A stretch of 63,469 bases of DNA, the filler included, from an uncultured Clostridia bacterium (GTDB taxonomy: Bacteria; CAYTYR01; UBA6262), in assembly GCA_964441745.1 (NCBI GenBank). It is 3 parts of 3 records of this genome, joined end to end, with 100 filler letters (N's around TTAATTAATTAA, not from the genome) between each part and the next. Parts side by side here need not be neighbours in the genome. Positions count along the whole stretch, not along the records: positions 24,732 to 48,676 come from CAYTYR010000026.1; 2 more parts are not named here. One strand, given 5' to 3'. Within the stretch, counting starts at the first letter, position 1, and each line of letters opens with the position of its first letter. Below, in pieces: positions 1-63,469 of the stretch. The position numbers were made by a program, and so were the translations under genes. Below the pieces are notes generated by a model. That model saw only the letters and a program-made list of their open reading frames with translations, was not told the DNA's origin and searched no databases.

Positions 1-120
1 AAATAGTAAAAACAATTAAAACAGATGCAAACAAATTAATAGAACAGATGCAAACGGATAAAGAATCTGTTTAAATCCGAAAGAATCTGTCTGCATCGTT
101 TCTCAGGAGGACACACTGAA

Positions 121-1506
121 ATGAGCAAGCGTATTACTATTGATTACACTAATTGTATGGATACGGCTCTTAAGCTTAACGGGATCAGTAAAAATAAGCT
201 AAAAGACCTGCAACCAGCTTTGCAGCAAGCGCAAAAAGAAGTAAATCATAAAAAACAGGCAGGACAACTTGGTTTTATGGAATTGCCGTATAAAACAGGC
301 GAAGCTAGAGATATAATGAAACTGGCAGCCAAGTTGAAAGGCAAATTCGATAATTTTGTCGTTCTGGGTATAGGCGGGTCTGCGCTCGGCAATATCTGCC
401 TGCAAAATTCGATTAATCATCTTTATTACAATTTATTGCCTAAAGCGCAGCGCCGGGGGTTCCCCAGGATATTTGTACTGGACAATGTAGATGCTGACCT
501 GGTCAAGGGATTGATGGATGTCATTGAGGTGAAAAAAACCCTTTTCAATGTGATCACCAAGAGCGGTACGACCAGTGAAACCATGGCCCAGTATTTTATT
601 TTCCGTAAAGAGCTGGAAAAACGTTTGGGTAAAAAATACAGCCAGAATATTATTGCCACCACTGATTTAGAAAAAGGTTACTTGCGGGAATTAGCTGACA
701 AAGAAGGATATACCACGCTGGTAGTGCCAAAAAATGTCGGCGGCCGCTTCTCGGTTTTGTCACCGGTTGGATTATTGAGCGCCGCGTTTGGCGGCATTGA
801 TATTGAGCAATTATTAGCCGGCGCCAAGTATATGGATGAACTGTGTACTACTGCGACGATGAGTAAAAATCCGGCTATGATCTATGCCGCGATCCAATAC
901 CTGATGTATCAAAAAGGGAAAACTATTTCTGTGATGATGCCTTATGCCCAGCATTTGAAAGAGTTCGCTGATTGGTATGCGCAGTTATGGGCAGAGTCAT
1001 TAGGCAAGGCGGTTAATAACCAAGGGAAAAAGGTTAATGTCGGGCCGACTCCGGTTAAAACACTGGGAGCCACGGACCAACATTCACAGGTACAGTTATA
1101 TATGGAAGGGCCATTTGATAAAGTGGTCACTATCCTGTCTGTAGAAAAGCTGGCCGCTACCTTGACTATTCCTACTTATAATGATCACTTCCTCGGCGGG
1201 CAGACAATGAACAAATTACTGCTGACCGAAGAAAAAGCTACGGCTATGGCTTTGGCGCAAAATAACCGTCCCAACTTGACCATTGAGATACCTGAGATCA
1301 ACGAGTTTACCATGGGCCAGCTGATCTATCTGTTTGAGTTAGCTACCGCCTATATGGGTGAATTGCTGGAGATCAATACTTTTGACCAGCCAGGAGTGGA
1401 ATTAGGCAAGATCCTGACCTACGCCCTGATGGGACGCCACGGGTATGAGGATAAAAGAAAAGAAATAGAGAAGCAATTGCAAAAGAAAGGGCAATATATC
1501 GTTTAA
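121..1506 (+). CDS. pgi: glucose-6-phosphate isomerase
   Basis: GIGGS, TKSGTT, GGRFSV, QLWAESLGK and FDQPGVE motifs; AGGAGG SD upstream. Confidence 0.97.
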   Translation: MSKRITIDYTNCMDTALKLNGISKNKLKDLQPALQQAQKEVNHKKQAGQLGFMELPYKTGEARDIMKLAAKLKGKFDNFVVLGIGGSALGNICLQNSINHLYYNLLPKAQRRGFPRIFVLDNVDADLVKGLMDVIEVKKTLFNVITKSGTTSETMAQYFIFRKELEKRLGKKYSQNIIATTDLEKGYLRELADKEGYTTLVVPKNVGGRFSVLSPVGLLSAAFGGIDIEQLLAGAKYMDELCTTATMSKNPAMIYAAIQYLMYQKGKTISVMMPYAQHLKEFADWYAQLWAESLGKAVNNQGKKVNVGPTPVKTLGATDQHSQVQLYMEGPFDKVVTILSVEKLAATLTIPTYNDHFLGGQTMNKLLLTEEKATAMALAQNNRPNLTIEIPEINEFTMGQLIYLFELATAYMGELLEINTFDQPGVELGKILTYALMGRHGYEDKRKEIEKQLQKKGQYIV

Positions 1507-1545
1507 GTAATCAGGGGAACCAACAAGTTCCCGAAGGGAAAGCTT

Positions 1546-2103
1546 GTGAAGATCGGCTTGGATATAGATGGGGTATTAGCTGATTCAGACCCGGCTTTCA
1601 GGGCTCATCTGAAAAAGCTTTTTCAACGTCCTTTTCCCAAAAAGGACGTTGTTTGTTTTGATTACCAGCAATGTTTTAATTTCTCCAAGGTCCAATTTGA
1701 ATTATTCTGGGAAACATTTACCCGGCAGGGGAAATGGGAAAAGATCAAGGTAATACCGGGGGTAAGGAAGTTTCTAAACCAGGTAAAAAGCAAAGACATT
1801 ACCGTCATTACTGCCCGGCCTCCTGAGCTTAAAAAACAGACTATCCGCTGGCTGAAGATTAACCGGATTTCTTATCATCAGCTGATCTTTATGTCCCGGG
1901 AGTCCAAACATCATGATGTGCTCTTGCATAACCTGAAATTTGATTATTTTGTGGAAGACCGGTTTGAGTTCAGCAAAGACCTGGCTGACCTGGGTATTAA
2001 AGTATTATTGCTGAATTATCCCTGGAACCTAAAATTCGGAGATTATCCTGGAGTCACGCGGGTAAATACCTGGGAAGAAATTAGCAAGACGATTTTAGGC
2101 TAG
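1546..2103 (+). CDS. HAD-superfamily 5'(3')-deoxyribonucleotidase-like protein
   Basis: N-terminal DIDGVLAD, ITAR, VEDR and PWN motifs. Confidence 0.85.
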   Translation: MKIGLDIDGVLADSDPAFRAHLKKLFQRPFPKKDVVCFDYQQCFNFSKVQFELFWETFTRQGKWEKIKVIPGVRKFLNQVKSKDITVITARPPELKKQTIRWLKINRISYHQLIFMSRESKHHDVLLHNLKFDYFVEDRFEFSKDLADLGIKVLLLNYPWNLKFGDYPGVTRVNTWEEISKTILG

Positions 2104-2208
2104 TAAATATTTCATCAGACAAGAGCAAAAGTGTACAGAGACTAAGCTGAAAGGCTTAGCTTCATTTTTTTGTGCGAATGACGCGAATAAAAAGAACTAA
2201 TTACTCGA

Positions 2209-4044
2209 ATGAGGAGGAACCTTATGTTTAAAAAAGTAATGAGTTGGTTTTTACTGCTATCCGCCATCTGTCCTGTCCCCGCGTCATTGATCCCGATTTT
2301 CGGGATCAGCTGGGGATATCTGCCGTCCGCTTTTGCTGTTTCCCCTGGAGATGTAGTTGTTAACGAAATAATGTGGATGGGCACGGCAGCCTCCAGCTAT
2401 GACGAATGGATTGAGTTGTATAATACCACCGATCAGGATATTAACCTCACGGACTGGGTGCTGAAAAGCGCTGATGGCACGCCGCAAATTATCCTGGCCA
2501 GTACCATTACTGCGCAGGGATATTGTATTTTAGAACGGACTGATGACCTGGTCATTAAGGATATTCCAGCCGATAAAATTTACAGCGGAGCTCTTAGCGA
2601 TACAGGGGAAAGTCTGATTCTAACCGACAGCTATAGTATAGAAATTGATTCCGTACCTTGCAGCAGCGGGTGGTTTGCCGGCGCGAAAGCTCCTTATTAT
2701 TCAATGGAGCGGATTAACCCTGCAGAGAGCGGTTGGCTTAAAACTAACTGGGGAAACAATAATGGCGTTATTATTAACGGGACAGACGCGAACGAGGCCT
2801 CGCTTTTTGCCACACCTCAAGCGCAGAATAGTATTTATTATGACGGGACCAGGGAAGAAGAGCAGACGCCAGATATCCCGGTTGTGGAGCATAAAATAAG
2901 GATTACAGAGGTAGCTTTTGCCGCTCCGACTGATTGGGCGGAGTTATATAATTATGGTGACATGGCGGTAGACATATCCGGCCTGATGCTGACTGACCTG
3001 GATGGCATAGATTCCAGATTAGCCGATAAAACCACGATGTTGGCGCCAGGTCAATATGCCGTAGTCTATTGGGACGAAGCTGGCGCAGATGAAACAGATG
3101 AAGCAGGGGACCTAAATGGTAACAGAGTCGTAGATCTATATCTAGCTGATACTGGCTTATCAGCAACTGATGACGAAGTAGCTTTAATGAGCTCTCCCAG
3201 CGGTGGGCAATACATAGATGCCGTCTGCTGGAGCACGGGTACTGGCGAGTTTGCCAGCAGTGAAGATAAAGACTTAAATTTACTGGTAGATAATGAGCAG
3301 TGGGTCATTGCCGGCGATACGGTTACTAAAAACGACTGTTGGATTGAATCCAGCGTAGTAAAAAGCGATCAATCAATTGGGCGAATAGCTCCAACGACAG
3401 TAGATACCAATACCAAAAATGACTGGTGTTTATTTAAATTGGCTACTGCCGGCATAGATAATCCAAGCCCGGTCTCGCCCCAAGTGACACTGGCCTTTGA
3501 TCCGCCGCCGCCTTTTAAGGAAGGGCAGGTTAAGGTCAGTCTACACATAGAAACCTTGAATTCTATTGTCGAAGCTCCGCGGTTAACTTTTAGTGAAGAT
3601 AATGGAGATGTTAAAGAGATTATTTTAAGCAGAAACGATCAAAACTGGCAGGGGATCCTGGAAATCTCTCAAGTTGAATACGCTAGAGCCATAATCTTGA
3701 AATATGAGGTTACTGATAACGCCAGAAACAGTTGCGAACAGGAAATCACCTATCTTGGACTGGCCTATGTTCCGCCTGAATATGGGGAGAAGCTGTATTG
3801 CTATCCCAATCCCTGGGTCAGGAGTTCCGGCCTAAATCTGAAGTTTTCCAATATAGGAGAGATAGAAAGCTTGATCAAGATATTTACTCTAAATGGGGAA
3901 CAAGTTAAGGCCTTATCTGGCCGAGACGAAATTTATTGGGATGGTACCAATGAAAACGGAGAGAAAGTTGCCGCCGGCATCTATATTTATTATCTGGAAA
4001 ATACCCAATGCGTGAAAAAAGGTAAAGTGGCCATAGTTAGATGA
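2209..4044 (+). CDS. secreted protein with two lamin-tail domains and a C-terminal FlgD-Ig/T9SS-type sorting domain (start possibly 2224)
   Basis: VVVNEIM..WIELYN and IRITEV..WAELYN LTD motifs; YPNP..WDGTN..G..VAAGIYIY..KVAIVR C-terminus; signal peptide. Confidence 0.8.
   Translation: MRRNLMFKKVMSWFLLLSAICPVPASLIPIFGISWGYLPSAFAVSPGDVVVNEIMWMGTAASSYDEWIELYNTTDQDINLTDWVLKSADGTPQIILASTITAQGYCILERTDDLVIKDIPADKIYSGALSDTGESLILTDSYSIEIDSVPCSSGWFAGAKAPYYSMERINPAESGWLKTNWGNNNGVIINGTDANEASLFATPQAQNSIYYDGTREEEQTPDIPVVEHKIRITEVAFAAPTDWAELYNYGDMAVDISGLMLTDLDGIDSRLADKTTMLAPGQYAVVYWDEAGADETDEAGDLNGNRVVDLYLADTGLSATDDEVALMSSPSGGQYIDAVCWSTGTGEFASSEDKDLNLLVDNEQWVIAGDTVTKNDCWIESSVVKSDQSIGRIAPTTVDTNTKNDWCLFKLATAGIDNPSPVSPQVTLAFDPPPPFKEGQVKVSLHIETLNSIVEAPRLTFSEDNGDVKEIILSRNDQNWQGILEISQVEYARAIILKYEVTDNARNSCEQEITYLGLAYVPPEYGEKLYCYPNPWVRSSGLNLKFSNIGEIESLIKIFTLNGEQVKALSGRDEIYWDGTNENGEKVAAGIYIYYLENTQCVKKGKVAIVR
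2272..2316. repeat. 45-nt palindromic cassette inside CDS (near-copy at 22501-22548)
   Basis: cctgtccccgcgtcattgat...atcagc(t/a)gggga shared by both copies; only the central hairpin differs. Confidence 0.85.
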
Positions 4045-4122
4045 CAAGGGATAAAAAAGCTTGATTTTGGGGGCATTTCCTGCTATATATAAGCAAATAA
4101 ACTATCGCTTAAGGGACCAGTT

Positions 4123-4425
4123 ATGAAAAATGAGCAGAGATCTTATGGCCGGATACCAGCTTTAAAACATATCGATGGTATTATGTACCGGGAAAGTAAT
4201 CCGGAAGAACCTATTATTATCCAGATTAAGGATCTTAGCCCAGGCGGCATTCTCTGTGAAAGCAAAGTCGAGATCCAGCCGGACAACATTGTCCATCTGG
4301 AGATAAGATTCCCCTCGATGACTAATGACGAGCCGGGCAAGGTAACCGGAAAAATAGTACGCTGCAGCAAAAACGAACGCAGTAAAAGATTTGATCTAGC
4401 TATCGCCTATATCAGAAATAAATAA
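4123..4425 (+). CDS. stand-alone PilZ domain protein
   Basis: RSYGR (RxxxR) and DLSPGG (DxSxxG) motifs. Confidence 0.85.
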   Translation: MKNEQRSYGRIPALKHIDGIMYRESNPEEPIIIQIKDLSPGGILCESKVEIQPDNIVHLEIRFPSMTNDEPGKVTGKIVRCSKNERSKRFDLAIAYIRNK

Positions 4426-4563
4426 ATAAAAAATATAAAAGTAAATTACTTGATTGCGGAGACTAATAAAGCCGATTACAGTGATTCGTTAGCAGCCATT
4501 AATCATTGTAATCTTTTTTAATCACTATAGTTGTTTACTTTAGGTTGGCTGGAGGCAGCGGCG

Positions 4564-7068
4564 ATGAGAGCGTTAATAATGGCAGGTGGTTTAGGCACAC
4601 GCCTGAGACCTTTGACCATTAATTTGCCAAAACCAATGGTCCCGGTAGTAAATAAGCCCATGGTCGGGCATATCGTTGACTTGCTGAAAAAACACGGCAT
4701 CAAGGAAATGACTTCGATCTTGTATTTTCAACCCGAGATCATTAAAAACTATTTTGGCGATGGCAGCGCCTTTGGTATCCAGATGGATTATGTGGATGCA
4801 GTTGAAGATTTTGGCACTGCCGGCAGTATCAAAAACGCTGAACAAAATGTCCAGGAAACTTTTATCGTCATTAGCGGGGATGTCTTAACTGATTTTGATT
4901 TGAGCAGCGCCTTAAAATTCCATCGCGAGAAAAAAGCTCTGGCGACTATGGTCCTGACCAGGGTGGCTAATCCCCTGGCTTATGGCGTAGTGATCACGGA
5001 TAAAGACGGAAGGATCGAGCGTTTTCTGGAAAAGCCAGTCTGGGGTGAGGTCTTCAGTGATACGGTTAATACTGGTATTTATATCCTGGAACCAAAGATC
5101 TTCGAATTCATTCCCGCCAAGAAGGAATTTGATTTCAGCCGCAACCTGTTCCCGCAATTACTGGAAGGCAAGCAGCCACTCTATGGCTATATTGCCGATG
5201 GTTATTGGAAGGATATCGGGGACCTGGCCGAATACAGGAACGCTCATAATGATATTCTGACCGGTAAAGTGAAAGTAATGATCCCAGGCAACAAATTAAA
5301 TACTATCGGCCGGGATATTTGGGTTGGGGAAGATAGTGAAATAGATAAGCAGGCAGAATTGAATGGCGGGGTGGTGATCGGTAAGAATTGCGTCATTAAA
5401 GCCGATACCCAGATCACCAACGCGGTCATCGGTGATAATACCCAGGTAGAAGAAGGCGCTAAGATCAACAATTGTGTTATTTGGGAAAATTCCCGCATTG
5501 GCCGAAAAGCCGAGCTGAAAGAAAATATTATTTGCCAAGGGGTAGATATTAGGGCTAAAGCTTTTATCCAGGATGGCGCCGTGATCGCTGACGAATGCGT
5601 GATCGGCGAAGAAGCGCGCATCAAGGACAACGTTAAGCTGTGGCCGCATAAAATAGTTGAAGATGGATCCACTCTTTCCACCAGCCTGGTTTGGGGAGAG
5701 AAGTGGTCAAAAACGCTGTTTGGAGCTTCCGGCATTTCCGGATTAGCTAATATTGAAATGACCCCTGAATTTGTCGCTAAGGTCGGGGCTGCCTACGGCG
5801 CTTTCCTGGGCAAAGGCTCTACGGTGATGACCAGCCGCGATTCACATAAAGCCAGCCGGATGATCAACCGGGCTTTTATTTGCGGCCTGCTTTCCAGCGG
5901 GGTGAACGTTAAGGACCTGAGAAATATTCCGACACCATTATTAAGGTACAACCTGGGCAAAGAAGGGGAAAAAGGAGCTATTCATGTCCGTAAATCTCCT
6001 TATGATCCGCAAGTGATTGATATTAAATTCTTTGATATTGGCGGAGTGGACTTGTCGTTCACCAAGGAAAAATCGATTGAACAATTATTCTTCCGCGAGG
6101 ACTTCCGCCGGGCTAAAGTAGAGGATACCGGTGAATTATCTTTCCCTGGCCGTATTATTGAAGATTACAAAGAAGGTTTTTTGAATGCTATTGATCATAA
6201 AGCTATTAGTGATGCCAGACTGCGGGTAGTGATTGATTATGCTTTTGGCGATGGGGCGACTCTCTTTCCTACGATATTAGGCGAACTTGGTTGTGAAGTT
6301 ATTTCTCTGAATGCCAATATTAATCCGGCTAAATTTACCAAGACGGAGAGCGAATTTAACCAGGCTTGGAAAAAGCTGGCTGATATTACAGTGGCTTTAA
6401 AAGCGGATATAGGTTTTATGCTGGACACCGGCGGGGAAAAACTGTTCCTGGTGGACGAAAAAGGACAAGTGTTGACCGATGATAAAGCTTTAGCCCTGGT
6501 CGCTACCTTGGTCATGCGTGAGAAAAAAGGAGCCAGGATCGGGATCCCGGTCACGGCCAGCAGGGTGATTGAAGAAATGGCTAAAAAGTACCAGGCTGAG
6601 ATCATCCGCACAAAAACAACGCCGCGCTCGATCATGGAACAAGCTTTGAAAAAAGAGCAGGATCTGCTGGGCGATAATCTGGGCGGTTTTATTTTCCCGA
6701 ATTTCATGGGAGCTTTTGACGCGATGTTTTCCATGGCCAAGATCCTGGAATTGATCGCCAAACAGAAAGTGCATTTGAACCAGCTGGATGAAGAATTACC
6801 CAAAGTCCATTTCCGTAAAGAACGTGTTCCCTGTGCCTGGGCGGCCAAAGGGACAGTGATGCGCAATCTGGTACAGCGAGCCAAGGATAACGGCGAAAAA
6901 TTCGAATTGATCGATGGGATCAAGATTTTTAATAAAGACTACTGGGTCCTGCTGATCCCGGATCCGGACAAACCATTTTTTAATATTCACGTTGAATCTG
7001 AGTCCAGTAATAAACTGCTGGAAGTCATTAATAAGTATAAGAAGAGAATACAGGAAAGCCAGGCATGA
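4564..7068 (+). CDS. mannose-1-phosphate guanylyltransferase-like NTP transferase, hexapeptide repeats and degenerate phosphomannomutase-fold fusion
   Basis: GGLGTRLRPLT...PKP motif, LbH repeats, C-terminal PGM/PMM fold; GGAGG SD before ATG 4564. Confidence 0.9.
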   Translation: MRALIMAGGLGTRLRPLTINLPKPMVPVVNKPMVGHIVDLLKKHGIKEMTSILYFQPEIIKNYFGDGSAFGIQMDYVDAVEDFGTAGSIKNAEQNVQETFIVISGDVLTDFDLSSALKFHREKKALATMVLTRVANPLAYGVVITDKDGRIERFLEKPVWGEVFSDTVNTGIYILEPKIFEFIPAKKEFDFSRNLFPQLLEGKQPLYGYIADGYWKDIGDLAEYRNAHNDILTGKVKVMIPGNKLNTIGRDIWVGEDSEIDKQAELNGGVVIGKNCVIKADTQITNAVIGDNTQVEEGAKINNCVIWENSRIGRKAELKENIICQGVDIRAKAFIQDGAVIADECVIGEEARIKDNVKLWPHKIVEDGSTLSTSLVWGEKWSKTLFGASGISGLANIEMTPEFVAKVGAAYGAFLGKGSTVMTSRDSHKASRMINRAFICGLLSSGVNVKDLRNIPTPLLRYNLGKEGEKGAIHVRKSPYDPQVIDIKFFDIGGVDLSFTKEKSIEQLFFREDFRRAKVEDTGELSFPGRIIEDYKEGFLNAIDHKAISDARLRVVIDYAFGDGATLFPTILGELGCEVISLNANINPAKFTKTESEFNQAWKKLADITVALKADIGFMLDTGGEKLFLVDEKGQVLTDDKALALVATLVMREKKGARIGIPVTASRVIEEMAKKYQAEIIRTKTTPRSIMEQALKKEQDLLGDNLGGFIFPNFMGAFDAMFSMAKILELIAKQKVHLNQLDEELPKVHFRKERVPCAWAAKGTVMRNLVQRAKDNGEKFELIDGIKIFNKDYWVLLIPDPDKPFFNIHVESESSNKLLEVINKYKKRIQESQA

Positions 7069-7133
7069 GAAAAGTGATAAAGTGGTAAGTGGTAGAGTAA
7101 TAAGGTGAAAGAATAAAAAGGAAAAGAATAAAG

Positions 7134-8600
7134 ATGGAAATAAAATTTGGGACCAGCGGTTGGCGGGGCGTTATTAGCGACGAATTCACTTTCGAGAATG
7201 TGGAAATCGTCACCCAGGCCATCTGCGATTATATAAAAGAAAGTCAGCGGACAGCGGACAGCGGACCCGCCACTAAAGCGTCGGCGGGCAGGCACCGGTC
7301 ACAAGTGATTATTGGTTACGATACCAGATTCTTTAGCGAAAAGTTTGCAGAGGTAACCTCTGCAGTTATAGCCGCGAACGGTTTGCAGGCATTGTTAACC
7401 AAACGCGATACACCAACCCCGACTATTGCCTTTGAGATCCTCCGGCGCAAGGCGGCGGGAGGAATAAATTTTACGGCCAGCCATAATCCAGCCCAGTACA
7501 ATGGTATTAAATTCTCTCCTGCCTGGGGCGGACCAGCATTACCAGAAACTACCAGTGCTATTGAAGAGAACTGCAAAAAATATCTAGCGCAGCCACACTT
7601 GGTTAAGAAAATGTCGTTTGCCGAGGCACTTAATAAACGCTACATACTGATGATCGATCCCCGGCCCCAGTATTTAAATAGATTAAGAAAAATTATTGAC
7701 TTGCCGGCGATCAGGAAAGCCCGTTTGAAAATAGCGGTTGATGTCCTTTATGGCGCTGGTCGGGACTACTTGGATGAATTGTTAAAAGAAGCTGGTGTCA
7801 GGATGCATCTTCTGCATAACTGGCGCGACGTTCTTTTCGGCGGCCGGCCGCCGGAACCGTCATTTGAGAATATACCGGAAATGGTAAAGGCAGTTAAGAA
7901 AGAAAAATGTCACCTGGGACTGGGGACTGACGGTGATGCTGACCGGTTTGGGATCATTGATGAAAAAGGTAATTATATCCAGCCTGGCCATGTGATCGCC
8001 TTGCTGCTGGACCATTTGCAGAAAACCAGGAAATGGCCAGGAGTAGTTGCCCGCTCCGTAATGACCACCAATTTTATCGACGCTGTAGCCAGAAAACATG
8101 GCGTAACATTACGAGAAACCCCGGTTGGTTTTAAATATATTGGCGATATCCTGGTCAAAGAGGGTTTGATCATCGGCGGTGAAGAAAGCGGTGGTTTGAC
8201 CGTGCATGGCCATGTACCGGAAAAAGATGGGATCTTGGCCTGCTTATTAGTGGCGGAAATGATTGCTTACCAGAGAAAACCGCTGAGCCGTATCCTGGCG
8301 GACTTGTACCGGGAAGTCGGTGTGTTTCTTTTTGCCAGGGTCAATTTCCATGTAACTCCGGAACGCATGAATGAATTGAAACAAAACCTCAAGCAAACTC
8401 CTCCGGTCAGCATTGCCGGGATTAAAGTGCAAAAAATTATTACCATTGATGGCTTTAAGTTTATCCTGGAAGATGGCAGTTGGGTCGGTTTGCGTTTGTC
8501 GGGGACTGAACCAGTAGTCCGGTATTATGCCGAAGCAAACAGTAATGCCAAGCTACGGAAATTAATCAGTGCCGGTAAAGTTCTAGTACATAGGCAATAA
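7134..8600 (+). CDS. phosphoglucomutase/phosphomannomutase
   Basis: FGTSGWRG, TASHNP, DGDADR, GEESGG and SGTEP motifs. Confidence 0.95.
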   Translation: MEIKFGTSGWRGVISDEFTFENVEIVTQAICDYIKESQRTADSGPATKASAGRHRSQVIIGYDTRFFSEKFAEVTSAVIAANGLQALLTKRDTPTPTIAFEILRRKAAGGINFTASHNPAQYNGIKFSPAWGGPALPETTSAIEENCKKYLAQPHLVKKMSFAEALNKRYILMIDPRPQYLNRLRKIIDLPAIRKARLKIAVDVLYGAGRDYLDELLKEAGVRMHLLHNWRDVLFGGRPPEPSFENIPEMVKAVKKEKCHLGLGTDGDADRFGIIDEKGNYIQPGHVIALLLDHLQKTRKWPGVVARSVMTTNFIDAVARKHGVTLRETPVGFKYIGDILVKEGLIIGGEESGGLTVHGHVPEKDGILACLLVAEMIAYQRKPLSRILADLYREVGVFLFARVNFHVTPERMNELKQNLKQTPPVSIAGIKVQKIITIDGFKFILEDGSWVGLRLSGTEPVVRYYAEANSNAKLRKLISAGKVLVHRQ

Positions 8601-8669
8601 TTATTTTATTCGCGTAATTAGCTATAATTCGGCTTTTATTCGTAAACAAAAAAACCCTGAAAGGAGTAA

Positions 8670-9962
<1,293 letters not shown>

Positions 9963-10049
9963 ACTGGTGCCGACAGATTAAATAATCGGATTTAGACGGA
10001 TGAATTGATCAGTTTGCATCCGGGAAAATCAGTTTGGATTGTGCTTTAA

Positions 10050-10337
10050 ATGACAAAAATACAGAAACAAAAACTATTTTTCTGGCTAGTCATCGGCCTG
10101 GCTGTACTAGTCCTGGCAGGCAATAAGAATTTCTGGCGATTGGTCAAAGCCTACCGTGAACGGGCTTCGTTTCAGCAGCAATTAATAAAGCTTGACGCAG
10201 AAAACAAGGCTTTACAGAAAAAGATTTATGCTTTGGAACACAATGACCAGGAAATTGAAAAAATAGCCAGGGAAGAATTAGGAATGACTAAACCCGGCGA
10301 AATAGAATACCGGGTTAAGAAACAAGTAAAGAAATAA
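10050..10337 (+). CDS. ftsB: septum formation initiator FtsB/DivIC
   Basis: TM helix, coiled coil, IEKIAREELGMTKPGE; follows eno. Confidence 0.9.
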   Translation: MTKIQKQKLFFWLVIGLAVLVLAGNKNFWRLVKAYRERASFQQQLIKLDAENKALQKKIYALEHNDQEIEKIAREELGMTKPGEIEYRVKKQVKK

Positions 10338-10380
10338 GCCTGCGAGTCCCGATTTACGGGGCTGGCAGAAAAGATATAAG

Positions 10381-10409
10381 TTGACAGAAAAGGCGTTTTG
10401 GGGTACTAT
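10381..10409 (+). promoter_or_regulatory. sigma70-type promoter of the tRNA cluster
   Basis: TTGACA-17 nt-TACTAT. Confidence 0.75.
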
Positions 10410-10421
10410 TATGACTCCCAG

Positions 10422-10529
10422 TGGTTCGACTTCGCTCACCATTCCCTCGAACTCATGCGGCAGGCTCATGACTCTATCAAAAGAACAACCCTGAGTTTGT
10501 CGCAGGGCATCCTGAGCAGGGTCGAAGGA
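10422..10529. repeat. REP-like element (TTCGAC..GCTCA / TGAGC..GTCGAA family), second copy at 54012-54066
   Basis: tggttcgac..gctcaccat and cctgagc..gtcgaagga present in both copies. Confidence 0.8.
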
Positions 10530-10540
10530 CAAATAGACTG

Positions 10541-10623
10541 GGGCGAGTGGCGGAATGGCATACGCGGCAGACTTAAAATCTGCTGGCCTTATGGTCTTGA
10601 GGGTTCAACTCCCTCCTCGCCCA
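10541..10623 (+). tRNA. tRNA-Leu(TAA)
   Basis: GGGCGAG/CTCGCCC acceptor stem, GCAGA-CTTAAAA-TCTGC anticodon arm, long variable arm, TTCAA T-loop. Confidence 0.95.
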
Positions 10624-10791
10624 GGATTAATTACTGGAAAACGCAGCAGGGAAAGCAGTTTTGAGTTATAAGTGTTAATTTGTGGCCAAAAGATTTATGA
10701 TATACCTTTCCGCCCTTAAGCTTGGCGGATCCGTCTCTGGCGGAAATTCAAAACTTAACACTTAAAACTTATAACTTTTTTTAATAGTTAT

Positions 10792-10868
<77 letters not shown>

Positions 10869-10870
10869 AG

Positions 10871-10910
10871 AAAACGGTTACTATGAAAATAGTAGCCGTT
10901 TTTGTTTTTT
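10871..10910 (+). terminator. intrinsic terminator after tRNA-fMet
   Basis: AAAACGGTTACTAT-GAAA-ATAGTAGCCGTTTT stem followed by T-rich tail. Confidence 0.85.
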
Positions 10911-10993
10911 ACGATGGTGACTACAAAAAAATTAGTTGTATTTTATAGCTGATTTCAGGTATGATAAAGCAATTGATCATAAGGAGATAGTTA

Positions 10994-11377
10994 ATGGTAA
11001 GCGAGACCTATACTGGCCCGGACCGCAGACGGACTCCGCGGATAAGATATGAAGGCCAGGCGCAGGTTGCCGGCAAAGGCAGCGACGGCATCATGCATTC
11101 CGAGCTGTGTTCGTTTGTGAACCTGAGCGAAGGCGGCTGTTGCGTTAAATCACCGATTGGATTCCCTGATGGGGCAGAACTTTCCATGACTTTTAAAATA
11201 CCTGGCTTGCTGAATATTTTTGTCCGGGCCACAGTCGAAGTAGCCTGGTGTACTTTATATCCAGTCGAACGGTGCTATTTGCTGGGATTATCTTTTAATA
11301 AGCTCAGTTCTTATGACCTTACTGCTGTGCGCAGTTTCATAATGACCGAGGTCAGGAATAAGAAAGAAATCGAATAG
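10994..11377 (+). CDS. stand-alone PilZ domain protein
   Basis: RRTPR and NLSEGG motifs; AAGGAG SD. Confidence 0.88.
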   Translation: MVSETYTGPDRRRTPRIRYEGQAQVAGKGSDGIMHSELCSFVNLSEGGCCVKSPIGFPDGAELSMTFKIPGLLNIFVRATVEVAWCTLYPVERCYLLGLSFNKLSSYDLTAVRSFIMTEVRNKKEIE

Positions 11378-11401
11378 TGCCCTGAAAAGTCCTGAAAAGT
11401 C

Positions 11402-11430
11402 TTGCTTTAGAGCAGAAAAGGTGCTATACT
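11402..11430 (+). promoter_or_regulatory. promoter for the tRNA-tilS-ftsH operon
   Basis: TTGCTT-17 nt-TATACT with extended TG. Confidence 0.65.
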
Positions 11431-11506
11431 ATCTCCCCGATGGAAGGCGGTTCCTTGGCCTTCCTTGTTTTATCAGGAAAAGCTAAAATACAGGCAAGAA
11501 GAAGAT

Positions 11507-11579
11507 GGCTGGGTAGCTCAGTTGGTAGAGCAGCGGACTCATAAGCCGTTGGTCGCGAGTTCAACTCTCGCCTCAGCCA
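11507..11579 (+). tRNA. tRNA with CAT anticodon (probably elongator Met; Ile2 not excluded)
   Basis: cloverleaf GGCTGGG/CTCAGCC, CTCATAA loop, TTCAA T-loop. Confidence 0.92.
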
Positions 11580-11631
11580 TTTATAAACAGCGTTCAGTGT
11601 ACAGCGTATAGCGTACAGAGCGGGGCAGGTT

Positions 11632-12996
11632 GTGTTACTTAGGGATGTTGAAGAATTCATTGAAAAACAAGGTCTTTTAAAGAAAGACGATAGGATCCTG
11701 GTGGCTGTATCCGGCGGCGTGGATTCGGTAGCCTTGTTGCGAGTGCTTAAGACGCTCAGGCTTAAATATCACTGGGATCTCCAGGTAGCGCATTTTAATC
11801 ATGCCCTGCGTGGCCAGTATGCGGATCGGGATGAAGCTTTTGTCCGCAGATTAGCCCTGTCGTACAATCTGCCTTTTCACGCACAGAAACAGGATGTGCG
11901 CAAGTATGCCCGGCAACAGGGCTTCTCTATTGAAGAAGCAGCCAGGATACTACGCTATACTTTTCTGGAAAAAACAGCCGCCGCTATTCAGGCTGATAAG
12001 ATTGCTATTGCGCACAATGCGAATGACCAGGCCGAGACAGTGTTATTGTTCCTGTTAAGGGGTACCGGTAAAACAGGGTTAGCTGGTATGCCGGTGGCGC
12101 GAGGTAAAATTGTACGCCCGCTGCTTTCCAGCTGGCGGCAGGATATAGAGACCTTTGCCCAGCGGCAAAAATTATCTTTCCGGATCGATGCTTCTAACCT
12201 GAAAACAGATTACCTGCGTAACCGGATCAGGCTGAAATTATTACCCAAATTAGCCAAACATTATAATCCTCAAATTTATCAGCATCTCCTGCAGCTTAGC
12301 GCTTTGGAACGGGAAGAAGATCAATTCCTACAGGCACAAGCTAACCGGGAAGCAGCCAAATGCCTGGAACAAAAACCCGGAGAGACTGTCCTAAATAGCA
12401 AACGTTTCTCTAAACTTCCAGTCTGGCTGCAACGGCGCTTAATCAGGATTATCGCCCCTTTGCCGTTTGAACAGGTTGAAAAGGTGCGTTATTTAGCGGC
12501 ACATCAAGGGCCGCATAAATTGTTACTTCTGGGGAATAAGCTCAATTGCCGGCGTGAATATGACAGGCTTATTTTCTCAATTATGATCCAGTCAAAGAAA
12601 GTTAAAAAAGCGGCTAGATATGGCCTATCCATACCGGGAGTGACCCAGATCCCTGAGCTTGGATTAAAAGTGGTGACCAGGAAGCTTAAAAAAACGACTA
12701 CATTTAGGATCAGCAAAAACAAGAATCTAACCTGCCTGGATGCGGCAGCTATTTCCGGACAACTACATCTGCGTACGCGGCAGCCTGGAGATCGTTTCCA
12801 ACCGTATGGCCTGGCCGGGACAAAAAAGTTAAAAGATTACTTTATGGAGCAAAAAATTGCTGCCGGAGCACGGGACCTTTTACCGGTAATCATAGATAAT
12901 CAGGGGGTTGTCAGTTTATGCACTTTAGGCCGTATTGATGATCGGGTGAAAGTAACGCCACAGACTAAAACTATCATAGAAATAGAGGTGTCTTAA
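11632..12996 (+). CDS. tilS: tRNA(Ile)-lysidine synthetase
   Basis: SGGVDS PP-loop, [16 protein letters not shown]-terminal KKLK domain. Confidence 0.96.
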
Positions 12997-12997
12997 A

Positions 12998-14899
12998 TTG
13001 AAAAATTTTATGAAGGGCCTAGCTTTTTGGGTATTGCTGATAATCGGGCTGACTGCCTTGTCGCAGCAAATAGGCAAAAAAGAACAAGCGGTTGACTTGC
13101 CTTATAGTACTTTTAAACAACTGATCAAGAGCGACCGGGTGATCAGCGCGGTCATTGAAGCCAAGAACAACATAATTACCGGTAAATTTTATGATGATAG
13201 CAAAAAAGAAGCTGAATTCCGCACAACTCCGGTCACTGACCCGGGGCTGGTTAGTGATTTAGAGGCCCACGGCGTTAAATTCAGCGGTGAAGCAGAGAAA
13301 ACCTGGTGGAGTTACCTGAATAATTTTATCTGGTATTTCGGCCCGGTCATCCTTTTAGTAGTTTTCTGGTTATTCATGATGAAACAAATGCAGGCTGGCG
13401 GCAAGCAGGCGATGTCGTTTGGCCGCAGTAAAGCGCGTCTGCAAAATGCTTCGGGCAAGCAAAAAGTAACATTTAAAGATGTCGCGGGCATAGATGAAGT
13501 GAAAGAAGAACTGCAGGAAATTATTGCGTTCTTAAAAGATCCGAAAAAATTCCAGAAACTGGGAGGCAAAATTCCCAAAGGTGTTTTATTATACGGCGCG
13601 CCTGGCACTGGCAAGACCCTGCTGGCTAAAGCGGTAGCTGGTGAAGCAGGAGTGCCCTTTTTCTCTTCCAGCGGCAGTGAATTTGTGGAAATGTTTGTCG
13701 GCGTCGGAGCTTCCCGGGTCCGCGATCTTTTTGAGCAAGGCAAGCGTACTGCGCCCAGCCTTTTATTTATTGATGAATTAGATGCTGTCGGACGCCATCG
13801 CGGCGCAGGTATTGGCGGCGGACATGATGAACGCGAACAAACCTTGAACCAGTTGCTGGTAGAAATGGATGGCTTTGATACCAAAGAAGGCGTGATCCTG
13901 ATTGCCGCGACGAACCGGCCGGATGTCCTTGACCCGGCGCTGCTGAGACCTGGCCGTTTTGATCGTCATATTTCTGTGGCCTCTCCTGATTTAAAGGGCC
14001 GGGAAGAGATTCTGGCTGTTCATACCCGTACCATAAAATTAGCTAAAGAAATAGATTTAAATGTCATTGCCCGGCGGACCCCTGGATTTGTCGGGGCTGA
14101 CCTGGCTAATTTAGTCAATGAAGCTGCCCTGCTGGCGGCACGTAAAGAAAAAGAAGCAGTAGAGATGAATGACCTGGAAGAAGCTATTGACCGGGTCATT
14201 GCCGGGCCCCAGCGTAAAAGCCGCCTGATCAGTGACCGGGAGAAGAAGATCATTGCCTATCATGAAAGCGGTCATGCCCTGATTGCTAAGCTTATCCCCG
14301 GCACCGATCCAGTACATAAAGTTTCTATTATCCCCCGCGGGCCGGCGCTTGGCTATACCCTGCAATTGCCTTTGGAAGACCGTTATTTGACTACCAAGGG
14401 AGAGATCCTGGACCGGTTGGCGGTATTATTAGGCGGCCGGGTAGCGGAAGAGCTTATTTTCAATGAAATTACTACCGGAGCGCATAATGACCTGGGTAAG
14501 GCTACGGAACTAACCCGCAAAATGGTCAGGGAATACGGTATGAGCGCAAAGCTTGGGCCGATGACGATGCAAAAACAGGCTGAAGAGATCTTTTTAGGAC
14601 GGGATATCACTAAAGAAAAAACATATAGTGAAAAAACAGCCGAGTTGATAGATTCTGAAGAAAAAGGGATCATTGATGAGGCGCTAGCCAGGACCCAGAA
14701 ACTGCTGAAAGATAATATCAATAAACTAAACCTGCTGGCGGCTAAACTGATCGAAAGAGAAGTGCTGGAAGGCGAAGAGTTGGAACTTGTCCTTAATGGC
14801 CAGGAATTACCGCCGCTGGCTGAGGAAAAACAACCTCAGGCTAAGAATGGATCACCCAAGGAAGAGAAAAATGGCAAAATTAAACAAACCAAAAATTGA
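12998..14899 (+). CDS. ftsH: ATP-dependent zinc metalloprotease FtsH
   Basis: two TM helices, [25 protein letters not shown]. Confidence 0.99.
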
Positions 14900-15440
14900 A
14901 AAAGCTGTCCTGGCTATCCTGGAAGCGATCGGTGATGACCCAAAGCGCGAGGGACTGGTAGGCACTCCCCGGCGGGTAGCTGATATGTATGAAGAGATCT
15001 TTGCGGGATTGCATCGTGATCCAGCCGCAGACCTGGAAGTATATTATGAAAAAGAAGATTATTCAGAAATTGTGCTGGTTCGGGACATTCCCTTATATTC
15101 CATGTGTGAACATCATTTAATCCCTTTTTTTGGGAAGGCTCATGTCGCCTATTTGCCGCAAAAGGGAAGACTTACCGGATTGTCCAAGATCGTCAGGGTA
15201 GTGGATACTATTTCCCGCCGTCCGCAATTACAGGAGCGGTTGTCCATGATGATCGCTGATACGCTGATGAAGGCAGTCAAGCCCCAGGGTGTAATGGTGA
15301 TCATTGAAGCAGAACATTTCTGCATGACGATGAGAGGCATTAAAAAGCCCGGGTCAAAGACAGTCACCAGCGCGATGCGGGGTATCTTCCTGAAAGATGC
15401 CAGAACCAGGGCCGAAGCATTATCTTTAATAAACAAATAA
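14871..15440 (+). CDS. folE: GTP cyclohydrolase I
   Basis: TPRRVA, CEHH, GLSK, QLQERL and HFCM motifs; start reassigned to ATG 14871. Confidence 0.96.
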
Positions 15441-15445
15441 ATACT

Positions 15446-15575
15446 AATTTCGAATATCTAAACTCTAAACAAATTCAAATTTCAAAATCCAAATGTTCAA
15501 AACACAGCAATGGTTTAAAATTTAGAGCTTTGAATTTCGAGTTTGTTTAGGATTTAGATATTAGAGTTTAGAACT
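15446..15575. repeat. 7-nt-period degenerate repeats in inverted arms
   Basis: aatttcg-aatatct-aaactct... mirrored by ...atttagatattagagtttagaactt. Confidence 0.75.
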
Positions 15576-15596
15576 TGTACCTAAGATGGTGGTTTT

Positions 15597-16751
15597 ATGC
15601 GTTCAGCGAGAGTCTTAGCAGTCGCAGATATCAAAAAGGAGATGGCCAAGATAGGCGTAGATCCTTATGGTATCAAGTTGATGGCTGGTAAGGCAGACTT
15701 GCTGGTGGTTAAGATCGAAAAGATCGATCATCGCGCGGCCAATATCCTGAAACAAGACATGCTTTCCCTGGGAGGGGAAACAGCTTGTACCCGTACCGTA
15801 ATGTCCCTGAAGCCAGGAAGCGCTCCAGCCTTATTGATCGGAACCCCGGCCCAATACCGCAAACTAATCTTCAAATTGCAGTACCAGCCTTTTGGACTGA
15901 AAGAACTCTCTCTACAAATAAAAGAGACAATGGATAATTATTTTCAACGGGTTAAAAAAGTACAAATCATGGGTATCCTGAATGTTACTCCTGATTCTTT
16001 CTCTGATGGTGGTAAATATCTTGCCCCAGGAACTGCGGTGAACAGGGCTTTAGCCATGGCCAAAGAAGGTGCAGATATTATTGATCTTGGCGGGGAATCC
16101 AGCCGTCCCGGCAGTATTCCTATATCCGCCAAAGAAGAACTAGCCAGGGTTTTACCGGTATTAAAAGAGATTGTTAAAAAAAGTAAAGTGCCAGTCTCTA
16201 TTGATACATATAAATCAACAGTGGCTAGTGCTTGCCTGGCACATGGTGCCAGCATAATTAATGATATTTCTGCTTTGCGCTTTGACCGGGGCATGGCCAA
16301 AGTAGCAATCAAATATAAAGCTAAATTAGTGCTGATGCATATGCAAGGGACACCGCGCCAGATGCAGAAAAGTCCGCATTATCAGGATGTGGTCAGCGAA
16401 GTGTTCCAGTTTTTGGAGGAAAGGATACAGTACGCCATGACCCAGGGGATAGCCAGGGGAAATCTTATTATTGACCCTGGTATTGGTTTTGGCAAAAACA
16501 TGGAACATAATTTAGCCCTGTTGCAAAAACTGCCGGAATTTAAATCACTCGGGGTGCCGGTTCTATTAGGAGTATCGCGTAAATCCATGATTGGCAGCAT
16601 CTTAGGCCATAGTCCGGGGGAACGTTTGAACGGCAGTCTGGCTGCTGCTGCCTGGGGTTATTTGCATGGAGCAAGTATATTGCGCGTGCATGATGTGCAA
16701 GCGACTAAAGAGTTAATTAGCGTATTAAATGCGATAAAAAGAGGTGACTAA
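15597..16751 (+). CDS. folP: dihydropteroate synthase with N-terminal extension
   Basis: MGILNVTPDSFSDGG, DPGIGF, SRKS and RVHDV motifs. Confidence 0.96.
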   Translation: MRSARVLAVADIKKEMAKIGVDPYGIKLMAGKADLLVVKIEKIDHRAANILKQDMLSLGGETACTRTVMSLKPGSAPALLIGTPAQYRKLIFKLQYQPFGLKELSLQIKETMDNYFQRVKKVQIMGILNVTPDSFSDGGKYLAPGTAVNRALAMAKEGADIIDLGGESSRPGSIPISAKEELARVLPVLKEIVKKSKVPVSIDTYKSTVASACLAHGASIINDISALRFDRGMAKVAIKYKAKLVLMHMQGTPRQMQKSPHYQDVVSEVFQFLEERIQYAMTQGIARGNLIIDPGIGFGKNMEHNLALLQKLPEFKSLGVPVLLGVSRKSMIGSILGHSPGERLNGSLAAAAWGYLHGASILRVHDVQATKELISVLNAIKRGD

Positions 16752-17644
16752 TGCCGGTAATACCTTTTATCATCAGGGATGTGGCTAGCGGGACTATAGA
16801 TATTATTATTGTCACATTTTTGTTTTACAAGTTATTCATGCTGATCAGGGATACCCGAGCGGTACAGGTATTGAAGGGATTAATAGTTCTTTCTATTGTC
16901 ACGGTTTTCGCTCAGATCCTGCAATTGCCGGTCCTGCGCTGGATCATGGGCGGTTTCTGGACCATCGGCGTAATTACTGCTATTATTGTTTTCCAGCCTG
17001 AATTACGCAATGCCCTGGCGCAAATTGGGGCGAATCGCTTTACTAATATTTTCCTGCGTCCTGAGTTTGTCACAGAAATAGGTAAAGCTGTTGAAGTCTG
17101 TTCTGCTAAAAAAATGGGAGCAATTATTGCGTTGGAAAGGGCTACCGGATTGCGCAATTATATTGAAAGCGGGGCTAAGATCAACAGTGAAGTCACGGCT
17201 GAACTGCTCAGCACAATTTTTACCCCAAATTCCCCATTGCATGACGGGGCAGTTATTATCAGGAATGATCGGATAGCGGCAGCGGCTTGTATCCTGCCAT
17301 TATCCAAAAGTACTAATCTGCCGAAATCTGTAGGAACCAGGCATCGGGCAGCATTAGGCTTGACCGAAGAAACTGATGCGGCGGTAATTGTAGTCAGTGA
17401 AGAGACCGGGGATATCGCTTTGGTCCATGATAAGAAAATATTATCAAACTTAAGCGTTGAGACTCTGGAAAAAGAGATTACGAATTTATATGCCAGCGCC
17501 AATACTGTCAATAAACGCTTCCATTGGCAGTTACGTCCCAGCTTTAACCGGCGGGATATGGTTAGTAATCTGGATGTCAAGTTGATTTCCTTTTTATTGG
17601 CTTTACTTTTGTGGGCGTATGTTAAATATTATTTAGGACACTGA
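16751..17644 (+). CDS. cdaA: diadenylate cyclase CdaA (DacA)
   Basis: three N-terminal TM helices, FQPELR, LHDGA, GTRHRAA, VSEETG. Confidence 0.95.
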   Translation: MPVIPFIIRDVASGTIDIIIVTFLFYKLFMLIRDTRAVQVLKGLIVLSIVTVFAQILQLPVLRWIMGGFWTIGVITAIIVFQPELRNALAQIGANRFTNIFLRPEFVTEIGKAVEVCSAKKMGAIIALERATGLRNYIESGAKINSEVTAELLSTIFTPNSPLHDGAVIIRNDRIAAAACILPLSKSTNLPKSVGTRHRAALGLTEETDAAVIVVSEETGDIALVHDKKILSNLSVETLEKEITNLYASANTVNKRFHWQLRPSFNRRDMVSNLDVKLISFLLALLLWAYVKYYLGH

Positions 17645-17758
17645 AAATAAAGGCGCTAAAAACAAGAACGCATCTGGCGTATAGCTAATGGCAAAAGCAA
17701 AGAAGACAATGCTTCTGCTATAGGCCATAAGCCATTTGCCATAAGCGAGGTTATTGTA

Positions 17759-18472
17759 GTGACTATTTTGTGTGTGAATATTGATCATGTGGCGACACTA
17801 AGGCAGGCGCGCGGGGGATTTGAGCCGAGTCTGCTGGAAGCAGCCAGGATAGCAGAAAAGGCCGGAGCCCGCGGTATTACTGTACATTTGCGTGAAGATA
17901 GACGGCATATCCAGGACCAGGATGTTTATGATTTACGCCAGGCTATCCAAACTAAGTTAAACCTGGAGATGGCTGCGACTGAAGAAATAATTAATATTGC
18001 TTTAAAAGTCGGCCCGGATATGGTGACACTGGTGCCGGAAAAAAGAAAAGAACTGACTACTGAAGGAGGGTTGGATGTAGTGCAGGGGGAAAAAGCCTTA
18101 AAAAAGGCTATCCAGCGCTTTCATCAGAAAGGTATCCCTGTAAGTTTGTTTATTGCGCCTGACTTAAAGCAGGTCAAAGCCAGTGCGAAAAGCGGGGCAG
18201 ATATTATTGAACTACATACCGGCTTTTATGCTAATGCCAGCACGAAAAAGCAGCAAGCTAACGAATTAATAAAATTGCGGCAAGCCGCTCAACTGGCTTT
18301 AAAATTGCAGTTGGATCTCAATGCTGGTCATGGTTTGGATTATAATAATGTTCATCCAGTAGCTGTTATTAAAGGCATGCGGGAACTGAATATTGGGCAT
18401 AGTATTATCTCCCGGGCGGTATTTACCGGCCTAGATAAAGCAGTAAAAAAAATGATCAGCTTAATTAAATAG
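17759..18472 (+). CDS. pdxJ: pyridoxine 5'-phosphate synthase
   Basis: [24 protein letters not shown] and AGHGL motifs. Confidence 0.98.
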
Positions 18473-18520
18473 TATTTACTATCAATAATGAACTATGAAC
18501 TAATTTCCGGAGGAAATTCT

Positions 18521-20350
18521 ATGTGCGGGATTGTCGGTTACATTGGGAAAAAAGATGCTATCAGTATACTTATTGACGGCTTAAAACGGCTGGAATACCG
18601 GGGGTATGATTCAGCCGGGGTAGCAGTGCTCCAGGATGGCCAGATCCAGTTACGGCGCAGTGCCGGCAAGCTTGCTAATTTAGAAGAAGCAGTTATCCAA
18701 AACCCGTTGGCCGGGACAATTGGCATTGGTCATACCCGTTGGGCGACCCATGGCAAACCAAGTGAAGAGAATGCCCACCCGCATACTGATTGCACCGGCG
18801 ATCTGGTAGTCGTGCATAATGGCATTATTGAAAATTATCATCTCCTGAAAAAACAATTGATCCAGGAAGGACATACTTTTAAGAGTGAAACTGATACAGA
18901 AGTGATCGCCCATTTACTGGAAAAACATTTTAAGGGAGATCTGCATAAGGCCTTGCAGGAAACCTTGCAGGAGCTGGATGGATCATATGCTTTAGCCGTT
19001 ATTTCTAAAAAAGATCCTCATGCCGTTGTCGCAGCCCGCAATGGCAGTCCCTTGATCTTAGGAGTAGGTGAAGATGAATATTTTATTGCCAGTGATGTCC
19101 CCGCGATCCTCCAGCGGACCAGGAAGATTATCTATCTGGATGACGGGGAAACTGCCCGGCTAACACTTGACGGGATTGTTGTTTATAATCCAGCCGGAAG
19201 CGAAGTTAAGAAGAAGATCCATACTATTACCTGGGACCCGATTATGGCTGAAAAGGCCGGCTTTAAGCACTTTATGCTAAAGGAGATTTTTGAACAACCA
19301 CGGGTGATCCGTGACACTTTCCGCGGTCGGGTTATACCAGAAGAAGGGGAAGTTTTCCTGGAAGAAGTACAACTGGAGACTGCTTATGTCCAGGAGATAA
19401 ATAAAATATTTATTGTGGCTTGCGGCACCAGTTATCATGCCGGCATGGTTGGCAAATATTTATTTGAAGACCACCTGCGCCTTCCGAGTGAAGTTGATAT
19501 TGCCAGTGAATTCCGCTACCGCAATCCGATCATTGACAGTAAAACACTAGTTATTGTCATCTCCCAATCAGGCGAAACAGCTGATACCCTGGCTGGCTTA
19601 AGGGAAGCCAAAGCTAAAGGCAGTAAAGTGTTAGCTATCTGCAATGTTGTAGGAAGCACTATCACCAGGGAAGCAGACGGTACGATCTATACCCATGCTG
19701 GGCCGGAGATCGGAGTCGCTTCTACTAAAGCTTTTACCGCCCAATTAACAGCTCTTTATATTGTTCTCTTGTATCTAGGCCGCAAGCGCGGGATCATGTC
19801 TAAAGAAGAAGCGCGCCAGATCATTGAAAAAATGATGCATATCCCTTCCCAGGTAGAAAAGATTTTGGAACTGGATGAGGAGATCTTGAAAATTTCCCAT
19901 GGATTTTTTAAGAAAGCTGATTTTCTCTACTTGGGACGCAATGTTAATTACCCGATTGCCCTGGAAGGAGCTTTAAAACTAAAAGAAATTTCCTATATTC
20001 ACGCTGAAGGTTATCCGGCCGGCGAAATGAAACATGGCCCTATTGCCTTGATCGATGAAAATATGCCGGTTCTGGCTATTGCCACCAAATGCAAAACCTA
20101 TGAAAAAGTATTATCCAATATTGAAGAGGTCAAGGCCCGTGACGGTATTGTGATCGCCCTGGCCTCCGAGGGGGATGAAAATATTAAGAAAAAAGCCGGC
20201 TATGTCATCTATGTGCCGGAAACCCTGGAAATACTCTCGCCGCTGCTCAATGTGATCCCGTTGCAATTATTAGCCTATCATATTGCCGTTCGGCGCGGTT
20301 GTGATGTAGACCAGCCGAGGAATTTAGCTAAATCAGTAACAGTGGAATAA
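18521..20350 (+). CDS. glmS: glutamine-fructose-6-phosphate aminotransferase
   Basis: MCGIVG start after [25 protein letters not shown]. Confidence 0.99.
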
Positions 20351-20352
20351 CT

Positions 20353-21039
20353 ATGAAAGTTTTTGCTCATCGCGGATTTTCCGGTAAATATCCAGAAAAC
20401 ACCAGGCTGGCTTTTGACCAGGCTCATGAACTTGGAGTCGATGGCTTTGAGTTGGACATCCAGCTGTCCAGGGATCAGAAAATAGTTGTTTTTCATGACC
20501 AAACGCTCGAGAGGACAACAAACGGAAAAGGCCGGCTGGCCAAGCATACCCTGCTTGAGTTAAAGCAGTATGATGCTGGGCAGGGAGAACATATCCCGGC
20601 TTTGGCTGAGTTGCTAAAATCCTATTATCTCGGTCCGCAATTAATTATCGAGTTAAAATATTTTACCGCCAGGGATTACCAGCCCCTGGTCGAAGCGTTA
20701 GTAAAATTATTAAAAAGATATAAATTAAAATATCCGCCGGTCATCTGTTCATTTAACTGGCCAGCGCTGGCCTACTTACGGAGTAAGAGCCGGAGTATTA
20801 ATATTGCGGTATTGCATGATCATAAACCATTTCCCCAGGTGCTTAAAATCGCTAAGTTGTTAAAGGCCTGTGCCATTTCTACCCCTATCAACGAAGTAAG
20901 CAGTAGAAAAGCTGCCCTGACTAAAGCCGCTGGGCTGAACATGTATGTTTGGACCGTAAATTCAAAAAAACAAGCAGCATTTTGCCGGCAATTAGGAGTA
21001 TTTGGTGTGATCTCAAATTCCCCTGACGAGGTGAGGTGA
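20353..21039 (+). CDS. glycerophosphodiester phosphodiesterase
   Basis: AHRG, PENT, ELD, HD, IELK and WTVN motifs. Confidence 0.93.
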   Translation: MKVFAHRGFSGKYPENTRLAFDQAHELGVDGFELDIQLSRDQKIVVFHDQTLERTTNGKGRLAKHTLLELKQYDAGQGEHIPALAELLKSYYLGPQLIIELKYFTARDYQPLVEALVKLLKRYKLKYPPVICSFNWPALAYLRSKSRSINIAVLHDHKPFPQVLKIAKLLKACAISTPINEVSSRKAALTKAAGLNMYVWTVNSKKQAAFCRQLGVFGVISNSPDEVR

Positions 21040-21043
21040 GACT

Positions 21044-22429
21044 GTGAAAATAGAATTAACTTACGGCAAAGACAAAATTATCCTGGATATAGATAATCCC
21101 TTCTTAGCTGGCCCTTTGATCAAACCGAAAGTGAGCCAGGCTCTCCCGGGAACCCCGTGCGAAATCATCAGCCAGAGTTTTCTGACCCCTAAAAATCGTC
21201 CGCCGCTGCGTAATGTGGTTAAAGGGCAACGCGTAGGGCTCGTCGTATCCGATGAATTGCGGGTTGGCTTGCAGGAACAAATAATTTCCTGCCTTTTAGC
21301 GGAAATTGCCGCTGGCTCTCCTGCCGAAGTATTAGTCTTCATTGCTACCGGTTCCCATCACCCTGAAATATATGCTAAAAATATCACTGCCTGGATCCAC
21401 CAGTATGCCCAGGGACTTAAACTTTCCTATCAAATCTTTCCTAACCAATGTGAACGCCAGGATGATTATATCAATCTGGGGCAAACTACCTATCATACAC
21501 CGGTTTATGTCCATAAAATGTGGCTTTCCTGCCCGGTCAGGGTGCATGGCCATGAAGCTAAATATCACTACATGAATGGTTATTCCTGTATTGATAAGCA
21601 TATTGTGCCTGGTTTATCTGCCCATGCGTCTATCCAGGCTAACCATAAGCTGGCTTTGCACCATCATGACTCCGTAGCTGGCAAGAATGCCTGGCATCAG
21701 GACCTGTATCGCCAGAATAATCCATTTTCACAAGATAACAAGCAGTGCCGTAAAATGAGCGAAAGATTCATCTATGACCAGGTAACTGGTACGGTTAAAG
21801 AAGCAGAAGTTATTACTTTTGGGCTGGATATGGTCAGCCAGAAAGACAAAATCTTTTGGATCGACTGTGGTGATCCAGACCTGGTCTGCCAGGATGTCAC
21901 TGTGGCGGTAGATAAATACCTGGGATTTGAAGTGGAAAAGACAAAATATTTAGTGCAGTCTCCTGGTGGTCCACCAGCCAGTGAAACCCTGTATTATGTC
22001 CAGAATGGCTTTGATATGGTCATTAAAGGAGCTCTTTTGCCGGGAGGTGAAGCCCTGGTTTTGGCTCCGTGCAACGGCCGGCCGGAGGTGCCGGAAAATA
22101 TCCGCGGTATCTGTCCTGATCCAGAGTCAATGGAATTATTCTGGAATACCCTGGTGGCCTATCTGGATAAACCTCTATCCGAATGGATAAGTTTTGTCGA
22201 TAAGAATTTTAAGCTTTTTATGTGGAAAACTGACCGGGTTATTAAATTATTTAAGGATTCCGGGATTAAAATATACCTTTATTCCCAGTTACCGGATGAA
22301 GTGGTGCGTAAAGGGGGCTTTATTCCTGTGCCTGATCCGCAAAAGTGGATCGAGGAAAGGGCAGCCCGGAACGACGGTAAAATACGTTGCGTAGATGAAG
22401 CGAATAAACTGTGCGTACTTGGAAAATAA
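21044..22429 (+). CDS. LarA-family (nickel-pincer racemase/epimerase) protein
   Basis: LTYG start; SDELR, ATGSH, HYMNGYS..DK, ANH and SPGG motifs match the LarA/DUF2088 pattern. Confidence 0.75.
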   Translation: MKIELTYGKDKIILDIDNPFLAGPLIKPKVSQALPGTPCEIISQSFLTPKNRPPLRNVVKGQRVGLVVSDELRVGLQEQIISCLLAEIAAGSPAEVLVFIATGSHHPEIYAKNITAWIHQYAQGLKLSYQIFPNQCERQDDYINLGQTTYHTPVYVHKMWLSCPVRVHGHEAKYHYMNGYSCIDKHIVPGLSAHASIQANHKLALHHHDSVAGKNAWHQDLYRQNNPFSQDNKQCRKMSERFIYDQVTGTVKEAEVITFGLDMVSQKDKIFWIDCGDPDLVCQDVTVAVDKYLGFEVEKTKYLVQSPGGPPASETLYYVQNGFDMVIKGALLPGGEALVLAPCNGRPEVPENIRGICPDPESMELFWNTLVAYLDKPLSEWISFVDKNFKLFMWKTDRVIKLFKDSGIKIYLYSQLPDEVVRKGGFIPVPDPQKWIEERAARNDGKIRCVDEANKLCVLGK

Positions 22430-22433
22430 AGGC

Positions 22434-22567
22434 AATTATGAGTTTTGAATTTTGAGTTTTAAATTAATGTAAAAAGCTTTTTACCTAAACTCAAAACTTA
22501 CCTGTCCCCGCGTCATTGATTTGTCCTTTAAGACAAATCAGCAGGGGAAAACTTATAACTCAAAACT
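22434..22567. repeat. 7-nt inverted repeat arms with a nested 48-nt palindromic cassette (22501-22548)
   Basis: agttttg-aattttg-agtttta ... aactcaa-aactta[cassette]a-aacttat-aactcaa. Confidence 0.8.
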
Positions 22568-22586
22568 GGTTTTAAGGGTTAAGATT

Positions 22587-23135
22587 ATGCCAATCAAGAA
22601 AAATTTCATTATTCTAGTCGTGGGATTGCTCTTGCTGAATGGTTGTGCGGGTAGTGTGGTTAATTGGGGCATCAAAATGCAGTCCCCGGTACCTGCGGAA
22701 ACAACTGCCTATAGTGATGAAGATATAGAGATTATGTTCTTGGTGGATGATAAAAGTATTAGTTTTGACTTAAAAAACAAAACCCAGAACGGGATTAAGT
22801 TAAATTATGATGAGATGTCGTATCTTTCTCCTGGCGGGGTGAGTTTACGGGTCGTTTCCAGTAATATCCGTTTTTCTGACCGTTTTGCTCCGCAAGCCGC
22901 GGTGGTTGTACCTCCTGGATTATCAATTTCCGAGACCATCATTCCGGCGCAAAACATTTCTTTCCGGACTAATAGTATGGATTATTATGGCTGGGATGTT
23001 GGACCTTTGTTCCCTAATGACGCGGAAACGTATCTTGGAAAGGAATTTGGCTTGTATTTCCCGATGGAGATCAGGGGAACAAAAAAAGAGTTTATTTTCA
23101 AGTTTTTAATTACTTCTACGGAAAAGAAGAAATAA
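22587..23135 (+). CDS. hypothetical lipoprotein
   Basis: MPIKK, hydrophobic stretch, LNGC lipobox. Confidence 0.75.
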   Translation: MPIKKNFIILVVGLLLLNGCAGSVVNWGIKMQSPVPAETTAYSDEDIEIMFLVDDKSISFDLKNKTQNGIKLNYDEMSYLSPGGVSLRVVSSNIRFSDRFAPQAAVVVPPGLSISETIIPAQNISFRTNSMDYYGWDVGPLFPNDAETYLGKEFGLYFPMEIRGTKKEFIFKFLITSTEKKK

Positions 23136-23210
23136 GCAACTTTTAGTTGAAATATAGGGTCCTTTTAAGTAGAATAAAGCTGTTTATATCCAATCCTGCA
23201 ACCCAGAGGA

Positions 23211-24545
23211 GTGTATATGGCCAATAATCGGCCGATCACCGGCAAGTATATCGATAAGATGCCTGATGGCACCATTAAACAGTTAAACCCGTTTACTGGT
23301 ACCGAGGTATGGACAGTGCCTGGCAGGGGTGGGAAACCTATTACCAATGAAATACCTAAAAATGCTAAAAAAATAGAAAGGCATGATCCGGAAAATTACT
23401 GCAATTTCTGCGCCTCTAATTATTTAAATACTCCGCCGGAAAAATCAAGACTGGTCAAAGAAGGCGATAAATATAAGATCCTGTATAATGTAGCGGCCCA
23501 GGACTTGAGCGCAACCGTCCCTTTACTGCGCCGTATCCCCAATTTATTTGAAATAGTTTCTTATGATTATTGGGTTAAGAACTATTCTTTCTTCCTGCCA
23601 CAGGACCTGATCAACTGGAAAAATAACTATATGTCCACTCAGGATGGCCAGGACCATGTTTTCAAAATAATCGATATGAAGCTAACCCTGCTGGGCAAAG
23701 ATCCGCAAAAGATCAGCCGGGAGACCAAGCTGGACATGGCCGACGCCTTTTTTGGCGGTTGTCACGAGCTGGTCGTTGCTAACAAACATTATTCTGATAC
23801 CGCTGAATATGATTCCCAGCTTTGTTCCTCAGGAGAACTTACTCCGGAAGAGCATTTCTGGTATATTAAATTCACCATTGAAGCGATCAAGGCGATTCAC
23901 CAGACTAACCGTTATGTGCGGTATATCAGCGTGTTCCAGAACTGGCTCTCCAGCGCTGGTGCCAGCTTTGACCATTTGCATAAGCAATTAGTGGCAATCG
24001 ATGAATGGGGTACGTCTATTGAGGAAGAAAGTGAATTGGTGCGTGGAAACCCCAATATTTACAATGAACTGGCAGCGAATTATGCCGGCTACCAGAACCT
24101 GGTTTTTGCGGAGAATGATTATGCCGTGGCTTTTGCCGATTTTGGCCACCGGTATCCGACTATTGCCGTTTATTCGAAGAGCCCATATTCGAATATCTGG
24201 GAATTAAGCGATGAGGAAATAAAAGGATTCAGCGATATCGTCCACGGTTGCCATGCGGCCATGGGATCGCGCATCCCCTGCAATGAAGAATGGTATTATA
24301 AACCGTTGGATGCTGATTTTGCCATGCCTTGGCATATTCTGATCAAATGGCGGGTAAATACGCCGGCCGGATTTGAAGGCGGGACAAAAATCTATATCAA
24401 TACTATCGATCCGGTTAACCTGCGGGATAAAATGGTACCCCGGCTTTTCGAACTGAAAAACCAGGGTAAGATCGCTAAATTCAATATCGCGTTTGAATGT
24501 CCTTGTTTGCCAAACAGTTTGAAATATAATCCCGCAGTAAGATAA
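23211..24545 (+). CDS. GalT/HIT-fold nucleotidyltransferase-like protein (DUF4921-like)
   Basis: NPFTGTEVW, CNFC, GASFDHLHKQ and AGFEGGT motifs. Confidence 0.8.
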   Translation: MYMANNRPITGKYIDKMPDGTIKQLNPFTGTEVWTVPGRGGKPITNEIPKNAKKIERHDPENYCNFCASNYLNTPPEKSRLVKEGDKYKILYNVAAQDLSATVPLLRRIPNLFEIVSYDYWVKNYSFFLPQDLINWKNNYMSTQDGQDHVFKIIDMKLTLLGKDPQKISRETKLDMADAFFGGCHELVVANKHYSDTAEYDSQLCSSGELTPEEHFWYIKFTIEAIKAIHQTNRYVRYISVFQNWLSSAGASFDHLHKQLVAIDEWGTSIEEESELVRGNPNIYNELAANYAGYQNLVFAENDYAVAFADFGHRYPTIAVYSKSPYSNIWELSDEEIKGFSDIVHGCHAAMGSRIPCNEEWYYKPLDADFAMPWHILIKWRVNTPAGFEGGTKIYINTIDPVNLRDKMVPRLFELKNQGKIAKFNIAFECPCLPNSLKYNPAVR

Positions 24546-24631
24546 GGCAAATTCTAAATTCGAAATGCTAAATTCTAAATAAATCCGAAACACTAAATTC
24601 CAATATTAAAACGTTTAGAAATTTGATATTG

Positions 24632-24731
24632 NNNNNNNNNNNNNNNNNNNNNNNNNNNNNNNNNNNNNNNNNNNNTTAATTAATTAANNNNNNNNNNNNN
24701 NNNNNNNNNNNNNNNNNNNNNNNNNNNNNNN
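24632..24731. other. artificial contig linker
   Basis: N44-TTAATTAATTAA-N44 (stops in all six frames). Confidence 0.98.
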
Positions 24732-25461
24732 CGGCCTGATATAATTCCTGGAAATCTTTCTTGGCCATCTCCCCAAAACTGATGAACACTAAAACAGCGG
24801 CGCGGGCTTTGATCTCCTTAATAATGCCGGCCAGTTCCCCGGCGGTATAACCCCGGTCCTCGCCGCTTTGCAGCACTAAGGCTTTAAACCCGTACTTTTC
24901 TACCGCTTCCACGGCTGTCTCAATAATTTCCTGGCCGGTCATGCGGTAACGCTGCAAGCCGGTAACCGTATCCGCGATCCCGCAGTACACGCAATTGCTG
25001 CCGCAGTAGTTAGAAATCTCGATAATCCCGTGGACACAGCAGGCATTGCCGTGATATTTCTGGCGCAGGAAATTAGCGGTTTTGTAAAACAACTGCTGGG
25101 AAGAATTATCATCCAAATCCAGTAAATACAAGTATTCTTCCCGGGATAAACTTTTTTCATCGGTCACTTTATCCAGGATCTGGCCCAGTGTCTGATCCAT
25201 CCCCTGCTTTTCCAGCTCTACCCGGGAAAGCCGGACATCCAGGTCCTGCAGTTCAAAGAACAGTTCCCGCCAGGTGGCTAAAATATCTTCCGCTTCCCGC
25301 GGCGATATCTTTTCGATAACAAAACCGCCCTGGGCATAAATATAGTCACCCACGGCCAGTCCGGTCAGTTCATTCAGGGCCTTTTTGCGCTCACCAAAAT
25401 AATTGACCGTCACGAACTTATCATCTATCGCTGCCACTTTACCCGGTATCGCGTAACACAT
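24732..25461 (-). CDS. HypC-like domain fused to a HydE/BioB-like radical SAM domain (3'-truncated by contig end)
   Basis: MCYAIPGKV...GDYIYAQGG N-terminus; IIEISNYCGSNCVYC (CxxxCxxC); LVLQSGED. Confidence 0.85.
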
Positions 25462-25525
25462 ATAAATAAATCCTTAGCTTGCTCTAATCCGCGTTATCGT
25501 ATTCCGAAAATCCGCGTAATCTTCT

Positions 25526-25768
25526 TCATTCGCAATCGAAAGACACTAAGCGTAGTTCCCTCGTCTTGCTGGGCTCAATTACCAGTTCAGCCCCGGCCAG
25601 GATAGTATCTTTGCCGTGCTCCTGAAAAAAGAACCGTAATACCTCTTCGTTTATTTCCGTAAAAGTCCCCAGCCGCAGATAGATCCTGGTGATCCTGGCG
25701 GCTTTTTGCTCTGCCCCTAATTTCAGCAAGTCGGTAAAGATATCTTTCACTAAATGCATTTCATGCAC
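25526..25768 (-). CDS. hypA: short HypA/HybF nickel metallochaperone lacking the Zn-binding domain
   Basis: MHE start, LRLG..TEI, GAELVIE, ELRLVSFDCE; no CxxC pairs. Confidence 0.85.
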   Translation of the reverse strand: MHEMHLVKDIFTDLLKLGAEQKAARITRIYLRLGTFTEINEEVLRFFFQEHGKDTILAGAELVIEPSKTRELRLVSFDCE

Positions 25769-25824
25769 AGTTAACCTCGGTCTAAAGGTATTAGGTTACT
25801 TACATCCATACCTACTTCTATAAC

Positions 25825-26295
25825 TTACACCTGATTTCTGTTTATGTACCTAATAATCTCATCTGCTGTCGCTTTTACTTCCCGGGATAATTCTTCTTTA
25901 TGCTCTACGCTTTTAGGCTGGATCCCGATCATGACTGCCTGGGCCGCGGTATCATGGAGCAATAAATGATAAACCACCTTTAACGGTACCGCGTGGGTGC
26001 TTAAGGAAGCATCCGGGATATGTTCCTGGTCAATGACCCGCGCCTCCCCGGGAGCGCCCTGGAAATCAGCGGCATCGATAAAAATGATCCTGGCCGGATG
26101 CAGGGCAATGACCTGCTCAATAATATTTTCCGGGGTATAACCGGCATTAATTATTTTAAGCTGCTTCGTCTCTGTGATCAGAGGACCTAGATACGGTCCT
26201 ACCCCGTCGTCAGCGCGGAGAGTATTACCGATGGTAATGATGACATTAATACCTGGGATGGTCGTTAGGGCGGAGCAGACTTCAGCGGTTAACAA
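25825..26295 (-). CDS. hydrogenase maturation endopeptidase (HycI-like)
   Basis: IGNTLRADDGVG, PEN, IDAA and STH motifs; TTG start after AAAGGA. Confidence 0.9.
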   Translation of the reverse strand: MLTAEVCSALTTIPGINVIITIGNTLRADDGVGPYLGPLITETKQLKIINAGYTPENIIEQVIALHPARIIFIDAADFQGAPGEARVIDQEHIPDASLSTHAVPLKVVYHLLLHDTAAQAVMIGIQPKSVEHKEELSREVKATADEIIRYINRNQV

Positions 26296-26386
26296 GTTAG
26301 TCCTTTCGGAAACTTGTTGATTACACAGATTAAAAAAAAGATTACACAGATTATTAAGTGTAATCAAAGATAGGATTTGTAAAATT

Positions 26387-27715
26387 CTATCTTATGAATT
26401 TGACATTTAAAAAGTGTGCAGAGCAGGAAATACAAGGATCATAAGCGCGGACCAGCATTTCCATCATGAGGGTGATCTCTTCTTCGGTCTTATGCAGGAT
26501 TTCCGGCACGAGTTTCTGCATGTCTCTTTCTATATTATTACAATTTTGGCCTGTGGGAATAATGCAATTCGCATTCACGATCTTACCGGCAGCGTCAATT
26601 TCGTAATTATGGAAAAGTATGCCGCGGGGCACTTCTACCGCGCCCACCCCATTGCCGGCTTTGACCGGGATAGTGCCTTTTTCATTCAAACCGACAATGA
26701 TCGCTTCTTCCTGTTTCACGCCGTTTTCCTTGAAATCTTCCAGGATAGCGATCGAATCTTCCAGGCAGTGCACGCATTCCACAGCCTGCGCCACGGTATT
26801 CATGAAAGGATTGGTACAGCCAGGTTTAATTTTCAGGAATTCAGCGGCTTTTTTAGCCTTGGGATGCAGCTTGTCATAATTCAGGTTCAGCCGGGCCAGG
26901 GCGCCGACCATATAGGACTCGCGGCTGGCTTTAGCATGCTTAGCTGAAGAATGATCAACAATAAATTCATTGGTCAGTTTACGGTAATCTTTTTTATTAA
27001 GCTTCAGCCCGTCAGTGGATCCCAATTCACCTTCCATTAACGGATACTCATCAGTGTTGTTGATCAGGGCCACATACTCTGTGGGCCGGGAAAATTCAGG
27101 GAATTTCAAGGCGCCCAGCAGCTCGATCGTGGCTTCCATATCCGGTTGCAGGCCTTTCAATATTTCCAGCATGGAATCAAGGTCTTTAGGCTGAGGCAGT
27201 TTAGTAAAACCGCCAACTATCGCTGAGATTGGGTGGATATGCCGGCCAACCAAGATATCACAGACATCATTGCAGTTTTTCTTCATCCGTAAGGCCCGGC
27301 GCACTACAGTATTATGCGTATCGATCAAAGGGACGAAACTCTTCACCCCTAAAAGGTCAGGCGCCACCAGCAAATATATATGCAGGATGTGGCTGTCGAG
27401 CATTTCCTGGTGTAAAAGCAGTTTGCGTAATTTAACGGTTTGCGCGCTGGGCGTGAACCCGAGCGCGTCCTCAGCCGCCAGGATCGAAGCCAGGCTGTGG
27501 CCACAAGCGCAAATGCCGCAAATACGCGAAGTAATATGCTGGGCTTCGAAGATGGAACGGCCGCGCAGCATGCCTTCAAAGAAACGGGGCGCTTCAACAA
27601 TATCCAGGCGGCATTCTTCCATCTTGCCATCCTTGACATTGACCACGATATTACCGTGGCCTTCCACCCGGGTTAAATATTCAACATTGACTTTAACATT
27701 CTTACTTGCGCTCAT
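26387..27715 (-). CDS. group 3b [NiFe]-hydrogenase large (alpha) subunit
   Basis: TRVEGHG, RICGICACGH (L1), EVPRG, DPCISCSAH (L2) plus short cleavable tail. Confidence 0.96.
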   Translation of the reverse strand: MSASKNVKVNVEYLTRVEGHGNIVVNVKDGKMEECRLDIVEAPRFFEGMLRGRSIFEAQHITSRICGICACGHSLASILAAEDALGFTPSAQTVKLRKLLLHQEMLDSHILHIYLLVAPDLLGVKSFVPLIDTHNTVVRRALRMKKNCNDVCDILVGRHIHPISAIVGGFTKLPQPKDLDSMLEILKGLQPDMEATIELLGALKFPEFSRPTEYVALINNTDEYPLMEGELGSTDGLKLNKKDYRKLTNEFIVDHSSAKHAKASRESYMVGALARLNLNYDKLHPKAKKAAEFLKIKPGCTNPFMNTVAQAVECVHCLEDSIAILEDFKENGVKQEEAIIVGLNEKGTIPVKAGNGVGAVEVPRGILFHNYEIDAAGKIVNANCIIPTGQNCNNIERDMQKLVPEILHKTEEEITLMMEMLVRAYDPCISCSAHFLNVKFIR

Positions 27716-28448
27716 CTAGTTCCCTCGGTTTATTATACAGATCTAATTTATTAATGATCCATTCTAAAGCAATATTAAATTTTTTGAGAATATCTATTTG
27801 GCCGTTCTTAGCCGGATTAGTCACCATCCCGCGGCAGCCATAGCAAATATTCCCGTTATTAACGCACCAGGAATTACAGCCAGCCTTGGTCACCGGACCC
27901 AGGCAGGTGATCCCTTTATCATACATGCAGACATTCTCATTAAGTTTGCATTCCACGCAGACAGCATAATCAGGCACATTATAGGGGATACCGGCTAAAA
28001 TACATTTTAGCACTTTGACGAATTCCGGCTGGTAGACCGGGCATCCATTGACAAAATAATCCACTTTTACGACCTGATGCACAGCCCTGGTCGGCAGGGT
28101 AGGAAAATTATTGGCCTTATCCTGGTAAACATATTTTCCTATTTCGTCCAGCGGAAACTTATTTTTCATGCCATTAATGCCGCCGATAGTAGCGCAGGAA
28201 CCATACGCTACCAGCACTTTGGCCCGGCTGCGGATATGCTTGATCCGTTCGACATCATGCTCAGTGGTAATACTGCCTTCGATGATGGCGACATCGTAAT
28301 CTTCTGATTTTTCGCTCATAACTTCGCGGAAGGTGACCACCTCTATAAGATTGAGGATATCCAGCAAGGTTTCACCAAAATTGGCAACTTGCAGCTGGCA
28401 TCCTTCACAACAGGTAAAATCAAAAAAAGCTACTCTGGGTTTGCCCAT
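27702..28448 (-). CDS. group 3b hydrogenase small (delta) subunit
   Basis: CCEGC, GSCA, GCP and VCVEC..CLG..C..CYGC motifs; start at MGKPRV. Confidence 0.94.
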   Translation of the reverse strand: MGKPRVAFFDFTCCEGCQLQVANFGETLLDILNLIEVVTFREVMSEKSEDYDVAIIEGSITTEHDVERIKHIRSRAKVLVAYGSCATIGGINGMKNKFPLDEIGKYVYQDKANNFPTLPTRAVHQVVKVDYFVNGCPVYQPEFVKVLKCILAGIPYNVPDYAVCVECKLNENVCMYDKGITCLGPVTKAGCNSWCVNNGNICYGCRGMVTNPAKNGQIDILKKFNIALEWIINKLDLYNKPRELDERK

Positions 28449-28449
28449 C

Positions 28450-29289
28450 TTACAACGCTTCCTTTTTGTCTTTAATTTGTTCGTAGGTAAACACCGGGCC
28501 ATCCTTACAGCAATAATAATTCTGGATCTGGCAATGGCCGCATTTACCGATACCGCATTTCATATGCCGCTCCAGGGAGACCAGGATCTGGCGTTCCGGG
28601 ATTTCTTTCTTCAGTAGTTCGATCAGTACAAACTTATACATTACCGGCGGTCCGATGACGGCGGCAAAAGTCCGCTCCGGGTCAAGGTTCACTCCGGGTA
28701 TTAACTTGGTAATCAGGCCGATATTCCCTTTATAGTCAGGGTCTTCGCAGCGATCCACCGTGATGTCAAAATTGACATCCAACCGCTTGCTCCAGGAATC
28801 CACTTCTTCGCCAAAAAGCATATCCTGAGGCGTTTTACAACCCAGCAGGATATTGACCTTGCCGAAATCGCGGCGGTTATCGATGACAAAATTGATCAGG
28901 GACCGCAAAGGCACAATGCCGAGGCCGCCGGCAACGAACAAAAGATCATTGCCTTCCAGTATCTGTACCGGGAAACCTTTGCCGAAAGGCCCGCGGATAC
29001 CGACTGTATCCCCGGTATCAAACTTATGCAGGGCATTGGTCACTTTCCCGACATTCCTGACCACTATCTCAAATGATCCTCTTTTTGTTGGTGATGAAGA
29101 AACAGAAAGCGGCGCTTCCCCTACTCCCGGGATCGAGACCATGACAAACTGGCCAGGTTCATGGTCCAGGCTCTCGCCGCCAGGCAGGGAAATCTCAAAT
29201 AACTTTTCTATTTTAGTCATCTGCCGGGCACGAATGATCTTCCCGGCTTTGACCAGATATTCAGAATCAGTAAGTTTAGCAGTCTTCAT
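28450..29289 (-). CDS. group 3b hydrogenase gamma subunit (FAD/NAD(P)-binding)
   Basis: PGQF, RGPFG, GGLG and CGIGKCGHC..CKDGP motifs. Confidence 0.94.
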   Translation of the reverse strand: MKTAKLTDSEYLVKAGKIIRARQMTKIEKLFEISLPGGESLDHEPGQFVMVSIPGVGEAPLSVSSSPTKRGSFEIVVRNVGKVTNALHKFDTGDTVGIRGPFGKGFPVQILEGNDLLFVAGGLGIVPLRSLINFVIDNRRDFGKVNILLGCKTPQDMLFGEEVDSWSKRLDVNFDITVDRCEDPDYKGNIGLITKLIPGVNLDPERTFAAVIGPPVMYKFVLIELLKKEIPERQILVSLERHMKCGIGKCGHCQIQNYYCCKDGPVFTYEQIKDKKEAL

Positions 29290-30329
29290 TTCTTTTCTTC
29301 CTTACTATCTGCCACTAGCGCATTAATTGTTTCTTTCAGACTGATCTTAGCCATGCAAGTCCTGGTACAGCGTCCGCAGCCAGTGCAAAAATACCGGCTA
29401 TAGCGCTCTACCGGATATTTAAATTTGCGGAAATACCGGTGCCGCTGGCGGGCACCCCGGGTCTTGCGGAAATTTTCCCCACCGGCAACTTTAGCAAAAG
29501 GCTCATTCTGGCAGCCATCCCACATCCTGGTCCGGTCACCGGTATTGAGATCAAGGTTTAGGTTGTCAAGCATATCAAAACAGTAGCAGGAAGGACAAAC
29601 ATTGGTGCAATTGCCACAGGCGATACACCGGGCACCAAGATCATCCCAGACTTTGCTGTCAAAGGATTTGTCAAACAGCTTAACCAGGTCATTATGGTTT
29701 ACTTTGACTTCGTCCTTAAAAATATCCCTTTTCTTTTGCCTGACCGCTTCAAGCTGGTCCAAGTGTACCTGCTCAGCCGGGTTAAACAATCTGGTCTTAT
29801 CGATCAGTTCATCGCCATAAATAGTATTTACATGCACAATGAAGCTATCGGTAAGCTCGGTAAAGAACAGATCATATCCGCCATTGGGCAGGTGATTGTC
29901 CACCACTTTGCAGCTGGCATACTGGTCGCAGTATTCATTGCATTCCAAACCAATAATAATGATCTTATTTTTCCGGACCAGGTAATTGATATCCTTGGGT
30001 TTATCGGAAAAAACCATATTCAGGCACTGGATACCGGCCAGATCACAGGTGTGGACGCCGAAAATGACCATTTTTTCATATTCCAGCAAAGCCTCAAAGG
30101 TACCGGCGCTTTTATTGAATTCTATTAGTTTCTCGCGTTGGGGGAAAAAATATTTCTTGGGAGGCAAGATGGTAGGGATATATTTCACAGCCACATCCTG
30201 GCCGCTTTTCACTTCCTGGAACGAAAAAGTATTATAGCCACGGGCCACCGGAGCGACGACTTTTTCAATCCGGGCCAGGCTGGTAATAAAATCATTGAAA
30301 TTTGCTTTTTTTAGGACTTGGTATTGCAT
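29286..30329 (-). CDS. group 3b hydrogenase beta subunit (Fe-S)
   Basis: PPKKYFFP, CIACGNCTNVCPSCYC and CTGCGRCTRTC motifs. Confidence 0.94.
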   Translation of the reverse strand: MQYQVLKKANFNDFITSLARIEKVVAPVARGYNTFSFQEVKSGQDVAVKYIPTILPPKKYFFPQREKLIEFNKSAGTFEALLEYEKMVIFGVHTCDLAGIQCLNMVFSDKPKDINYLVRKNKIIIIGLECNEYCDQYASCKVVDNHLPNGGYDLFFTELTDSFIVHVNTIYGDELIDKTRLFNPAEQVHLDQLEAVRQKKRDIFKDEVKVNHNDLVKLFDKSFDSKVWDDLGARCIACGNCTNVCPSCYCFDMLDNLNLDLNTGDRTRMWDGCQNEPFAKVAGGENFRKTRGARQRHRYFRKFKYPVERYSRYFCTGCGRCTRTCMAKISLKETINALVADSKEEKK

Positions 30330-30345
30330 CAGGGCCCCTAATAAT

Positions 30346-30377
30346 AAAAAAAACCACTGCCTTTGCAGTTAGGCAGT
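30346..30377 (-). terminator. intrinsic terminator downstream of the kinase gene
   Basis: ACTGCCT/AGGCAGT stem followed by GG-T8. Confidence 0.65.
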
Positions 30378-30407
30378 ATTATACTAGTTTAAAATATATA
30401 GTGTCAA
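30378..30407 (-). promoter_or_regulatory. promoter of the hydrogenase operon
   Basis: TTGACA-18 nt-TATAAT on the minus strand. Confidence 0.8.
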
Positions 30408-30425
30408 GACTTATTTAATTTAAGC

Positions 30426-32954
30426 TTACACTACTGGTATTTTAACCGTGAACACTGAGCCGCTCCCTGGCTCGCTTTCGACATCGATCATGCCCTGATG
30501 CGCCTGAATAATACTGTAACTGACTGAAAGATTGAGACCGTTACCCTGGTTTATATTTTCATCGGTATTGGAAAAAGGATCAAAGATCTGCTCGATCTTT
30601 TCTTTGGCTAATCCCCGGCCGGTGTCCTCTACTTTTACTTTAATATATTTCTGGTCATGCGCTTTTTCCAAGGCAGTGGTGATCTTCACCTGTCTCCGGT
30701 CATCCTGGCTGGCCTGGCAAGCATTAAAGAGTATATTGCTCAGCGCCTGGTGCATCTGGCCATAATCAATAGCGATCTTAGGCAGATAACTGTTATATTT
30801 AGTAATAATATTGATACCATTCAGGGTAGGCTGGGTCCTAATGTTCACCAGTACTTCATCGATCAGGGTATTAATATTATATTTCATCTTCACGGTTTCC
30901 GGTGGTTGGGCAAAATAGGTAAGATTCTCGATGATCCGGACACACCGGAATATTTCCTGTTCAATCAGGGCTAATTCTTTGCCACCCAGGCTTTTAATAT
31001 TTTCGTTTTGCTGGAGCAATTGCGCCAGGCCCATGATCCCCAGCAGGGGATTATTGATCTCATGCGCCAGCCCGGCAGCCAGTTTACCGATAGCCGCCAA
31101 ACGCTCGTGCTGGCTCAATTGTTCGTGTAAGAATATCTTTTCCCTGACATCCTCAATAAATCCCGCCAGGCCAATGATCTGACCATAGCTATTTTTCAGG
31201 ATGAACATAGATAAATTAGTGGGGATCTTTTCACCGGACTTGGCGACAATTTCACTTTCACAGCCGATATATTTGCCATCACGCATCGTGATTTCCATTT
31301 GTTTGGCGCCGAGGGGAACCAAAGAGAGCAACGCTTTCCCGCGCAGCTCTTCATCGCTATAACCAACCAATTGGCGGAAAGATACATTATAAGTAACAAT
31401 ACAGCCCTGATTATCCGTGGTAAAGATCGGTTCCTGGGATTGGCTGACGATATTGGCCAGGTAATCTATCTGCTCCTGGCGTTGTTTGCGTTTAGTGACA
31501 TCATGGATAATGCAGGCATGGCCGATAGGGACATTTTTCTTATCCCTGATCAAGCTGATAGCCAGCATAATATTAATATAGGAATTATCTTTTTTCTTGG
31601 ATGTAACCTCTCCCATCCAGCGCCCTTTTTGATTGACAATGTCAGTGATCTTACTACTCAGATCCTCATTATCGGTCAGAGACCCTTTGCCAAAAACAGA
31701 ATCATGTTTGCCGACCAGTTCCGCCGCATGCTGATAGCCGAATAATTTTAAGACCGCCGGGTTCGCGTACTGGATGATCCGGTCCAGTCCAATGATCATA
31801 ATGCCGTCAAATGAATTTTCGACCATTTGCTGGTAGCGGACAATCTCCCGTTCCAGCTTAATGCGCTTCGATACATCCCGGACTATTTCAATCGCGGCCA
31901 CGGTCCGGCCTGAGGCGTCTTTCATCGGTGATGACTTAATTTCCATAAACCGGCCCATTTTATCTTCCGCAAGGCCAATCGCCGATCTTCCGGTCTGGAA
32001 AGTCTTCTGCACCGGGCACCAGGGACATATTTCCTTGCGGGAATTAAAAACCTTATAGCACTGCCCTCCTAATATCTTGCCTGGATATTGTTCCCGCATG
32101 AATTTATTGGTATACTGGACCCGGTATTTCCGGTCAGTAATGGCGATACCGTCAGCGCTGCCCTCAAAAATCTCTTCCAGCTTATTACGCTCCTTGAGTA
32201 AGGCTTCTTCATATTGACGTAATTTTGTAATATCACTAAAAATAGCTGAGAATCCCTGGATCTTATTTTTAGCGTCCTTAACCACACTGGCGGTAATACT
32301 AATGGGGACCGTGTTCCCATCTTTGTTCACGGCCTTGGTCGTATAATTTTTGATCGATCCTTTCTTGATTATCTTCTCACCCAGTTCCTTGAGCTGTTTA
32401 TACTTGCCCTGCAGCATCAATTTGCTGACTGATTGACCGATCATTTCCCTGCCTTTATAACCAAATAATTCTTCCGCTCCTTTGTTCCAAAAAGAAAACT
32501 TTCCGCGGCTGGTGACCGCAATGATCGCATCCCGTGAAAACCGGGAAATATTAGCCAGGAACTGCTCCTGTTCGAATAATTTGGCGGCATTATTATATTT
32601 TTCGGTAATATCCCGCACTATTTCTACTACTTTCTTCTGGCCATCGCTATCACGGATCGGGAAAGCCTCGATCTCATAAACCTGGCCATGCTTGTCCTTG
32701 ATCGTAGCTGTTTCAAAATAGCGATGGTGTTTTTTAATGATTTCCCGGACTGGACAGAGGTGGCAGGGATATTTCTGTTGGCTGATAGTCTGGTAGCATT
32801 TTTTTCCGATCTGGTTGCCGAAATGGGCGCGGAGGGATTGGTTCATATACTCTATCTGATATTTTTCGTTAACCACCATGATGCCTTCATTCATGTTGGT
32901 TAAGATCAGATCAAGAGATTCCTTGGAAAGCAGCTGTGAACGGGACAAAAACAT
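30426..32954 (-). CDS. cytoplasmic multi-PAS sensor histidine kinase
   Basis: about five PAS repeats, AHEINNPL H-box, N box, DTGRG, FDPF; ATG 32954 after AAAAGGA. Confidence 0.93.
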   Translation of the reverse strand: MFLSRSQLLSKESLDLILTNMNEGIMVVNEKYQIEYMNQSLRAHFGNQIGKKCYQTISQQKYPCHLCPVREIIKKHHRYFETATIKDKHGQVYEIEAFPIRDSDGQKKVVEIVRDITEKYNNAAKLFEQEQFLANISRFSRDAIIAVTSRGKFSFWNKGAEELFGYKGREMIGQSVSKLMLQGKYKQLKELGEKIIKKGSIKNYTTKAVNKDGNTVPISITASVVKDAKNKIQGFSAIFSDITKLRQYEEALLKERNKLEEIFEGSADGIAITDRKYRVQYTNKFMREQYPGKILGGQCYKVFNSRKEICPWCPVQKTFQTGRSAIGLAEDKMGRFMEIKSSPMKDASGRTVAAIEIVRDVSKRIKLEREIVRYQQMVENSFDGIMIIGLDRIIQYANPAVLKLFGYQHAAELVGKHDSVFGKGSLTDNEDLSSKITDIVNQKGRWMGEVTSKKKDNSYINIMLAISLIRDKKNVPIGHACIIHDVTKRKQRQEQIDYLANIVSQSQEPIFTTDNQGCIVTYNVSFRQLVGYSDEELRGKALLSLVPLGAKQMEITMRDGKYIGCESEIVAKSGEKIPTNLSMFILKNSYGQIIGLAGFIEDVREKIFLHEQLSQHERLAAIGKLAAGLAHEINNPLLGIMGLAQLLQQNENIKSLGGKELALIEQEIFRCVRIIENLTYFAQPPETVKMKYNINTLIDEVLVNIRTQPTLNGINIITKYNSYLPKIAIDYGQMHQALSNILFNACQASQDDRRQVKITTALEKAHDQKYIKVKVEDTGRGLAKEKIEQIFDPFSNTDENINQGNGLNLSVSYSIIQAHQGMIDVESEPGSGSVFTVKIPVV

Positions 32955-32975
32955 AAGTTTAAATCCTTTTATAGA

Positions 32976-33010
32976 CAAAAAGACCCGAAAACCTAAATCT
33001 TTTCGGGTTT
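32976..33010 (-). terminator. terminator/attenuator hairpin in the kinase 5' leader
   Basis: ACCCGAAAA-gatttagg-TTTTCGGGT followed by CTTTTTGT. Confidence 0.75.
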
Positions 33011-33017
33011 ATAAACT

Positions 33018-33068
33018 CTATTCAGTTTGAAGAGCTATATATGGGCCATACAACAACGTATTACGCAT
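33018..33068 (-). CDS. putative 16-aa leader peptide MRNTLLYGPYIALQTE
   Basis: GAGGAAGG SD; ATG..TAG ends just before the hairpin; below the ORF-track size cutoff. Confidence 0.5.
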   Translation of the reverse strand: MRNTLLYGPYIALQTE

Positions 33069-33129
33069 ATATAAACCTTCCTCATGCTAATTTTTCTGCT
33101 TTTCAGTTATTAGATTAGTTAGTCTACAT

Positions 33130-33160
33130 ATTATATAGCAGAAAATTTACCATTTGTCAA
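33130..33160 (-). promoter_or_regulatory. promoter upstream of the leader peptide and kinase
   Basis: TTGACA-17 nt (ending TGC)-TATATAAT. Confidence 0.75.
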
Positions 33161-33195
33161 TGTTTTAATAATTTATTATACGGTTTTATACGGTA

Positions 33196-35220
33196 TTAAA
33201 TAATCTGGTAAACACTTACTCCTTTAAAAAGAAACAACTGCTTTGAATAAAGTTCCCAGAATTCTGATAAAACCCTAAGGTCTTTGTCGCTGAAATCGTA
33301 AGTTTTATAATAGCTCTGAAGTCTGGATAACTCTGCATTGTTAAAAAGAATATGCGTAATACCGGAAGCCTTAAGCAGTTTAGCTAATTCTTCACCGTTT
33401 GACGCTTTTTTATAGTATTGCTGAAAGACCGGTTCATCAAAAGCAGTGGAAGCAATAAAATCCTGTTTGCCATAATAGCCCCTGGTTTCACCGTAAAAAA
33501 GAACCAGGGAGGAAGGTGGCAGATGATCATTAATATATTCTATCGCTGGATAATAAGGATTCTGATAAAAAATGTGCTTCTGGGAAAGATATTCAGAGGC
33601 AGTTTGCCGGCCAGTAACGACCGGGATAGCTCCTTTCAGGTTAAATCCCTGATAAAGCACCCCAACATTCCCAATCAGCAAAATTAACATAATGGTTTTA
33701 AGTAAAGCGCGATTCAGTTTGTCAAATGGCCCCTCATCAATTATCGCCGGAATCAGCAGGCAGAGGTACCCTATTCCCGGCAGGAAAAACCTCCAGTTAT
33801 CACTGGCTACTCTCCAGGTAACGAAAAAAACCAGGGAATAAAAAGCAATTTTCCTGATCTCTTTTCGGCAGATTATGGTGAAAAGAAACAAGGGCATGGC
33901 AAAAAGGAACACCGGACCGATGAATGAATTGAGGGATCCTTCGTCTTGGACTAAAAACCAGGGGTTAAGGAAAAAATCGTATAAGCCAGCAAAATGCAGG
34001 CTATGGCCGCAATCACCATAGTATTCAGCCAGTTTAAAACCAGGGACCTTCCCAATAAAGAATGGATAAAACGGGGCTCCTTTGAGCAGAAGATTACGAA
34101 TTTGCCAAAATAATACTGGTAAGAGGAGAATAACCAAAAATAATATAACTTCCCTGCTAAAAATCTTTTTCCCTGTTTCCTGGACCCGATTGGAATATAG
34201 ATACAGCAAGCTTACTATCACTGCCGGGATGGTAACATATTTTATGCCCAGGGCAAATCCAGCGGCTAAGGCAGACAAGCACACGGCCAAGGTTCTTTTC
34301 CGGCCAGTCAACAAAGGGATCAAGGTCAATAGATACAAGTTAAGCAAAACATAAAAAGCGGCACTTAAATCATTGAGAGCGGACCAGGTTTCCATACCTA
34401 CTTGCGGGATCAGCCAGAAAAGGCAGGCAGCCAATATACCGGTTGGCCGGCTAAATAACCTCTTACCTATCAGGTAGAGTAAAACAGAACATCCGGCCCC
34501 AAAGAAAAAATGTAACAGCCGCGCCGATAAATCACCGGCCGAGGCCAGGCAGAGAGTGTAGAGCATCTCAGTATTCTGGGTAAAATAGGAAAAAATATTC
34601 CAGGGGATATCTGTAATCCGGCCAACTTTTAAATATTGGGCTGGCAAGGTTAAATGATAGACCAGGGTATCAATTTGATTTTCCGGAGAAAGAACGGCTA
34701 TCAAGTTAAGCAGAAAGGCCACTACCGCCAGGGCTAGATAACACCAGGTGAAATAGCTCTTTTCCTTTAATATAGTATAGAACGATCCTATTTTGTGGCG
34801 ACTGAACCAGATCTTAATTATACCGGCTGTCCCTATCCCCCAGAAAACAAACAGCAGCACAGGTTTAATCAGCCCCACGGTCGTACCCAAGATGAAAACC
34901 AGCAACGAGAATACAACCAATCCGATACCGCTGGCCACCAGGAAATTACCGGTGAAACCGTCTTCCTGCCCAATATCCCGGGTTAGTAAAGACCCGGTAA
35001 AATAAGCGCCGGCTAAGAGAAAAGATAAGGCTACAAACCCGGAAAACGCTTTCAGTAATTGAGCTGGGGACAAAAAAATCCCCAGTGAAAGAAATAAGCT
35101 CTGGACTAATTCAGGGATAAAAAGAAATTCGGATAGCTTAAAAAAGCTGACAATAACATATCCGCCCCATAACGCGAAAAGAGCAAAATAAATATATTTT
35201 TTTACTCTCTCATTAATCAT
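33196..35220 (-). CDS. polytopic GT-C (ArnT/PMT-like) glycosyltransferase
   Basis: many TM helices; DTLVYHL, ND and GIK motifs. Confidence 0.75.
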   Translation of the reverse strand: MINERVKKYIYFALFALWGGYVIVSFFKLSEFLFIPELVQSLFLSLGIFLSPAQLLKAFSGFVALSFLLAGAYFTGSLLTRDIGQEDGFTGNFLVASGIGLVVFSLLVFILGTTVGLIKPVLLFVFWGIGTAGIIKIWFSRHKIGSFYTILKEKSYFTWCYLALAVVAFLLNLIAVLSPENQIDTLVYHLTLPAQYLKVGRITDIPWNIFSYFTQNTEMLYTLCLASAGDLSARLLHFFFGAGCSVLLYLIGKRLFSRPTGILAACLFWLIPQVGMETWSALNDLSAAFYVLLNLYLLTLIPLLTGRKRTLAVCLSALAAGFALGIKYVTIPAVIVSLLYLYSNRVQETGKKIFSREVILFLVILLLPVLFWQIRNLLLKGAPFYPFFIGKVPGFKLAEYYGDCGHSLHFAGLYDFFLNPWFLVQDEGSLNSFIGPVFLFAMPLFLFTIICRKEIRKIAFYSLVFFVTWRVASDNWRFFLPGIGYLCLLIPAIIDEGPFDKLNRALLKTIMLILLIGNVGVLYQGFNLKGAIPVVTGRQTASEYLSQKHIFYQNPYYPAIEYINDHLPPSSLVLFYGETRGYYGKQDFIASTAFDEPVFQQYYKKASNGEELAKLLKASGITHILFNNAELSRLQSYYKTYDFSDKDLRVLSEFWELYSKQLFLFKGVSVYQII

Positions 35221-35227
35221 AATCAGT

Positions 35228-35743
35228 TTATTCAGCTTTCAGGGATTTTCCAGGCAGGCAAAAGTCAGTACCGCCAATATGGAGCAAGGGTTTATTTTCT
35301 TCCCGGTCATTGCTTTCCGCTATGATAATATCTCCCAGGATGATCAAGTGGTCACCACCCTCGATTTCAGTGCGTAATTTACATTCATACCAGGCGATGG
35401 CTTCTTTGATCCGCGGGCTGGAAACTTTTTTGGCTTTTTCTTCAGTCAAGCCAGCCTCTTTTATCTCGCTGACCCCTTTGGGTAACGGTTTACTGCAAGT
35501 CCAAAGTTTGGCTAATATTTTTTCACCGGGTATATTCACTACAAAATCCCCGGTTTCCCTGATGTTGGCTAAGGTGTGCCTGGTCGAAACCATAGCAATG
35601 GCAATAACTGGCGGATTTGTTGACACGGGCATGACAAAACTAAACGGCGCAGCATTGGTATTCCCTTTCTGGTCAATGGTTGAAACCAAGACGGTAGTAC
35701 GCGGCGCCAAAGTCCGATACCATTTGCTTAATTCGAGCTGCAT
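35228..35743 (-). CDS. flavin reductase-like FMN-binding protein
   Basis: NAAPFS, HTLANI, FVVN and GDH motifs. Confidence 0.9.
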   Translation of the reverse strand: MQLELSKWYRTLAPRTTVLVSTIDQKGNTNAAPFSFVMPVSTNPPVIAIAMVSTRHTLANIRETGDFVVNIPGEKILAKLWTCSKPLPKGVSEIKEAGLTEEKAKKVSSPRIKEAIAWYECKLRTEIEGGDHLIILGDIIIAESNDREENKPLLHIGGTDFCLPGKSLKAE

Positions 35744-35927
35744 AATTCCTCCAAATAAAGTTAGCCAGTAAATACGAGTTGCAGTTGCCAGTCAATTCAT
35801 GAAACAGTTATTAGGTGTAAGTTTTGGAAGTAAGTTTGGTCTGAACTCTATGGGAGTTTGGCTCTAAACCAAAAACCTTAGACCTCCTTCCATACCTACC
35901 GCTACAACCTTCACCCTATTACTACTC

Positions 35928-36716
35928 TTAACCGACTATAATCTCTATTTCCGTTCCTTCCTTGGCTTTCATAATCTGGCTGGCATTCCCCTGATTGACG
36001 GCTATTTCCAAGCAGTCGTTAGAGCCGACCACCGCCAGTATTTGCCCCGCTGCGCTATCAGCATAACTGCTGCTCAATTTTTCGATTTTATGATCCTTGA
36101 TCTTAATGACCATTTTCCGCAGCGACAATTTTTGCACCATCCCGCCGCTGATGTTAGTCACCAGATTGCCAAAATGGTCAGTGTATATTACTTTTCCGGA
36201 TACCCCGTGGCGATGGATCCGCGGACTCAGGATCGTGAACTTCTTATATTCGTTAGTCGGCTCGCCAAACTTACTGATCTGTACGCCTTTGGACAGTTGC
36301 GCGGCCACCGGGGCAAAAATATCCCGCCCGTGAAAAGTATTGCTGATATCCTGCAGGAAATATTTTTTATTGTTTAACTCCACTATTTTTTTGATCTTCT
36401 CATTTTCCAGGGCAAAGCTGAGAGCCCCGTTGTCCGGGCCGATAAAAAAATAATCTTCTGTTTCTACCAGGATAGACCGGCGGTTACTGCCCACTCCCGG
36501 GTCGATCACGACCAGGAAAATAGTCCCCTTGGGGAAAAAATGATAGCTGGTACGCAAGACAATGGATGCCTCGAGCGTATTATGAGAGCTGACCGTATGG
36601 GTTAAATCTATTAATACCGCATTTGGATTAATAGACAGGATGACTCCTTTCATGGTTCCAACAAAACCATCTTTATAACCGAAATCAGTCATTAAGGCGA
36701 TATTTCTTTTTTTCAT
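35928..36716 (-). CDS. SAM hydrolase / SAM-dependent halogenase family (DUF62)
   Basis: TDFG, IDPGVG, GPDNG, TFHGRD and DHFGN motifs. Confidence 0.95.
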   Translation of the reverse strand: MKKRNIALMTDFGYKDGFVGTMKGVILSINPNAVLIDLTHTVSSHNTLEASIVLRTSYHFFPKGTIFLVVIDPGVGSNRRSILVETEDYFFIGPDNGALSFALENEKIKKIVELNNKKYFLQDISNTFHGRDIFAPVAAQLSKGVQISKFGEPTNEYKKFTILSPRIHRHGVSGKVIYTDHFGNLVTNISGGMVQKLSLRKMVIKIKDHKIEKLSSSYADSAAGQILAVVGSNDCLEIAVNQGNASQIMKAKEGTEIEIIVG

Positions 36717-36718
36717 AC

Positions 36719-37876
36719 TTATACTCCTCCTTTGGCTATAGCAATGCGGTCCCGGCCATCACGTTTAGCTTGATAAAGGGCCGCATCCACCTTTTTAAAT
36801 AATTGCTCGTAATTAGAACCGTGCTGGGGGAAAACGGCTACTCCCAACGACAAAGTTACACCCTCAGTCATGGGAAATTGTTCGCCAAGTTTCAGGTTTT
36901 TTACATCCTGGCGTATATGTTCGGCCCGTTGCACTGTTTCTTCCAATGATGTTTCCGGGAAAACAACAATAAACTCTTCCCCGCCAAAGCGGGAGGCAAT
37001 ATCTTCCCCGCGCACCAGCGTCCTTAAAAACACTCCCAGCTCGCGTAATAAGTAATCACCGGCAGCATGTCCAAAATTATCATTAAAATGCTTAAAATGA
37101 TCAATATCCATCATAACGATCCCCAAAGTGACTCCCTTACGAGCAGACCGTTTTAGTTCCCGCTCCAGGGATTCTTCCATATAACGCCGGTTAAAAAGAC
37201 CAGTTAAAGGATCGCGGATAGCCTGGCTGCGCAGTGATTCGTGCAGTTTTAAATTGGCCAAGGCTAAGCCAATGTTCTCGGACACGGTTAAAGCCAGCTG
37301 CCATTTCGACTCAGCCGTGCGGGAAGGCTGATCTGGCGACTCACTGGCTCCCCAGGGATTACTGCGAATATGCAAAATGCCCAAGGTTTCTCCCTGGGCG
37401 ATCATGGGGACACAGATGTAACTCATGGCCGCGGGCGGACCTACGTGCTTGCAAATTATGCCGGTACTGGCATCACCCACACTGAATAATTGCCCGCGAC
37501 GCAAAGCCCAGCAATCACCAGGAGCGAAAACCCGTTCACCGGTACTACCTTCACCCCAGGCCACTACCGTATCAACCAGGTCTTTATCCTGATCCAAAAC
37601 GCATAAAGCTCCTGACTCCTGGTCAAACAATTGCTGTACGGTATGATCAACAACCGTATAGGCTTCATTCAAGGTCAGGCAGGTCTGTAGTAACTCACTC
37701 ATCTCACTCAACAAGGCAATTTCGCGGGCATGAAGCTCCAATTCACTCTTGGCATTCTGCAAAACTGTCTGCGCTTTTTTATGTTCATTCTCCAGGATTC
37801 TTAATTCCAATATCTGCGTACGAGCTTCGATGAGTTCCTGGATCAGCTCTTCTTTTGACTTATCTTCATCTCTCAT
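36719..37876 (-). CDS. GAF-GGDEF diguanylate cyclase
   Basis: DPLTGLFNRR, DIDHFK, RGED I-site, GGEEF. Confidence 0.95.
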   Translation of the reverse strand: MRDEDKSKEELIQELIEARTQILELRILENEHKKAQTVLQNAKSELELHAREIALLSEMSELLQTCLTLNEAYTVVDHTVQQLFDQESGALCVLDQDKDLVDTVVAWGEGSTGERVFAPGDCWALRRGQLFSVGDASTGIICKHVGPPAAMSYICVPMIAQGETLGILHIRSNPWGASESPDQPSRTAESKWQLALTVSENIGLALANLKLHESLRSQAIRDPLTGLFNRRYMEESLERELKRSARKGVTLGIVMMDIDHFKHFNDNFGHAAGDYLLRELGVFLRTLVRGEDIASRFGGEEFIVVFPETSLEETVQRAEHIRQDVKNLKLGEQFPMTEGVTLSLGVAVFPQHGSNYEQLFKKVDAALYQAKRDGRDRIAIAKGGV

Positions 37877-38730
37877 GTCAATTCCTGTACCGGGACTACG
37901 GGCAATATTTTCATTTCTATGATCTGATCCAGACGGAGCACTAGTTCCAGTTCCTGGAACTGGCAGGTGGCTAACAGTAAGATATCTTGTCCCTCTATTT
38001 TTACCTGTTTAGCCTCCACGATCCGCTCGAGATTTTCGCCATATTCGTTAACATACCTGATAAACAACGGCGTTTTGTTTTTGAGGGCCTCACTGAGAGC
38101 AGTAGGCAACACTGGTTTATTCAAGGACGGGACAGTGATCTCCCCACCCTGCAGCTCAATAAGCTGACCGATCTCCACGATATTTTTAGCCTGAAAATCC
38201 TGCATAAAACGGTTAAAGATATCTTTGGTCAAGAGGGCATCGTCAAGAGCACGGTGCTGGGTTTGGATCGGCAAGGTTAAGGTTTTCGCTATATTGCCAA
38301 GGCTATTGGAGGGGAAATTATAACAGCGCCTGGCCAAAGACAGGGTATCCAGCACGGTATTATCTACTTCCGGCAGGTCGATATTACGCAACTGCGAATT
38401 CAGGAAGCTTAAGTCAAAACTGACATTATGGCCGATGATAATAGTATCCCTGATAAAACGCAATAGATCTTCAGCTACTTCATGAAAGTAAGGCGCCTGT
38501 GCCACCATGCTGTCAGTAATGCTGTTAACAGCGCTGGCCGCCGGGGAAATAGGCCGGCCAGGGTTGAGCAAAGAGTGAAAGGTAGCCACAACTTTGTTTT
38601 CCTGCCACTGCACCAGGGCTAACTCACAAATACGGTGCCCGCCGGCTGGGCTCATTCCCGTAGTTTCCACATCAAAAAATACAAACGTGGATTCGCTTAT
38701 TTTCTTAGTCACGTCTTTCATCTTTAACAT
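37873..38730 (-). CDS. DEDDh (DnaQ-like) 3'-5' exonuclease with degenerate C-terminal WYL-like domain
   Basis: DVETTG, GHNVSFD, HRALDD; C-terminal IRY..ERIVE..LLATC..LRLDQI. Confidence 0.85.
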   Translation of the reverse strand: MLKMKDVTKKISESTFVFFDVETTGMSPAGGHRICELALVQWQENKVVATFHSLLNPGRPISPAASAVNSITDSMVAQAPYFHEVAEDLLRFIRDTIIIGHNVSFDLSFLNSQLRNIDLPEVDNTVLDTLSLARRCYNFPSNSLGNIAKTLTLPIQTQHRALDDALLTKDIFNRFMQDFQAKNIVEIGQLIELQGGEITVPSLNKPVLPTALSEALKNKTPLFIRYVNEYGENLERIVEAKQVKIEGQDILLLATCQFQELELVLRLDQIIEMKILPVVPVQELT

Positions 38731-39646
38731 AATTGCTTATATCCTTCAGTTTGGCTTTTTCTTTTAGTTCAGCGGCGATACTGGAGATCTGTCCCATAGA
38801 AATCAAGTTCCTTTTTTGGTTGCTGACCACGGCTATCCGCAAACGCATGATCGGGAAGCGCACCAGTTCACCATGCCGGTTCTTGGCCAGGATATATCCT
38901 TTTTTACTATCCTCAGGTTCATACATACTCATAATAAAATAGTCAAATCGATTGATCATCTCGATACAAAAATGCTCGGCATATCCGGCCGGCATGATCC
39001 CGATAAAATCATCTCCGCCGATATGTCCCAGGAAACAATTCTGGATATCAGAATCTTCAACTACCCGCTTCATTAGTTTAGCCAGCTCACTGATCACCCG
39101 GTTGCCAGAATCAAAACCATAGCGGTCATTGAAGGCCTTGAAATTGCCCAGGTCAGCGTAACAGACGGCAAACTTTTCGCCGCTTTTCAACCGCTGGTCA
39201 ACTTCTTTGGCAATAGCGGTATTGCCCGGTAATTTAGTAATACTGTTAACATCCACATTCAGCTTGGTAGCCCGGCGCAATACTACTTTCACCCTGGCCA
39301 GCAGCTCTTCCAGATCAAAAGGCTTAACAATATAATCTTCAGCGCCTGATTCCAGTAATTGTACCTTTTCTTTTACGTCAGACACCGCGGTTACCATAAT
39401 TATAGGCACATGTTTTATTTTAGGATTTTCCTTAACTTTGCGGCAAACCTGCGGCCCATCCATTTTGGGCATCATATAGTCCATGATGACCAGGTCCGGG
39501 ACCAATTTTTCTATCTTGGCCAAGGCTTCTTCCCCGTCAGCCGCCCGCTCGATCTTATAGCCGTCACTGAGAAGCGCTTCACAGACGATATTCGAGATAA
39601 AAGGATCATCATCTACAACCAGGACTGTTTTCTTCTCTTCAGGCAT
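38705..39646 (-). CDS. response regulator with GGDEF-like output (GGDDF)
   Basis: VVDDD, D..MP, KPF receiver; TKLPGN, FKAFND, HIGGDDF. Confidence 0.92.
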   Translation of the reverse strand: MPEEKKTVLVVDDDPFISNIVCEALLSDGYKIERAADGEEALAKIEKLVPDLVIMDYMMPKMDGPQVCRKVKENPKIKHVPIIMVTAVSDVKEKVQLLESGAEDYIVKPFDLEELLARVKVVLRRATKLNVDVNSITKLPGNTAIAKEVDQRLKSGEKFAVCYADLGNFKAFNDRYGFDSGNRVISELAKLMKRVVEDSDIQNCFLGHIGGDDFIGIMPAGYAEHFCIEMINRFDYFIMSMYEPEDSKKGYILAKNRHGELVRFPIMRLRIAVVSNQKRNLISMGQISSIAAELKEKAKLKDISNYVKDERRD

Positions 39647-39660
39647 CGGAACCTCTTTAC

Positions 39661-39733
39661 TAGCGTATAGCGGGTAGCGTTTAGCGTGTAGTTTTAGTTT
39701 TCCTATCCGCTTTACGCTATACGCTTAACGCTA
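39661..39733. repeat. 7-nt TAGCGTA-type repeats in inverted arms
   Basis: tagcgta-tagcggg-tagcgtt-tagcgtg / ctatccg-ctttacg-ctatacg-cttaacg. Confidence 0.85.
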
Positions 39734-40909
39734 TTAATAGGCTTTCTTTAATATACTGATCACGTCTTCTTCCGAGACTACCCGGGGATTGGTTTTCAGT
39801 GACCCGGAAGGCAAGCTATCTTTAGCTATTTGGGGGAAATCTTCCGGCTTGACCCCGAGCTCCTGCAATCGCCAGGGAAAACCGACTTCTACCAGGAGTT
39901 GTTTTGTTTTATCGATGCAGATCTTGGCGGCGCGTTCTTTGTCCAGTCCTCTTAACAAACCACCCATAACCCCGGCTATAGCCGCGTATTTCACAGTGGC
40001 AAAATTTAGATTAAACTCGATCACATATGGCAACAAGACCCCGCAAACCAATCCGTGGGGCAGGTTATATTTTTGGCCCAGGGGATGAGCAATGCCATGT
40101 ACCGCGCCCATGCGCGCGTTAGACAATGTGATGCCGCTTAATAAAGCGGCATACATCATATTCTGCCGGGTATTGATATTGGTCCCATTCTTGAAAGCTT
40201 CCCGGAGATTCAGGCTGACCAAGCGGATAGATTGCAGCGCAATAGCATCAGTTAATATATTGGACCCGGTGGAGACATACGATTCAATAGACTGACAAAG
40301 AGCATCAATTCCAGAGTAAGCGGTCAATTTAGGCGGCAAACTCACAGTTAATTCAGCGTCAATTATAGCTGCTTGCGGATATAAAAAATGATGACGCAAA
40401 CTTTCTTTTACTTGCCTTTTCCTGTCGCTTAATACAGCGTTAGGAGTAACTTCCGCTCCCGTTCCGGCGGTAGTAGGAATAGCAATACACGGGACCCCGG
40501 GGAATAACAGCTCCCGGCCAGTCATGTATTCTTCTACCAAACCGTCTTTGTTAGCCAAGGCCGCCACGGCCTTAGCAGCGTCGATCACACTACCGCCACC
40601 CAGGCCAACCACGATATCACAACCTTTTTCCCTGGTGACCGCGAGAGCTTGGTTAATATTATCACAGGCTGGTTCAGGATCGACCTGGTCAAAAACTGTT
40701 AGCCGGATCTCAGAAGTGGCTGAAATAATTTTTGTAATCCGGTCCAGCAACCCACTTTGCCGGGCGCTTTTTTTACCAGTGATCAGCAGTACATTATCCC
40801 CTAACCCGCGGATAATGCCGACCAGATTGTTCAGGCTGCCCAATCCGGAAACTATTTTAGTAGGTAAATTGAATTCAGTGATCTTGTTTTCCGGCACGAT
40901 AAGCTCCAA
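39734..40909 (-). CDS. iron-containing alcohol dehydrogenase
   Basis: GGGS, PTTAGTG, HGIAH and PHG motifs. Confidence 0.95.
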   Translation of the reverse strand: MELIVPENKITEFNLPTKIVSGLGSLNNLVGIIRGLGDNVLLITGKKSARQSGLLDRITKIISATSEIRLTVFDQVDPEPACDNINQALAVTREKGCDIVVGLGGGSVIDAAKAVAALANKDGLVEEYMTGRELLFPGVPCIAIPTTAGTGAEVTPNAVLSDRKRQVKESLRHHFLYPQAAIIDAELTVSLPPKLTAYSGIDALCQSIESYVSTGSNILTDAIALQSIRLVSLNLREAFKNGTNINTRQNMMYAALLSGITLSNARMGAVHGIAHPLGQKYNLPHGLVCGVLLPYVIEFNLNFATVKYAAIAGVMGGLLRGLDKERAAKICIDKTKQLLVEVGFPWRLQELGVKPEDFPQIAKDSLPSGSLKTNPRVVSEEDVISILKKAY

Positions 40910-40916
40910 AGTGCGA

Positions 40917-41029
40917 GTATCAGGAAACCAGGGAATCAGGGTGAAGGAGATCAGGTTACCAGGGGACCAGGCACTTCCTGATATCCTGTTATCCTGATAG
41001 CCATTACCTGATCACCTGATATTCTGATT
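40917..41029. repeat. 8-nt-period xxxxCAGG / CCTGxxxx repeats in inverted arms
   Basis: gtatcagg-aaaccagg-gaatcagg ... cctgatat-cctgttat-cctgatag. Confidence 0.85.
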
Positions 41030-41037
41030 CCCGTAAT

Positions 41038-41532
41038 TCATTTGCTAAGTTCTTTCTTCAGCAGTGCATACACCTCGGCTATTGTTTGCGGCATCACTTT
41101 AGTAGCGCCGATCACCGGCATAAAATTGTGATCGCCGTTCCAGCGCGGCACAATATGGATATGTACATGACCAAGAACACCAGCTCCGCCGACTTTACCA
41201 ATGTTGATACCAACATTAAAGCCTTCCGGTCGCATTACTTTTTTTAAAATCTTGGTCATCCTCTGAGTTAATTGCATCATCTCGGCCAGAGTGGCGGCGT
41301 CAATTTTTTCCAGGTCCTTGAGATGCTGGAGTGGAGCTATCATAATATGGCCATTGGTATAGGGATACAGATTTAACATGACAAACGCTCTTTCTCCCCG
41401 GTAAAGCACTAGATTTTTCAGACCGTCTTTCTTTTTCAGTTTTTTACAAAAAACGCAACCTGGTGCATTGGCTTTTTTAATATAAGCCATCCGCCAGGGC
41501 GCCCAAAGCAGATCAAACTTTTTCGTAGTCAT
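41038..41532 (-). CDS. HIT-family nucleotide hydrolase/phosphorylase
   Basis: LWAPWR, CVFC, NLYPY and HVHIH motifs. Confidence 0.93.
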   Translation of the reverse strand: MTTKKFDLLWAPWRMAYIKKANAPGCVFCKKLKKKDGLKNLVLYRGERAFVMLNLYPYTNGHIMIAPLQHLKDLEKIDAATLAEMMQLTQRMTKILKKVMRPEGFNVGINIGKVGGAGVLGHVHIHIVPRWNGDHNFMPVIGATKVMPQTIAEVYALLKKELSK

Positions 41533-41579
41533 AATAATTCCTCAAAATTATCGTTAGAGTAGTATCTTAACTTACCACT

Positions 41580-42467
41580 TTACCCCTTACCACTATCTTT
41601 CACTGCTTTAAACGCTTTTTTCAGTGTCTCCCAAACCAGGGCAGGATTAGCAGAATTTAACTGGTCCACTAAACTGCCGCAATCGTAACTCCAGGCAGCA
41701 ATATTGGCGATACCGGCTCTGGCGGCAAGGTCTACAGCCAGACTGATTTCCGGTTCTTTGCCGGCCGGGATCTTAAAAGCCTGGATCCAGAGCTGCGCTT
41801 CCTTATCATGTTTGTTACAAAGATTATAAACTTTTTTTGCGAATTCTTCAACAAATTCCAGTTTTTTATTCCACAACAGCCAATATGGGTCAGTCCCGAA
41901 TATATCCATAGTATTAAGCGCTAATATTTTATCCCAGAGCCGCAAGGACCTGGCATCATCCTGCGGGTAAACACAAATTGCATTTTTTATTCCCTCTTCT
42001 TTTACCAGCGCCGTCATTTCCCCTAAAAAATCGATAATTTTACTTGTTTCTTCCTGGTCATATTTTAATCCGATTTGATGCGGTTCATCCCAGAAAATAA
42101 CGTCAGGTTTCATCGCCAGGGCGATAGACAGCCATTCTCTCATGAATTTTTTGAATTTCTTATGGCTAATATCAGCCATGGGAACGGGTTTCCCTTTTTT
42201 CCTTAAACAGGCATCTGGATTTTCCGCGACAAAAAGAGAAAAAGTTTCTCCGCCGAAAACACCGCCTACACCCCAGGGGTCAAGATATGTGGTTAAGCCG
42301 CGCTCGCGGCTTAGCTTTATTATTTCCTGCATATTCTGGCGATGATAATAGAGATCCGTTTCGCTGAATGTATGCACTATAAAATCGCAGCACGCAGTGA
42401 TCTCGGCCAGGTCTTTTTTGGCCTGGGATAAGTCCCTGGTTAGAATGTAACTGACCCCGGTTTTCAA
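41580..42467 (-). CDS. putative TIM-barrel glycoside hydrolase-like protein
   Basis: GVSY, HTFSE, DPWG, WDEP and GTDPY motifs; TTG start overlapping the upstream stop, GGAG SD. Confidence 0.55.
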   Translation of the reverse strand: MKTGVSYILTRDLSQAKKDLAEITACCDFIVHTFSETDLYYHRQNMQEIIKLSRERGLTTYLDPWGVGGVFGGETFSLFVAENPDACLRKKGKPVPMADISHKKFKKFMREWLSIALAMKPDVIFWDEPHQIGLKYDQEETSKIIDFLGEMTALVKEEGIKNAICVYPQDDARSLRLWDKILALNTMDIFGTDPYWLLWNKKLEFVEEFAKKVYNLCNKHDKEAQLWIQAFKIPAGKEPEISLAVDLAARAGIANIAAWSYDCGSLVDQLNSANPALVWETLKKAFKAVKDSGKG

Positions 42468-43204
42468 GGTAGACTCCAGAGGTTGCCAGCTATGGAAACG
42501 CAAAACGCCAGTACTGCGGTGAGCGCCACAGCATCACGGCCGGCGAACCTTAATTGATATAAGCTGGTGCGCTGCGGGCCAAGATGAAAGCCGCGAGCTT
42601 CAATACCCCGCGCCAATTCATCAGCTTTTTTCATGACATTGACCAGTAAAGCATAAGCCAGCAAAGGAATATTTTTTGGTGAATACCGCACTCCCCGCAC
42701 CTGTTGCGCTTCCATGATCTTTTGATTTTCCAACAACGCCAGCGGGATGAATCTAATGGCCATCGTGACCATAAAGGCAATACTGGAACCAAGCTGGGCA
42801 AAAATATTAAGCGGCTTTAATAGCTTCTGCAGCCCCATCGCCAGGCTGAAGATAGGAGTGGTCGCTGTCAAGAGAGCAGTTAAAGATAGCAACAAAACAA
42901 AACGGGCCAGGATGGCTAAGCCTACTTTCCAGCCCCCTGCTGAACCCAGATGCATAACCAGGATCAGCGCCAGGAACCAGGCTAACGGACGAATAGTCTT
43001 TACCCAGCGTGAAAACGGCGCCTGTCCCAATAGTAACAGCAGTATGGAAATTCCCGTAAAAGCCGTATATTCCTGCCAACTATTGAGAAAAAAAACAACC
43101 CCAGATAAAATTAACAAACTGATAATTTTAGTTCTGGGGTCGAGGTGGTGGATAAAGGAATCACCTTCACTATATTGCCCTACTATGTCGGGAATATTGC
43201 GCAT
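42464..43204 (-). CDS. ecfT: ECF transporter transmembrane component T
   Basis: GQY..GDS..H.LDPRTK, RFIP, QQVRG and EARG motifs. Confidence 0.92.
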   Translation of the reverse strand: MRNIPDIVGQYSEGDSFIHHLDPRTKIISLLILSGVVFFLNSWQEYTAFTGISILLLLLGQAPFSRWVKTIRPLAWFLALILVMHLGSAGGWKVGLAILARFVLLLSLTALLTATTPIFSLAMGLQKLLKPLNIFAQLGSSIAFMVTMAIRFIPLALLENQKIMEAQQVRGVRYSPKNIPLLAYALLVNVMKKADELARGIEARGFHLGPQRTSLYQLRFAGRDAVALTAVLAFCVSIAGNLWSLP

Positions 43205-43289
43205 GGGTTTCCAGCGAATCTAGTCGCGAGTCCCGGGTCGCGAGTCAATGCCTAAACTCGTAACTTGAAACTCGAACTCTGGGACTTTT

Positions 43290-44303
43290 TTAAACGATCT
43301 TTTGTTTAATCAGCTCTTCCGCGATCTGCACGGCATTCCAGGCTGCTCCTTTGAGCAGGTTATCACTTACGATCCACACATTTAAACCGTTGCTGATGGA
43401 TTCATCCTGGCGTATCCGTCCAACAAAAGTATCGATCTTGCCTTCGCAATCGATCGCCAAAGGATACTTCTTGTTAGCTGGGTCATCTACCAAAACCACT
43501 CCCGGCGCTTTCGCCAGCATTTTCTTGGCATCAGCCGCGCTGAGATGTTTTTCAGTCTCGATATTCACTGATTCGGAATGCCCGCGCATCACTGGCACAC
43601 GCACCGTAGTGGCAGTAACCTGGATGGATTCATCTCCCATGATCTTCCTGGTTTCATTAACCATTTTCATTTCTTCCTTGGTATAATCATTCTCCAGGAA
43701 AACATCAATATGCGGAATGACATTATACGCGATCTGGTACGGGAAATAGGTACATTCTACGGGTTTACCAGCAACCAGGGCCTTTACTTGTTCCTCTAAT
43801 TCAACCATCGCCTTATGACCCGCGCCGCTTACGGCCTGATAAGTAGAAACCACAATCCTCTTGATCTTGGCAGCATCGTGAATAGGCTTTAGCACCACAA
43901 CCATCTGGATAGTAGAACAATTCGGATTGGCAATTATTTTTTTATCTTTTTGCAGATGGTGCGGATTAACTTCCGGTACCACCAAGGGGACATCTTTGTC
44001 CATACGCCAGGCGCTGGAATTATCTATGACAAAGACACCTTCCCTGGCGGCGATAGGAGCATATTCCTTGGAAATAGCCGCGCCAGCGGAAAAGAGAGCG
44101 ATCTCCATGCCCTTAAAAGAATCCTTATTTAATTCTTCTATGGCGACATCTTGCCCCTTGTATTTTAATTTCTTGCCGGCCGAACGTGCGCTGGCTAATA
44201 GACGCAAATTAGCCACGGGGAAATCCCGTTCCTCCAGCATTTTGATCATTTCATTGCCTACTGCTCCAGTGGCGCCGACCACTGCTACATTATACTTTTT
44301 CAT
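43290..44303 (-). CDS. asd: aspartate-semialdehyde dehydrogenase
   Basis: GATGAVG, NPNCST, GHSE and DNLLKGAA motifs. Confidence 0.98.
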   Translation of the reverse strand: MKKYNVAVVGATGAVGNEMIKMLEERDFPVANLRLLASARSAGKKLKYKGQDVAIEELNKDSFKGMEIALFSAGAAISKEYAPIAAREGVFVIDNSSAWRMDKDVPLVVPEVNPHHLQKDKKIIANPNCSTIQMVVVLKPIHDAAKIKRIVVSTYQAVSGAGHKAMVELEEQVKALVAGKPVECTYFPYQIAYNVIPHIDVFLENDYTKEEMKMVNETRKIMGDESIQVTATTVRVPVMRGHSESVNIETEKHLSAADAKKMLAKAPGVVLVDDPANKKYPLAIDCEGKIDTFVGRIRQDESISNGLNVWIVSDNLLKGAAWNAVQIAEELIKQKIV

Positions 44304-44441
44304 CTTTACTCCCAAGTAAAATTCTAAATTCTAAATTACATCGTCTCTTCGAGACTTATGCTAAATTAATGTTTTGTGCTCTATGATTAAAGACCTGAAT
44401 TTGGAATAAGCGCAGCGATAGAATTCGTAATTTAGCATTTT

Positions 44442-45524
44442 TTATATCAAACTCGCGATCAGGTCGCCAATTTCCGTAGTGCCCAGGCCCATCTTACCGG
44501 CCGCCAGGCTCTTGATCTTGCCGCTTTCCAAAGCTTTAATCACCGCCTGCTCTATGGCTTGCCCGGCTTTTGTTTCGCCTAATGTTTCCAACATCATCCC
44601 ACCGGCGCAGATCGCGGCTAGCGGATTAATGACATTCTTACCGGTATATTTAGGCGCTGATCCGCCAATCGGCTCAAACATGCTGACGCCTTCAGGATTG
44701 ATATTCCCACCGGCAGCAATACCCATTCCACCCTGAATCATCGCGCCCAGGTCAGTAATGATATCGCCGAACAGGTTCTCTGTAACGATCACGTCAAACC
44801 ACTCCGGACTTTTCACGAACCACATGGTGGTTGCGTCAACGTGAGCATAGTCCCGCTTGAGATTCTTGTATTGTTTCTCACCCATTTCTTCGAAAGCGCG
44901 GTACCAGAGGTCGCCACAATAAGTCAGGACATTCCTCTTATGTACGAGATGGATAGGTTTCTCGGCGTATTTTGGATTCTGCTGGTTTCTCTTCGCTTTG
45001 AGTTCATAAGCGTACTTGATACAGCGATCCACGGTACGCCGGTCATAAATCATCACCTGTGAGGCGATCTCATCCGGTGTGCCCACCCGGGTAGCGCCGC
45101 CGTGTCCCGTGTAGATACCGCCGGTATTTTCACGCACGACCACAAAATCTATCTCCGCCGGGCCTTTATCTTTTACCGGCGTAGAAACATTAGGATATAA
45201 TTTCACCGGACGCAGGTTAATATACTGGTCCAGTTCAAACCTGATGCGCAGCAGTATGCCCAGCTCCAAAATTCCAGGTTTCACGTCCGGATGACCGATG
45301 GCGCCAAGATAAATAGCATCGAGTTTGCGTAGCTCAGGTATTACTGAATCAGGCACTGTCTCGCCGGTTTTCTTATATCTTTCCCCGCCCAAGTCATAAT
45401 TGACCAGGTCATATTTTAAGCCGTATTTCTGGCCAACGGCATCAAGAACTTTTAGTCCTTCTTTTAGTACCTCCGGGCCGGTCCCATCCCCGCCCATAAC
45501 CCCGATCTTATATGTTTTACTCAC
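44442..45524 (-). CDS. leuB: 3-isopropylmalate dehydrogenase
   Basis: [22 protein letters not shown] and GSAP motifs; near leuD. Confidence 0.92.
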
Positions 45525-45578
45525 GTTATTGCTCCTCCTTTAAAATACTTTAAGTTTTAGTTGGTAATTTGTTTTGTT

Positions 45579-45920
45579 TTACTGCTTACTTTCAATCTTT
45601 TCTTTTTTTAATTCCGGCAAACGGATCATCCTGTTGGTTAAACCGTCGATCACTGAGCCAATGATCCAGCCTAAAACAATATACATAACTGACCCACCGA
45701 TGGCGAAAAATAAGTTATCTAACCACCCCGGAGCTTGTATTTTGAGCATCTTCCAGAGAAAAAAGAGCGGAGCGTCATATGTCACTACGCTAAAGTTATC
45801 AGGCACCCCTTCCAGCGGATAGAAATAAAGAGAGTTTATGACAAACTGGAAATGGAAAACGCCAAAGATCAAGCTAAAAGCGATACGAAAATATTTTCCC
45901 TCGATCTTCAATGGCTGCAT
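45579..45920 (-). CDS. hypothetical membrane protein
   Basis: AAGGAG SD, hydrophobic segments. Confidence 0.6.
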   Translation of the reverse strand: MQPLKIEGKYFRIAFSLIFGVFHFQFVINSLYFYPLEGVPDNFSVVTYDAPLFFLWKMLKIQAPGWLDNLFFAIGGSVMYIVLGWIIGSVIDGLTNRMIRLPELKKEKIESKQ

Positions 45921-45937
45921 CTTATCTCCTTTGCCGG

Positions 45938-46285
45938 TTACTCGGTAGTCTCGATCAACTCGGCCCGTTTGGGATTATCTACTTTATAGATATACTTAAA
46001 ATTACTGTTTCGCATATGGACATAAGTAACTTTCCAGGCCCAGACTGAGGTGTCTCTTTCCTTAAACGCATTGGTATATACTACTGATACCAGGATAAAA
46101 TTATTGAATCTAACATAAGGATTTGTTTCTTTAGAGATTTCACGTTTAAAAGCATTAGATGCCAGTTTTACGGCAGTAGATACATCTACCTTAGGCGCCG
46201 GGATTGGCGAACCTACCTCAGCTTTGGCCGTCAGCGGCGCCACCGCTAAAAGCAACATAATCGCTATTACTTTTAAGCTTTTCAC
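45938..46285 (-). CDS. hypothetical secreted protein
   Basis: AGGAGG SD, signal peptide ending AKA. Confidence 0.65.
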   Translation of the reverse strand: MKSLKVIAIMLLLAVAPLTAKAEVGSPIPAPKVDVSTAVKLASNAFKREISKETNPYVRFNNFILVSVVYTNAFKERDTSVWAWKVTYVHMRNSNFKYIYKVDNPKRAELIETTE

Positions 46286-46324
46286 AGGGGTCTTCCCTCC
46301 TTTTTCTTTTTCTGCTGTTTTTCC

Positions 46325-46813
46325 CTAGATCTTTTTCTTGACATATTCCATTAATCCGCCGGCATTGATCAGTTCCTGCATAAACGGCGGGAAAGCAGTA
46401 GCATTATATGTTTTACCGGTAGTAATATTCTTGATCTTGCCTTTTTCCAGGTCCACTTCAATCACATCGCCTTCTTCGATACCCTTGCAGGCAGCTGCAC
46501 TTTCCAGGATAGGCAGGCCGATATTAATGGCATTGCGATAGAAGATCCTGGCAAATGTCTCCGCGATCACACAAGATACCCCGGCCCCTTTCAGGCAGAT
46601 CGGCGCGTGTTCGCGCGAGGACCCGCAGCCAAAATTTTTACCCGCCACAATGATATCCCCTTTTTTTACTTTTTTCGGGAAATCCTGGTCTGCGTCTTCC
46701 ATGCAATGCTTAGCCAGCTCTTTCTCTTCAAAAGTATTCAGATATCTTGCCGGGATGATCTCATCAGTATTGATATTATCCTTGAATTTCCACACTTTGC
46801 CTTTCAGTTTCAT
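46325..46813 (-). CDS. leuD: 3-isopropylmalate dehydratase small subunit
   Basis: [25 protein letters not shown] and GGL motifs. Confidence 0.96.
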
Positions 46814-46866
46814 GCACTACTCCTTTTGATTGCTAATTACGCGAATGCCTCGAATCTAAAGCATTA

Positions 46867-47073
46867 TCATGAATTTGGCTTGTTACGGTCACGCAAAAAG
46901 TATATCATCGCTAAAATATAGGAGATGATAAAAATTATCCAGACCAGCCAGAGAATACCTTTCCAGAAATCAACAAAATATATTCCCAGCAAAATACCCA
47001 AACTCAGCAAGCACATCTTTAATATGCCAAACTTCCAATATTCCCAGGTCAGTTTCCGGTTCATATAACCCAT
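46867..47073 (-). CDS. small hypothetical membrane protein
   Basis: GGAGG SD, two TM segments. Confidence 0.6.
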   Translation of the reverse strand: MGYMNRKLTWEYWKFGILKMCLLSLGILLGIYFVDFWKGILWLVWIIFIISYILAMIYFLRDRNKPNS

Positions 47074-47124
47074 ACTGCTACCTCCCTATTTAACCAACCT
47101 CAACCGCGTAGGTTGAGATAGGGT

Positions 47125-47325
47125 TTATGTATTTGGGGGTAAAGTGCTTTTTTTGGGGAAAACCAACCAGTAAATGAGGTAAATAATAATACCTCCGCCC
47201 CAGAATATAGCCAGGATCAAAAATATTACCCTGACGATTGTCGGGTCAATACCAAAATATTCAGCTAACCCGCCGCAGACCCCAGCGATCTTCCTGTCTG
47301 TTTCCGACCGGTATAATCTTTTCAT
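47125..47325 (-). CDS. pspC: PspC domain protein
   Basis: [21 protein letters not shown]. Confidence 0.92.
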
Positions 47326-47326
47326 A

Positions 47327-47644
47327 TTAATTTTTCACTTTCAGGGTCATGGCTTTATTAGCAGCCATGTTTATGGCAAATTCATCACAACCCTTAGCTT
47401 TGGTCGTTTGGATAAAGGCATTCCGGTCAGATTTGAACAAGACCTTGAACATTTTGGAAAAGAAATTATTGAACTTACCGCGCTCCATGATATTGCCAAA
47501 CATCTTGCAGTCAGCGCAACTGGAATAATTATTCTCTATGGCGCACAAACGCACCTTGCACCATGAAGCTTTCTCGTTTTTGTGGCAACCGGGACACTTA
47601 TCTTTGAAGTCCTCCATTTTATTCCCACATCCGCCACTAATCAT
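47327..47644 (-). CDS. DUF3795-like Cys-rich protein, N-terminus apparently degraded
   Basis: CPGC..C...C..CADC pattern; the usual N-terminal CG..C..C is not intact. Confidence 0.5.
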
Positions 47645-47742
47645 CCAAAAAGCTCTGGCGCACTAAAGAGCGTTGGCGGACTCCCTACGGTCGCGCTACC
47701 AATTCCTTATCCGCAACAATATCTTTCATAGTCTATCCCTCG

Positions 47743-48087
47743 TTATGCTAATTCTTTTACGATTTCAGCAAGTCGCGGCTTTGCTTTTGGAATTTCCTCT
47801 TTCACAGCCCGCCAAACTACTTTTAAAACAATACCGAAATATTCATGAACAAGAACATCTCTCATTCCAGCCATCTGTCTCCAAGGAACATCTGGATATC
47901 TGTTTCTAATAACAATTGGGATATGTTTTGAAGCCTCTCCAATAATTTCCAAGCTTCTTATAACTGCATATACTGTTTTCTTATCTTTAGAAAACTTGTC
48001 AAAAGCACATCCCTTCAGGAAATTTTCCGCCATCTCCATATTTTCCAGGATATCCTGTAGATATAGCTTATAGTCTCTCTTGGTCAT
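47743..48087 (-). CDS. HepT-like HEPN ribonuclease toxin (DUF86)
   Basis: LEIIGEA, RDVLVHEY (Rx4H-Y). Confidence 0.93.
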   Translation of the reverse strand: MTKRDYKLYLQDILENMEMAENFLKGCAFDKFSKDKKTVYAVIRSLEIIGEASKHIPIVIRNRYPDVPWRQMAGMRDVLVHEYFGIVLKVVWRAVKEEIPKAKPRLAEIVKELA

Positions 48088-48377
48088 ATATATTTAACCT
48101 CTTTAATAATATACTTCTTTAGGCTAGGTTTTAGGGCATCTCTCATAACCAAATCCACTTTTACCCCGGCTATATCTGATAAATAGTCTCCTATTTCAAC
48201 AAACTTAAAAAGCCCGGGGATTTCACTAAAATCTACCAGTAAATCCAGATCGCTTCCCTTTTTATAATCTCCTCTAATATAAGAGCCGAATATACCTAAT
48301 TCCTTGATCTTATATTTTTTCCTAAGGATTGGCTTTTGTCTTTTTAATATTTTCTCAATTCTTTCCAATTTTGTCAT
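48084..48377 (-). CDS. MntA-like minimal nucleotidyltransferase antitoxin
   Basis: IFGS..RG....SDLDLLV, VDLV; 4-nt overlap with the toxin gene. Confidence 0.93.
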   Translation of the reverse strand: MTKLERIEKILKRQKPILRKKYKIKELGIFGSYIRGDYKKGSDLDLLVDFSEIPGLFKFVEIGDYLSDIAGVKVDLVMRDALKPSLKKYIIKEVKYI

Positions 48378-48399
48378 CGTTATTTCCTTTTCCTGCTCT

Positions 48400-48591
48400 C
48401 TAATTTGGTCCTACTTCTTTTCTCGTGAAAGGAGAAATCCAAGCAACCCTGTTATCTTTCCAAATCACCAATGAACGTCCTGTCCGCTTATGTTCTTCTA
48501 TGACCCCTTTTACCGCCTGCTTCAAAGCCAGCACAGCTTTGTCTTGGATAGTTAATCTTTTTTTCTTAGTCTTGCCTTTTTTCTTCCTCAT
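48400..48591 (-). CDS. small basic hypothetical protein
   Basis: 63-aa ORF upstream of the TA pair. Confidence 0.55.
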   Translation of the reverse strand: MRKKKGKTKKKRLTIQDKAVLALKQAVKGVIEEHKRTGRSLVIWKDNRVAWISPFTRKEVGPN

Positions 48592-48676
48592 ACAGAGATT
48601 TCCCTTACTTTCACGATTCAGCAGGGTGACCGAGAATAGAGCAATTATACCAAGAATGTGACTAAAATAATAGTTG

Positions 48677-48776
48677 NNNNNNNNNNNNNNNNNNNNNNNN
48701 NNNNNNNNNNNNNNNNNNNNTTAATTAATTAANNNNNNNNNNNNNNNNNNNNNNNNNNNNNNNNNNNNNNNNNNNN
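48677..48776. other. artificial contig linker
   Basis: N44-TTAATTAATTAA-N44. Confidence 0.98.
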
Positions 48777-49606
<830 letters not shown>

Positions 49607-49724
49607 ATAATTATAGAGTAGATCAATCTGCTCTAATCTTACTGTTTGCTAGCTTTACTATTTTTTGTTGATTCTGTTAAGAATCGACAAGGTTTATGGT
49701 TTTTACCATATTGCACCTATTCAG

Positions 49725-49737
49725 TTATCAAAGAACT
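49725..49737 (-). promoter_or_regulatory. boxA-like rRNA antitermination element
   Basis: AGTTCTTTGATAA in the rrn leader. Confidence 0.65.
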
Positions 49738-49790
49738 TTTGAAAACAAAAATATACAAAACCACTTACCACTTTCTTAAGTGGTTTAACT

Positions 49791-49943
49791 ATTATACTTA
49801 TTATAAAATTATTGTCAAGAATTATTTTAAATTTATTTGCGAGGATTTATTGCGAAGGTTATTTACTGCCGGGAATTCTGCTTGCTGTTCCCTCCCTTCT
49901 TGCATCCATTGTTAATAGTACCAGAACCTCTAAATAATGTCAA
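49791..49943 (-). promoter_or_regulatory. tandem rRNA promoters P1 and P2
   Basis: TTGACA-17-TACTAT (49943-49915) and TTGACA-16-TATAAT (49818-49791). Confidence 0.8.
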
Positions 49944-50135
49944 GCGGTATTTTTAATATTTCTTTGCAATGTCCTTTTACTACTGCGGAAAAATCTTTTC
50001 TGCTGCGCCTGCTTCTCTCGTTCCTAACTTATCTCTGATAAGCTTCGTCTCTCGTTCATTGTCTTCCGCCACTAAGGCTTTGGCGGGCACAGCGCCAAAG
50101 TACCAGTGGCGGACAAAAGACCTTCCTCAGAAACC

Positions 50136-50645
50136 TTATTCAGAAAGCTTACTTATATTGTTTTGATCAATGACCTTAAATTTTATTTCATTAGCTAATT
50201 CATTATAATGTTTATCGAAAGCTATTACAGCATCGATATTAATTCGTTTATCCTTATTTTCCTTTTTCCTAATATCTCTAATAAAACCCGCACTAGAACA
50301 ATCAATAAAACTCATATAATATCCATACTTATTCTTCTCAATGAATAATTTATAGCTAGCTTCAAACATTTTTTCATTTACATTAAAGATTTTAAAAGTA
50401 TCGCACATTTCCTTAGCTGCTTTTGGAACTAGAGAAATAGCAGCTTTACAACTTGACAGTCTTTGAAGAGTTTCACAATATATATAATCAGTTATAACAA
50501 ATACGGGCTTTAGTGAATTTCCTTCTAATAACTCTTTTATTGCTATTGCATCTTTATGAAATGAGTCATCTTTATTTAAATAGGCAATTAAAAAAGAAGT
50601 ATCCAATAAAATATGTTTTTTATAGCACATATTTAAATTTGACAC
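50136..50645 (-). CDS. PIN-domain (VapC-like) toxin
   Basis: LLDTSFLIA, D.FH, E, SFIDC and AFD..Y motifs. Confidence 0.9.
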   Translation of the reverse strand: MSNLNMCYKKHILLDTSFLIAYLNKDDSFHKDAIAIKELLEGNSLKPVFVITDYIYCETLQRLSSCKAAISLVPKAAKEMCDTFKIFNVNEKMFEASYKLFIEKNKYGYYMSFIDCSSAGFIRDIRKKENKDKRINIDAVIAFDKHYNELANEIKFKVIDQNNISKLSE

Positions 50646-50770
50646 TTCTTTTCTTTAATGCAAATAGATGTGTCAAATCCAAAGTTTATAGGTTTTATTC
50701 CAAAAAAACCATTACTAAGGCTTTTTTTCTTTTTACATTTATATGCTGTTATATTCCTTTTTTTCTTCAT
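50633..50770 (-). CDS. putative 45-aa antitoxin (not in ORF track)
   Basis: GAGGA SD; MKKKRNITAYKCKKKKSLSNGFFGIKPINFGFDTSICIKEKKCQI; overlaps the PIN start. Confidence 0.5.
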   Translation of the reverse strand: MKKKRNITAYKCKKKKSLSNGFFGIKPINFGFDTSICIKEKKCQI

Positions 50771-51003
50771 TTAATTCCTCGTACTGTTAATATATACTAA
50801 TTCCGTATATTTTTCAAGCCTTTTCTTTGTTCACACTTATTTTTTATAAAAATGATTATATTCACCCCGATGGACATCGGGGCAGGGATTATAAAAGAGA
50901 TTACGCTGATTAAAACTAATTTACACCTGCGCGGTGACCACGCGCCACAGGGGGCTCCGCGCAGGTGAATACCGGTTGCTCATTTACTTTTATCTTTTTT
51001 TCC

Positions 51004-51462
51004 TTAATCCAATTGTGCGGCCTTCTTTAGATTATCGGCGTCGATTTTGTCTTGCGGCCTGGCGCTCGTCTCTTTTGACCGAATCAGATCGGATCGTGAA
51101 ATAAACGAAATCTTAAGATTATCTAATACCACCATCTCACGGTTCTTCCACGCATCTTCAAATCTAATTCCTGGAATGGACATCATAATATCTACACGCA
51201 AAGGCGGCCTTCCCATCTGATAGAAATAACCCCGTTGCGTAAAGTCATCAGCAGTAAGGTTTACCAATGGAGCGCCAAAATCCTTAAGCGCCGCATATAC
51301 TGCATTCGCATTCTCCGGATCAGTCGCTATTAGTATATCAAGATCTTTCGTAAATCGCGGTTCGCTGTATTTCATAACCGCGTAGCCGCCTACGACAAGA
51401 TAGCGAACTTTATTCTTTTCGAAAAGATTCAACAGTTCTTTGAAGTCGGCATTCGTTAACAT
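51004..51462 (-). CDS. Pol-beta-like nucleotidyltransferase (TA-associated)
   Basis: VVGGYA..Y..PR.TKDLD, K....RPQD..D motifs. Confidence 0.85.
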   Translation of the reverse strand: MLTNADFKELLNLFEKNKVRYLVVGGYAVMKYSEPRFTKDLDILIATDPENANAVYAALKDFGAPLVNLTADDFTQRGYFYQMGRPPLRVDIMMSIPGIRFEDAWKNREMVVLDNLKISFISRSDLIRSKETSARPQDKIDADNLKKAAQLD

Positions 51463-51619
51463 TTTTACCTCTAATCAAAAAATAGTCCCGCAGCATTTCG
51501 GACACTGCCTCAAAAATGGCGCGATCCCCTTGCGATTGCCAAAAACGAATATCAAAGGACCGTCTGTCATCGGTGATACGCTGATAGTTTTCCTGTATTT
51601 TCATTTTATCTCCTGCCAC
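51410..51619 (-). CDS. small partner protein of the nucleotidyltransferase
   Basis: D..FW.S...RLQRTV motif, overlaps the NTase start. Confidence 0.65.
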   Translation of the reverse strand: MAGDKMKIQENYQRITDDRRSFDIRFWQSQGDRAIFEAVSEMLRDYFLIRGKNVNECRLQRTVESFRKE

Positions 51620-51684
51620 TATATCACATATTCAATTTTGCTGGCGTTGAACAACTCTAACAGTTCTTTGAAGTCTTTCTGCAC
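51619..51684 (-). pseudogene. truncated nucleotidyltransferase N-terminus
   Basis: MQKDFKELLELFNASKIEYVI* aligns with the intact DFKELLNLFEKNKVRYLV. Confidence 0.7.
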
Positions 51685-51835
51685 TTCCACAATATTGCCT
51701 CCTGAGCATTTCAACGGCATCAATTCGTTCCCGCGGAGTTTTCTTCAGCCAGTATTGCAAGTCTTCCTCAACGATACTCTTATCGCTCAAATATTTTATT
51801 TTTATGACTTTCTTGTTTAATCTAGACTTTCTCAT
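51632..51835 (-). CDS. small protein paralogous to 51410-51619
   Basis: DLQYWLKKTPRERI..RLQRTV. Confidence 0.65.
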   Translation of the reverse strand: MRKSRLNKKVIKIKYLSDKSIVEEDLQYWLKKTPRERIDAVEMLRRQYCGSAERLQRTVRVVQRQQN

Positions 51836-51964
51836 TAAATCCCCTCAGTAACTATAACATATTGTTTCTATTTGCTAAGCCTTTCACGTTTCAGTGCCCG
51901 ACCCTGTGGTTTCCCCGTGGGTTCTCGCATAATGAACCGATTTTGCATCCAGTAGATTAGATTG

Positions 51965-52591
51965 TTACTTTTTCTTGTATTTAATTAACACACATGTTGC
52001 GCACCAAGCACTCTCTTCAACTTCATATATTTTTGTGCTTTTTGAAGAGACTTGATAATCTTCCCCTAAAATATCTTTAATTTTCTTTTCTATCCGTACT
52101 TTTTTATCTTCAATCTTTTGTTTTGCACTTTTTTGTTTGCCATCATCTGCTGCATCGTAATATCCCAACAAGCCGAATTGAAGTGAAGATTGGTTAGATT
52201 TTGGTTTTAAAAATTGCTTTATCCTTTTTATGTCTTTTTCATATTGTTTAAAATCATAAATAAATAATTTTATTTCAATTACTGCTCTTGGTGTATTATT
52301 GCCCCACCATAGCAATATGTCGACCTTGCCTTTCTCTCTAATATCCTTAGGTAATCTTCCTCTTCCCCGCGCACCTGCATCTTCTATTGTAGCAGTTGAA
52401 CCATGTTCCAAAGTGATATATTTTGACCCATCAATCTCTGACATTTCTTTGGCAACATTTATCGTAATTAGATACTCAGGTGCATTCCAAAGCCAATCAC
52501 CACCAGACCATCTTTCATACTGTTTCTGAGATTTCTTAATTCCAGAAAATGTTGCAGTTATTAGTTTATCAATAGAAATTTGTTTGGACAT
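51965..52591 (-). CDS. putative PD-(D/E)xK nuclease-fold protein
   Basis: PE, GKVDILL..VIEIK motifs; AT-rich. Confidence 0.55.
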   Translation of the reverse strand: MSKQISIDKLITATFSGIKKSQKQYERWSGGDWLWNAPEYLITINVAKEMSEIDGSKYITLEHGSTATIEDAGARGRGRLPKDIREKGKVDILLWWGNNTPRAVIEIKLFIYDFKQYEKDIKRIKQFLKPKSNQSSLQFGLLGYYDAADDGKQKSAKQKIEDKKVRIEKKIKDILGEDYQVSSKSTKIYEVEESAWCATCVLIKYKKK

Positions 52592-52707
52592 TTTATCTCT
52601 CTCATTTTTTATAAAACATAACAAAAATAATTAAAAAAGCAAAGGGGGCTCGCACTGAAAGTTGAAAGTAACGTCCATATCTCTTCTTTAAATAAAATTG
52701 ATAAAAT

Positions 52708-53886
52708 CTAATCTTTTTTTACCCTTCTAAATTGCCTTGTTCCGCTTTGGATGATGTGTTCTTTGGTAAGATCTATCGGAGTTTTAGGATCAGATATTTT
52801 TTCGCCATCAAGTTTGATAGCGCCTTGCTCAAATAACCTCTTTGCTTCTCGTTTCGAAATAGCCATCCCAGAAGCAAAAACCACATCTAATGCAGGTAAT
52901 ACATCCTCATTGAACATCTTTACTATAATATCTGTAGGAAGTTGCCCTTCCTTAAAAACATTTTCGAATTCGGCGCGGGCAAGCTTAGCAGTAGCCTCAT
53001 CATAGAACCTGGCGACCATGGTCTCACCAAGTTTTTTCTTGGCTTCCATGGGGTGTTGTTTTTTGATCTCTGCCACTTCCTCATTAGTCAGTAGTTCATA
53101 ATACCGGTACATCAATTCATCAGTGATGCTCATGGTCTTGCCAAATATTTCCTTAGGTGGTTCAGTGATGCCTATATAATTATTGTAGGACTTGCTCATT
53201 TTGCGAACGCCATCCAGACCTTCCAGTAAAGGCATAGTCAAAACTACCTGTGCGCTTTTCTTACCATAATCACGCATCAATTCCCGGCCCACCAACAGGT
53301 TGAACTTTTGGTCACTGCCGCCGATCTCAACATCCGCATCGATCTGCACAGAATCAAAACCCTGCATCAAAGGATAAAGAAATTCCAAGATGGAGATCGG
53401 AGTCCCTTCCTTATAGCGCTTCTGAAAATCATCTCTTTCCAGCATCCGCGCCACTGTGTAGCGAGAAGCCAGACCGATGATCTCCTTGACACCCATCTTC
53501 CCCAGCCAATGAGAATTATATACTACTTCTAATCTGGCTGGATCCTTATCTAATATCTTAAATACCTGTTGTAAATAGGTCTCCGCATTCCTGGCCACTT
53601 CTTCCGCGGTCAATGGCTTGCGGGTCTCAGAGCGGCCGCTGGGATCACCGATTTGAGCGGTAAAGTCACCTATCAAAAATACCACTTTATGGCCCAATTC
53701 TTGAAACTGCCGCAGCTTAGTAAGAACTACAGTATGCCCTAAATGGATATCCGCGGTCGTAGGATCAACTCCGAATTTGATGCGCAAAGGCCGGTTTTCC
53801 TGCAGTTTTTTAACCAGCTCATCTTCACTGATTAACTCCACCGCGCCCTTTTTTATTAGTTTTAATTGACTGTTTAAATCCTGCAT
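52708..53886 (-). CDS. tyrS: tyrosyl-tRNA synthetase
   Basis: DPT..HLGH, YPLMQGFD, GGSDQ, KMSKS, S4 domain. Confidence 0.98.
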   Translation of the reverse strand: MQDLNSQLKLIKKGAVELISEDELVKKLQENRPLRIKFGVDPTTADIHLGHTVVLTKLRQFQELGHKVVFLIGDFTAQIGDPSGRSETRKPLTAEEVARNAETYLQQVFKILDKDPARLEVVYNSHWLGKMGVKEIIGLASRYTVARMLERDDFQKRYKEGTPISILEFLYPLMQGFDSVQIDADVEIGGSDQKFNLLVGRELMRDYGKKSAQVVLTMPLLEGLDGVRKMSKSYNNYIGITEPPKEIFGKTMSITDELMYRYYELLTNEEVAEIKKQHPMEAKKKLGETMVARFYDEATAKLARAEFENVFKEGQLPTDIIVKMFNEDVLPALDVVFASGMAISKREAKRLFEQGAIKLDGEKISDPKTPIDLTKEHIIQSGTRQFRRVKKD

Positions 53887-54150
53887 ATGGCAAGATATTA
53901 CCACAGGAACTGGCTAATGGCAAGTAAAAATATCGCCAACCCCTGGCTATCCTGATAGCTCATTAAATATATTCAACACCGTTATCTTAATCATATAGTC
54001 GTCAAGCGAGATGGTTCGACAGGCTCACCATTTCATTATAGATTGAGTCCTGAGCTTGTCGAAGGATGAGATTACGCGGATTACAAAAACAGATGACACG
54101 GATTTTAAATCCTGTTGCAAATTTTGGGATAATGTGTTATTATCTTTTTC

Positions 54151-56151
54151 ATGCGCAAAAAACAGGTAATAGTAAGCAGAATTATAATAGCCATACTTCT
54201 CTGCGCTTTAATTGGCGCCGGAGCGGTTTTGCAGCTCTTCCGCAAATATGCCAAAGAGCTTCCTTCTACTACAGCTCTGGAAGAATACAAACCAGGCCTG
54301 ATCACCCGTTTTTATGATATTCATAATGAAGTGATCGCGGAAATGTTCACTGAACGGCGAACCGTAGTACAATTACAAAGAATACCGGTAGACCTGCAAA
54401 ACGCAGTCATTGCTACGGAAGATGAGCGTTTCTTCAGGCATTGGGGTATCGACCTGCGCGGTATTGGCAGAGCCTTCATGAATAATCTCTGCCGGGGCCG
54501 GGTGGTTGAAGGCGGCAGTACTATCACCCAGCAATTGGCCAGGGCCCTTTTTCTAACCCAGGACCGGACCTTCCAGCGCAAGATCAAGGAAGCGTTGTTA
54601 GCGCTGCAAATTGAAAAGAAATATACTAAAGAAGAAATATTGCAGATGTACTTGAATCAGGTGTTTTTTGGCCATGGCGCATATGGTGTCGAACAAGCTT
54701 CCAGGATTTATTTCGGCAAGCATGTTCAGGATTTGAACCTGGCAGAATGCGCACTTTTAGCCGGCTTGCTACGGGCGCCAAAAGCTTACTCTCCGTTTAA
54801 CAAACCTGCTTCAGCCCAGCGCCGGGCCCAGACCGTGTTAGGCCTGATGTATAATCAAAAATATATTTCCAGGGAAGAAAGAGATAAAGCGCTTCAATAT
54901 AAATACTATACCCAGCGTCCAAAATATGTTTCCAATGCTGCTCCATACTTCATTGAAAATATAAAATTGGAACTGGAAGACAAATATGGCACTGATGCGA
55001 TCTATAAAGGTGGCCTGCAGATTTACACTACTCTGGATTTAGGAATGCAGCGTAATGCAGAAATGGCCTTAGACAAGAAATTAAGCCCTTATGATATTAC
55101 TGCTTCCACCGATGCGCCGGTACAATGCGGCTTGATCGCCATTGATCCCAAGAACGGGCAGATCAGAGTTTTGGTTGGCGGTCGTAGTTTTGAAAAAAGC
55201 CAATTCAACCGGGTCACCCAGGCTAAACGTCAGCCAGGCAGCGCTTTTAAAACTTTTGTTTTCACCGCTGCATTGGAAAGTGGCTTAACCCCATCATCGC
55301 TGATCGATGATTCCCCGGTCACCTTGGTAGGAGGAGATGAAAAAGAATGGATCCCGCAAAATTATGATCAGAAATTCTGGGGGCCAACTACCTTGCGCCG
55401 GGCTTTGGAAAATTCCCGCAATGTCTGCGCAGTCAAACTTACGGTACAATTAACGCCGGAAACAGTGGCTATTTATGCCAGGCAATTAGGAATACAAAGC
55501 AAGTTAGGGAATAACTTATCTTTGTCTCTCGGCACCAGTGAAGTAACCCTGCAAGAGATTACCAGTTCTTTTTGTACTTTTGCTAATTATGGCATCAGGA
55601 CTATGCCTTATAGCATAATAATGATCAAAGACGCCAGCGGTAATATATTGGAACAGAACATCCCGGTGGAAGAACCAGTCCTTTCAGAACAAACTACTTA
55701 CCTCATGACTAATTTACTTAAAGGCGTAGTAAAGAATGGCACAGGCTACGCGGCTAGAGCTCTGGGCCGTCCCTGCGCCGGGAAAACCGGCACCAGCAAT
55801 GATTACCGGGATGCCTGGTTCATCGGCTATACTCCGGATTTGGCCTGCGGAGTGTGGATCGGTTATGACGATCATCGGATTATCGGTGAAAAACAAACCG
55901 GCGGAGTGATCGCTTGCCCGATCTGGACAGATTTCATGGAACAGTCCCTGCAAAATATCCCGGCCAGTGATTTTAAGATCCCCTCGAAAATCAAACAGGT
56001 TCAGATAGATTATAAATCAGGATTACTGGCGCCTCCTAATTGGCCAAAACCTTTCCTGGAAAGCTATTTAGCTGGAACAGAGCCTACTGAGTACGCTTCT
56101 CCTAGGATAAGCAAAGAAGAAATAACTGGTGTAGGTGAAGGCGGCTATTAG
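54151..56151 (+). CDS. class A penicillin-binding protein 1A
   Basis: EDERF..H.G, GGSTITQQ, SAFK, SRN and KTG motifs. Confidence 0.96.
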   Translation: MRKKQVIVSRIIIAILLCALIGAGAVLQLFRKYAKELPSTTALEEYKPGLITRFYDIHNEVIAEMFTERRTVVQLQRIPVDLQNAVIATEDERFFRHWGIDLRGIGRAFMNNLCRGRVVEGGSTITQQLARALFLTQDRTFQRKIKEALLALQIEKKYTKEEILQMYLNQVFFGHGAYGVEQASRIYFGKHVQDLNLAECALLAGLLRAPKAYSPFNKPASAQRRAQTVLGLMYNQKYISREERDKALQYKYYTQRPKYVSNAAPYFIENIKLELEDKYGTDAIYKGGLQIYTTLDLGMQRNAEMALDKKLSPYDITASTDAPVQCGLIAIDPKNGQIRVLVGGRSFEKSQFNRVTQAKRQPGSAFKTFVFTAALESGLTPSSLIDDSPVTLVGGDEKEWIPQNYDQKFWGPTTLRRALENSRNVCAVKLTVQLTPETVAIYARQLGIQSKLGNNLSLSLGTSEVTLQEITSSFCTFANYGIRTMPYSIIMIKDASGNILEQNIPVEEPVLSEQTTYLMTNLLKGVVKNGTGYAARALGRPCAGKTGTSNDYRDAWFIGYTPDLACGVWIGYDDHRIIGEKQTGGVIACPIWTDFMEQSLQNIPASDFKIPSKIKQVQIDYKSGLLAPPNWPKPFLESYLAGTEPTEYASPRISKEEITGVGEGGY

Positions 56152-56205
56152 AAACGGCGTATAGCGTATGGCGTATAGCGTATAGCAAAAGCAAGGAGGA
56201 AACAA

Positions 56206-56736
56206 ATGATCATGAAAAATCCGGAATTGAAAGAAGAAGTATTAGTTAAGATGGCGGAGGAGATCTGCCTGGCGGTGAGGACTGCGCCTAAAGCCAAAGG
56301 CCTTGATAATTTAACAACGATGATCGTGTCCGGCAGTGATAAAGATAAAATCGCGGATAAAATGGAAGAGATCGCCAAAAAATATGATCATCAGGGATAT
56401 GTTCGCGATGCCAAAGGTGTCCGCCAGTCACAGGTATTGATCCTGCTTGGCACTAAAATAGATCCAGTTGACCTGAAATTATGCGGGTTATGCGGTAACA
56501 AGGACTGTACGGAAAGCCGGGCGAAGAAAACAGTTTGCATCTTTAATTCCCATGACTTGGGCATTGCGGTTGGAGCGGCAGTGAGCAAAGCGGCGGATCT
56601 GAGGATCGATAACCGGATCATGTACACTGTAGGCTGGGCCGTGCGGGAAATGAATCTGCTGGGAGAAGAAAACAAGATCATTATGGGCATCCCCCTTTCC
56701 GTCAGCGGCAAAAACCCCTTCTTTGATCGCAAATAA
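56206..56736 (+). CDS. ferredoxin-like DUF2148 protein
   Basis: RTAPK..G, CGLCG...C, DLGIAVG, DNRIM, KNPFFDR. Confidence 0.85.
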   Translation: MIMKNPELKEEVLVKMAEEICLAVRTAPKAKGLDNLTTMIVSGSDKDKIADKMEEIAKKYDHQGYVRDAKGVRQSQVLILLGTKIDPVDLKLCGLCGNKDCTESRAKKTVCIFNSHDLGIAVGAAVSKAADLRIDNRIMYTVGWAVREMNLLGEENKIIMGIPLSVSGKNPFFDRK

Positions 56737-56753
56737 CCTGCCTACTGGCAGGT

Positions 56754-56995
56754 GATTACACAGATTACGAAAAGCGATTACACAGATTAAAAATTAATGC
56801 CCTGTGCTATTTTATAGCACAGGGCATTTTATTATCTGCGTAATCCGTTTCTTTAATCCGTGTAATCGTTTTTACAAAAAAAGGATGGGGAAGTCCTTTT
56901 CTATAAATTCAATGTGTTCTATATTACAAATCATTCCTTTAAAGAACTTGCTTGCTTTTAATCAGTGTAATCTCTTTCGTAATCTGTGTAATCAA
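56754..56995. repeat. GATTACACAGATT / AATCTGTGTAATC arrays around a perfect hairpin (56796-56828; probable bidirectional terminator)
   Basis: direct pairs and their reverse complements; aatgccctgtgctat-ttt-atagcacagggcatt. Confidence 0.8.
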
Positions 56996-57007
56996 GTATA
57001 GGATATA

Positions 57008-57931
57008 CTAGAATTTCAAAGAGAGCGAACCGCGGATGGCATCGCCAAGATCGCCATATGGTGTCCAGGCAAAGTCAAAACCAAACATCTGATAGCTAAT
57101 ACCTATCCCAGCGCCTAAACCGCTCAACCCGCCGGTATCTACGCCTGTTTTGTAACCAGTACGCAGCGCCAGAGCTCCTCCCTCACCAAATTTTAACGCA
57201 TACTCCACTCCCGCGCCAAGCATCACATCATTATCATTAGGATAAATAACATCTGCCGCCAAAGTCAAAGCATCATTCAAGATCTTGTATCCAGCGCCGA
57301 CTTTGACCGTCATAGGTAGAGGATCACCTTCATCAATGAACTTGTATTCACTGCCAAGGTTAGTCACTGCCAAGCCGACATTCAATCCTTGAACAGCAGT
57401 CTTCATTATAGCGCCTAAGTCTACGGCTATTCCGCTGGCGCTTTCATCATCTATTTTAGAGCTTAGCATTTTAAGGCTGCCGCCAACCATCAGGGTTTCG
57501 GTAATTTCTTTTCCGTAGGCCACAGCTATCGCCATATCCTGCGCCTTAAAAGTTCCTTCTGCGTCTGCTGTATCAGCTGTCCTTTTTTCCAGGTCGTCCA
57601 TACCGAGCATCGTTATGCCCAGGCCAAACACGCCGACTTTAGTCGGCACCGCGCCACCGACAAAATGATGCGTAATATCCTGAAACCAGTTATTGTAGGT
57701 ATAGAGCACTTCGGTGGATTTAATTCCGCCTAATCCGCCGGGATTCCAATAAAGCGCGCTGACATCATCAGCCACCCCGGTATACACGCCGCCCATAGCC
57801 GTAGCCCTGCCGCCTACCCCAACTTTCAAAAATTGGGCTCCGGAAGTGCCGACTTTGCTGGAAGCAAAGGCGGTTCCAATCAGACAGCACATTATTAAGA
57901 TCACTAACAAAATTCCCCATCCTCTTTTCAT
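57008..57931 (-). CDS. PorV/PorQ-like (FadL-type) outer-membrane beta-barrel
   Basis: signal peptide; FLKVGVGGRATAMG, A.YWNP motifs; C-terminal Phe. Confidence 0.85.
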   Translation of the reverse strand: MKRGWGILLVILIMCCLIGTAFASSKVGTSGAQFLKVGVGGRATAMGGVYTGVADDVSALYWNPGGLGGIKSTEVLYTYNNWFQDITHHFVGGAVPTKVGVFGLGITMLGMDDLEKRTADTADAEGTFKAQDMAIAVAYGKEITETLMVGGSLKMLSSKIDDESASGIAVDLGAIMKTAVQGLNVGLAVTNLGSEYKFIDEGDPLPMTVKVGAGYKILNDALTLAADVIYPNDNDVMLGAGVEYALKFGEGGALALRTGYKTGVDTGGLSGLGAGIGISYQMFGFDFAWTPYGDLGDAIRGSLSLKF

Positions 57932-57992
57932 ACTAATTCCTCCTTCTTTGATTTCTAATAACTCGAATAAAACCGCTAATTACGCGAATACT

Positions 57993-60900
57993 TTATTTCA
58001 AGACCGCGATCTTCACGATCTTTTCATCACCGCCAGCTTCTACTTGCGCTATATACACGCCGCTGGCAATTTCCGAGCCGCCGTCATTCTTACAATTCCA
58101 GATAATATCATGCCAACCCGGTACTTTACCAGATTCGTTGATCTCTCTGACCAGTTCACCAACAATGTTAAAGATCTTGATCTTGACATCACGGGTGGAA
58201 CCAGCCGGGATACCCACTTTAATGGTAAGTTCGGATGCGGCAGTTTTCTTCTTGAACGGATTAGGATACGGATACACCGTATAGCTATCCGGGATTCCCG
58301 AAGGCGCATTAGCTCCGCTCAAGGATTTAAAGGCAGCAAACAGGGAAGCATGATTAACTTCAGCCGAGATAGTCTTGTTGTTCGTATCTACAGTTCTGCC
58401 GGTGTTTTCCAGTACCCAGCCGTTATCTCCCAGGTAGTAGACATCGATCAGGTTTGTGTCAGTGACTAAGGTTGAATCATAGGCAATAGTGACCTTGACG
58501 GTCTTGCCGCTTTGTACCGCAGCGCTGCCTATCTTGAAGTCATAATAGGAGCTGACCTTATCACTGGAGCTTACCCGGCCGACTACTTTACCCTGGGCAT
58601 CAACTATATTAGTAGTATTTACTGCTTTTTGGAAGTTCTTCGGATATCTGGACAGCGCCAGGTTCTTGCCGTTGCTCCTGACAAGTACACCTTGCGCGCT
58701 GGTAATCATCGCGGCGCCAGTTTCAATTGCTTTACTGACTTCAGCATCAATGTTGCCGGTTGGATCATTCGGATCAGTAATAGCTCCCGGCGGTATGGTC
58801 AACTTAGTCGGATCGCTGGTAGATGCTGAGACTGAACCACCCATCAACGGATTGATGATCTGCACATTATAGGCCTCGACTGCAGTATCAAACGTATAGG
58901 TCCCATTACCAACCAAGCCAGTCACATCATGACCCGTGGCCTTCAGGGTAAAGACCTCATCAGCTGCATTTGGTGTAAATACACCGGTTATTTCCTGCTT
59001 ATCCAGAGCCATTTCCAGTTGGGACAAGGAGCCTTGCGCAGTTGCGCCAGGCTGCGCTTTATTCGCTGGATTCGCGACCACTGTAACCACATCAGAAGCT
59101 GCTGCTTCAGTAACTGATTCGGTCGCCCAGAGTCCGATCAGGAATTTTCCAGTTTCATTCTTGACTGCCGCCGCCATAAAGTACGGTGGCTTGTTGACCC
59201 AGGTAATATTCCTGGTCAGGACATCAGTAGCTGCCGCGGCAGTGACTACACTGTTATCGACATAAAGATCTGCACCTTCACTGGCCGCCAGTACTACATA
59301 ATAATTAGTGCCCGGAGTCAGTCCCTCGATATCATACCTTTCTATCTCATTAGTAGCTGAATTAGTGGTAAATGTACCAAAAGTCATAGTGCTGAAATCA
59401 GGCGTGGATACCAGCGGCAGTTCAAATAAAGAACTAGCCACATTCTTGCCAGTAGTATCCTTAATCGTCCCGCCTACTGAAGCGCCGCTTATTAATTGCA
59501 GGTCACCGACAGAAGTGGTGGCATTAGCAGACAGTTCAATATTATTTTTAATATAGGTCGCTGCACCCTTGGAAAATACTTTTAGGGTATACAGATTCTT
59601 CTTGGTACCATTTGGATTCAAGCCCGTAGGGACAACCCCATAAATAGTAAATCTTCCATCAGGGGTCGAGGGTTCTTCCACGCCGCCAAAAGGATCACTA
59701 TAAGTTTGGCTTTGGTTCTGCAACAAGATGTCAGCTACCGGCATTTCGTCGCCTGGGAATGGCATGGCCAATTCCCTGCCGGCGATAGCTAATACCCTGC
59801 CGCTGATATTAGCATTAGCATCTTCAATTACAAAGTTAACATCAGCAGCTAATGGCGCGATGGCGATCTTGGTCTGTTCGCCATATTTAGTTTTAACCCC
59901 GCCCTTCCAGTTTTCGCGGGGACGATAGGCCGCGGTCACATCCCAGAAACCGATCAACGGATTAATTCCTTCGAGAATGAATTTACCGTCTTTATCCGTC
60001 TTAGTCGTGGTCGGTGTCACTTCCTTACGCCCGCCACTGGGTATTGCCGCTATGAGCACATTAGCTACTTTATTGCCAACAGCATCAGTAACATTACCGG
60101 ATATTGTGACTCCGCCTTTTAGCTTGATCGTGCCCAAGTCAACTTCATCAGTTGAATCTGGCACTACAATGCCAGCAATAGTCTGATTAATATAGACTTT
60201 GTTCGAGGTCGATGCGCTAAATCCTGACCCCTGGGTTTTGCCCCCAGAGACGATCTCCAGCATATACGTGCCAGCCGGCAGGTTTCTCATCCTGAAGACA
60301 CCGGTTTTCTGCCCGGCTTGCTTTTCCCAGAACTTAGTCGTATCAGTCGCTGTCGATACAGACACACTGGTTCCGCTCATATCTTCTTCAAACATCTGGG
60401 AACTATCACGCCAACTGCCTTCGATCCAGGGACGGGCTTCACAATGGACACTCACGCCGTTATCATCCGTCACGGCCATACCTGTTTCAGCGTCCACTAG
60501 TTTGGCCTTAATTGATGCGCCCTGGGCCATATTGAACGTACCCAGACTGAGATCAGCGCTGGCCACTATCGCTTCTTTTGATGTTTCTTTATATGCATTT
60601 TTCCACGGGAATATTCTTAACACATAATTCCCGTTAGGCACATGTTTGAGAGTAAAGGACAAACTGCGCTTGGTAGTATTATTGACTCTTTCTGAAGCTG
60701 GCAGCCATTGCCAGTTGGATTGGTCCATAAAGTCCACGCTGGTGCCGCCAAGCTCGGTCTTATTACCGGCAGCGCTGTTTAATGACACAAAGAAATGATC
60801 TTCACCATCACCAGCGACTCCCGTGGTACTTGGGCGCTGGATCGTACCGGTAATATTATAGCCATTGGAGATCTCAAAATTACGCTCGGCGGTATCTCCG

Positions 60901-63469
60901 CTCTTGACCGCGACAATCACGCTTTGTACTGCCACATCCGGCTGCTGCTGTCCGAAAGTAAAGGCGCTCTGCGTTGCAGCCCAGCTATATTTCTGCGGCA
61001 CTACGCTGTAGATATCATCTCCCAGGCCGCTCAAACTATAGACGGCTTGACCGGCGGCATTTATGGTGATCAGCGCCTTGTAAGCTGTCGTCCAGCCCAT
61101 CCACATCATTTTGACTGGATAAGCCTCTACCGTCTTACCTGCCAGGTCAGCCAGAGTATAGGCAGTACCGTCTGATTTCAGCGGCGGATTAGTGGCGCTA
61201 ATAGTCACCACTCCCTGAATAGTAGCGCCAGCAGCCAAAGCAAAATCAACACCTGTTTTTGCTTCGCCGTTGGCTACAGGCTCGCGTTCAGTAACCATAC
61301 CAAAATTGCCGCTGGGCTGTCCCATCGGATTAGTAGTCGAAGGAGCAACACTGTATTCATTACAGGTGACAATATATTCACCAGTGCCTATACCTTCAAT
61401 AGTATATGTGCCATCAGCCGCTGGAGCAGCGACTTTCGGGGTACGCCATACATCCCACCACGGTTCCCGGGCAATTATGCGGACCTTGGCCATATCAACA
61501 CCAGTGCCAGTGACTTTTCCGCTGATGGAACCGGCAAAAGCTTCCAAGGATATATCAGCAGTAGTACTTGGGGTAGTATAAACAATTGGCCGGTCTTTTA
61601 ATTCAAAACCAAACAGCCATGTATCTAACTGATAGGAGACCCCGTCTTCCAAACCAGTGATCTCATAATCAACTTCTTGCGCCGTAGCGCTCTTGGTAAT
61701 TACAACCTCGGCGCCAGTACCATAACCAGTGCTCGGGCTCCAGGCATTGATCCATAAGGTAAACTGGGTCAGAGGATCGAAGATTACTTTCTTCTTTGCT
61801 ACAGAAGATCCCGATACCATCATCGGCTGTCCGCCGCCACCCATATTTGAGGTCATGACATCCAAGGTGCTGGCATTGATCTTGATCTTGCCTTTCAGAC
61901 TCTGGCCAGCATCAAAGGTATAATCCTTGTTAGGAACATCGGTTGCCGCGGTAACAACTACTCCCTCGATCTTGCCAGGTTTATACTTACCCCAGCAATT
62001 AAACCTGATCGTATAGGTTCCTGCGGCTAAACTCCTGATCGTATAAGGCACTGAGGTTGATCCGGCTGGGATCATGGTTCCGCCCCAACCAAAAGACTTG
62101 CCGTCAGAGCTTTCGGCCGAAACATCGATCATGACTTGATCTGCCCTGGCTGCCGGTAAAGTTACTGTACCTGATATAGTCCCGGCTTTGACCATGGTTA
62201 TGTTCTTAGCTGTAGCTGCGCCTTTCACTACTTCAATCGCTGTCTCAGCGTTACTGGCATATCCTTCCAATTGGGCATTCAGATTATAAGTACCCGGAGG
62301 CAGGTTCAAAGTATAGTTTATGCTCTGCACAGCAGTAGCATCATTATCATCTTCCACAAAAACATTAGTCCAGCCATGCTGCGAACTTCCTGGACTCCAG
62401 GCATTGATATTGAGATTCCCATTGGTGATATAGTAACCTGGATCATTTGGATCATTGGTCCAGGACCAGGGATTTTTATATTTCACAAAACCAGGAGCCG
62501 GTATGGTGATAGTTCCCGTGATCGAACCGCCCCGCTCCAAGGTGAAATCAATGCCAGTAACTTGTTGATCAGCAGTGACAATTACATTTTCCTGACGATC
62601 CTGGTTGGGGAATCCGGAAGTTCCGGATTCAGTATTTAAATGATAACTGCCAGCTACCAAGCCGCTGATCACATAAGTGCCATCAGCCTTGGTATAAGCA
62701 GACCCCCAGCTCGACATCGAGCCGGCATTTACGCGGATATTGGGAACAGCATTGCCGACATCATCCCTGATCGTACCGGCGATACTGGAGCCAGCTACTT
62801 TTATCTTCAGGTCAGTATCCGGCCCGTAAGCCAGGTTGGCGGTTTCATCGTTTGAATCATAGTTAGGATTATATACTTTTAGCTGGACTGTATAGGTAGC
62901 GGCTGGCACAATATTCCAGGAATTATCCCGGCCATCCCAACGCGCTTTCACATTGACAAAGCCATATGTTTTGACATCATACCCGCTGATCCACTGGTCC
63001 ATCGACCAGTCTTTGCTACCCCGTAAAACATCATATTGCTGCTGGGTAAGTTTATAAGCTGCTCTTTGCGCGGTAGTCAAATTATTAAAGAATGACCAAT
63101 TCCAACCGGCCTCAGTAGAGTAATACGGTCCGCCGTTAGAATCCCAGAAAAATGCAGAATAATCAAAAGGATCATAGGTGCCGCTGCCATTAGTATCAAT
63201 ACAGATCTTGGCTGTCCCGCCCATTTCCCATTCATTTGTTGTGGTTGGGGTGATAGCATATTTAAACGATATTTCAGCGCCATTCTCATTCTGGTCGTTT
63301 GAACCAGGCAATATTGAAGGGACATCACCGACATCATGGCCAATCCCGCCAACAATGATCTGCCGCTGGGAAATAGTTACGGTTGGCGCAGCTGGCAAGG
63401 AAATATATTCCAATTGAGCCCACATTTGCGTGTTAGGATCCATGCCTCCAAAGAAGTTAGCAGTATATG
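57993..63469 (-). CDS. giant secreted beta-sandwich repeat protein with C-terminal FlgD-Ig/T9SS-type domain (5' end outside window)
   Basis: repeated G.ISGTV..DG.Y.I.GL..G.Y units; YPNPF..IFNIVGELVR..WNC..ASGVY..KIAVLK; frame open to the window edge. Confidence 0.85.
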   Translation of the reverse strand, partial: YTANFFGGMDPNTQMWAQLEYISLPAAPTVTISQRQIIVGGIGHDVGDVPSILPGSNDQNENGAEISFKYAITPTTTNEWEMGGTAKICIDTNGSGTYDPFDYSAFFWDSNGGPYYSTEAGWNWSFFNNLTTAQRAAYKLTQQQYDVLRGSKDWSMDQWISGYDVKTYGFVNVKARWDGRDNSWNIVPAATYTVQLKVYNPNYDSNDETANLAYGPDTDLKIKVAGSSIAGTIRDDVGNAVPNIRVNAGSMSSWGSAYTKADGTYVISGLVAGSYHLNTESGTSGFPNQDRQENVIVTADQQVTGIDFTLERGGSITGTITIPAPGFVKYKNPWSWTNDPNDPGYYITNGNLNINAWSPGSSQHGWTNVFVEDDNDATAVQSINYTLNLPPGTYNLNAQLEGYASNAETAIEVVKGAATAKNITMVKAGTISGTVTLPAARADQVMIDVSAESSDGKSFGWGGTMIPAGSTSVPYTIRSLAAGTYTIRFNCWGKYKPGKIEGVVVTAATDVPNKDYTFDAGQSLKGKIKINASTLDVMTSNMGGGGQPMMVSGSSVAKKKVIFDPLTQFTLWINAWSPSTGYGTGAEVVITKSATAQEVDYEITGLEDGVSYQLDTWLFGFELKDRPIVYTTPSTTADISLEAFAGSISGKVTGTGVDMAKVRIIAREPWWDVWRTPKVAAPAADGTYTIEGIGTGEYIVTCNEYSVAPSTTNPMGQPSGNFGMVTEREPVANGEAKTGVDFALAAGATIQGVVTISATNPPLKSDGTAYTLADLAGKTVEAYPVKMMWMGWTTAYKALITINAAGQAVYSLSGLGDDIYSVVPQKYSWAATQSAFTFGQQQPDVAVQSVIVAVKSGDTAERNFEISNGYNITGTIQRPSTTGVAGDGEDHFFVSLNSAAGNKTELGGTSVDFMDQSNWQWLPASERVNNTTKRSLSFTLKHVPNGNYVLRIFPWKNAYKETSKEAIVASADLSLGTFNMAQGASIKAKLVDAETGMAVTDDNGVSVHCEARPWIEGSWRDSSQMFEEDMSGTSVSVSTATDTTKFWEKQAGQKTGVFRMRNLPAGTYMLEIVSGGKTQGSGFSASTSNKVYINQTIAGIVVPDSTDEVDLGTIKLKGGVTISGNVTDAVGNKVANVLIAAIPSGGRKEVTPTTTKTDKDGKFILEGINPLIGFWDVTAAYRPRENWKGGVKTKYGEQTKIAIAPLAADVNFVIEDANANISGRVLAIAGRELAMPFPGDEMPVADILLQNQSQTYSDPFGGVEEPSTPDGRFTIYGVVPTGLNPNGTKKNLYTLKVFSKGAATYIKNNIELSANATTSVGDLQLISGASVGGTIKDTTGKNVASSLFELPLVSTPDFSTMTFGTFTTNSATNEIERYDIEGLTPGTNYYVVLAASEGADLYVDNSVVTAAAATDVLTRNITWVNKPPYFMAAAVKNETGKFLIGLWATESVTEAAASDVVTVVANPANKAQPGATAQGSLSQLEMALDKQEITGVFTPNAADEVFTLKATGHDVTGLVGNGTYTFDTAVEAYNVQIINPLMGGSVSASTSDPTKLTIPPGAITDPNDPTGNIDAEVSKAIETGAAMITSAQGVLVRSNGKNLALSRYPKNFQKAVNTTNIVDAQGKVVGRVSSSDKVSSYYDFKIGSAAVQSGKTVKVTIAYDSTLVTDTNLIDVYYLGDNGWVLENTGRTVDTNNKTISAEVNHASLFAAFKSLSGANAPSGIPDSYTVYPYPNPFKKKTAASELTIKVGIPAGSTRDVKIKIFNIVGELVREINESGKVPGWHDIIWNCKNDGGSEIASGVYIAQVEAGGDEKIVKIAVLK

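Follow-up and report, generated by a model that had tools for sequence, protein, structure and literature searches.

Very small nested-hairpin repeats at heptanucleotide borders, with in-frame copies in two genes, in a genus of uncultured bacteria

How does a 45-nt palindrome come to lie in frame within the signal-peptide coding stretch of a surface-protein gene, with a twin in an intergenic repeat? The window, meaning the whole analyzed stretch of 63,469 nt (filler included) from an uncultured Clostridia bacterium, contains both. The initial annotation described two copies, at 2272-2316 and 22501-22548, with shared arms and a differing central hairpin, and exactly this arrangement was seen. 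The 45-nt cassette and its 48-nt twin are members of one repeat family, named F1. The ATG at 2224, which follows GGAGGA, is the likely start of the surface-protein gene, and an alternative ATG at 2209 was set aside in its favor. The putative signal-peptide cleavage site was placed from the AxA pattern. The relevant features are as follows.

2224..4044, + strand: surface-protein gene, 606 aa, secreted; two Lamin Tail Domains (LTD) and a CHU_C/T9SS-type C-terminal sorting domain
2224..2349, + strand: signal-peptide coding stretch, MFKK...PSAFA, ending before VSPGD; 42 aa including the insert
2258..2271, + strand: two 7-nt units 5' of the LTD insert, TATCCGC CATCTGT
2272..2316, + strand: F1 copy in the gene, 45 nt, CCTGTCCCCGCGTCATTGAT-cccgattttcggg-ATCAGCTGGGGA; unpaired CCTG tag, then hairpin
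Hairpin of the copy at 2272..2316, lower part: 5-bp foot TCCCC/GGGGA, 1-nt bulge, 2-bp GC/GC step
Hairpin of the copy at 2272..2316, upper part: 5-nt bulge, TGAT/ATCA stem, apical hairpin cccgattttcggg
2317..2337, + strand: three 7-nt units 3' of the LTD insert, TATCTGC CGTCCGC TTTTGCT
22440..22460, + strand: inverted partner array, GAGTTTT GAATTTT GAGTTTT, pairing with the AAACTCA units that flank the twin (146-nt fold)
22487..22500, + strand: two 7-nt units 5' of the twin, AAACTCA AAACTTA
22501..22548, + strand: F1 twin, 48 nt, intergenic; same arms, apical hairpin ttgtcctttaagacaa; full sequence ATCAGCAGGGGA
22549..22569, + strand: three 7-nt units 3' of the twin, AAACTTA TAACTCA AAACTGG

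The gene copy spans 15 codons and is read in frame as C-PVPASLIPIFGISWG-Y, giving the insert peptide PVPASLIPIFGISWG and bearing out the proposed in-frame insertion. The twin lies upstream of a lipoprotein gene, 38 nt before its ATG at 22587.

Structure, copy number and range of F1

F1 combines a CCTG tag with an imperfect nested hairpin and ranges in size from 44 to 50 nt; its 41-nt hairpin, which carries the 4-nt tag, slightly exceeds the typical REP length of 20-40 nt. DNA folding gives dG values of -14.4 and -12.2 kcal/mol (z about -5), and 97.6% of 626 cells are paired, compared with 86.5% in shuffles. Within the tag, T3 and G4 are invariant and conservation of C1 and C2 reaches 90% or more; CGTC occurs only within the variable 5-nt bulge. 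The stem sequences are invariant, both bulges vary, and the apical hairpin is exchangeable: nine of the 11 lower-stem pairs never change, and six pairs of the apical stem are altered on both sides. The loop is found as TTTA and, in the same frame, as its reverse complement TAAA. Apical hairpins are swapped, flipped and held in common with a sister family, F2, and chimeras join an F2 frame to an F1 apical hairpin. Several other identities were considered and dropped, namely a K-turn (the GA/AG motif is absent from the non-bulged strand), a terminator (no T-run 3' of the hairpin), an attC site (no R-box consensus) and a CRISPR repeat (the copies are not arrayed).

The 20-nt left arm matches exactly twice in the window and never in 100 dinucleotide shuffles. 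Across the 2.07-Mb genome to which the window belongs (G000), the genome-wide search proposed earlier returned 21 left-arm matches with at most three mismatches, and a fuller pattern raised the tally to 23 copies, most of them in 7-nt arrays; the closest pair (C29:11432 and 13677) is 2.2 kb apart. The exact pattern occurs 22, 24, 8, 7, 5 and 4 times in the six genomes of the genus, with no match in the three other genomes of the phylum and none for a reversed-pattern control. Among 185,579 species genomes, the pattern marks 48 stretches, all within five MAG records, and F1 was not found outside its own genus. A metagenome collection yielded 15 stretches, and the viral contigs searched yielded none. 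An Rfam scan of window positions 1-24631 at E <=1 returned three tRNAs only and matched neither F1 copy, and a literature search for an earlier description of F1 found nothing relevant beyond the background papers cited here. F1 is a new family, and its kind, very small selfish DNA, is already known.

Insertion sites, coding copies and turnover between species

The 7-nt periodicity first noted around the two copies is real, and both sit exactly between units: TATCCGC-CATCTGT-(45 nt)-TATCTGC-CGTCCGC in the gene and AAACTCA-AAACTTA-(48 nt)-AAACTTA-TAACTCA at the twin. When the element is removed and its flanks joined, the period-7 match averages 0.529 over the 23 copies and 0.317 over 5000 random intergenic sites, and 17 of the 23 score at least 0.5 compared with 7.6% of controls, a comparison among related copies that does not amount to 23 independent events. 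The usual insertion point is the border of two tandem units, and such heptanucleotide arrays fill the intergenic spaces of G000 and a small number of linkers and signal peptides in coding sequence. The proposal that F1 targets periodic runs holds for most copies but not for the large TAATCTGTG^TAATC flank class, where a fixed motif takes the place of a clean run of heptamers. The same boundaries recur in at least 10 distinct flank contexts. Flank classes are nevertheless few, and subfamily variants follow them, which counts against a self-mobile element: a GG.. bulge and CCCGAT hairpin go with TAATCTGTG^TAATC flanks, and a TTGTCC hairpin mostly with AAACTYA flanks. A strict tetranucleotide target, as in IS608, was rejected because the four nucleotides before F1 vary (TTTA, CTCA, CTTA, TGTG, CTGT and others), and what emerges is no more than a loose consensus, YTTR^...ANARYYT, with the flank classes as a confounding factor.

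On a larger scale, the partner array and the twin region together make up a composite, about 130 nt long, of which further examples occur at other loci, and F1-bearing composites of this size recur at 86-95% identity; the twin at 22501 itself is found in one of six species. Relative to neighboring genes, 9 of the G000 copies are sense and 14 antisense, which favors a DNA-level element and speaks against a strand-specific RNA. All 23 lie between co-directional genes or inside a gene.

The surface-protein gene provides a clear filled and empty comparison. Two of six orthologues have the insertion, that of G000 and, at the same site, that of the relative G004; the ortholog check suggested at the outset found the 15 aa missing in the other four of the five relatives compared (G001, G002, G003 and G006). 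Orthologues lacking the insert have 20-27 aa ahead of a conserved (A/Q/S)PGDVV, and at the corresponding place G001 carries three CCGCTGT units and G003 two CTACGAA units. Between G000 and G004 the copy is identical at 43 of 45 positions, compared with 75.8% for the gene body (binomial p = 4.5e-4); this could also mean constraint on the sequence in place. Within this gene G003 is sister to G004 (84.7% versus 75% identity), and the copy in G000 and G004 may be a single old insertion that G003 lost or may stem from two insertions. No transposition event or intermediate was seen. Contigs of three DNA runs, all from a single study and the only runs with the locus, contained neither a variant nor a joint or skipped form here. 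One contig ends inside the F1 left arm, an assembly break at the repeat.

A second in-frame insertion lies in G001, where an antisense F1 copy adds 16 aa to the linker of PcrA/UvrD; it is present in one of six species. The two coding copies have 64 nt in common at 95% identity, flanking units included. They are read in opposite orientations and so encode different peptides. Together they bear out the suggestion that F1 can add peptide to proteins, and they account for two of about 49 copies (23 in G000 plus 26 on 25 loci of relatives), with a third undecided.

F1 copies change fast between species. Of 25 loci from G001-G005, 23 are syntenic with G000: two share a copy at the same place, 19 have none, at one an independent copy occupies the other arm in opposite orientation, and one has F2 in place of F1. 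In four pairs (L041/C31, L055/C30, L065/C6 and C22, the last filled in G000 and empty in G003) the difference is exactly 45 nt and no target sequence is duplicated; the L069 pair, unlike these, has a 4-5-nt duplication. At L066/C20 the flanks are unchanged while F1 and F2 substitute for one another. The copy at C13:9427 is identical over 46 of 46 nt in G000 and G002. Presence and absence at orthologous sites, with exact 45-nt boundaries, support the original view of a small mobile palindrome.

Mobile module, passenger or host element

These observations make it probable that F1 is a non-autonomous, very small mobile module, gained and lost discretely at heptamer borders and read through in coding stretches. 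Such a module would come and go as one separate piece of 45 nt that leaves the target site unduplicated, usually at the junction of two array units. A copy landing in a tolerant coding stretch would be translated and would lengthen the protein, since a length that is a multiple of three and several open frames allow F1 to be read through. Copying might proceed through a hairpin in single-stranded form on which an HUH Y1 (RAYT/IS200-like) enzyme acts in trans, a route that would fit both insertion without duplication and the tag-plus-hairpin design, or it might need no such enzyme and rely on template switching or on ectopic gene conversion among arrays with flanking units in common. The two routes are about equally likely.

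The enzymatic route has candidates in the genome. RAYT-type genes, which the initial annotation recommended seeking, are present, and a link to F1 did not emerge. G000 has eight Y1_Tnp matches, including a 315-aa protein that scores 81.3 bits on NF047646 (cut-off 80 bits). Neither F1 nor F2 flanks any RAYT gene of G000. Six of the eight Y1_Tnp matches are longer genes, whose flanks carry GACCCCAWT repeats, and the RAYT-type genes bear their own inverted ends, ..CCTGACCCCAWT. Where Y1 transposases are fused to a DnaA-type HTH, their own ends begin CCTGACCCC, compared with CCTGTCCCC at the start of F1. Across nine genomes of the phylum, a tiny sample, the presence of Y1_Tnp does not separate genomes with F1 from those lacking it: G006 has a Y1_Tnp gene and no F1.

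Many copies have probably spread within larger heptamer-hairpin composites of 130-200 nt, and the few flank classes together with the recurring composites suggest that much of the spread may be passive. Taken to its limit, this would make F1 a segment that does not move by itself but travels in composites, which are class A (about 130 nt), class B (about 200 nt) and the TAATCTGTG/TAATC class, and that spreads or vanishes only as these duplicate and through ectopic gene conversion between copies with and without it. We regard this as unlikely, though with real points in its favor. Besides the restricted flanks and the variants that track them, twin-containing stretches of 130-142 nt are repeated in G000, G004 and G002 (87-90% identity), a given composite class has both F1-bearing and F1-free members, inside single genomes as well as across them (C31 and C30 are empty in G000), both coding copies have flanking units in common, and the missing target duplication is what gene conversion predicts. 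The low number of copies per genome (4-24 in six members of the genus) likewise counts against self-mobility. A passenger, however, should not keep identical boundaries in at least 10 unrelated contexts, among them the non-array TTTAAACTACGAGG (L069) and two coding sequences; such contexts require some precise, homology-poor insertions. Nor does it sit well with the mutual replacement of F1 and F2 in unchanged flanks at L066/C20, or with the exchange of apical hairpins independently of flanks.

Far less probable is a selected cis-acting hairpin that serves the host, for example by binding a protein, stabilizing mRNA, pausing translation or organizing the nucleoid, with dispersal secondary. The strong conservation could be read this way: stems are invariant in 48 copies, the six species concerned having genomes roughly 75-90% identical, the LTD copy has changed far less than its gene (43/45 versus 75.8%), the C13:9427 copy is identical in two species, and every G000 copy lies between co-directional genes or within one. 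Invariant stems are, however, equally expected if copying needs intact hairpins, and the mixed orientation (9 sense versus 14 antisense), the retention of a copy in place at only 2 of 23 syntenic sites, a 6-fold difference in copy number among sister species, the lack of an Rfam family match and the missing terminator T-run all argue against a host role. The mobile module thus remains our preferred reading. A broader version of it, in which heptamer arrays and palindrome-in-palindrome modules form one self-propagating system that routinely supplies proteins with new signal-peptide and linker stretches, is speculative and doubtful at present. Apical hairpins, F1 and F2 frames and heptamer units would then be added at unit boundaries and hairpin tips by an enzyme dedicated to hairpins, a role that the Y1 transposases with a fused DnaA-type HTH might fill. 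If true, this would be the smallest class of enzyme-mobilized elements beyond the cyanobacteria, and peptide segments would arise de novo from it.

Comparison with known small repeats

MITEs measure 70-300 bp, carry 15-30-bp terminal inverted repeats and duplicate their target site, and IS200/IS605 elements insert adjoining their target without duplicating it. Like both, F1 is non-autonomous, hairpin-forming and polymorphic among close relatives. It is nonetheless below MITE size, has a single hairpin instead of separate left and right ends, lacks 15-30-bp terminal inverted repeats and, unlike MITEs, shows no target-site duplication in the four clean pairs, with 4-5 nt in L069.

REPs are short imperfect palindromes with an unpaired GTAG or CGTC tetranucleotide at one end, and REPINs are RAYT-associated inverted doublets in hundreds of copies (PMC3116915; PMC3733652). 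F1 is likewise a short imperfect palindrome with a conserved unpaired tetranucleotide, mostly extragenic and lineage-specific, in a genome with RAYT-family genes. It differs in its CCTG tag, its occurrence as 4-24 singletons and the RAYT genes that it does not flank; RAYT genes of some species similarly have their own inverted ends, according to Di Nocera et al. (2013, PMC3733652). F1 bears on REP-like repeats that do not stand beside a RAYT gene, which could be mobilized in trans or spread enzyme-free. The 45-nt hairpin offers a concrete substrate for this question, and the 315-aa Y1+HTH proteins, one of them assigned to the gene at G000:C1:182900-183232, are candidate enzymes.

The analogy with Rickettsia palindromic elements, raised at the start, captures only part of F1. 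Those elements (Ogata et al. 2000, 2002) are outlined in PMC10969869 as about 100-150 bp long, nearly half in ORFs, each with a conserved peptide. F1 matches them as palindromic selfish DNA that is translated in frame without destroying the protein. By these descriptions it is set apart in size (45 nt), in its few coding copies and in their opposite strands, which yield no common peptide.

To our knowledge, mobile DNA of less than 50 nt is poorly documented, and the sole detailed account we know of concerns the SDRs of Nostocaceae. These reportedly sit in STRR heptanucleotide arrays or inside one another, and SDR4-6 are said to be 21-27 nt long. F1 works like an SDR: both are below MITE size, lack coding capacity, are lineage-restricted and have a genome rich in heptamer arrays as their setting, and F1 is likewise a sub-50-nt module placed precisely at heptamer-unit borders, with swapped or flipped apical hairpins and F1/F2 chimeras. 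Papers that cite Elhai et al. (2008, Genome Res 18:1484) describe SDR5 as inserted precisely between nucleotides 3 and 4 of the HIP1 palindrome and SDRs as confined to Nostocaceae. F1 belongs to another phylum, is 45 nt long with a CCTG tag and two defined bulges, and has in-frame coding copies; these SDR descriptions set it apart. The F1 pattern matched no cyanobacterial genome among the 185,579 species. F1 provides a sub-50-nt case from an uncultivated lineage that is unrelated to Nostocaceae and has a genome of 2 Mb, in which exact filled and empty sites, unit-boundary insertion and swapped or flipped inner hairpins make modules cleanly trackable, and in which such modules can lengthen proteins at tolerant places such as a signal peptide or an inter-domain linker.

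The F1 family, its hairpin and its sister family

Both F1 copies of the window lie on contig C25, which occupies only positions 1-24631; off-contig pieces follow after N runs (24632-24675, 24688-24731, 48677-48720 and 48733-48776). The sequence bears out the two cassettes of the initial annotation:

2272-2316: 45-nt F1 copy in the LTD (Lamin Tail Domain) surface-protein gene, central hairpin cccgattttcggg
22501-22548: 48-nt intergenic F1 copy (the twin), central hairpin ttgtcctttaagacaa

They have in common a 20-nt left arm, CCTGTCCCCGCGTCATTGAT, and a right arm, ATCAGC(T/A)GGGGA, and the left arm, found twice in the window, occurs in none of 100 dinucleotide shuffles. Across the whole genome, G000 (2,069,592 bp, 39 contigs, 44.6% G+C), the left arm with up to 3 mismatches has 21 copies and a fuller F1 pattern has 23.

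Forty-eight copies were aligned, 22 taken from G000 and 26 from loci of five sister genomes. T3 G4, CCCGC, TTGAT, ATCAGC and GGGG are invariant, and most of the variation falls within positions 12-15, on the A/T of position 40 and in the apical hairpin. Folded as single-stranded DNA, both window copies adopt ....(((((((.....(((((((((...))))))))))).))))) at -14.4 and -12.2 kcal/mol (z about -5; 0 of 200 shuffles as stable), and the variable positions coincide exactly with the two bulges (5 nt and 1 nt) and the tip. Standard pairs fill 97.6% of 626 alignment cells; the figure is 86.5% for shuffles and no higher than 53.7% with partners slid. Both partners change in the six apical pairs, and nine of the eleven lower pairs are constant. 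The covariation comes from a small set of alternative apical hairpins and does not stand for many independent events. Ahead of the hairpin foot, CCTG is conserved without a partner, and the design of F1 is a tag plus a hairpin.

The proposal that the centre is swapped between constant arms holds and can be extended, as apical hairpins are flipped and F1 forms chimeras with a sister family, F2. Within the same F1 frame the apical hairpin is either CCCGATTTATCGGG or its reverse complement CCCGATAAATCGGG. F2, CCTGT-CCCCCCTG...AGGGGGG, has 16 exact matches in G000; its form is CCTGT-CCCCCCTG..AGTT-hairpin-AACTAGGGGGG, with TTAGAT/ATCTA variants too. It is likewise restricted to the genus, with matches in 5 of its 6 genomes and in 0 of 3 others. 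In one chimera the F2 frame carries the TTGAT/ATCA step and apical hairpin of F1; in another it carries the CCCGATAAATCGGG tip. Examples of F2, both outside the window, are:

G000 C3:47930-47970
G000 C20:7361-7401

Heptamer arrays, distribution and turnover

The exact F1 pattern, GTCCCCGC-N3-5-TTGAT-N6-24-ATCAGCWGGGG, was run on nine genomes of the phylum. It matches 22 times in G000 and, among its same-genus relatives, 24 times in G005, 8 in G001, 7 in G002, 5 in G003 and 4 in G004; there is no match in G006 (another genus of the family) or in G007 and G008 (same class), and the reversed pattern gives none in all nine. A search of one genome from each of 185,579 species returned 48 F1 stretches. 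Their contigs all belong to five MAG records, of which two bear the title Elusimicrobia bacterium, two 'bacterium' and the fifth 'uncultured Clostridia bacterium'. A metagenome collection holds 15, most of them flanked by other 7-nt unit kinds (TTGACTT, CCTGATA, TCGTAAT); of the 15, two carry another tag, and one looks like a chance match within a coding sequence. The viral contigs searched contain no F1.

G000 is rich in period-7 tandem arrays (125 with a TRF score of at least 40, against 0, 6, 36 and 15 for periods 5, 6, 8 and 9), and the flanks of F1 keep their phase. When F1 is removed, the joined flanks match at lag 7 at a rate of 0.529, compared with 0.317 at random intergenic sites, and the observed mean is equalled in 0 of 20,000 resamples. 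A rate of 0.5 or more is seen for 17 of the 23 copies, compared with 7.6% of controls. The 23 copies are not independent of one another, since their flanks form classes:

AAACTYA^AAACTYA
TTGTTTA^GAGTTTAGATATT, within a roughly 200-nt composite
TAATCTGTG^TAATC, a fixed motif with no clean array
CATCTGT^YATCTGC, the type of coding copies
several singletons

Stretches of 130-142 nt containing the twin recur elsewhere in G000, G004 and G002 at 87-90% identity; part of the spread of F1 is therefore as cargo of larger composites. As side observations, 28 of the 125 strong arrays lie inside crude ORF calls, and the window has a coding one, CAGCGGA x3.1 at 7245-7266, about 37 codons into a 488-aa ORF. 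A further small palindromic module (tccgcc-agag-gcgga tccgcc..ggcgga) adjoins F1 copies within AAACTCA/GAGTTTT arrays (L024 on G000:C5, upstream of 66337; L029, L056, L067), which suggests several module families in one habitat, the heptamer arrays.

Comparison with the relatives reveals rapid turnover. Of 25 F1-bearing loci in G001-G005, 23 have syntenic flanks in G000 at 72-92% identity, and only two carry a copy at the same place there: the LTD gene and C13:9427, where 46 nt are identical. At C22 the G000 copy is independent, placed in the opposite arm of the same heptamer pair and in opposite orientation; at C20:7365, F2 stands in unchanged flanks where G005 has F1; at the remaining 19, G000 has nothing of the kind. 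In four clean comparisons the difference is exactly 45 nt, CCTG...GGGGA/G, and the target shows no duplication:

L041/C31 and L055/C30: junction GTTTA^GARTTT
G000 C22 copy against G003: the GTTTA^GARTTT junction on the opposite strand
L065/C6: TAATCTGKG^TAATCG

The insertion at a non-array site, L069/C6 (TTTAAACTACGAGG), has a 4-5-nt duplication, and in the remaining pairs the entire heptamer region differs. At the twin's intergenic site none of the five sister species has F1 despite conserved flanking genes (78-86% identical); each of the six congeneric species has a different inverted heptamer array pair in this gap (window 22431-22640 and L143-L147), with units such as GAGTTTT, AGCTCNN, TTGACAC, GAGTTAN and AGTGGTA... 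Separately, just one intergenic F1 copy, C13:9379-9427 (L040; L043 in G002), has stayed in place between two species. The intergenic stretch around it is unusually well conserved, at about 95% across more than 200 nt, and may contain something else, for example a small RNA or leader.

Coding insertions

The ORF holding the first window copy encodes 606 aa, counted from the ATG at 2224 with GGAGGA just ahead. Its product matches the Lamin Tail Domain twice and, weakly, a CHU_C type IX sorting domain. The 45 nt account for 15 codons of a 42-aa presequence; read as PVPASLIPIFGISWG, they fall between C16 and Y32. PSAFA closes the presequence and VSPGD follows, and the AxA pattern suggests signal cleavage after PSAFA. 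In the G004 orthologue the same 45 nt stand at the same place, 43 of 45 identical and differing solely in the loop (binomial p = 4.5e-4 against 75.8% for the gene), whereas the orthologues of G003, G001, G002 and G006 lack the 15 aa. The 7-nt units at the insert site are CCGCTGT x3 in G001 and CTACGAA x2 in G003, and they are absent from G002 and G006. G003 and G004 pair as closest relatives at this locus (84.7% identity), with G000 at about 75% to both. The insert is either old and lost in G003, or arisen twice, or transferred. The G001 gene start (L004) encodes a signal peptide with three perfect CCGCTGT units, in which slippage by 7 nt could switch the gene off and on.

In G000 the LTD copy is the only one of 23 inside a gene beyond doubt, the others lying upstream of start codons or past stops. 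One of these, at C2:47042-47088 (L021) ahead of an ApbE-like lipoprotein gene, would be translated (TCPRFFDLFRRTNQQGK) as a basic N-region of the lipoprotein signal peptide if an ATG 20 codons upstream is the start. The 25 loci of the relatives add one more coding copy, antisense in G001 and read as CPLLIPEIGINDAGTG, inside a 24-aa insertion in the PcrA/UvrD linker between UvrD_C and the Tudor domain, an insertion absent from the other five genomes. It has 64 nt in common with the LTD copy, flanking units included, at 95% identity.

Routes of gain and known systems

The covariation in F1 does not discriminate between DNA and RNA. A strand-specific RNA role is unlikely, because copies in G000 are of mixed orientation relative to neighbouring genes (9 sense, 14 antisense by a crude ORF call), the two coding copies lie on opposite strands and Rfam gives no family match.

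Two routes fit the acquisition of a DNA hairpin module with no target duplication. An HUH Y1 enzyme might handle F1 as a single-strand hairpin. G000 has eight Y1_Tnp matches, and the 315-aa forms, Y1_Tnp plus a DnaA-type HTH, score just above the cut-off of the NCBIfam REP-associated tyrosine transposase model NF047646 (81.3 against 80 bits). Four to five such genes of about 315 aa are intact, among them L013-L016 (G000:C22:25848, C1:182900, C1:186764 and C8:5426). On either side they have inverted ends of their own, which finish in ..CCTGACCCCAWT and recur in tandem downstream, and solo ends of this type stand at C7:101185 and C9:84123. None of these genes is bracketed by F1 or F2, and the gene family also occurs in G006, itself without F1. 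One Y1-gene end, CCTGACCCC, and the F1 start, CCTGTCCCC, are alike at 8 of 9 positions, which is no more than a lead, since G000 has many similar 9-mers. Alternatively, template switching or ectopic gene conversion between arrays with common units would explain the absence of duplication, the flank classes and the common flanks of the coding copies, as well as the small duplication at the single-unit site L069. The sequencing runs containing the locus are contigs only, and nothing there separates the two routes.

Taken together, the analysis supports the initial reading of a small mobile palindrome, and we class F1 as a new family within the known class of very small mobile palindromic repeats, of moderate interest for its exact boundaries, module swapping and two translated copies. 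It is REP-like in design but departs from RAYT-associated REPs in the defining features tested, namely tag, doublets, copy number and flanking of a RAYT gene. Like Rickettsia palindromic elements it is read through in frame, yet it is three times smaller and rarely coding. As citing papers describe them, the cyanobacterial small dispersed repeats, modules inserted precisely within the HIP1 palindrome and confined to Nostocaceae, are the closest match in behaviour.

Follow-up and report, generated by a model that had tools for sequence, protein, structure and literature searches.

To our knowledge, the anaerobic origin of the CO ligand of [NiFe] hydrogenases has long been unresolved. The chemistry of HypX, the aerobic CO-ligand synthase, is formyl-THF-derived, the formation of an Fe(CO)2(CN)-cysteinate from tyrosine by HydG is an established step of [FeFe] maturation, and the algal HydEF is another maturase fusion serving hydrogenase cofactor assembly. 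Canonical HypC is a small standalone protein complexed with HypD, and in the available part of PMC11565642 the HypCD complex is seen as the hub of [NiFe] Fe-CO/CN assembly. HypX constitutes an accessory route for a diatomic ligand of the [NiFe] iron (PMC6802093, in excerpt). On the [FeFe] side, residues M224 and M291 of HydE hold Fe(CO)2(CN)S species (excerpts of PMC11826987 and PMC10114646), and the product of HydG is given as Fe(CO)2(CN)(Cys), not Fe(CN)2(CO) (PMC11826987, same excerpt).

The locus described here, from an uncultured Clostridia bacterium, combines components of both systems in one gene. In the window (the whole stretch of DNA analysed, 63,469 nucleotides), a HypC-like N-terminus is joined to a HydE-like radical SAM domain in a single open reading frame, which immediately follows the genes of a group 3b [NiFe] hydrogenase, its HycI protease and HypA. 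A preliminary description of the stretch had made both points; the Pfam and NCBIfam scans bear out the join, and the position was confirmed as well. [quoted passage not shown]

The fusion gene and the operon upstream

The elements of the locus in the window are as follows.

29286..30329, minus strand: Fe-S beta subunit (Fer4_22; Pfam scan)
28450..29289, minus strand: FAD/NAD(P)-binding gamma subunit (Pfam scan)
27702..28502, minus strand: hydrogenase small subunit (Oxidored_q6; Pfam scan)
26387..27715, minus strand: [NiFe] large subunit, group 3b type (PF00374, translation, motif tallies in relatives)
25825..26304, minus strand: HycI-type maturation endopeptidase (PF01750, 63 bits)
25526..25768, minus strand: short HypA of 80 amino acids (PF01155, profile positions 1-68 of 112)
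24733..25461, minus strand: 5' part of the HypC-HydE-like fusion gene, 243 of about 433 codons (translation, Pfam and NCBIfam scans)
25270..25461, minus strand: HypC-type OB domain, residues 1-64 (PF01455)
25177..25269, minus strand: helical linker, residues 65-95 (AF2 model of the L001 orthologue)
24733..25176, minus strand: N-terminal half of a HydE-like radical SAM TIM barrel, residues 96-243 (NCBIfam HydE as best match)
25030..25041, minus strand: clade-specific C141-C142-V-H144 motif in strand beta-1 (alignment with standalone HydE)
24982..25005, minus strand: CX3CX2C radical SAM [4Fe-4S] motif, residues 153-160 (C153, C157, and C160 invariant in 77/77 fusions)
24632..24731, no strand: N-linker, a contig-contig joint inside the window that truncates the fusion gene, with loss of its 3' end

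Translation of the fusion frame starts at an ATG at 25461 and runs stop-free down to 24733, giving 243 amino acids that are 89% identical to the corresponding residues of the complete 433-aa gene of the closest relative, L001. The gene had been placed at 24732-25461; it is indeed there, but 24732 is one base beyond the last codon. The truncation at a contig end likewise stands, but it is caused by the N-linker and not by the end of the window. In tblastn searches of the window, the downstream genes of L001 (Rex, histidine kinase, NuoF/GltD, [FeFe] HydA, NuoE, and HydG) had no counterparts; the remainder of the fusion gene and the genes that follow it lie outside the window. All the motifs named earlier are present, namely the MC start, YAQGG (residues 42-46), IEISNYC (147-153), CGSNCVYC (153-160), and LQSGED (197-202). 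Within the window itself, the first 243 residues of the fusion are in view and HydG is not.

The large subunit encoded upstream on the same strand carries an N-terminal RICGIC and a C-terminal DPCISCSAH that is followed by an extension of eight residues, and the C-terminal DPCxxCxx[H/R] is kept in 39/39 group 3b and 20/20 group 4 large subunits of relatives. The listed ORF of HycI starts at 26367, yet homology to L001 begins only at about 26301 (residues 2-159 of the L001 HycI match 26301-25828 in tblastn). The short HypA consists of the N-terminal MHE nickel domain alone and lacks the CxxC zinc domain; a CxxC is found in none of the 34 members of its cluster.

Kinship of the two halves with HypC and HydE

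The N-terminal domain matches PF01455 (HupF_HypC) over residues 1-64 with 53.7 bits (E 2.4e-14, cut-off 28.5), while TIGR00074 gives 41.8 bits against a cut-off of 48. Like HypC, HybG, and HupF of the HypCDEF pathway, it retains Met1-Cys2 and Pro6: the N-terminus reads MCYAIPGK, and M1, C2, and P6 are invariant in 77/77 aligned fusions. It also matches the solved HypC structures 2z1c and 3vyr, and like HypC it is encoded alongside a large subunit, HycI, and HypA. The canonical His of the HypC V-H-x-G motif, which we take to be His51 in E. coli numbering, is replaced by Gln44 in YAQGG. The loss of this His had been noted before, and alignment with four standalone HypC proteins of a related phylum places the Gln in the His column, the fusions reading A-Q-G-G where the standalone proteins read V-H-[A/V]-G. 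In contrast to HypC, the fusion carries an additional radical SAM enzyme of 340 amino acids, its HypC domain scores 40-60 bits in Pfam against 76-100 bits for standalone HypC of the same phylum, and the obligate HypC partners HypD, HypE, and HypF were not found in any of 50 genomes carrying the fusion. In the AF2 model of the L001 orthologue (pLDDT 93.6, pTM 0.92 at full length), the HypC domain leads into a helix at residues 54-79 and a lower-confidence stretch at 80-90.

For the C-terminal part, the Pfam Radical_SAM profile reaches 26 bits over residues 147-218, below the cut-off of 29.5 because the domain is cut. NCBIfam ranks HydE first (102 bits, E 2.9e-29, profile positions 2-149 of 340), ahead of PylB (73), HydG (55.5), and BioB (37), and the HydE score is as low as 102 bits because the fragment is truncated. 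Across the longer relatives, the fusions score 214-276 on the HydE equivalog TIGR03956 (cut-off 254.6); about 8 of 51 exceed the cut-off, and the full-length copy in the genome of the closest relative (G001) reaches 251.1, while the standalone HydE proteins of fusion genomes score 293-378. In phmmer, the alignment of the L001 orthologue with Thermotoga maritima HydE runs from end to end (E 3e-67), and the model of the orthologue superposes on that enzyme with a TM score of 0.93, an rmsd of 1.4 Å, and 37% identity (Foldseek). Identities of this half with BioB, PylB, ThiH, or HmdB were considered and rejected on scores; the fusion protein P0003 gives 243 bits for HydE, 147 for PylB, and 100 for BioB, and Foldseek yields a TM of 0.86 and 25% identity for PylB and 18-22% identity for BioB.

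The fold, the CX3CX2C motif, and the equivalents of M224 and M291 are shared with T. maritima HydE (e.g., 3ciw, 7o1o); the two Met are conserved in 73/73 and 72/73 fusions, respectively, at positions that lie beyond the contig end in the window. The fusion further resembles HydE in co-occurring with HydG, to which it is sometimes fused. However, the radical SAM domains of the fusions form a clade separate from HydE, all lying on one side of a branch supported by an SH-like value of 98 in FastTree (134 rows) and an SH-aLRT of 98 in IQ-TREE (87 rows). The active site differs as well. In strand beta-1, His takes the place of the cavity Arg of HydE, and the residue two positions before it is an invariant Cys: C142 and H144 occur in 73/73 fusions and C141 in 71/73, whereas standalone HydE reads [V/I][H/Y/L][L/F]R at this place and has Arg in the H144 column in 20/20 proteins of the same genomes. 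The Lys309 column holds Arg in 65/73 fusions and Lys in 7/73, against Lys in 19/20 standalone HydE, and the three auxiliary-cluster Cys, kept in 20/20 standalone HydE, are all lost in the fusion clade. Unlike HydE, the fusion is found without HydF and without an [FeFe] hydrogenase in 27/50 genomes. HmdB/HcgA of [Fe]-hydrogenase is likewise a HydE/BioB-like radical SAM enzyme used in hydrogenase cofactor assembly, but the fusion proteins score only 49-105 bits as HmdB (cut-off 320.9), and in neither HmdB/HcgA nor the algal HydEF is a chaperone of the [NiFe] type combined with a radical SAM enzyme of the [FeFe] type.

Recurrence, gene neighbourhood, and genome content

The architecture search proposed in the preliminary description recovered HypC plus a HydE-like radical SAM domain in 22 of the 150 best representative clusters. 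The frame is full-length (about 433 aa), collinear, and uninterrupted in 78 of the 80 species genomes retrieved, and the fusion is present in 24 of the 201 genomes of a phylum sample and in closed chromosomes, including G029 and G039, so that the read-level artefact weighed in the preliminary description does not hold. Assembly support for the window itself comes from Logan contigs, not raw reads. Run X1, possibly the source sample, contains a 19,908-nt contig that is identical to the window over 24733-26400 and continues for about 9.4 kb past the contig end, and another sample (X2) has a 626-nt contig that shows no difference over 25057-25682; runs X3 and X4 contribute only small or divergent portions.

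A [NiFe] large subunit gene lies upstream of the fusion in 54/78 loci (47/62 where at least five genes were called upstream), with HycI and the short, about 80-aa HypA no more than six genes upstream in 34/78 and 33/78 loci, respectively. HydG is encoded inside the locus in 32/78 cases, or 29/57 where at least three genes are present downstream. These 32 neighbouring HydG proteins belong to a family scoring 496 bits against a cut-off of 312, and all carry CX3CX2C together with a C-terminal motif that reads CX2CX22C in 19 and CX5CX19C in 13. HypC, HydE, and HydG even form single polypeptides in P0006, P0018, and G202, the last of which ends a group 4 [NiFe]-HycI-HypA operon with its triple fusion. 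In the window's closest relative, an [FeFe] operon lies 6 kb downstream of the fusion. The predicted complex of a fusion (L007) with its neighbouring HydG received a score of 0.00, which gives no verdict and speaks neither for nor against binding. A cluster (c14) considered as an accessory maturase was rejected, being a NuoI-like ferredoxin.

Gene content was surveyed in 50 fusion genomes picked from the best 80 loci, which is not a random choice and comprises mostly MAGs without completeness figures; control genomes gave positives in every search. A [NiFe] large subunit is encoded in 50/50. HypD was detected in 0/50 (E<=1e-3), HypE and HypF over cut-off in 0/50 each, and HypB in 5/50. The HypC domain occurs in 50/50, always within frames of 425-474 amino acids, and no standalone HypC was found in these 50 genomes. 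HydG is present over cut-off in 45/50; no complete copy was found in G002, G018, and G043, and it is split at contig ends in G004 and G008. An [FeFe] hydrogenase is present in 23/50, and HydF (19 over cut-off, three just below) and a standalone HydE each in 22/50, these being the same 22 genomes, every one with an [FeFe] hydrogenase. HydF is accordingly missing from 28/50 genomes overall and occurs in 0/27 of those lacking the [FeFe] enzyme. The preliminary description had weighed a true HydE with its own pathway beside a separate normal hypC; this does not hold, since standalone HypC is absent from all 50 genomes, the 22 HydF/[FeFe] genomes possess an extra standalone HydE, and the fusion domains form their own clade.

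In the phylum sample, HypD and the fusion exclude each other (Fisher p = 2e-18): 48/49 genomes that have standalone HypC encode HypD, against 0/24 of those that have the fusion. Genuine copies from the same phylum reach 496 bits for HypD, 801 for HypF, and 439 for HypE, and as queries they gave no comparable match in five fusion genomes. HypE-like PurM-family proteins of a few genomes were rejected because their 102-120 bits fall far short of the HypE cut-off (251.6), and the two that were translated both lack the C-terminal Cys. A HypF-like protein of 525 amino acids in three genomes was rejected at 128 bits as the C-terminal half of HypF only (L081 covers HypF profile positions 377-738). For the window's own genome, the lack of HypDEF would follow from its relatives, the closest being L001/G001 at 89% identity.

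Among genomes that lack an [FeFe] hydrogenase, HydG is encoded in 25/27 with the fusion against 0/8 with canonical Hyp genes (p = 1.9e-6); the other seven canonical-Hyp genomes have HydG and the [FeFe] enzyme together. On the closed chromosome of G029, a single gene string comprises a group 4 [NiFe] operon together with the fusion and HydG, and no [FeFe] hydrogenase, HydF, or HypDEF was found on this chromosome. In all, 23/50 fusion genomes, including G001, hold the full HydEFG set and [FeFe] enzymes, and HydG alone cannot discriminate between an [FeFe] and a [NiFe] role there.

A proposed maturation route and its alternatives

The fusion genomes lack the standard [NiFe] cofactor genes, which points to an undescribed cofactor route, and the hybrid route for building or delivering the Fe-CO/CN unit put forward in the preliminary description is supported by comparative genomics and modelling. 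In such a route, HydG would cleave tyrosine and yield Fe(CO)2(CN)-cysteinate on its auxiliary cluster. The HydE-like barrel would then take up this unit, and the 5'-deoxyadenosyl radical would strip off the cysteine as in HydE, which is suggested by the conserved SAM cluster and Met pair. The resulting mononuclear Fe-CO/CN fragment would be neither dimerised nor passed to HydF; the clade-specific Cys-Cys-x-His may capture it and hand it to Cys2 of the tethered HypC domain. Since the HydG product has two CO and one CN while the [NiFe] site has one CO and two CN, an extra ligand exchange must be assumed, and one CO may at some point be swapped for a second HydG-derived cyanide. By homology with the Hyp system, the HypC domain would load the unit into the apo large subunit, the short HypA would add nickel, and HycI would trim the C-terminal extension. 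Besides the need for this exchange, a further point tells against the route: HydE chemistry leaves sulfide on the iron, and this sulfide is absent from the [NiFe] site.

The two halves could also divide the work differently. HydG might provide free CO and cyanide, as a review holds it may (PMC10114646, in excerpt), and the HydE-like barrel with its Cys-Cys-x-His and the HypC Cys2 would serve as a scaffold analogous to HypD, the radical SAM chemistry being used for a step other than cysteine cleavage of complex B. This accounts for all the genomic evidence as well as the favoured route does and suits the gain of the invariant C142 and H144 and the loss of the three auxiliary-cluster Cys; however, the strictly conserved SAM-cluster motif and the retention of both Fe(CO)2(CN)S-binding Met argue that HydE-type substrate handling was retained, and the scaffold is considered unlikely. 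An Fe(CO)2(CN)(Cys) product from HydG, and the lack of a match for an enzyme of the extra cyanide step in this analysis, would also suit a fusion that builds a non-canonical centre with HydG, either a [NiFe] site with Fe(CO)2(CN) or the cofactor of some other unrecognised enzyme; the [NiFe] enzymes encoded beside it would then not undergo maturation as usually understood. This is regarded as very unlikely, as the large subunits retain RxCGxC, DPCxxCxx[H/R], and protease-cleaved extensions, and the genes that accompany the fusion are hydrogenase structural genes, HycI, and HypA.

A chance join of independent maturases, with the HypC half acting in [NiFe] and the HydE half in [FeFe] maturation and no mechanistic link, is easily imagined, because hyp and hyd maturation genes adjoin in canonical genomes of the same phylum (L110, L111); the [FeFe] operon near the fusion of the closest relative points the same way. 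It is likewise regarded as very unlikely: over half of the surveyed genomes (27/50) have neither [FeFe] hydrogenase nor HydF, the 22 that have both hold a separate, higher-scoring HydE, a HypC without HypD, HypE, or HypF has no known source of cargo, and the fusion domains form a distinct clade with an active-site signature of their own. Finally, the fusion could be an assembly or gene-calling error, or the hyp genes could be missing from incomplete MAGs, given that most genomes are MAGs without completeness figures and that the window is supported by contigs. With the frame continuous in 78/80 independent assemblies, the same gene content in the closed chromosomes G029 and G039, and HypD recovered from 48/49 comparable MAGs with standalone HypC and from none of the 24 with the fusion, this is scarcely credible.

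Under the favoured reading, with the fusion and HydG in place of HypCDEF, the gene set is compact and widespread: [NiFe] structural genes, HycI, a short HypA, the HypC-HydE fusion, and HydG, without HypD, HypE, and HypF and mostly without HypB. It suggests that CO and CN alike could derive from tyrosine, which can be tested with a handful of genes, and may serve as a minimal cassette for producing [NiFe] hydrogenases in heterologous hosts. HypX belongs to an unrelated protein family and supplements HypCDEF, whereas the fusion set would replace it. That a HypD/E/F-independent pathway operates in many anaerobic lineages, with CO and CN from tyrosine via HydG and a HypC-HydE chimera for processing and delivery, is judged an even prospect; if true, an anaerobic source of the [NiFe] CO ligand would be defined genetically, and [FeFe] and [NiFe] maturation would be linked directly, in evolution as well as in mechanism.

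No account of the fusion or of a HydG-dependent [NiFe] route was found in the literature covered, which left out most subscription journals and supplements, and an earlier description is possible; in the available parts of PMC9431212 and PMC11216029, neither is described. The lineages named for such a pathway are Omnitrophota, Margulisiibacteriota/Saganbacteria, Atribacterota, anammox Planctomycetes, Brevinematales, Elusimicrobia, and Riflebacteria. In public databases, the fusion proteins are named 'HydE', 'radical SAM protein', or 'biotin synthase', and because of these labels their genomes may be misscored as lacking [NiFe] maturation or as possessing [FeFe] maturases without a client.

The truncated fusion gene and its operon

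The preliminary description read the gene at this contig end as a single ORF joining HypC to a radical SAM domain, downstream of a group 3b hydrogenase, its protease, and hypA. Pfam and NCBIfam matches bear this out, the upstream gene calls confirm the setting, and every motif quoted was found in the window translation. In Pfam, residues 1–64 match HupF_HypC (E 2.4e-14), and residues 147–218 correspond to the beginning of Radical_SAM. HydE was the top NCBIfam family (102 bits, E 2.9e-29, profile positions 2–149 of 340), followed by PylB (73 bits), HydG (55.5 bits), ThiH (46 bits), and BioB (37 bits). Upstream of the fusion, the same strand encodes a group 3b-type [NiFe] hydrogenase of four subunits together with HycI and a HypA of 80 residues which, in the window and in clusters 7 and 25 of the best relatives' loci (L001–L080), consists of the N-terminal MHE nickel domain alone, without the CxxC zinc domain.

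Segments and genes of the window
1–24631: contig, joined to the next by an N-linker, GC 0.448
24732–48676: contig, joined to the next by an N-linker, GC 0.449
48777–63469: contig, GC 0.444
25461 (ATG) to 24733 (contig end), minus strand: fusion ORF, open frame of 243 residues, no stop
25526–25768, minus strand: short HypA, 80 aa, profile match limited to positions 1–68 of 112
21044–22429, plus strand: LarA N-terminal-domain protein, unrelated gene near the fusion
23211–24545, plus strand: DUF4921 protein, unrelated gene near the fusion
35928–36716, minus strand: SAM hydroxide adenosyltransferase, unrelated gene near the fusion

The 13-mer AATCTGTGTAATC occurs in the window in seven copies at no more than one mismatch, against 0.12 expected. 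The copies, located at 26319–26352, 56754–56788, 56855–56867, and 56960–56993, are mostly paired at a distance of 21–22 nt. The copy in the large subunit–HycI spacer matches about 36 nt on many unrelated contigs of four metagenome runs. Possible readings of the 13-mer are a small dispersed repeat and an operator.

Conservation and anatomy of the fusion protein

An HMMER search of the library with the window protein returned 1985 matches at E ≤ 1e-3. Among the best 150 representative clusters, 22 were collinear from query residue ≤18 to ≥225, and full-length fusion members measure 420–450 aa. Scanning a single genome per species gave 581 relatives. Of the best 80 loci, 78 match from query residue 1 onward, and L054 and L079 are truncated by the start of their contig. 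Separate ORF calling and clustering also gave a single open fusion frame in 78 of the 80, with none called in L005 and L064. The lineage labels among these best 80 include Omnitrophota, Margulisiibacteriota/Saganbacteria/WOR-1, Caldatribacterium/Atrimonadaceae, Scalindua/Brocadiaceae/Planctomycetia, Brevinematales/Spirochaetes, Elusimicrobia, Riflebacteria, and a few others. The closest relative, L001, encodes 433 aa and is 89% identical over residues 1–243. Logan contigs (not raw reads) from two samples, one of which may be the window's own source, span the junction between the two domains in the window gene without a difference. The possibility of a read-level artefact, entertained in the preliminary description, fails against the conservation in 78 of 80 loci and the Logan contigs; the fusion proteins form a conserved family.

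In the HypC half, Met1, Cys2, and Pro6 are invariant in 77/77 aligned fusions. In established Hyp maturation, the Fe unit reaches the large subunit on Cys2 of HypC (see also PMC11565642, PMC12130793). Where standalone HypC proteins of a related phylum have His (V-H-[A/V]-G), the fusions have Gln (A-Q-G-G), and their PF01455 scores are 40–60 bits versus 76–100 bits for standalone HypC. The radical SAM half aligns end to end with Thermotoga maritima HydE (E 3e-67), with PylB next at 8e-23. The AlphaFold2 model of the L001 protein (pLDDT 93.6, pTM 0.92) superposes on HydE structures with a TM score of 0.93 and an rmsd of 1.4 Å at 37% identity. During HydE turnover, an Fe(CO)2(CN)S species is held by M224 and M291 of the T. 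maritima enzyme (PMC11826987, PMC10114646). The equivalent positions are Met in 73/73 and 72/73 fusions, respectively, and in 20/20 standalone HydE. The fusion clade carries the signature C141-C142-V-H144, in which C142 and H144 occur in 73/73 and C141 in 71/73 fusions; the H144 column is Arg in 20/20 standalone HydE. The Lys309 column is Arg in 65/73 fusions, and all three auxiliary-cluster cysteines, kept in 20/20 standalone HydE, are gone.

In trees rooted on HydG, the fusion radical SAM domains sit on one side of a branch, with a FastTree support of 98 (134 rows) and an IQ-TREE SH-aLRT of 98 (LG+C20 PMSF, short search, 87 rows, keeping 34 of 73 fusion rows and 29 of 37 representative rows). 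The nearest neighbours of the fusion clade are three unfused representatives of 342–365 aa (P0039, P0044, and P0048), which share the C142/H144 signature and could represent either split forms or gene calls truncated at the N-terminus. Databases name the fusion 'radical SAM protein', 'HydE', or 'biotin synthase'. A full-text literature search that covered few subscription journals returned no description of it, and the fusion is provisionally regarded as undescribed.

Gene neighbourhood and gene content

Across the set of 78 loci, the fusion serves as the closing gene of a [NiFe] hydrogenase operon, and two operon types occur. The group 3b operon runs beta, gamma, small subunit, large subunit, HycI, short HypA, and fusion, while the Mrp-linked group 4 operon comprises NuoH-, NuoB-, NuoC-, NuoD-, and NuoL-like subunits, MnhG, and a NuoI-like ferredoxin. 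A large subunit was called upstream in 54/78 loci (47/62 of those with at least five called upstream genes), HycI within six genes upstream in 34/78, and short HypA within the same distance in 33/78; six other fusion loci carry a full-length HypA (cluster c34). The large subunits keep their C-terminal cysteine motif (39/39 group 3b, 20/20 group 4), and a C-terminal extension is present in 39/39 and 9/20, respectively. HydG lies in 32/78 loci, or 29/57 of those with at least three downstream genes, often with a Rex-type regulator between it and the fusion. This HydG family reaches 496 bits (cut-off 312), and the radical SAM motif and the C-terminal cluster motif are present in 32/32 copies. Two forms (cluster 5, L006–L079) were distinguished, one of ~460 aa with CX2CX22C (19/32) and one of ~500 aa with CX5CX19C (13/32); both are found in genomes without [FeFe] hydrogenase, and G001, G027, and G038 each have two HydG copies. 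Genome G038 also has a second fusion (contig C1, 57805–67607), with HydG, HypB, and a distinct [NiFe] large subunit as neighbours; this subunit is 478 aa long and matches PF00374 throughout.

Gene content was searched in 50 of the 80 genomes, picked with preference for longer contigs and including two closed chromosomes; control genomes were positive in every search. The preliminary description had raised the question of hypDEF in fusion genomes, and HypD at E ≤ 1e-3 and HypE and HypF over their cut-offs were each found in 0/50.

Gene content of the 50 fusion genomes
[NiFe] large subunit: 50/50
HypC domain: 50/50, each over-cut-off match in a 425–474-aa frame; standalone HypC, none
HypD (E ≤ 1e-3): 0/50
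HypE over cut-off: 0/50
HypF over cut-off: 0/50
HypB: 5/50, absent from 45/50
HydG over cut-off: 45/50
[FeFe] hydrogenase: 23/50
HydF: 22/50 (19 over cut-off, 3 just below)
Second, standalone HydE: 22/50 (293–378 bits)

HydG is split at contig ends in G004 and G008, and no complete HydG was found in G002, G018, and G043. HydF and standalone HydE occur in the identical 22 genomes, every one with [FeFe] hydrogenase. The radical SAM part of the fusion scores 214–276 bits against the HydE cut-off of 254.6. In a canonical genome of the same phylum, the genuine HypD, HypF, and HypE reach 496, 801, and 439 bits. Searched with these proteins, five fusion genomes (G029, G039, G007, G202, and G001) gave nothing for HypD and just 17–73-bit fragments for HypF and HypE. 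Weak HypE-like matches are PurM-family proteins, and the two scanned score about as high on ThiL and SelD as on HypE and lack a C-terminal Cys; in L084 and L086, HypE is the best but sub-threshold match of PurM-family proteins (102–120 bits). Weak HypF-like matches are pieces that either have the size of an acylphosphatase or resemble YrdC/Kae1. A 525-aa protein in G003, G012, and G015 (G015 copy scanned, L081 1063–2640) corresponds to the C-terminal half of HypF alone, at 128 bits.

In 201 genomes from the phylum of G005, 49 have standalone HypC, 24 the fusion, one a contig-edge fragment, and none both. HypD is present in 48/49 standalone-HypC genomes versus 0/24 fusion genomes (Fisher p = 2e-18); in the sole miss, G194, hypC sits at a contig edge. 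Fifteen HypD-positive canonical genomes were selected for their long contigs; seven of them have both HydG and [FeFe] hydrogenase, and the other eight have neither. HydG is present in 25/27 fusion genomes without [FeFe] hydrogenase (Fisher p = 1.9e-6 against those eight canonical genomes). HydG thus follows [FeFe] hydrogenase under canonical Hyp maturation and the fusion otherwise. In five more fusion genomes from the sample, HydG was present in 5/5 and [FeFe] hydrogenase in 1/5.

The closed chromosome G029 carries a single gene string with the fusion at one end, a group 4 [NiFe] hydrogenase in between, and HydG at the other, and a whole-genome search found no [FeFe] hydrogenase, HydF, HypD, HypE, or HypF. 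In G202, in which [FeFe] hydrogenase was not found, a single 915-aa HypC-HydE-HydG polypeptide (L114 10651–13398) terminates a group 4 [NiFe] operon, after HycI and short HypA. Two further triple fusions (P0006 and P0018; HydG part 607 and 631 bits) were identified, the triple fusions spanning 881–915 aa. In L001, the genes after the fusion are Rex, a kinase, and an [FeFe] hydrogenase operon that includes a HydE, HydG, and HydF of its own, and, judging from this relative, the window organism probably has both systems.

Proposed role, alternatives, and possible origin

Joined to a radical SAM domain, lacking the conserved His, and found without HypD, the fusion falls outside canonical HypC. The protein also differs from typical HydE in its separate clade, its altered cavity residues, and the absence of HydF or an [FeFe] client in 27/50 genomes. 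It would work most like HydE with the product acceptor changed from HydF to the built-in HypC.

HydG converts tyrosine to Fe(CO)2(CN)(cysteinate), and the 5'-deoxyadenosyl radical formed in HydE attacks the cysteine sulfur of this product, cleaving S-Cβ (PMC11826987, PMC10114646). The HydE-like half of the fusion may process the HydG product, and the mononuclear fragment would be trapped and passed to Cys2 of the tethered HypC instead of being dimerised for HydF. One CO would be swapped for a second cyanide; the HypC half would load the large subunit, with nickel from short HypA and cleavage by HycI. The proposal draws on the observed architecture, conserved SAM cluster and Met pair, clade-specific Cys-Cys-x-His signature, auxiliary-Cys loss, synteny, and gene content. 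The hybrid Fe-CO/CN route put forward in the preliminary description gains support from strong, internally controlled comparative genomics.

CO/CN stoichiometry and sulfide fate are the weak points of the HydE-like proposal. The main rival is a scaffold model: HydG would supply CO and CN in free form, and the fusion would be the site of their assembly. A coincidental fusion is less likely, given the 27/50 fusion genomes without [FeFe] hydrogenase or HydF, the separate HydE in the 22 genomes that have them, the absence of HypD, HypE, and HypF from the 50, and the distinct radical SAM clade. A non-canonical cofactor is likewise less likely, with the C-terminal cysteine motif intact in the large subunits, and so is an artefact. 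The parts of the HydE-like reading are known; taken as a whole pathway, it would constitute an unprecedented radical SAM route to the [NiFe] cofactor that does not depend on HypDEF.

In two canonical loci of the same phylum, L110 (G058) and L111 (G143), hypF, hypC, hypD, and hypE adjoin an [FeFe] hydA-hydG-hydE/hydF cluster, a plausible genomic context for the origin of a hypC-hydE fusion.
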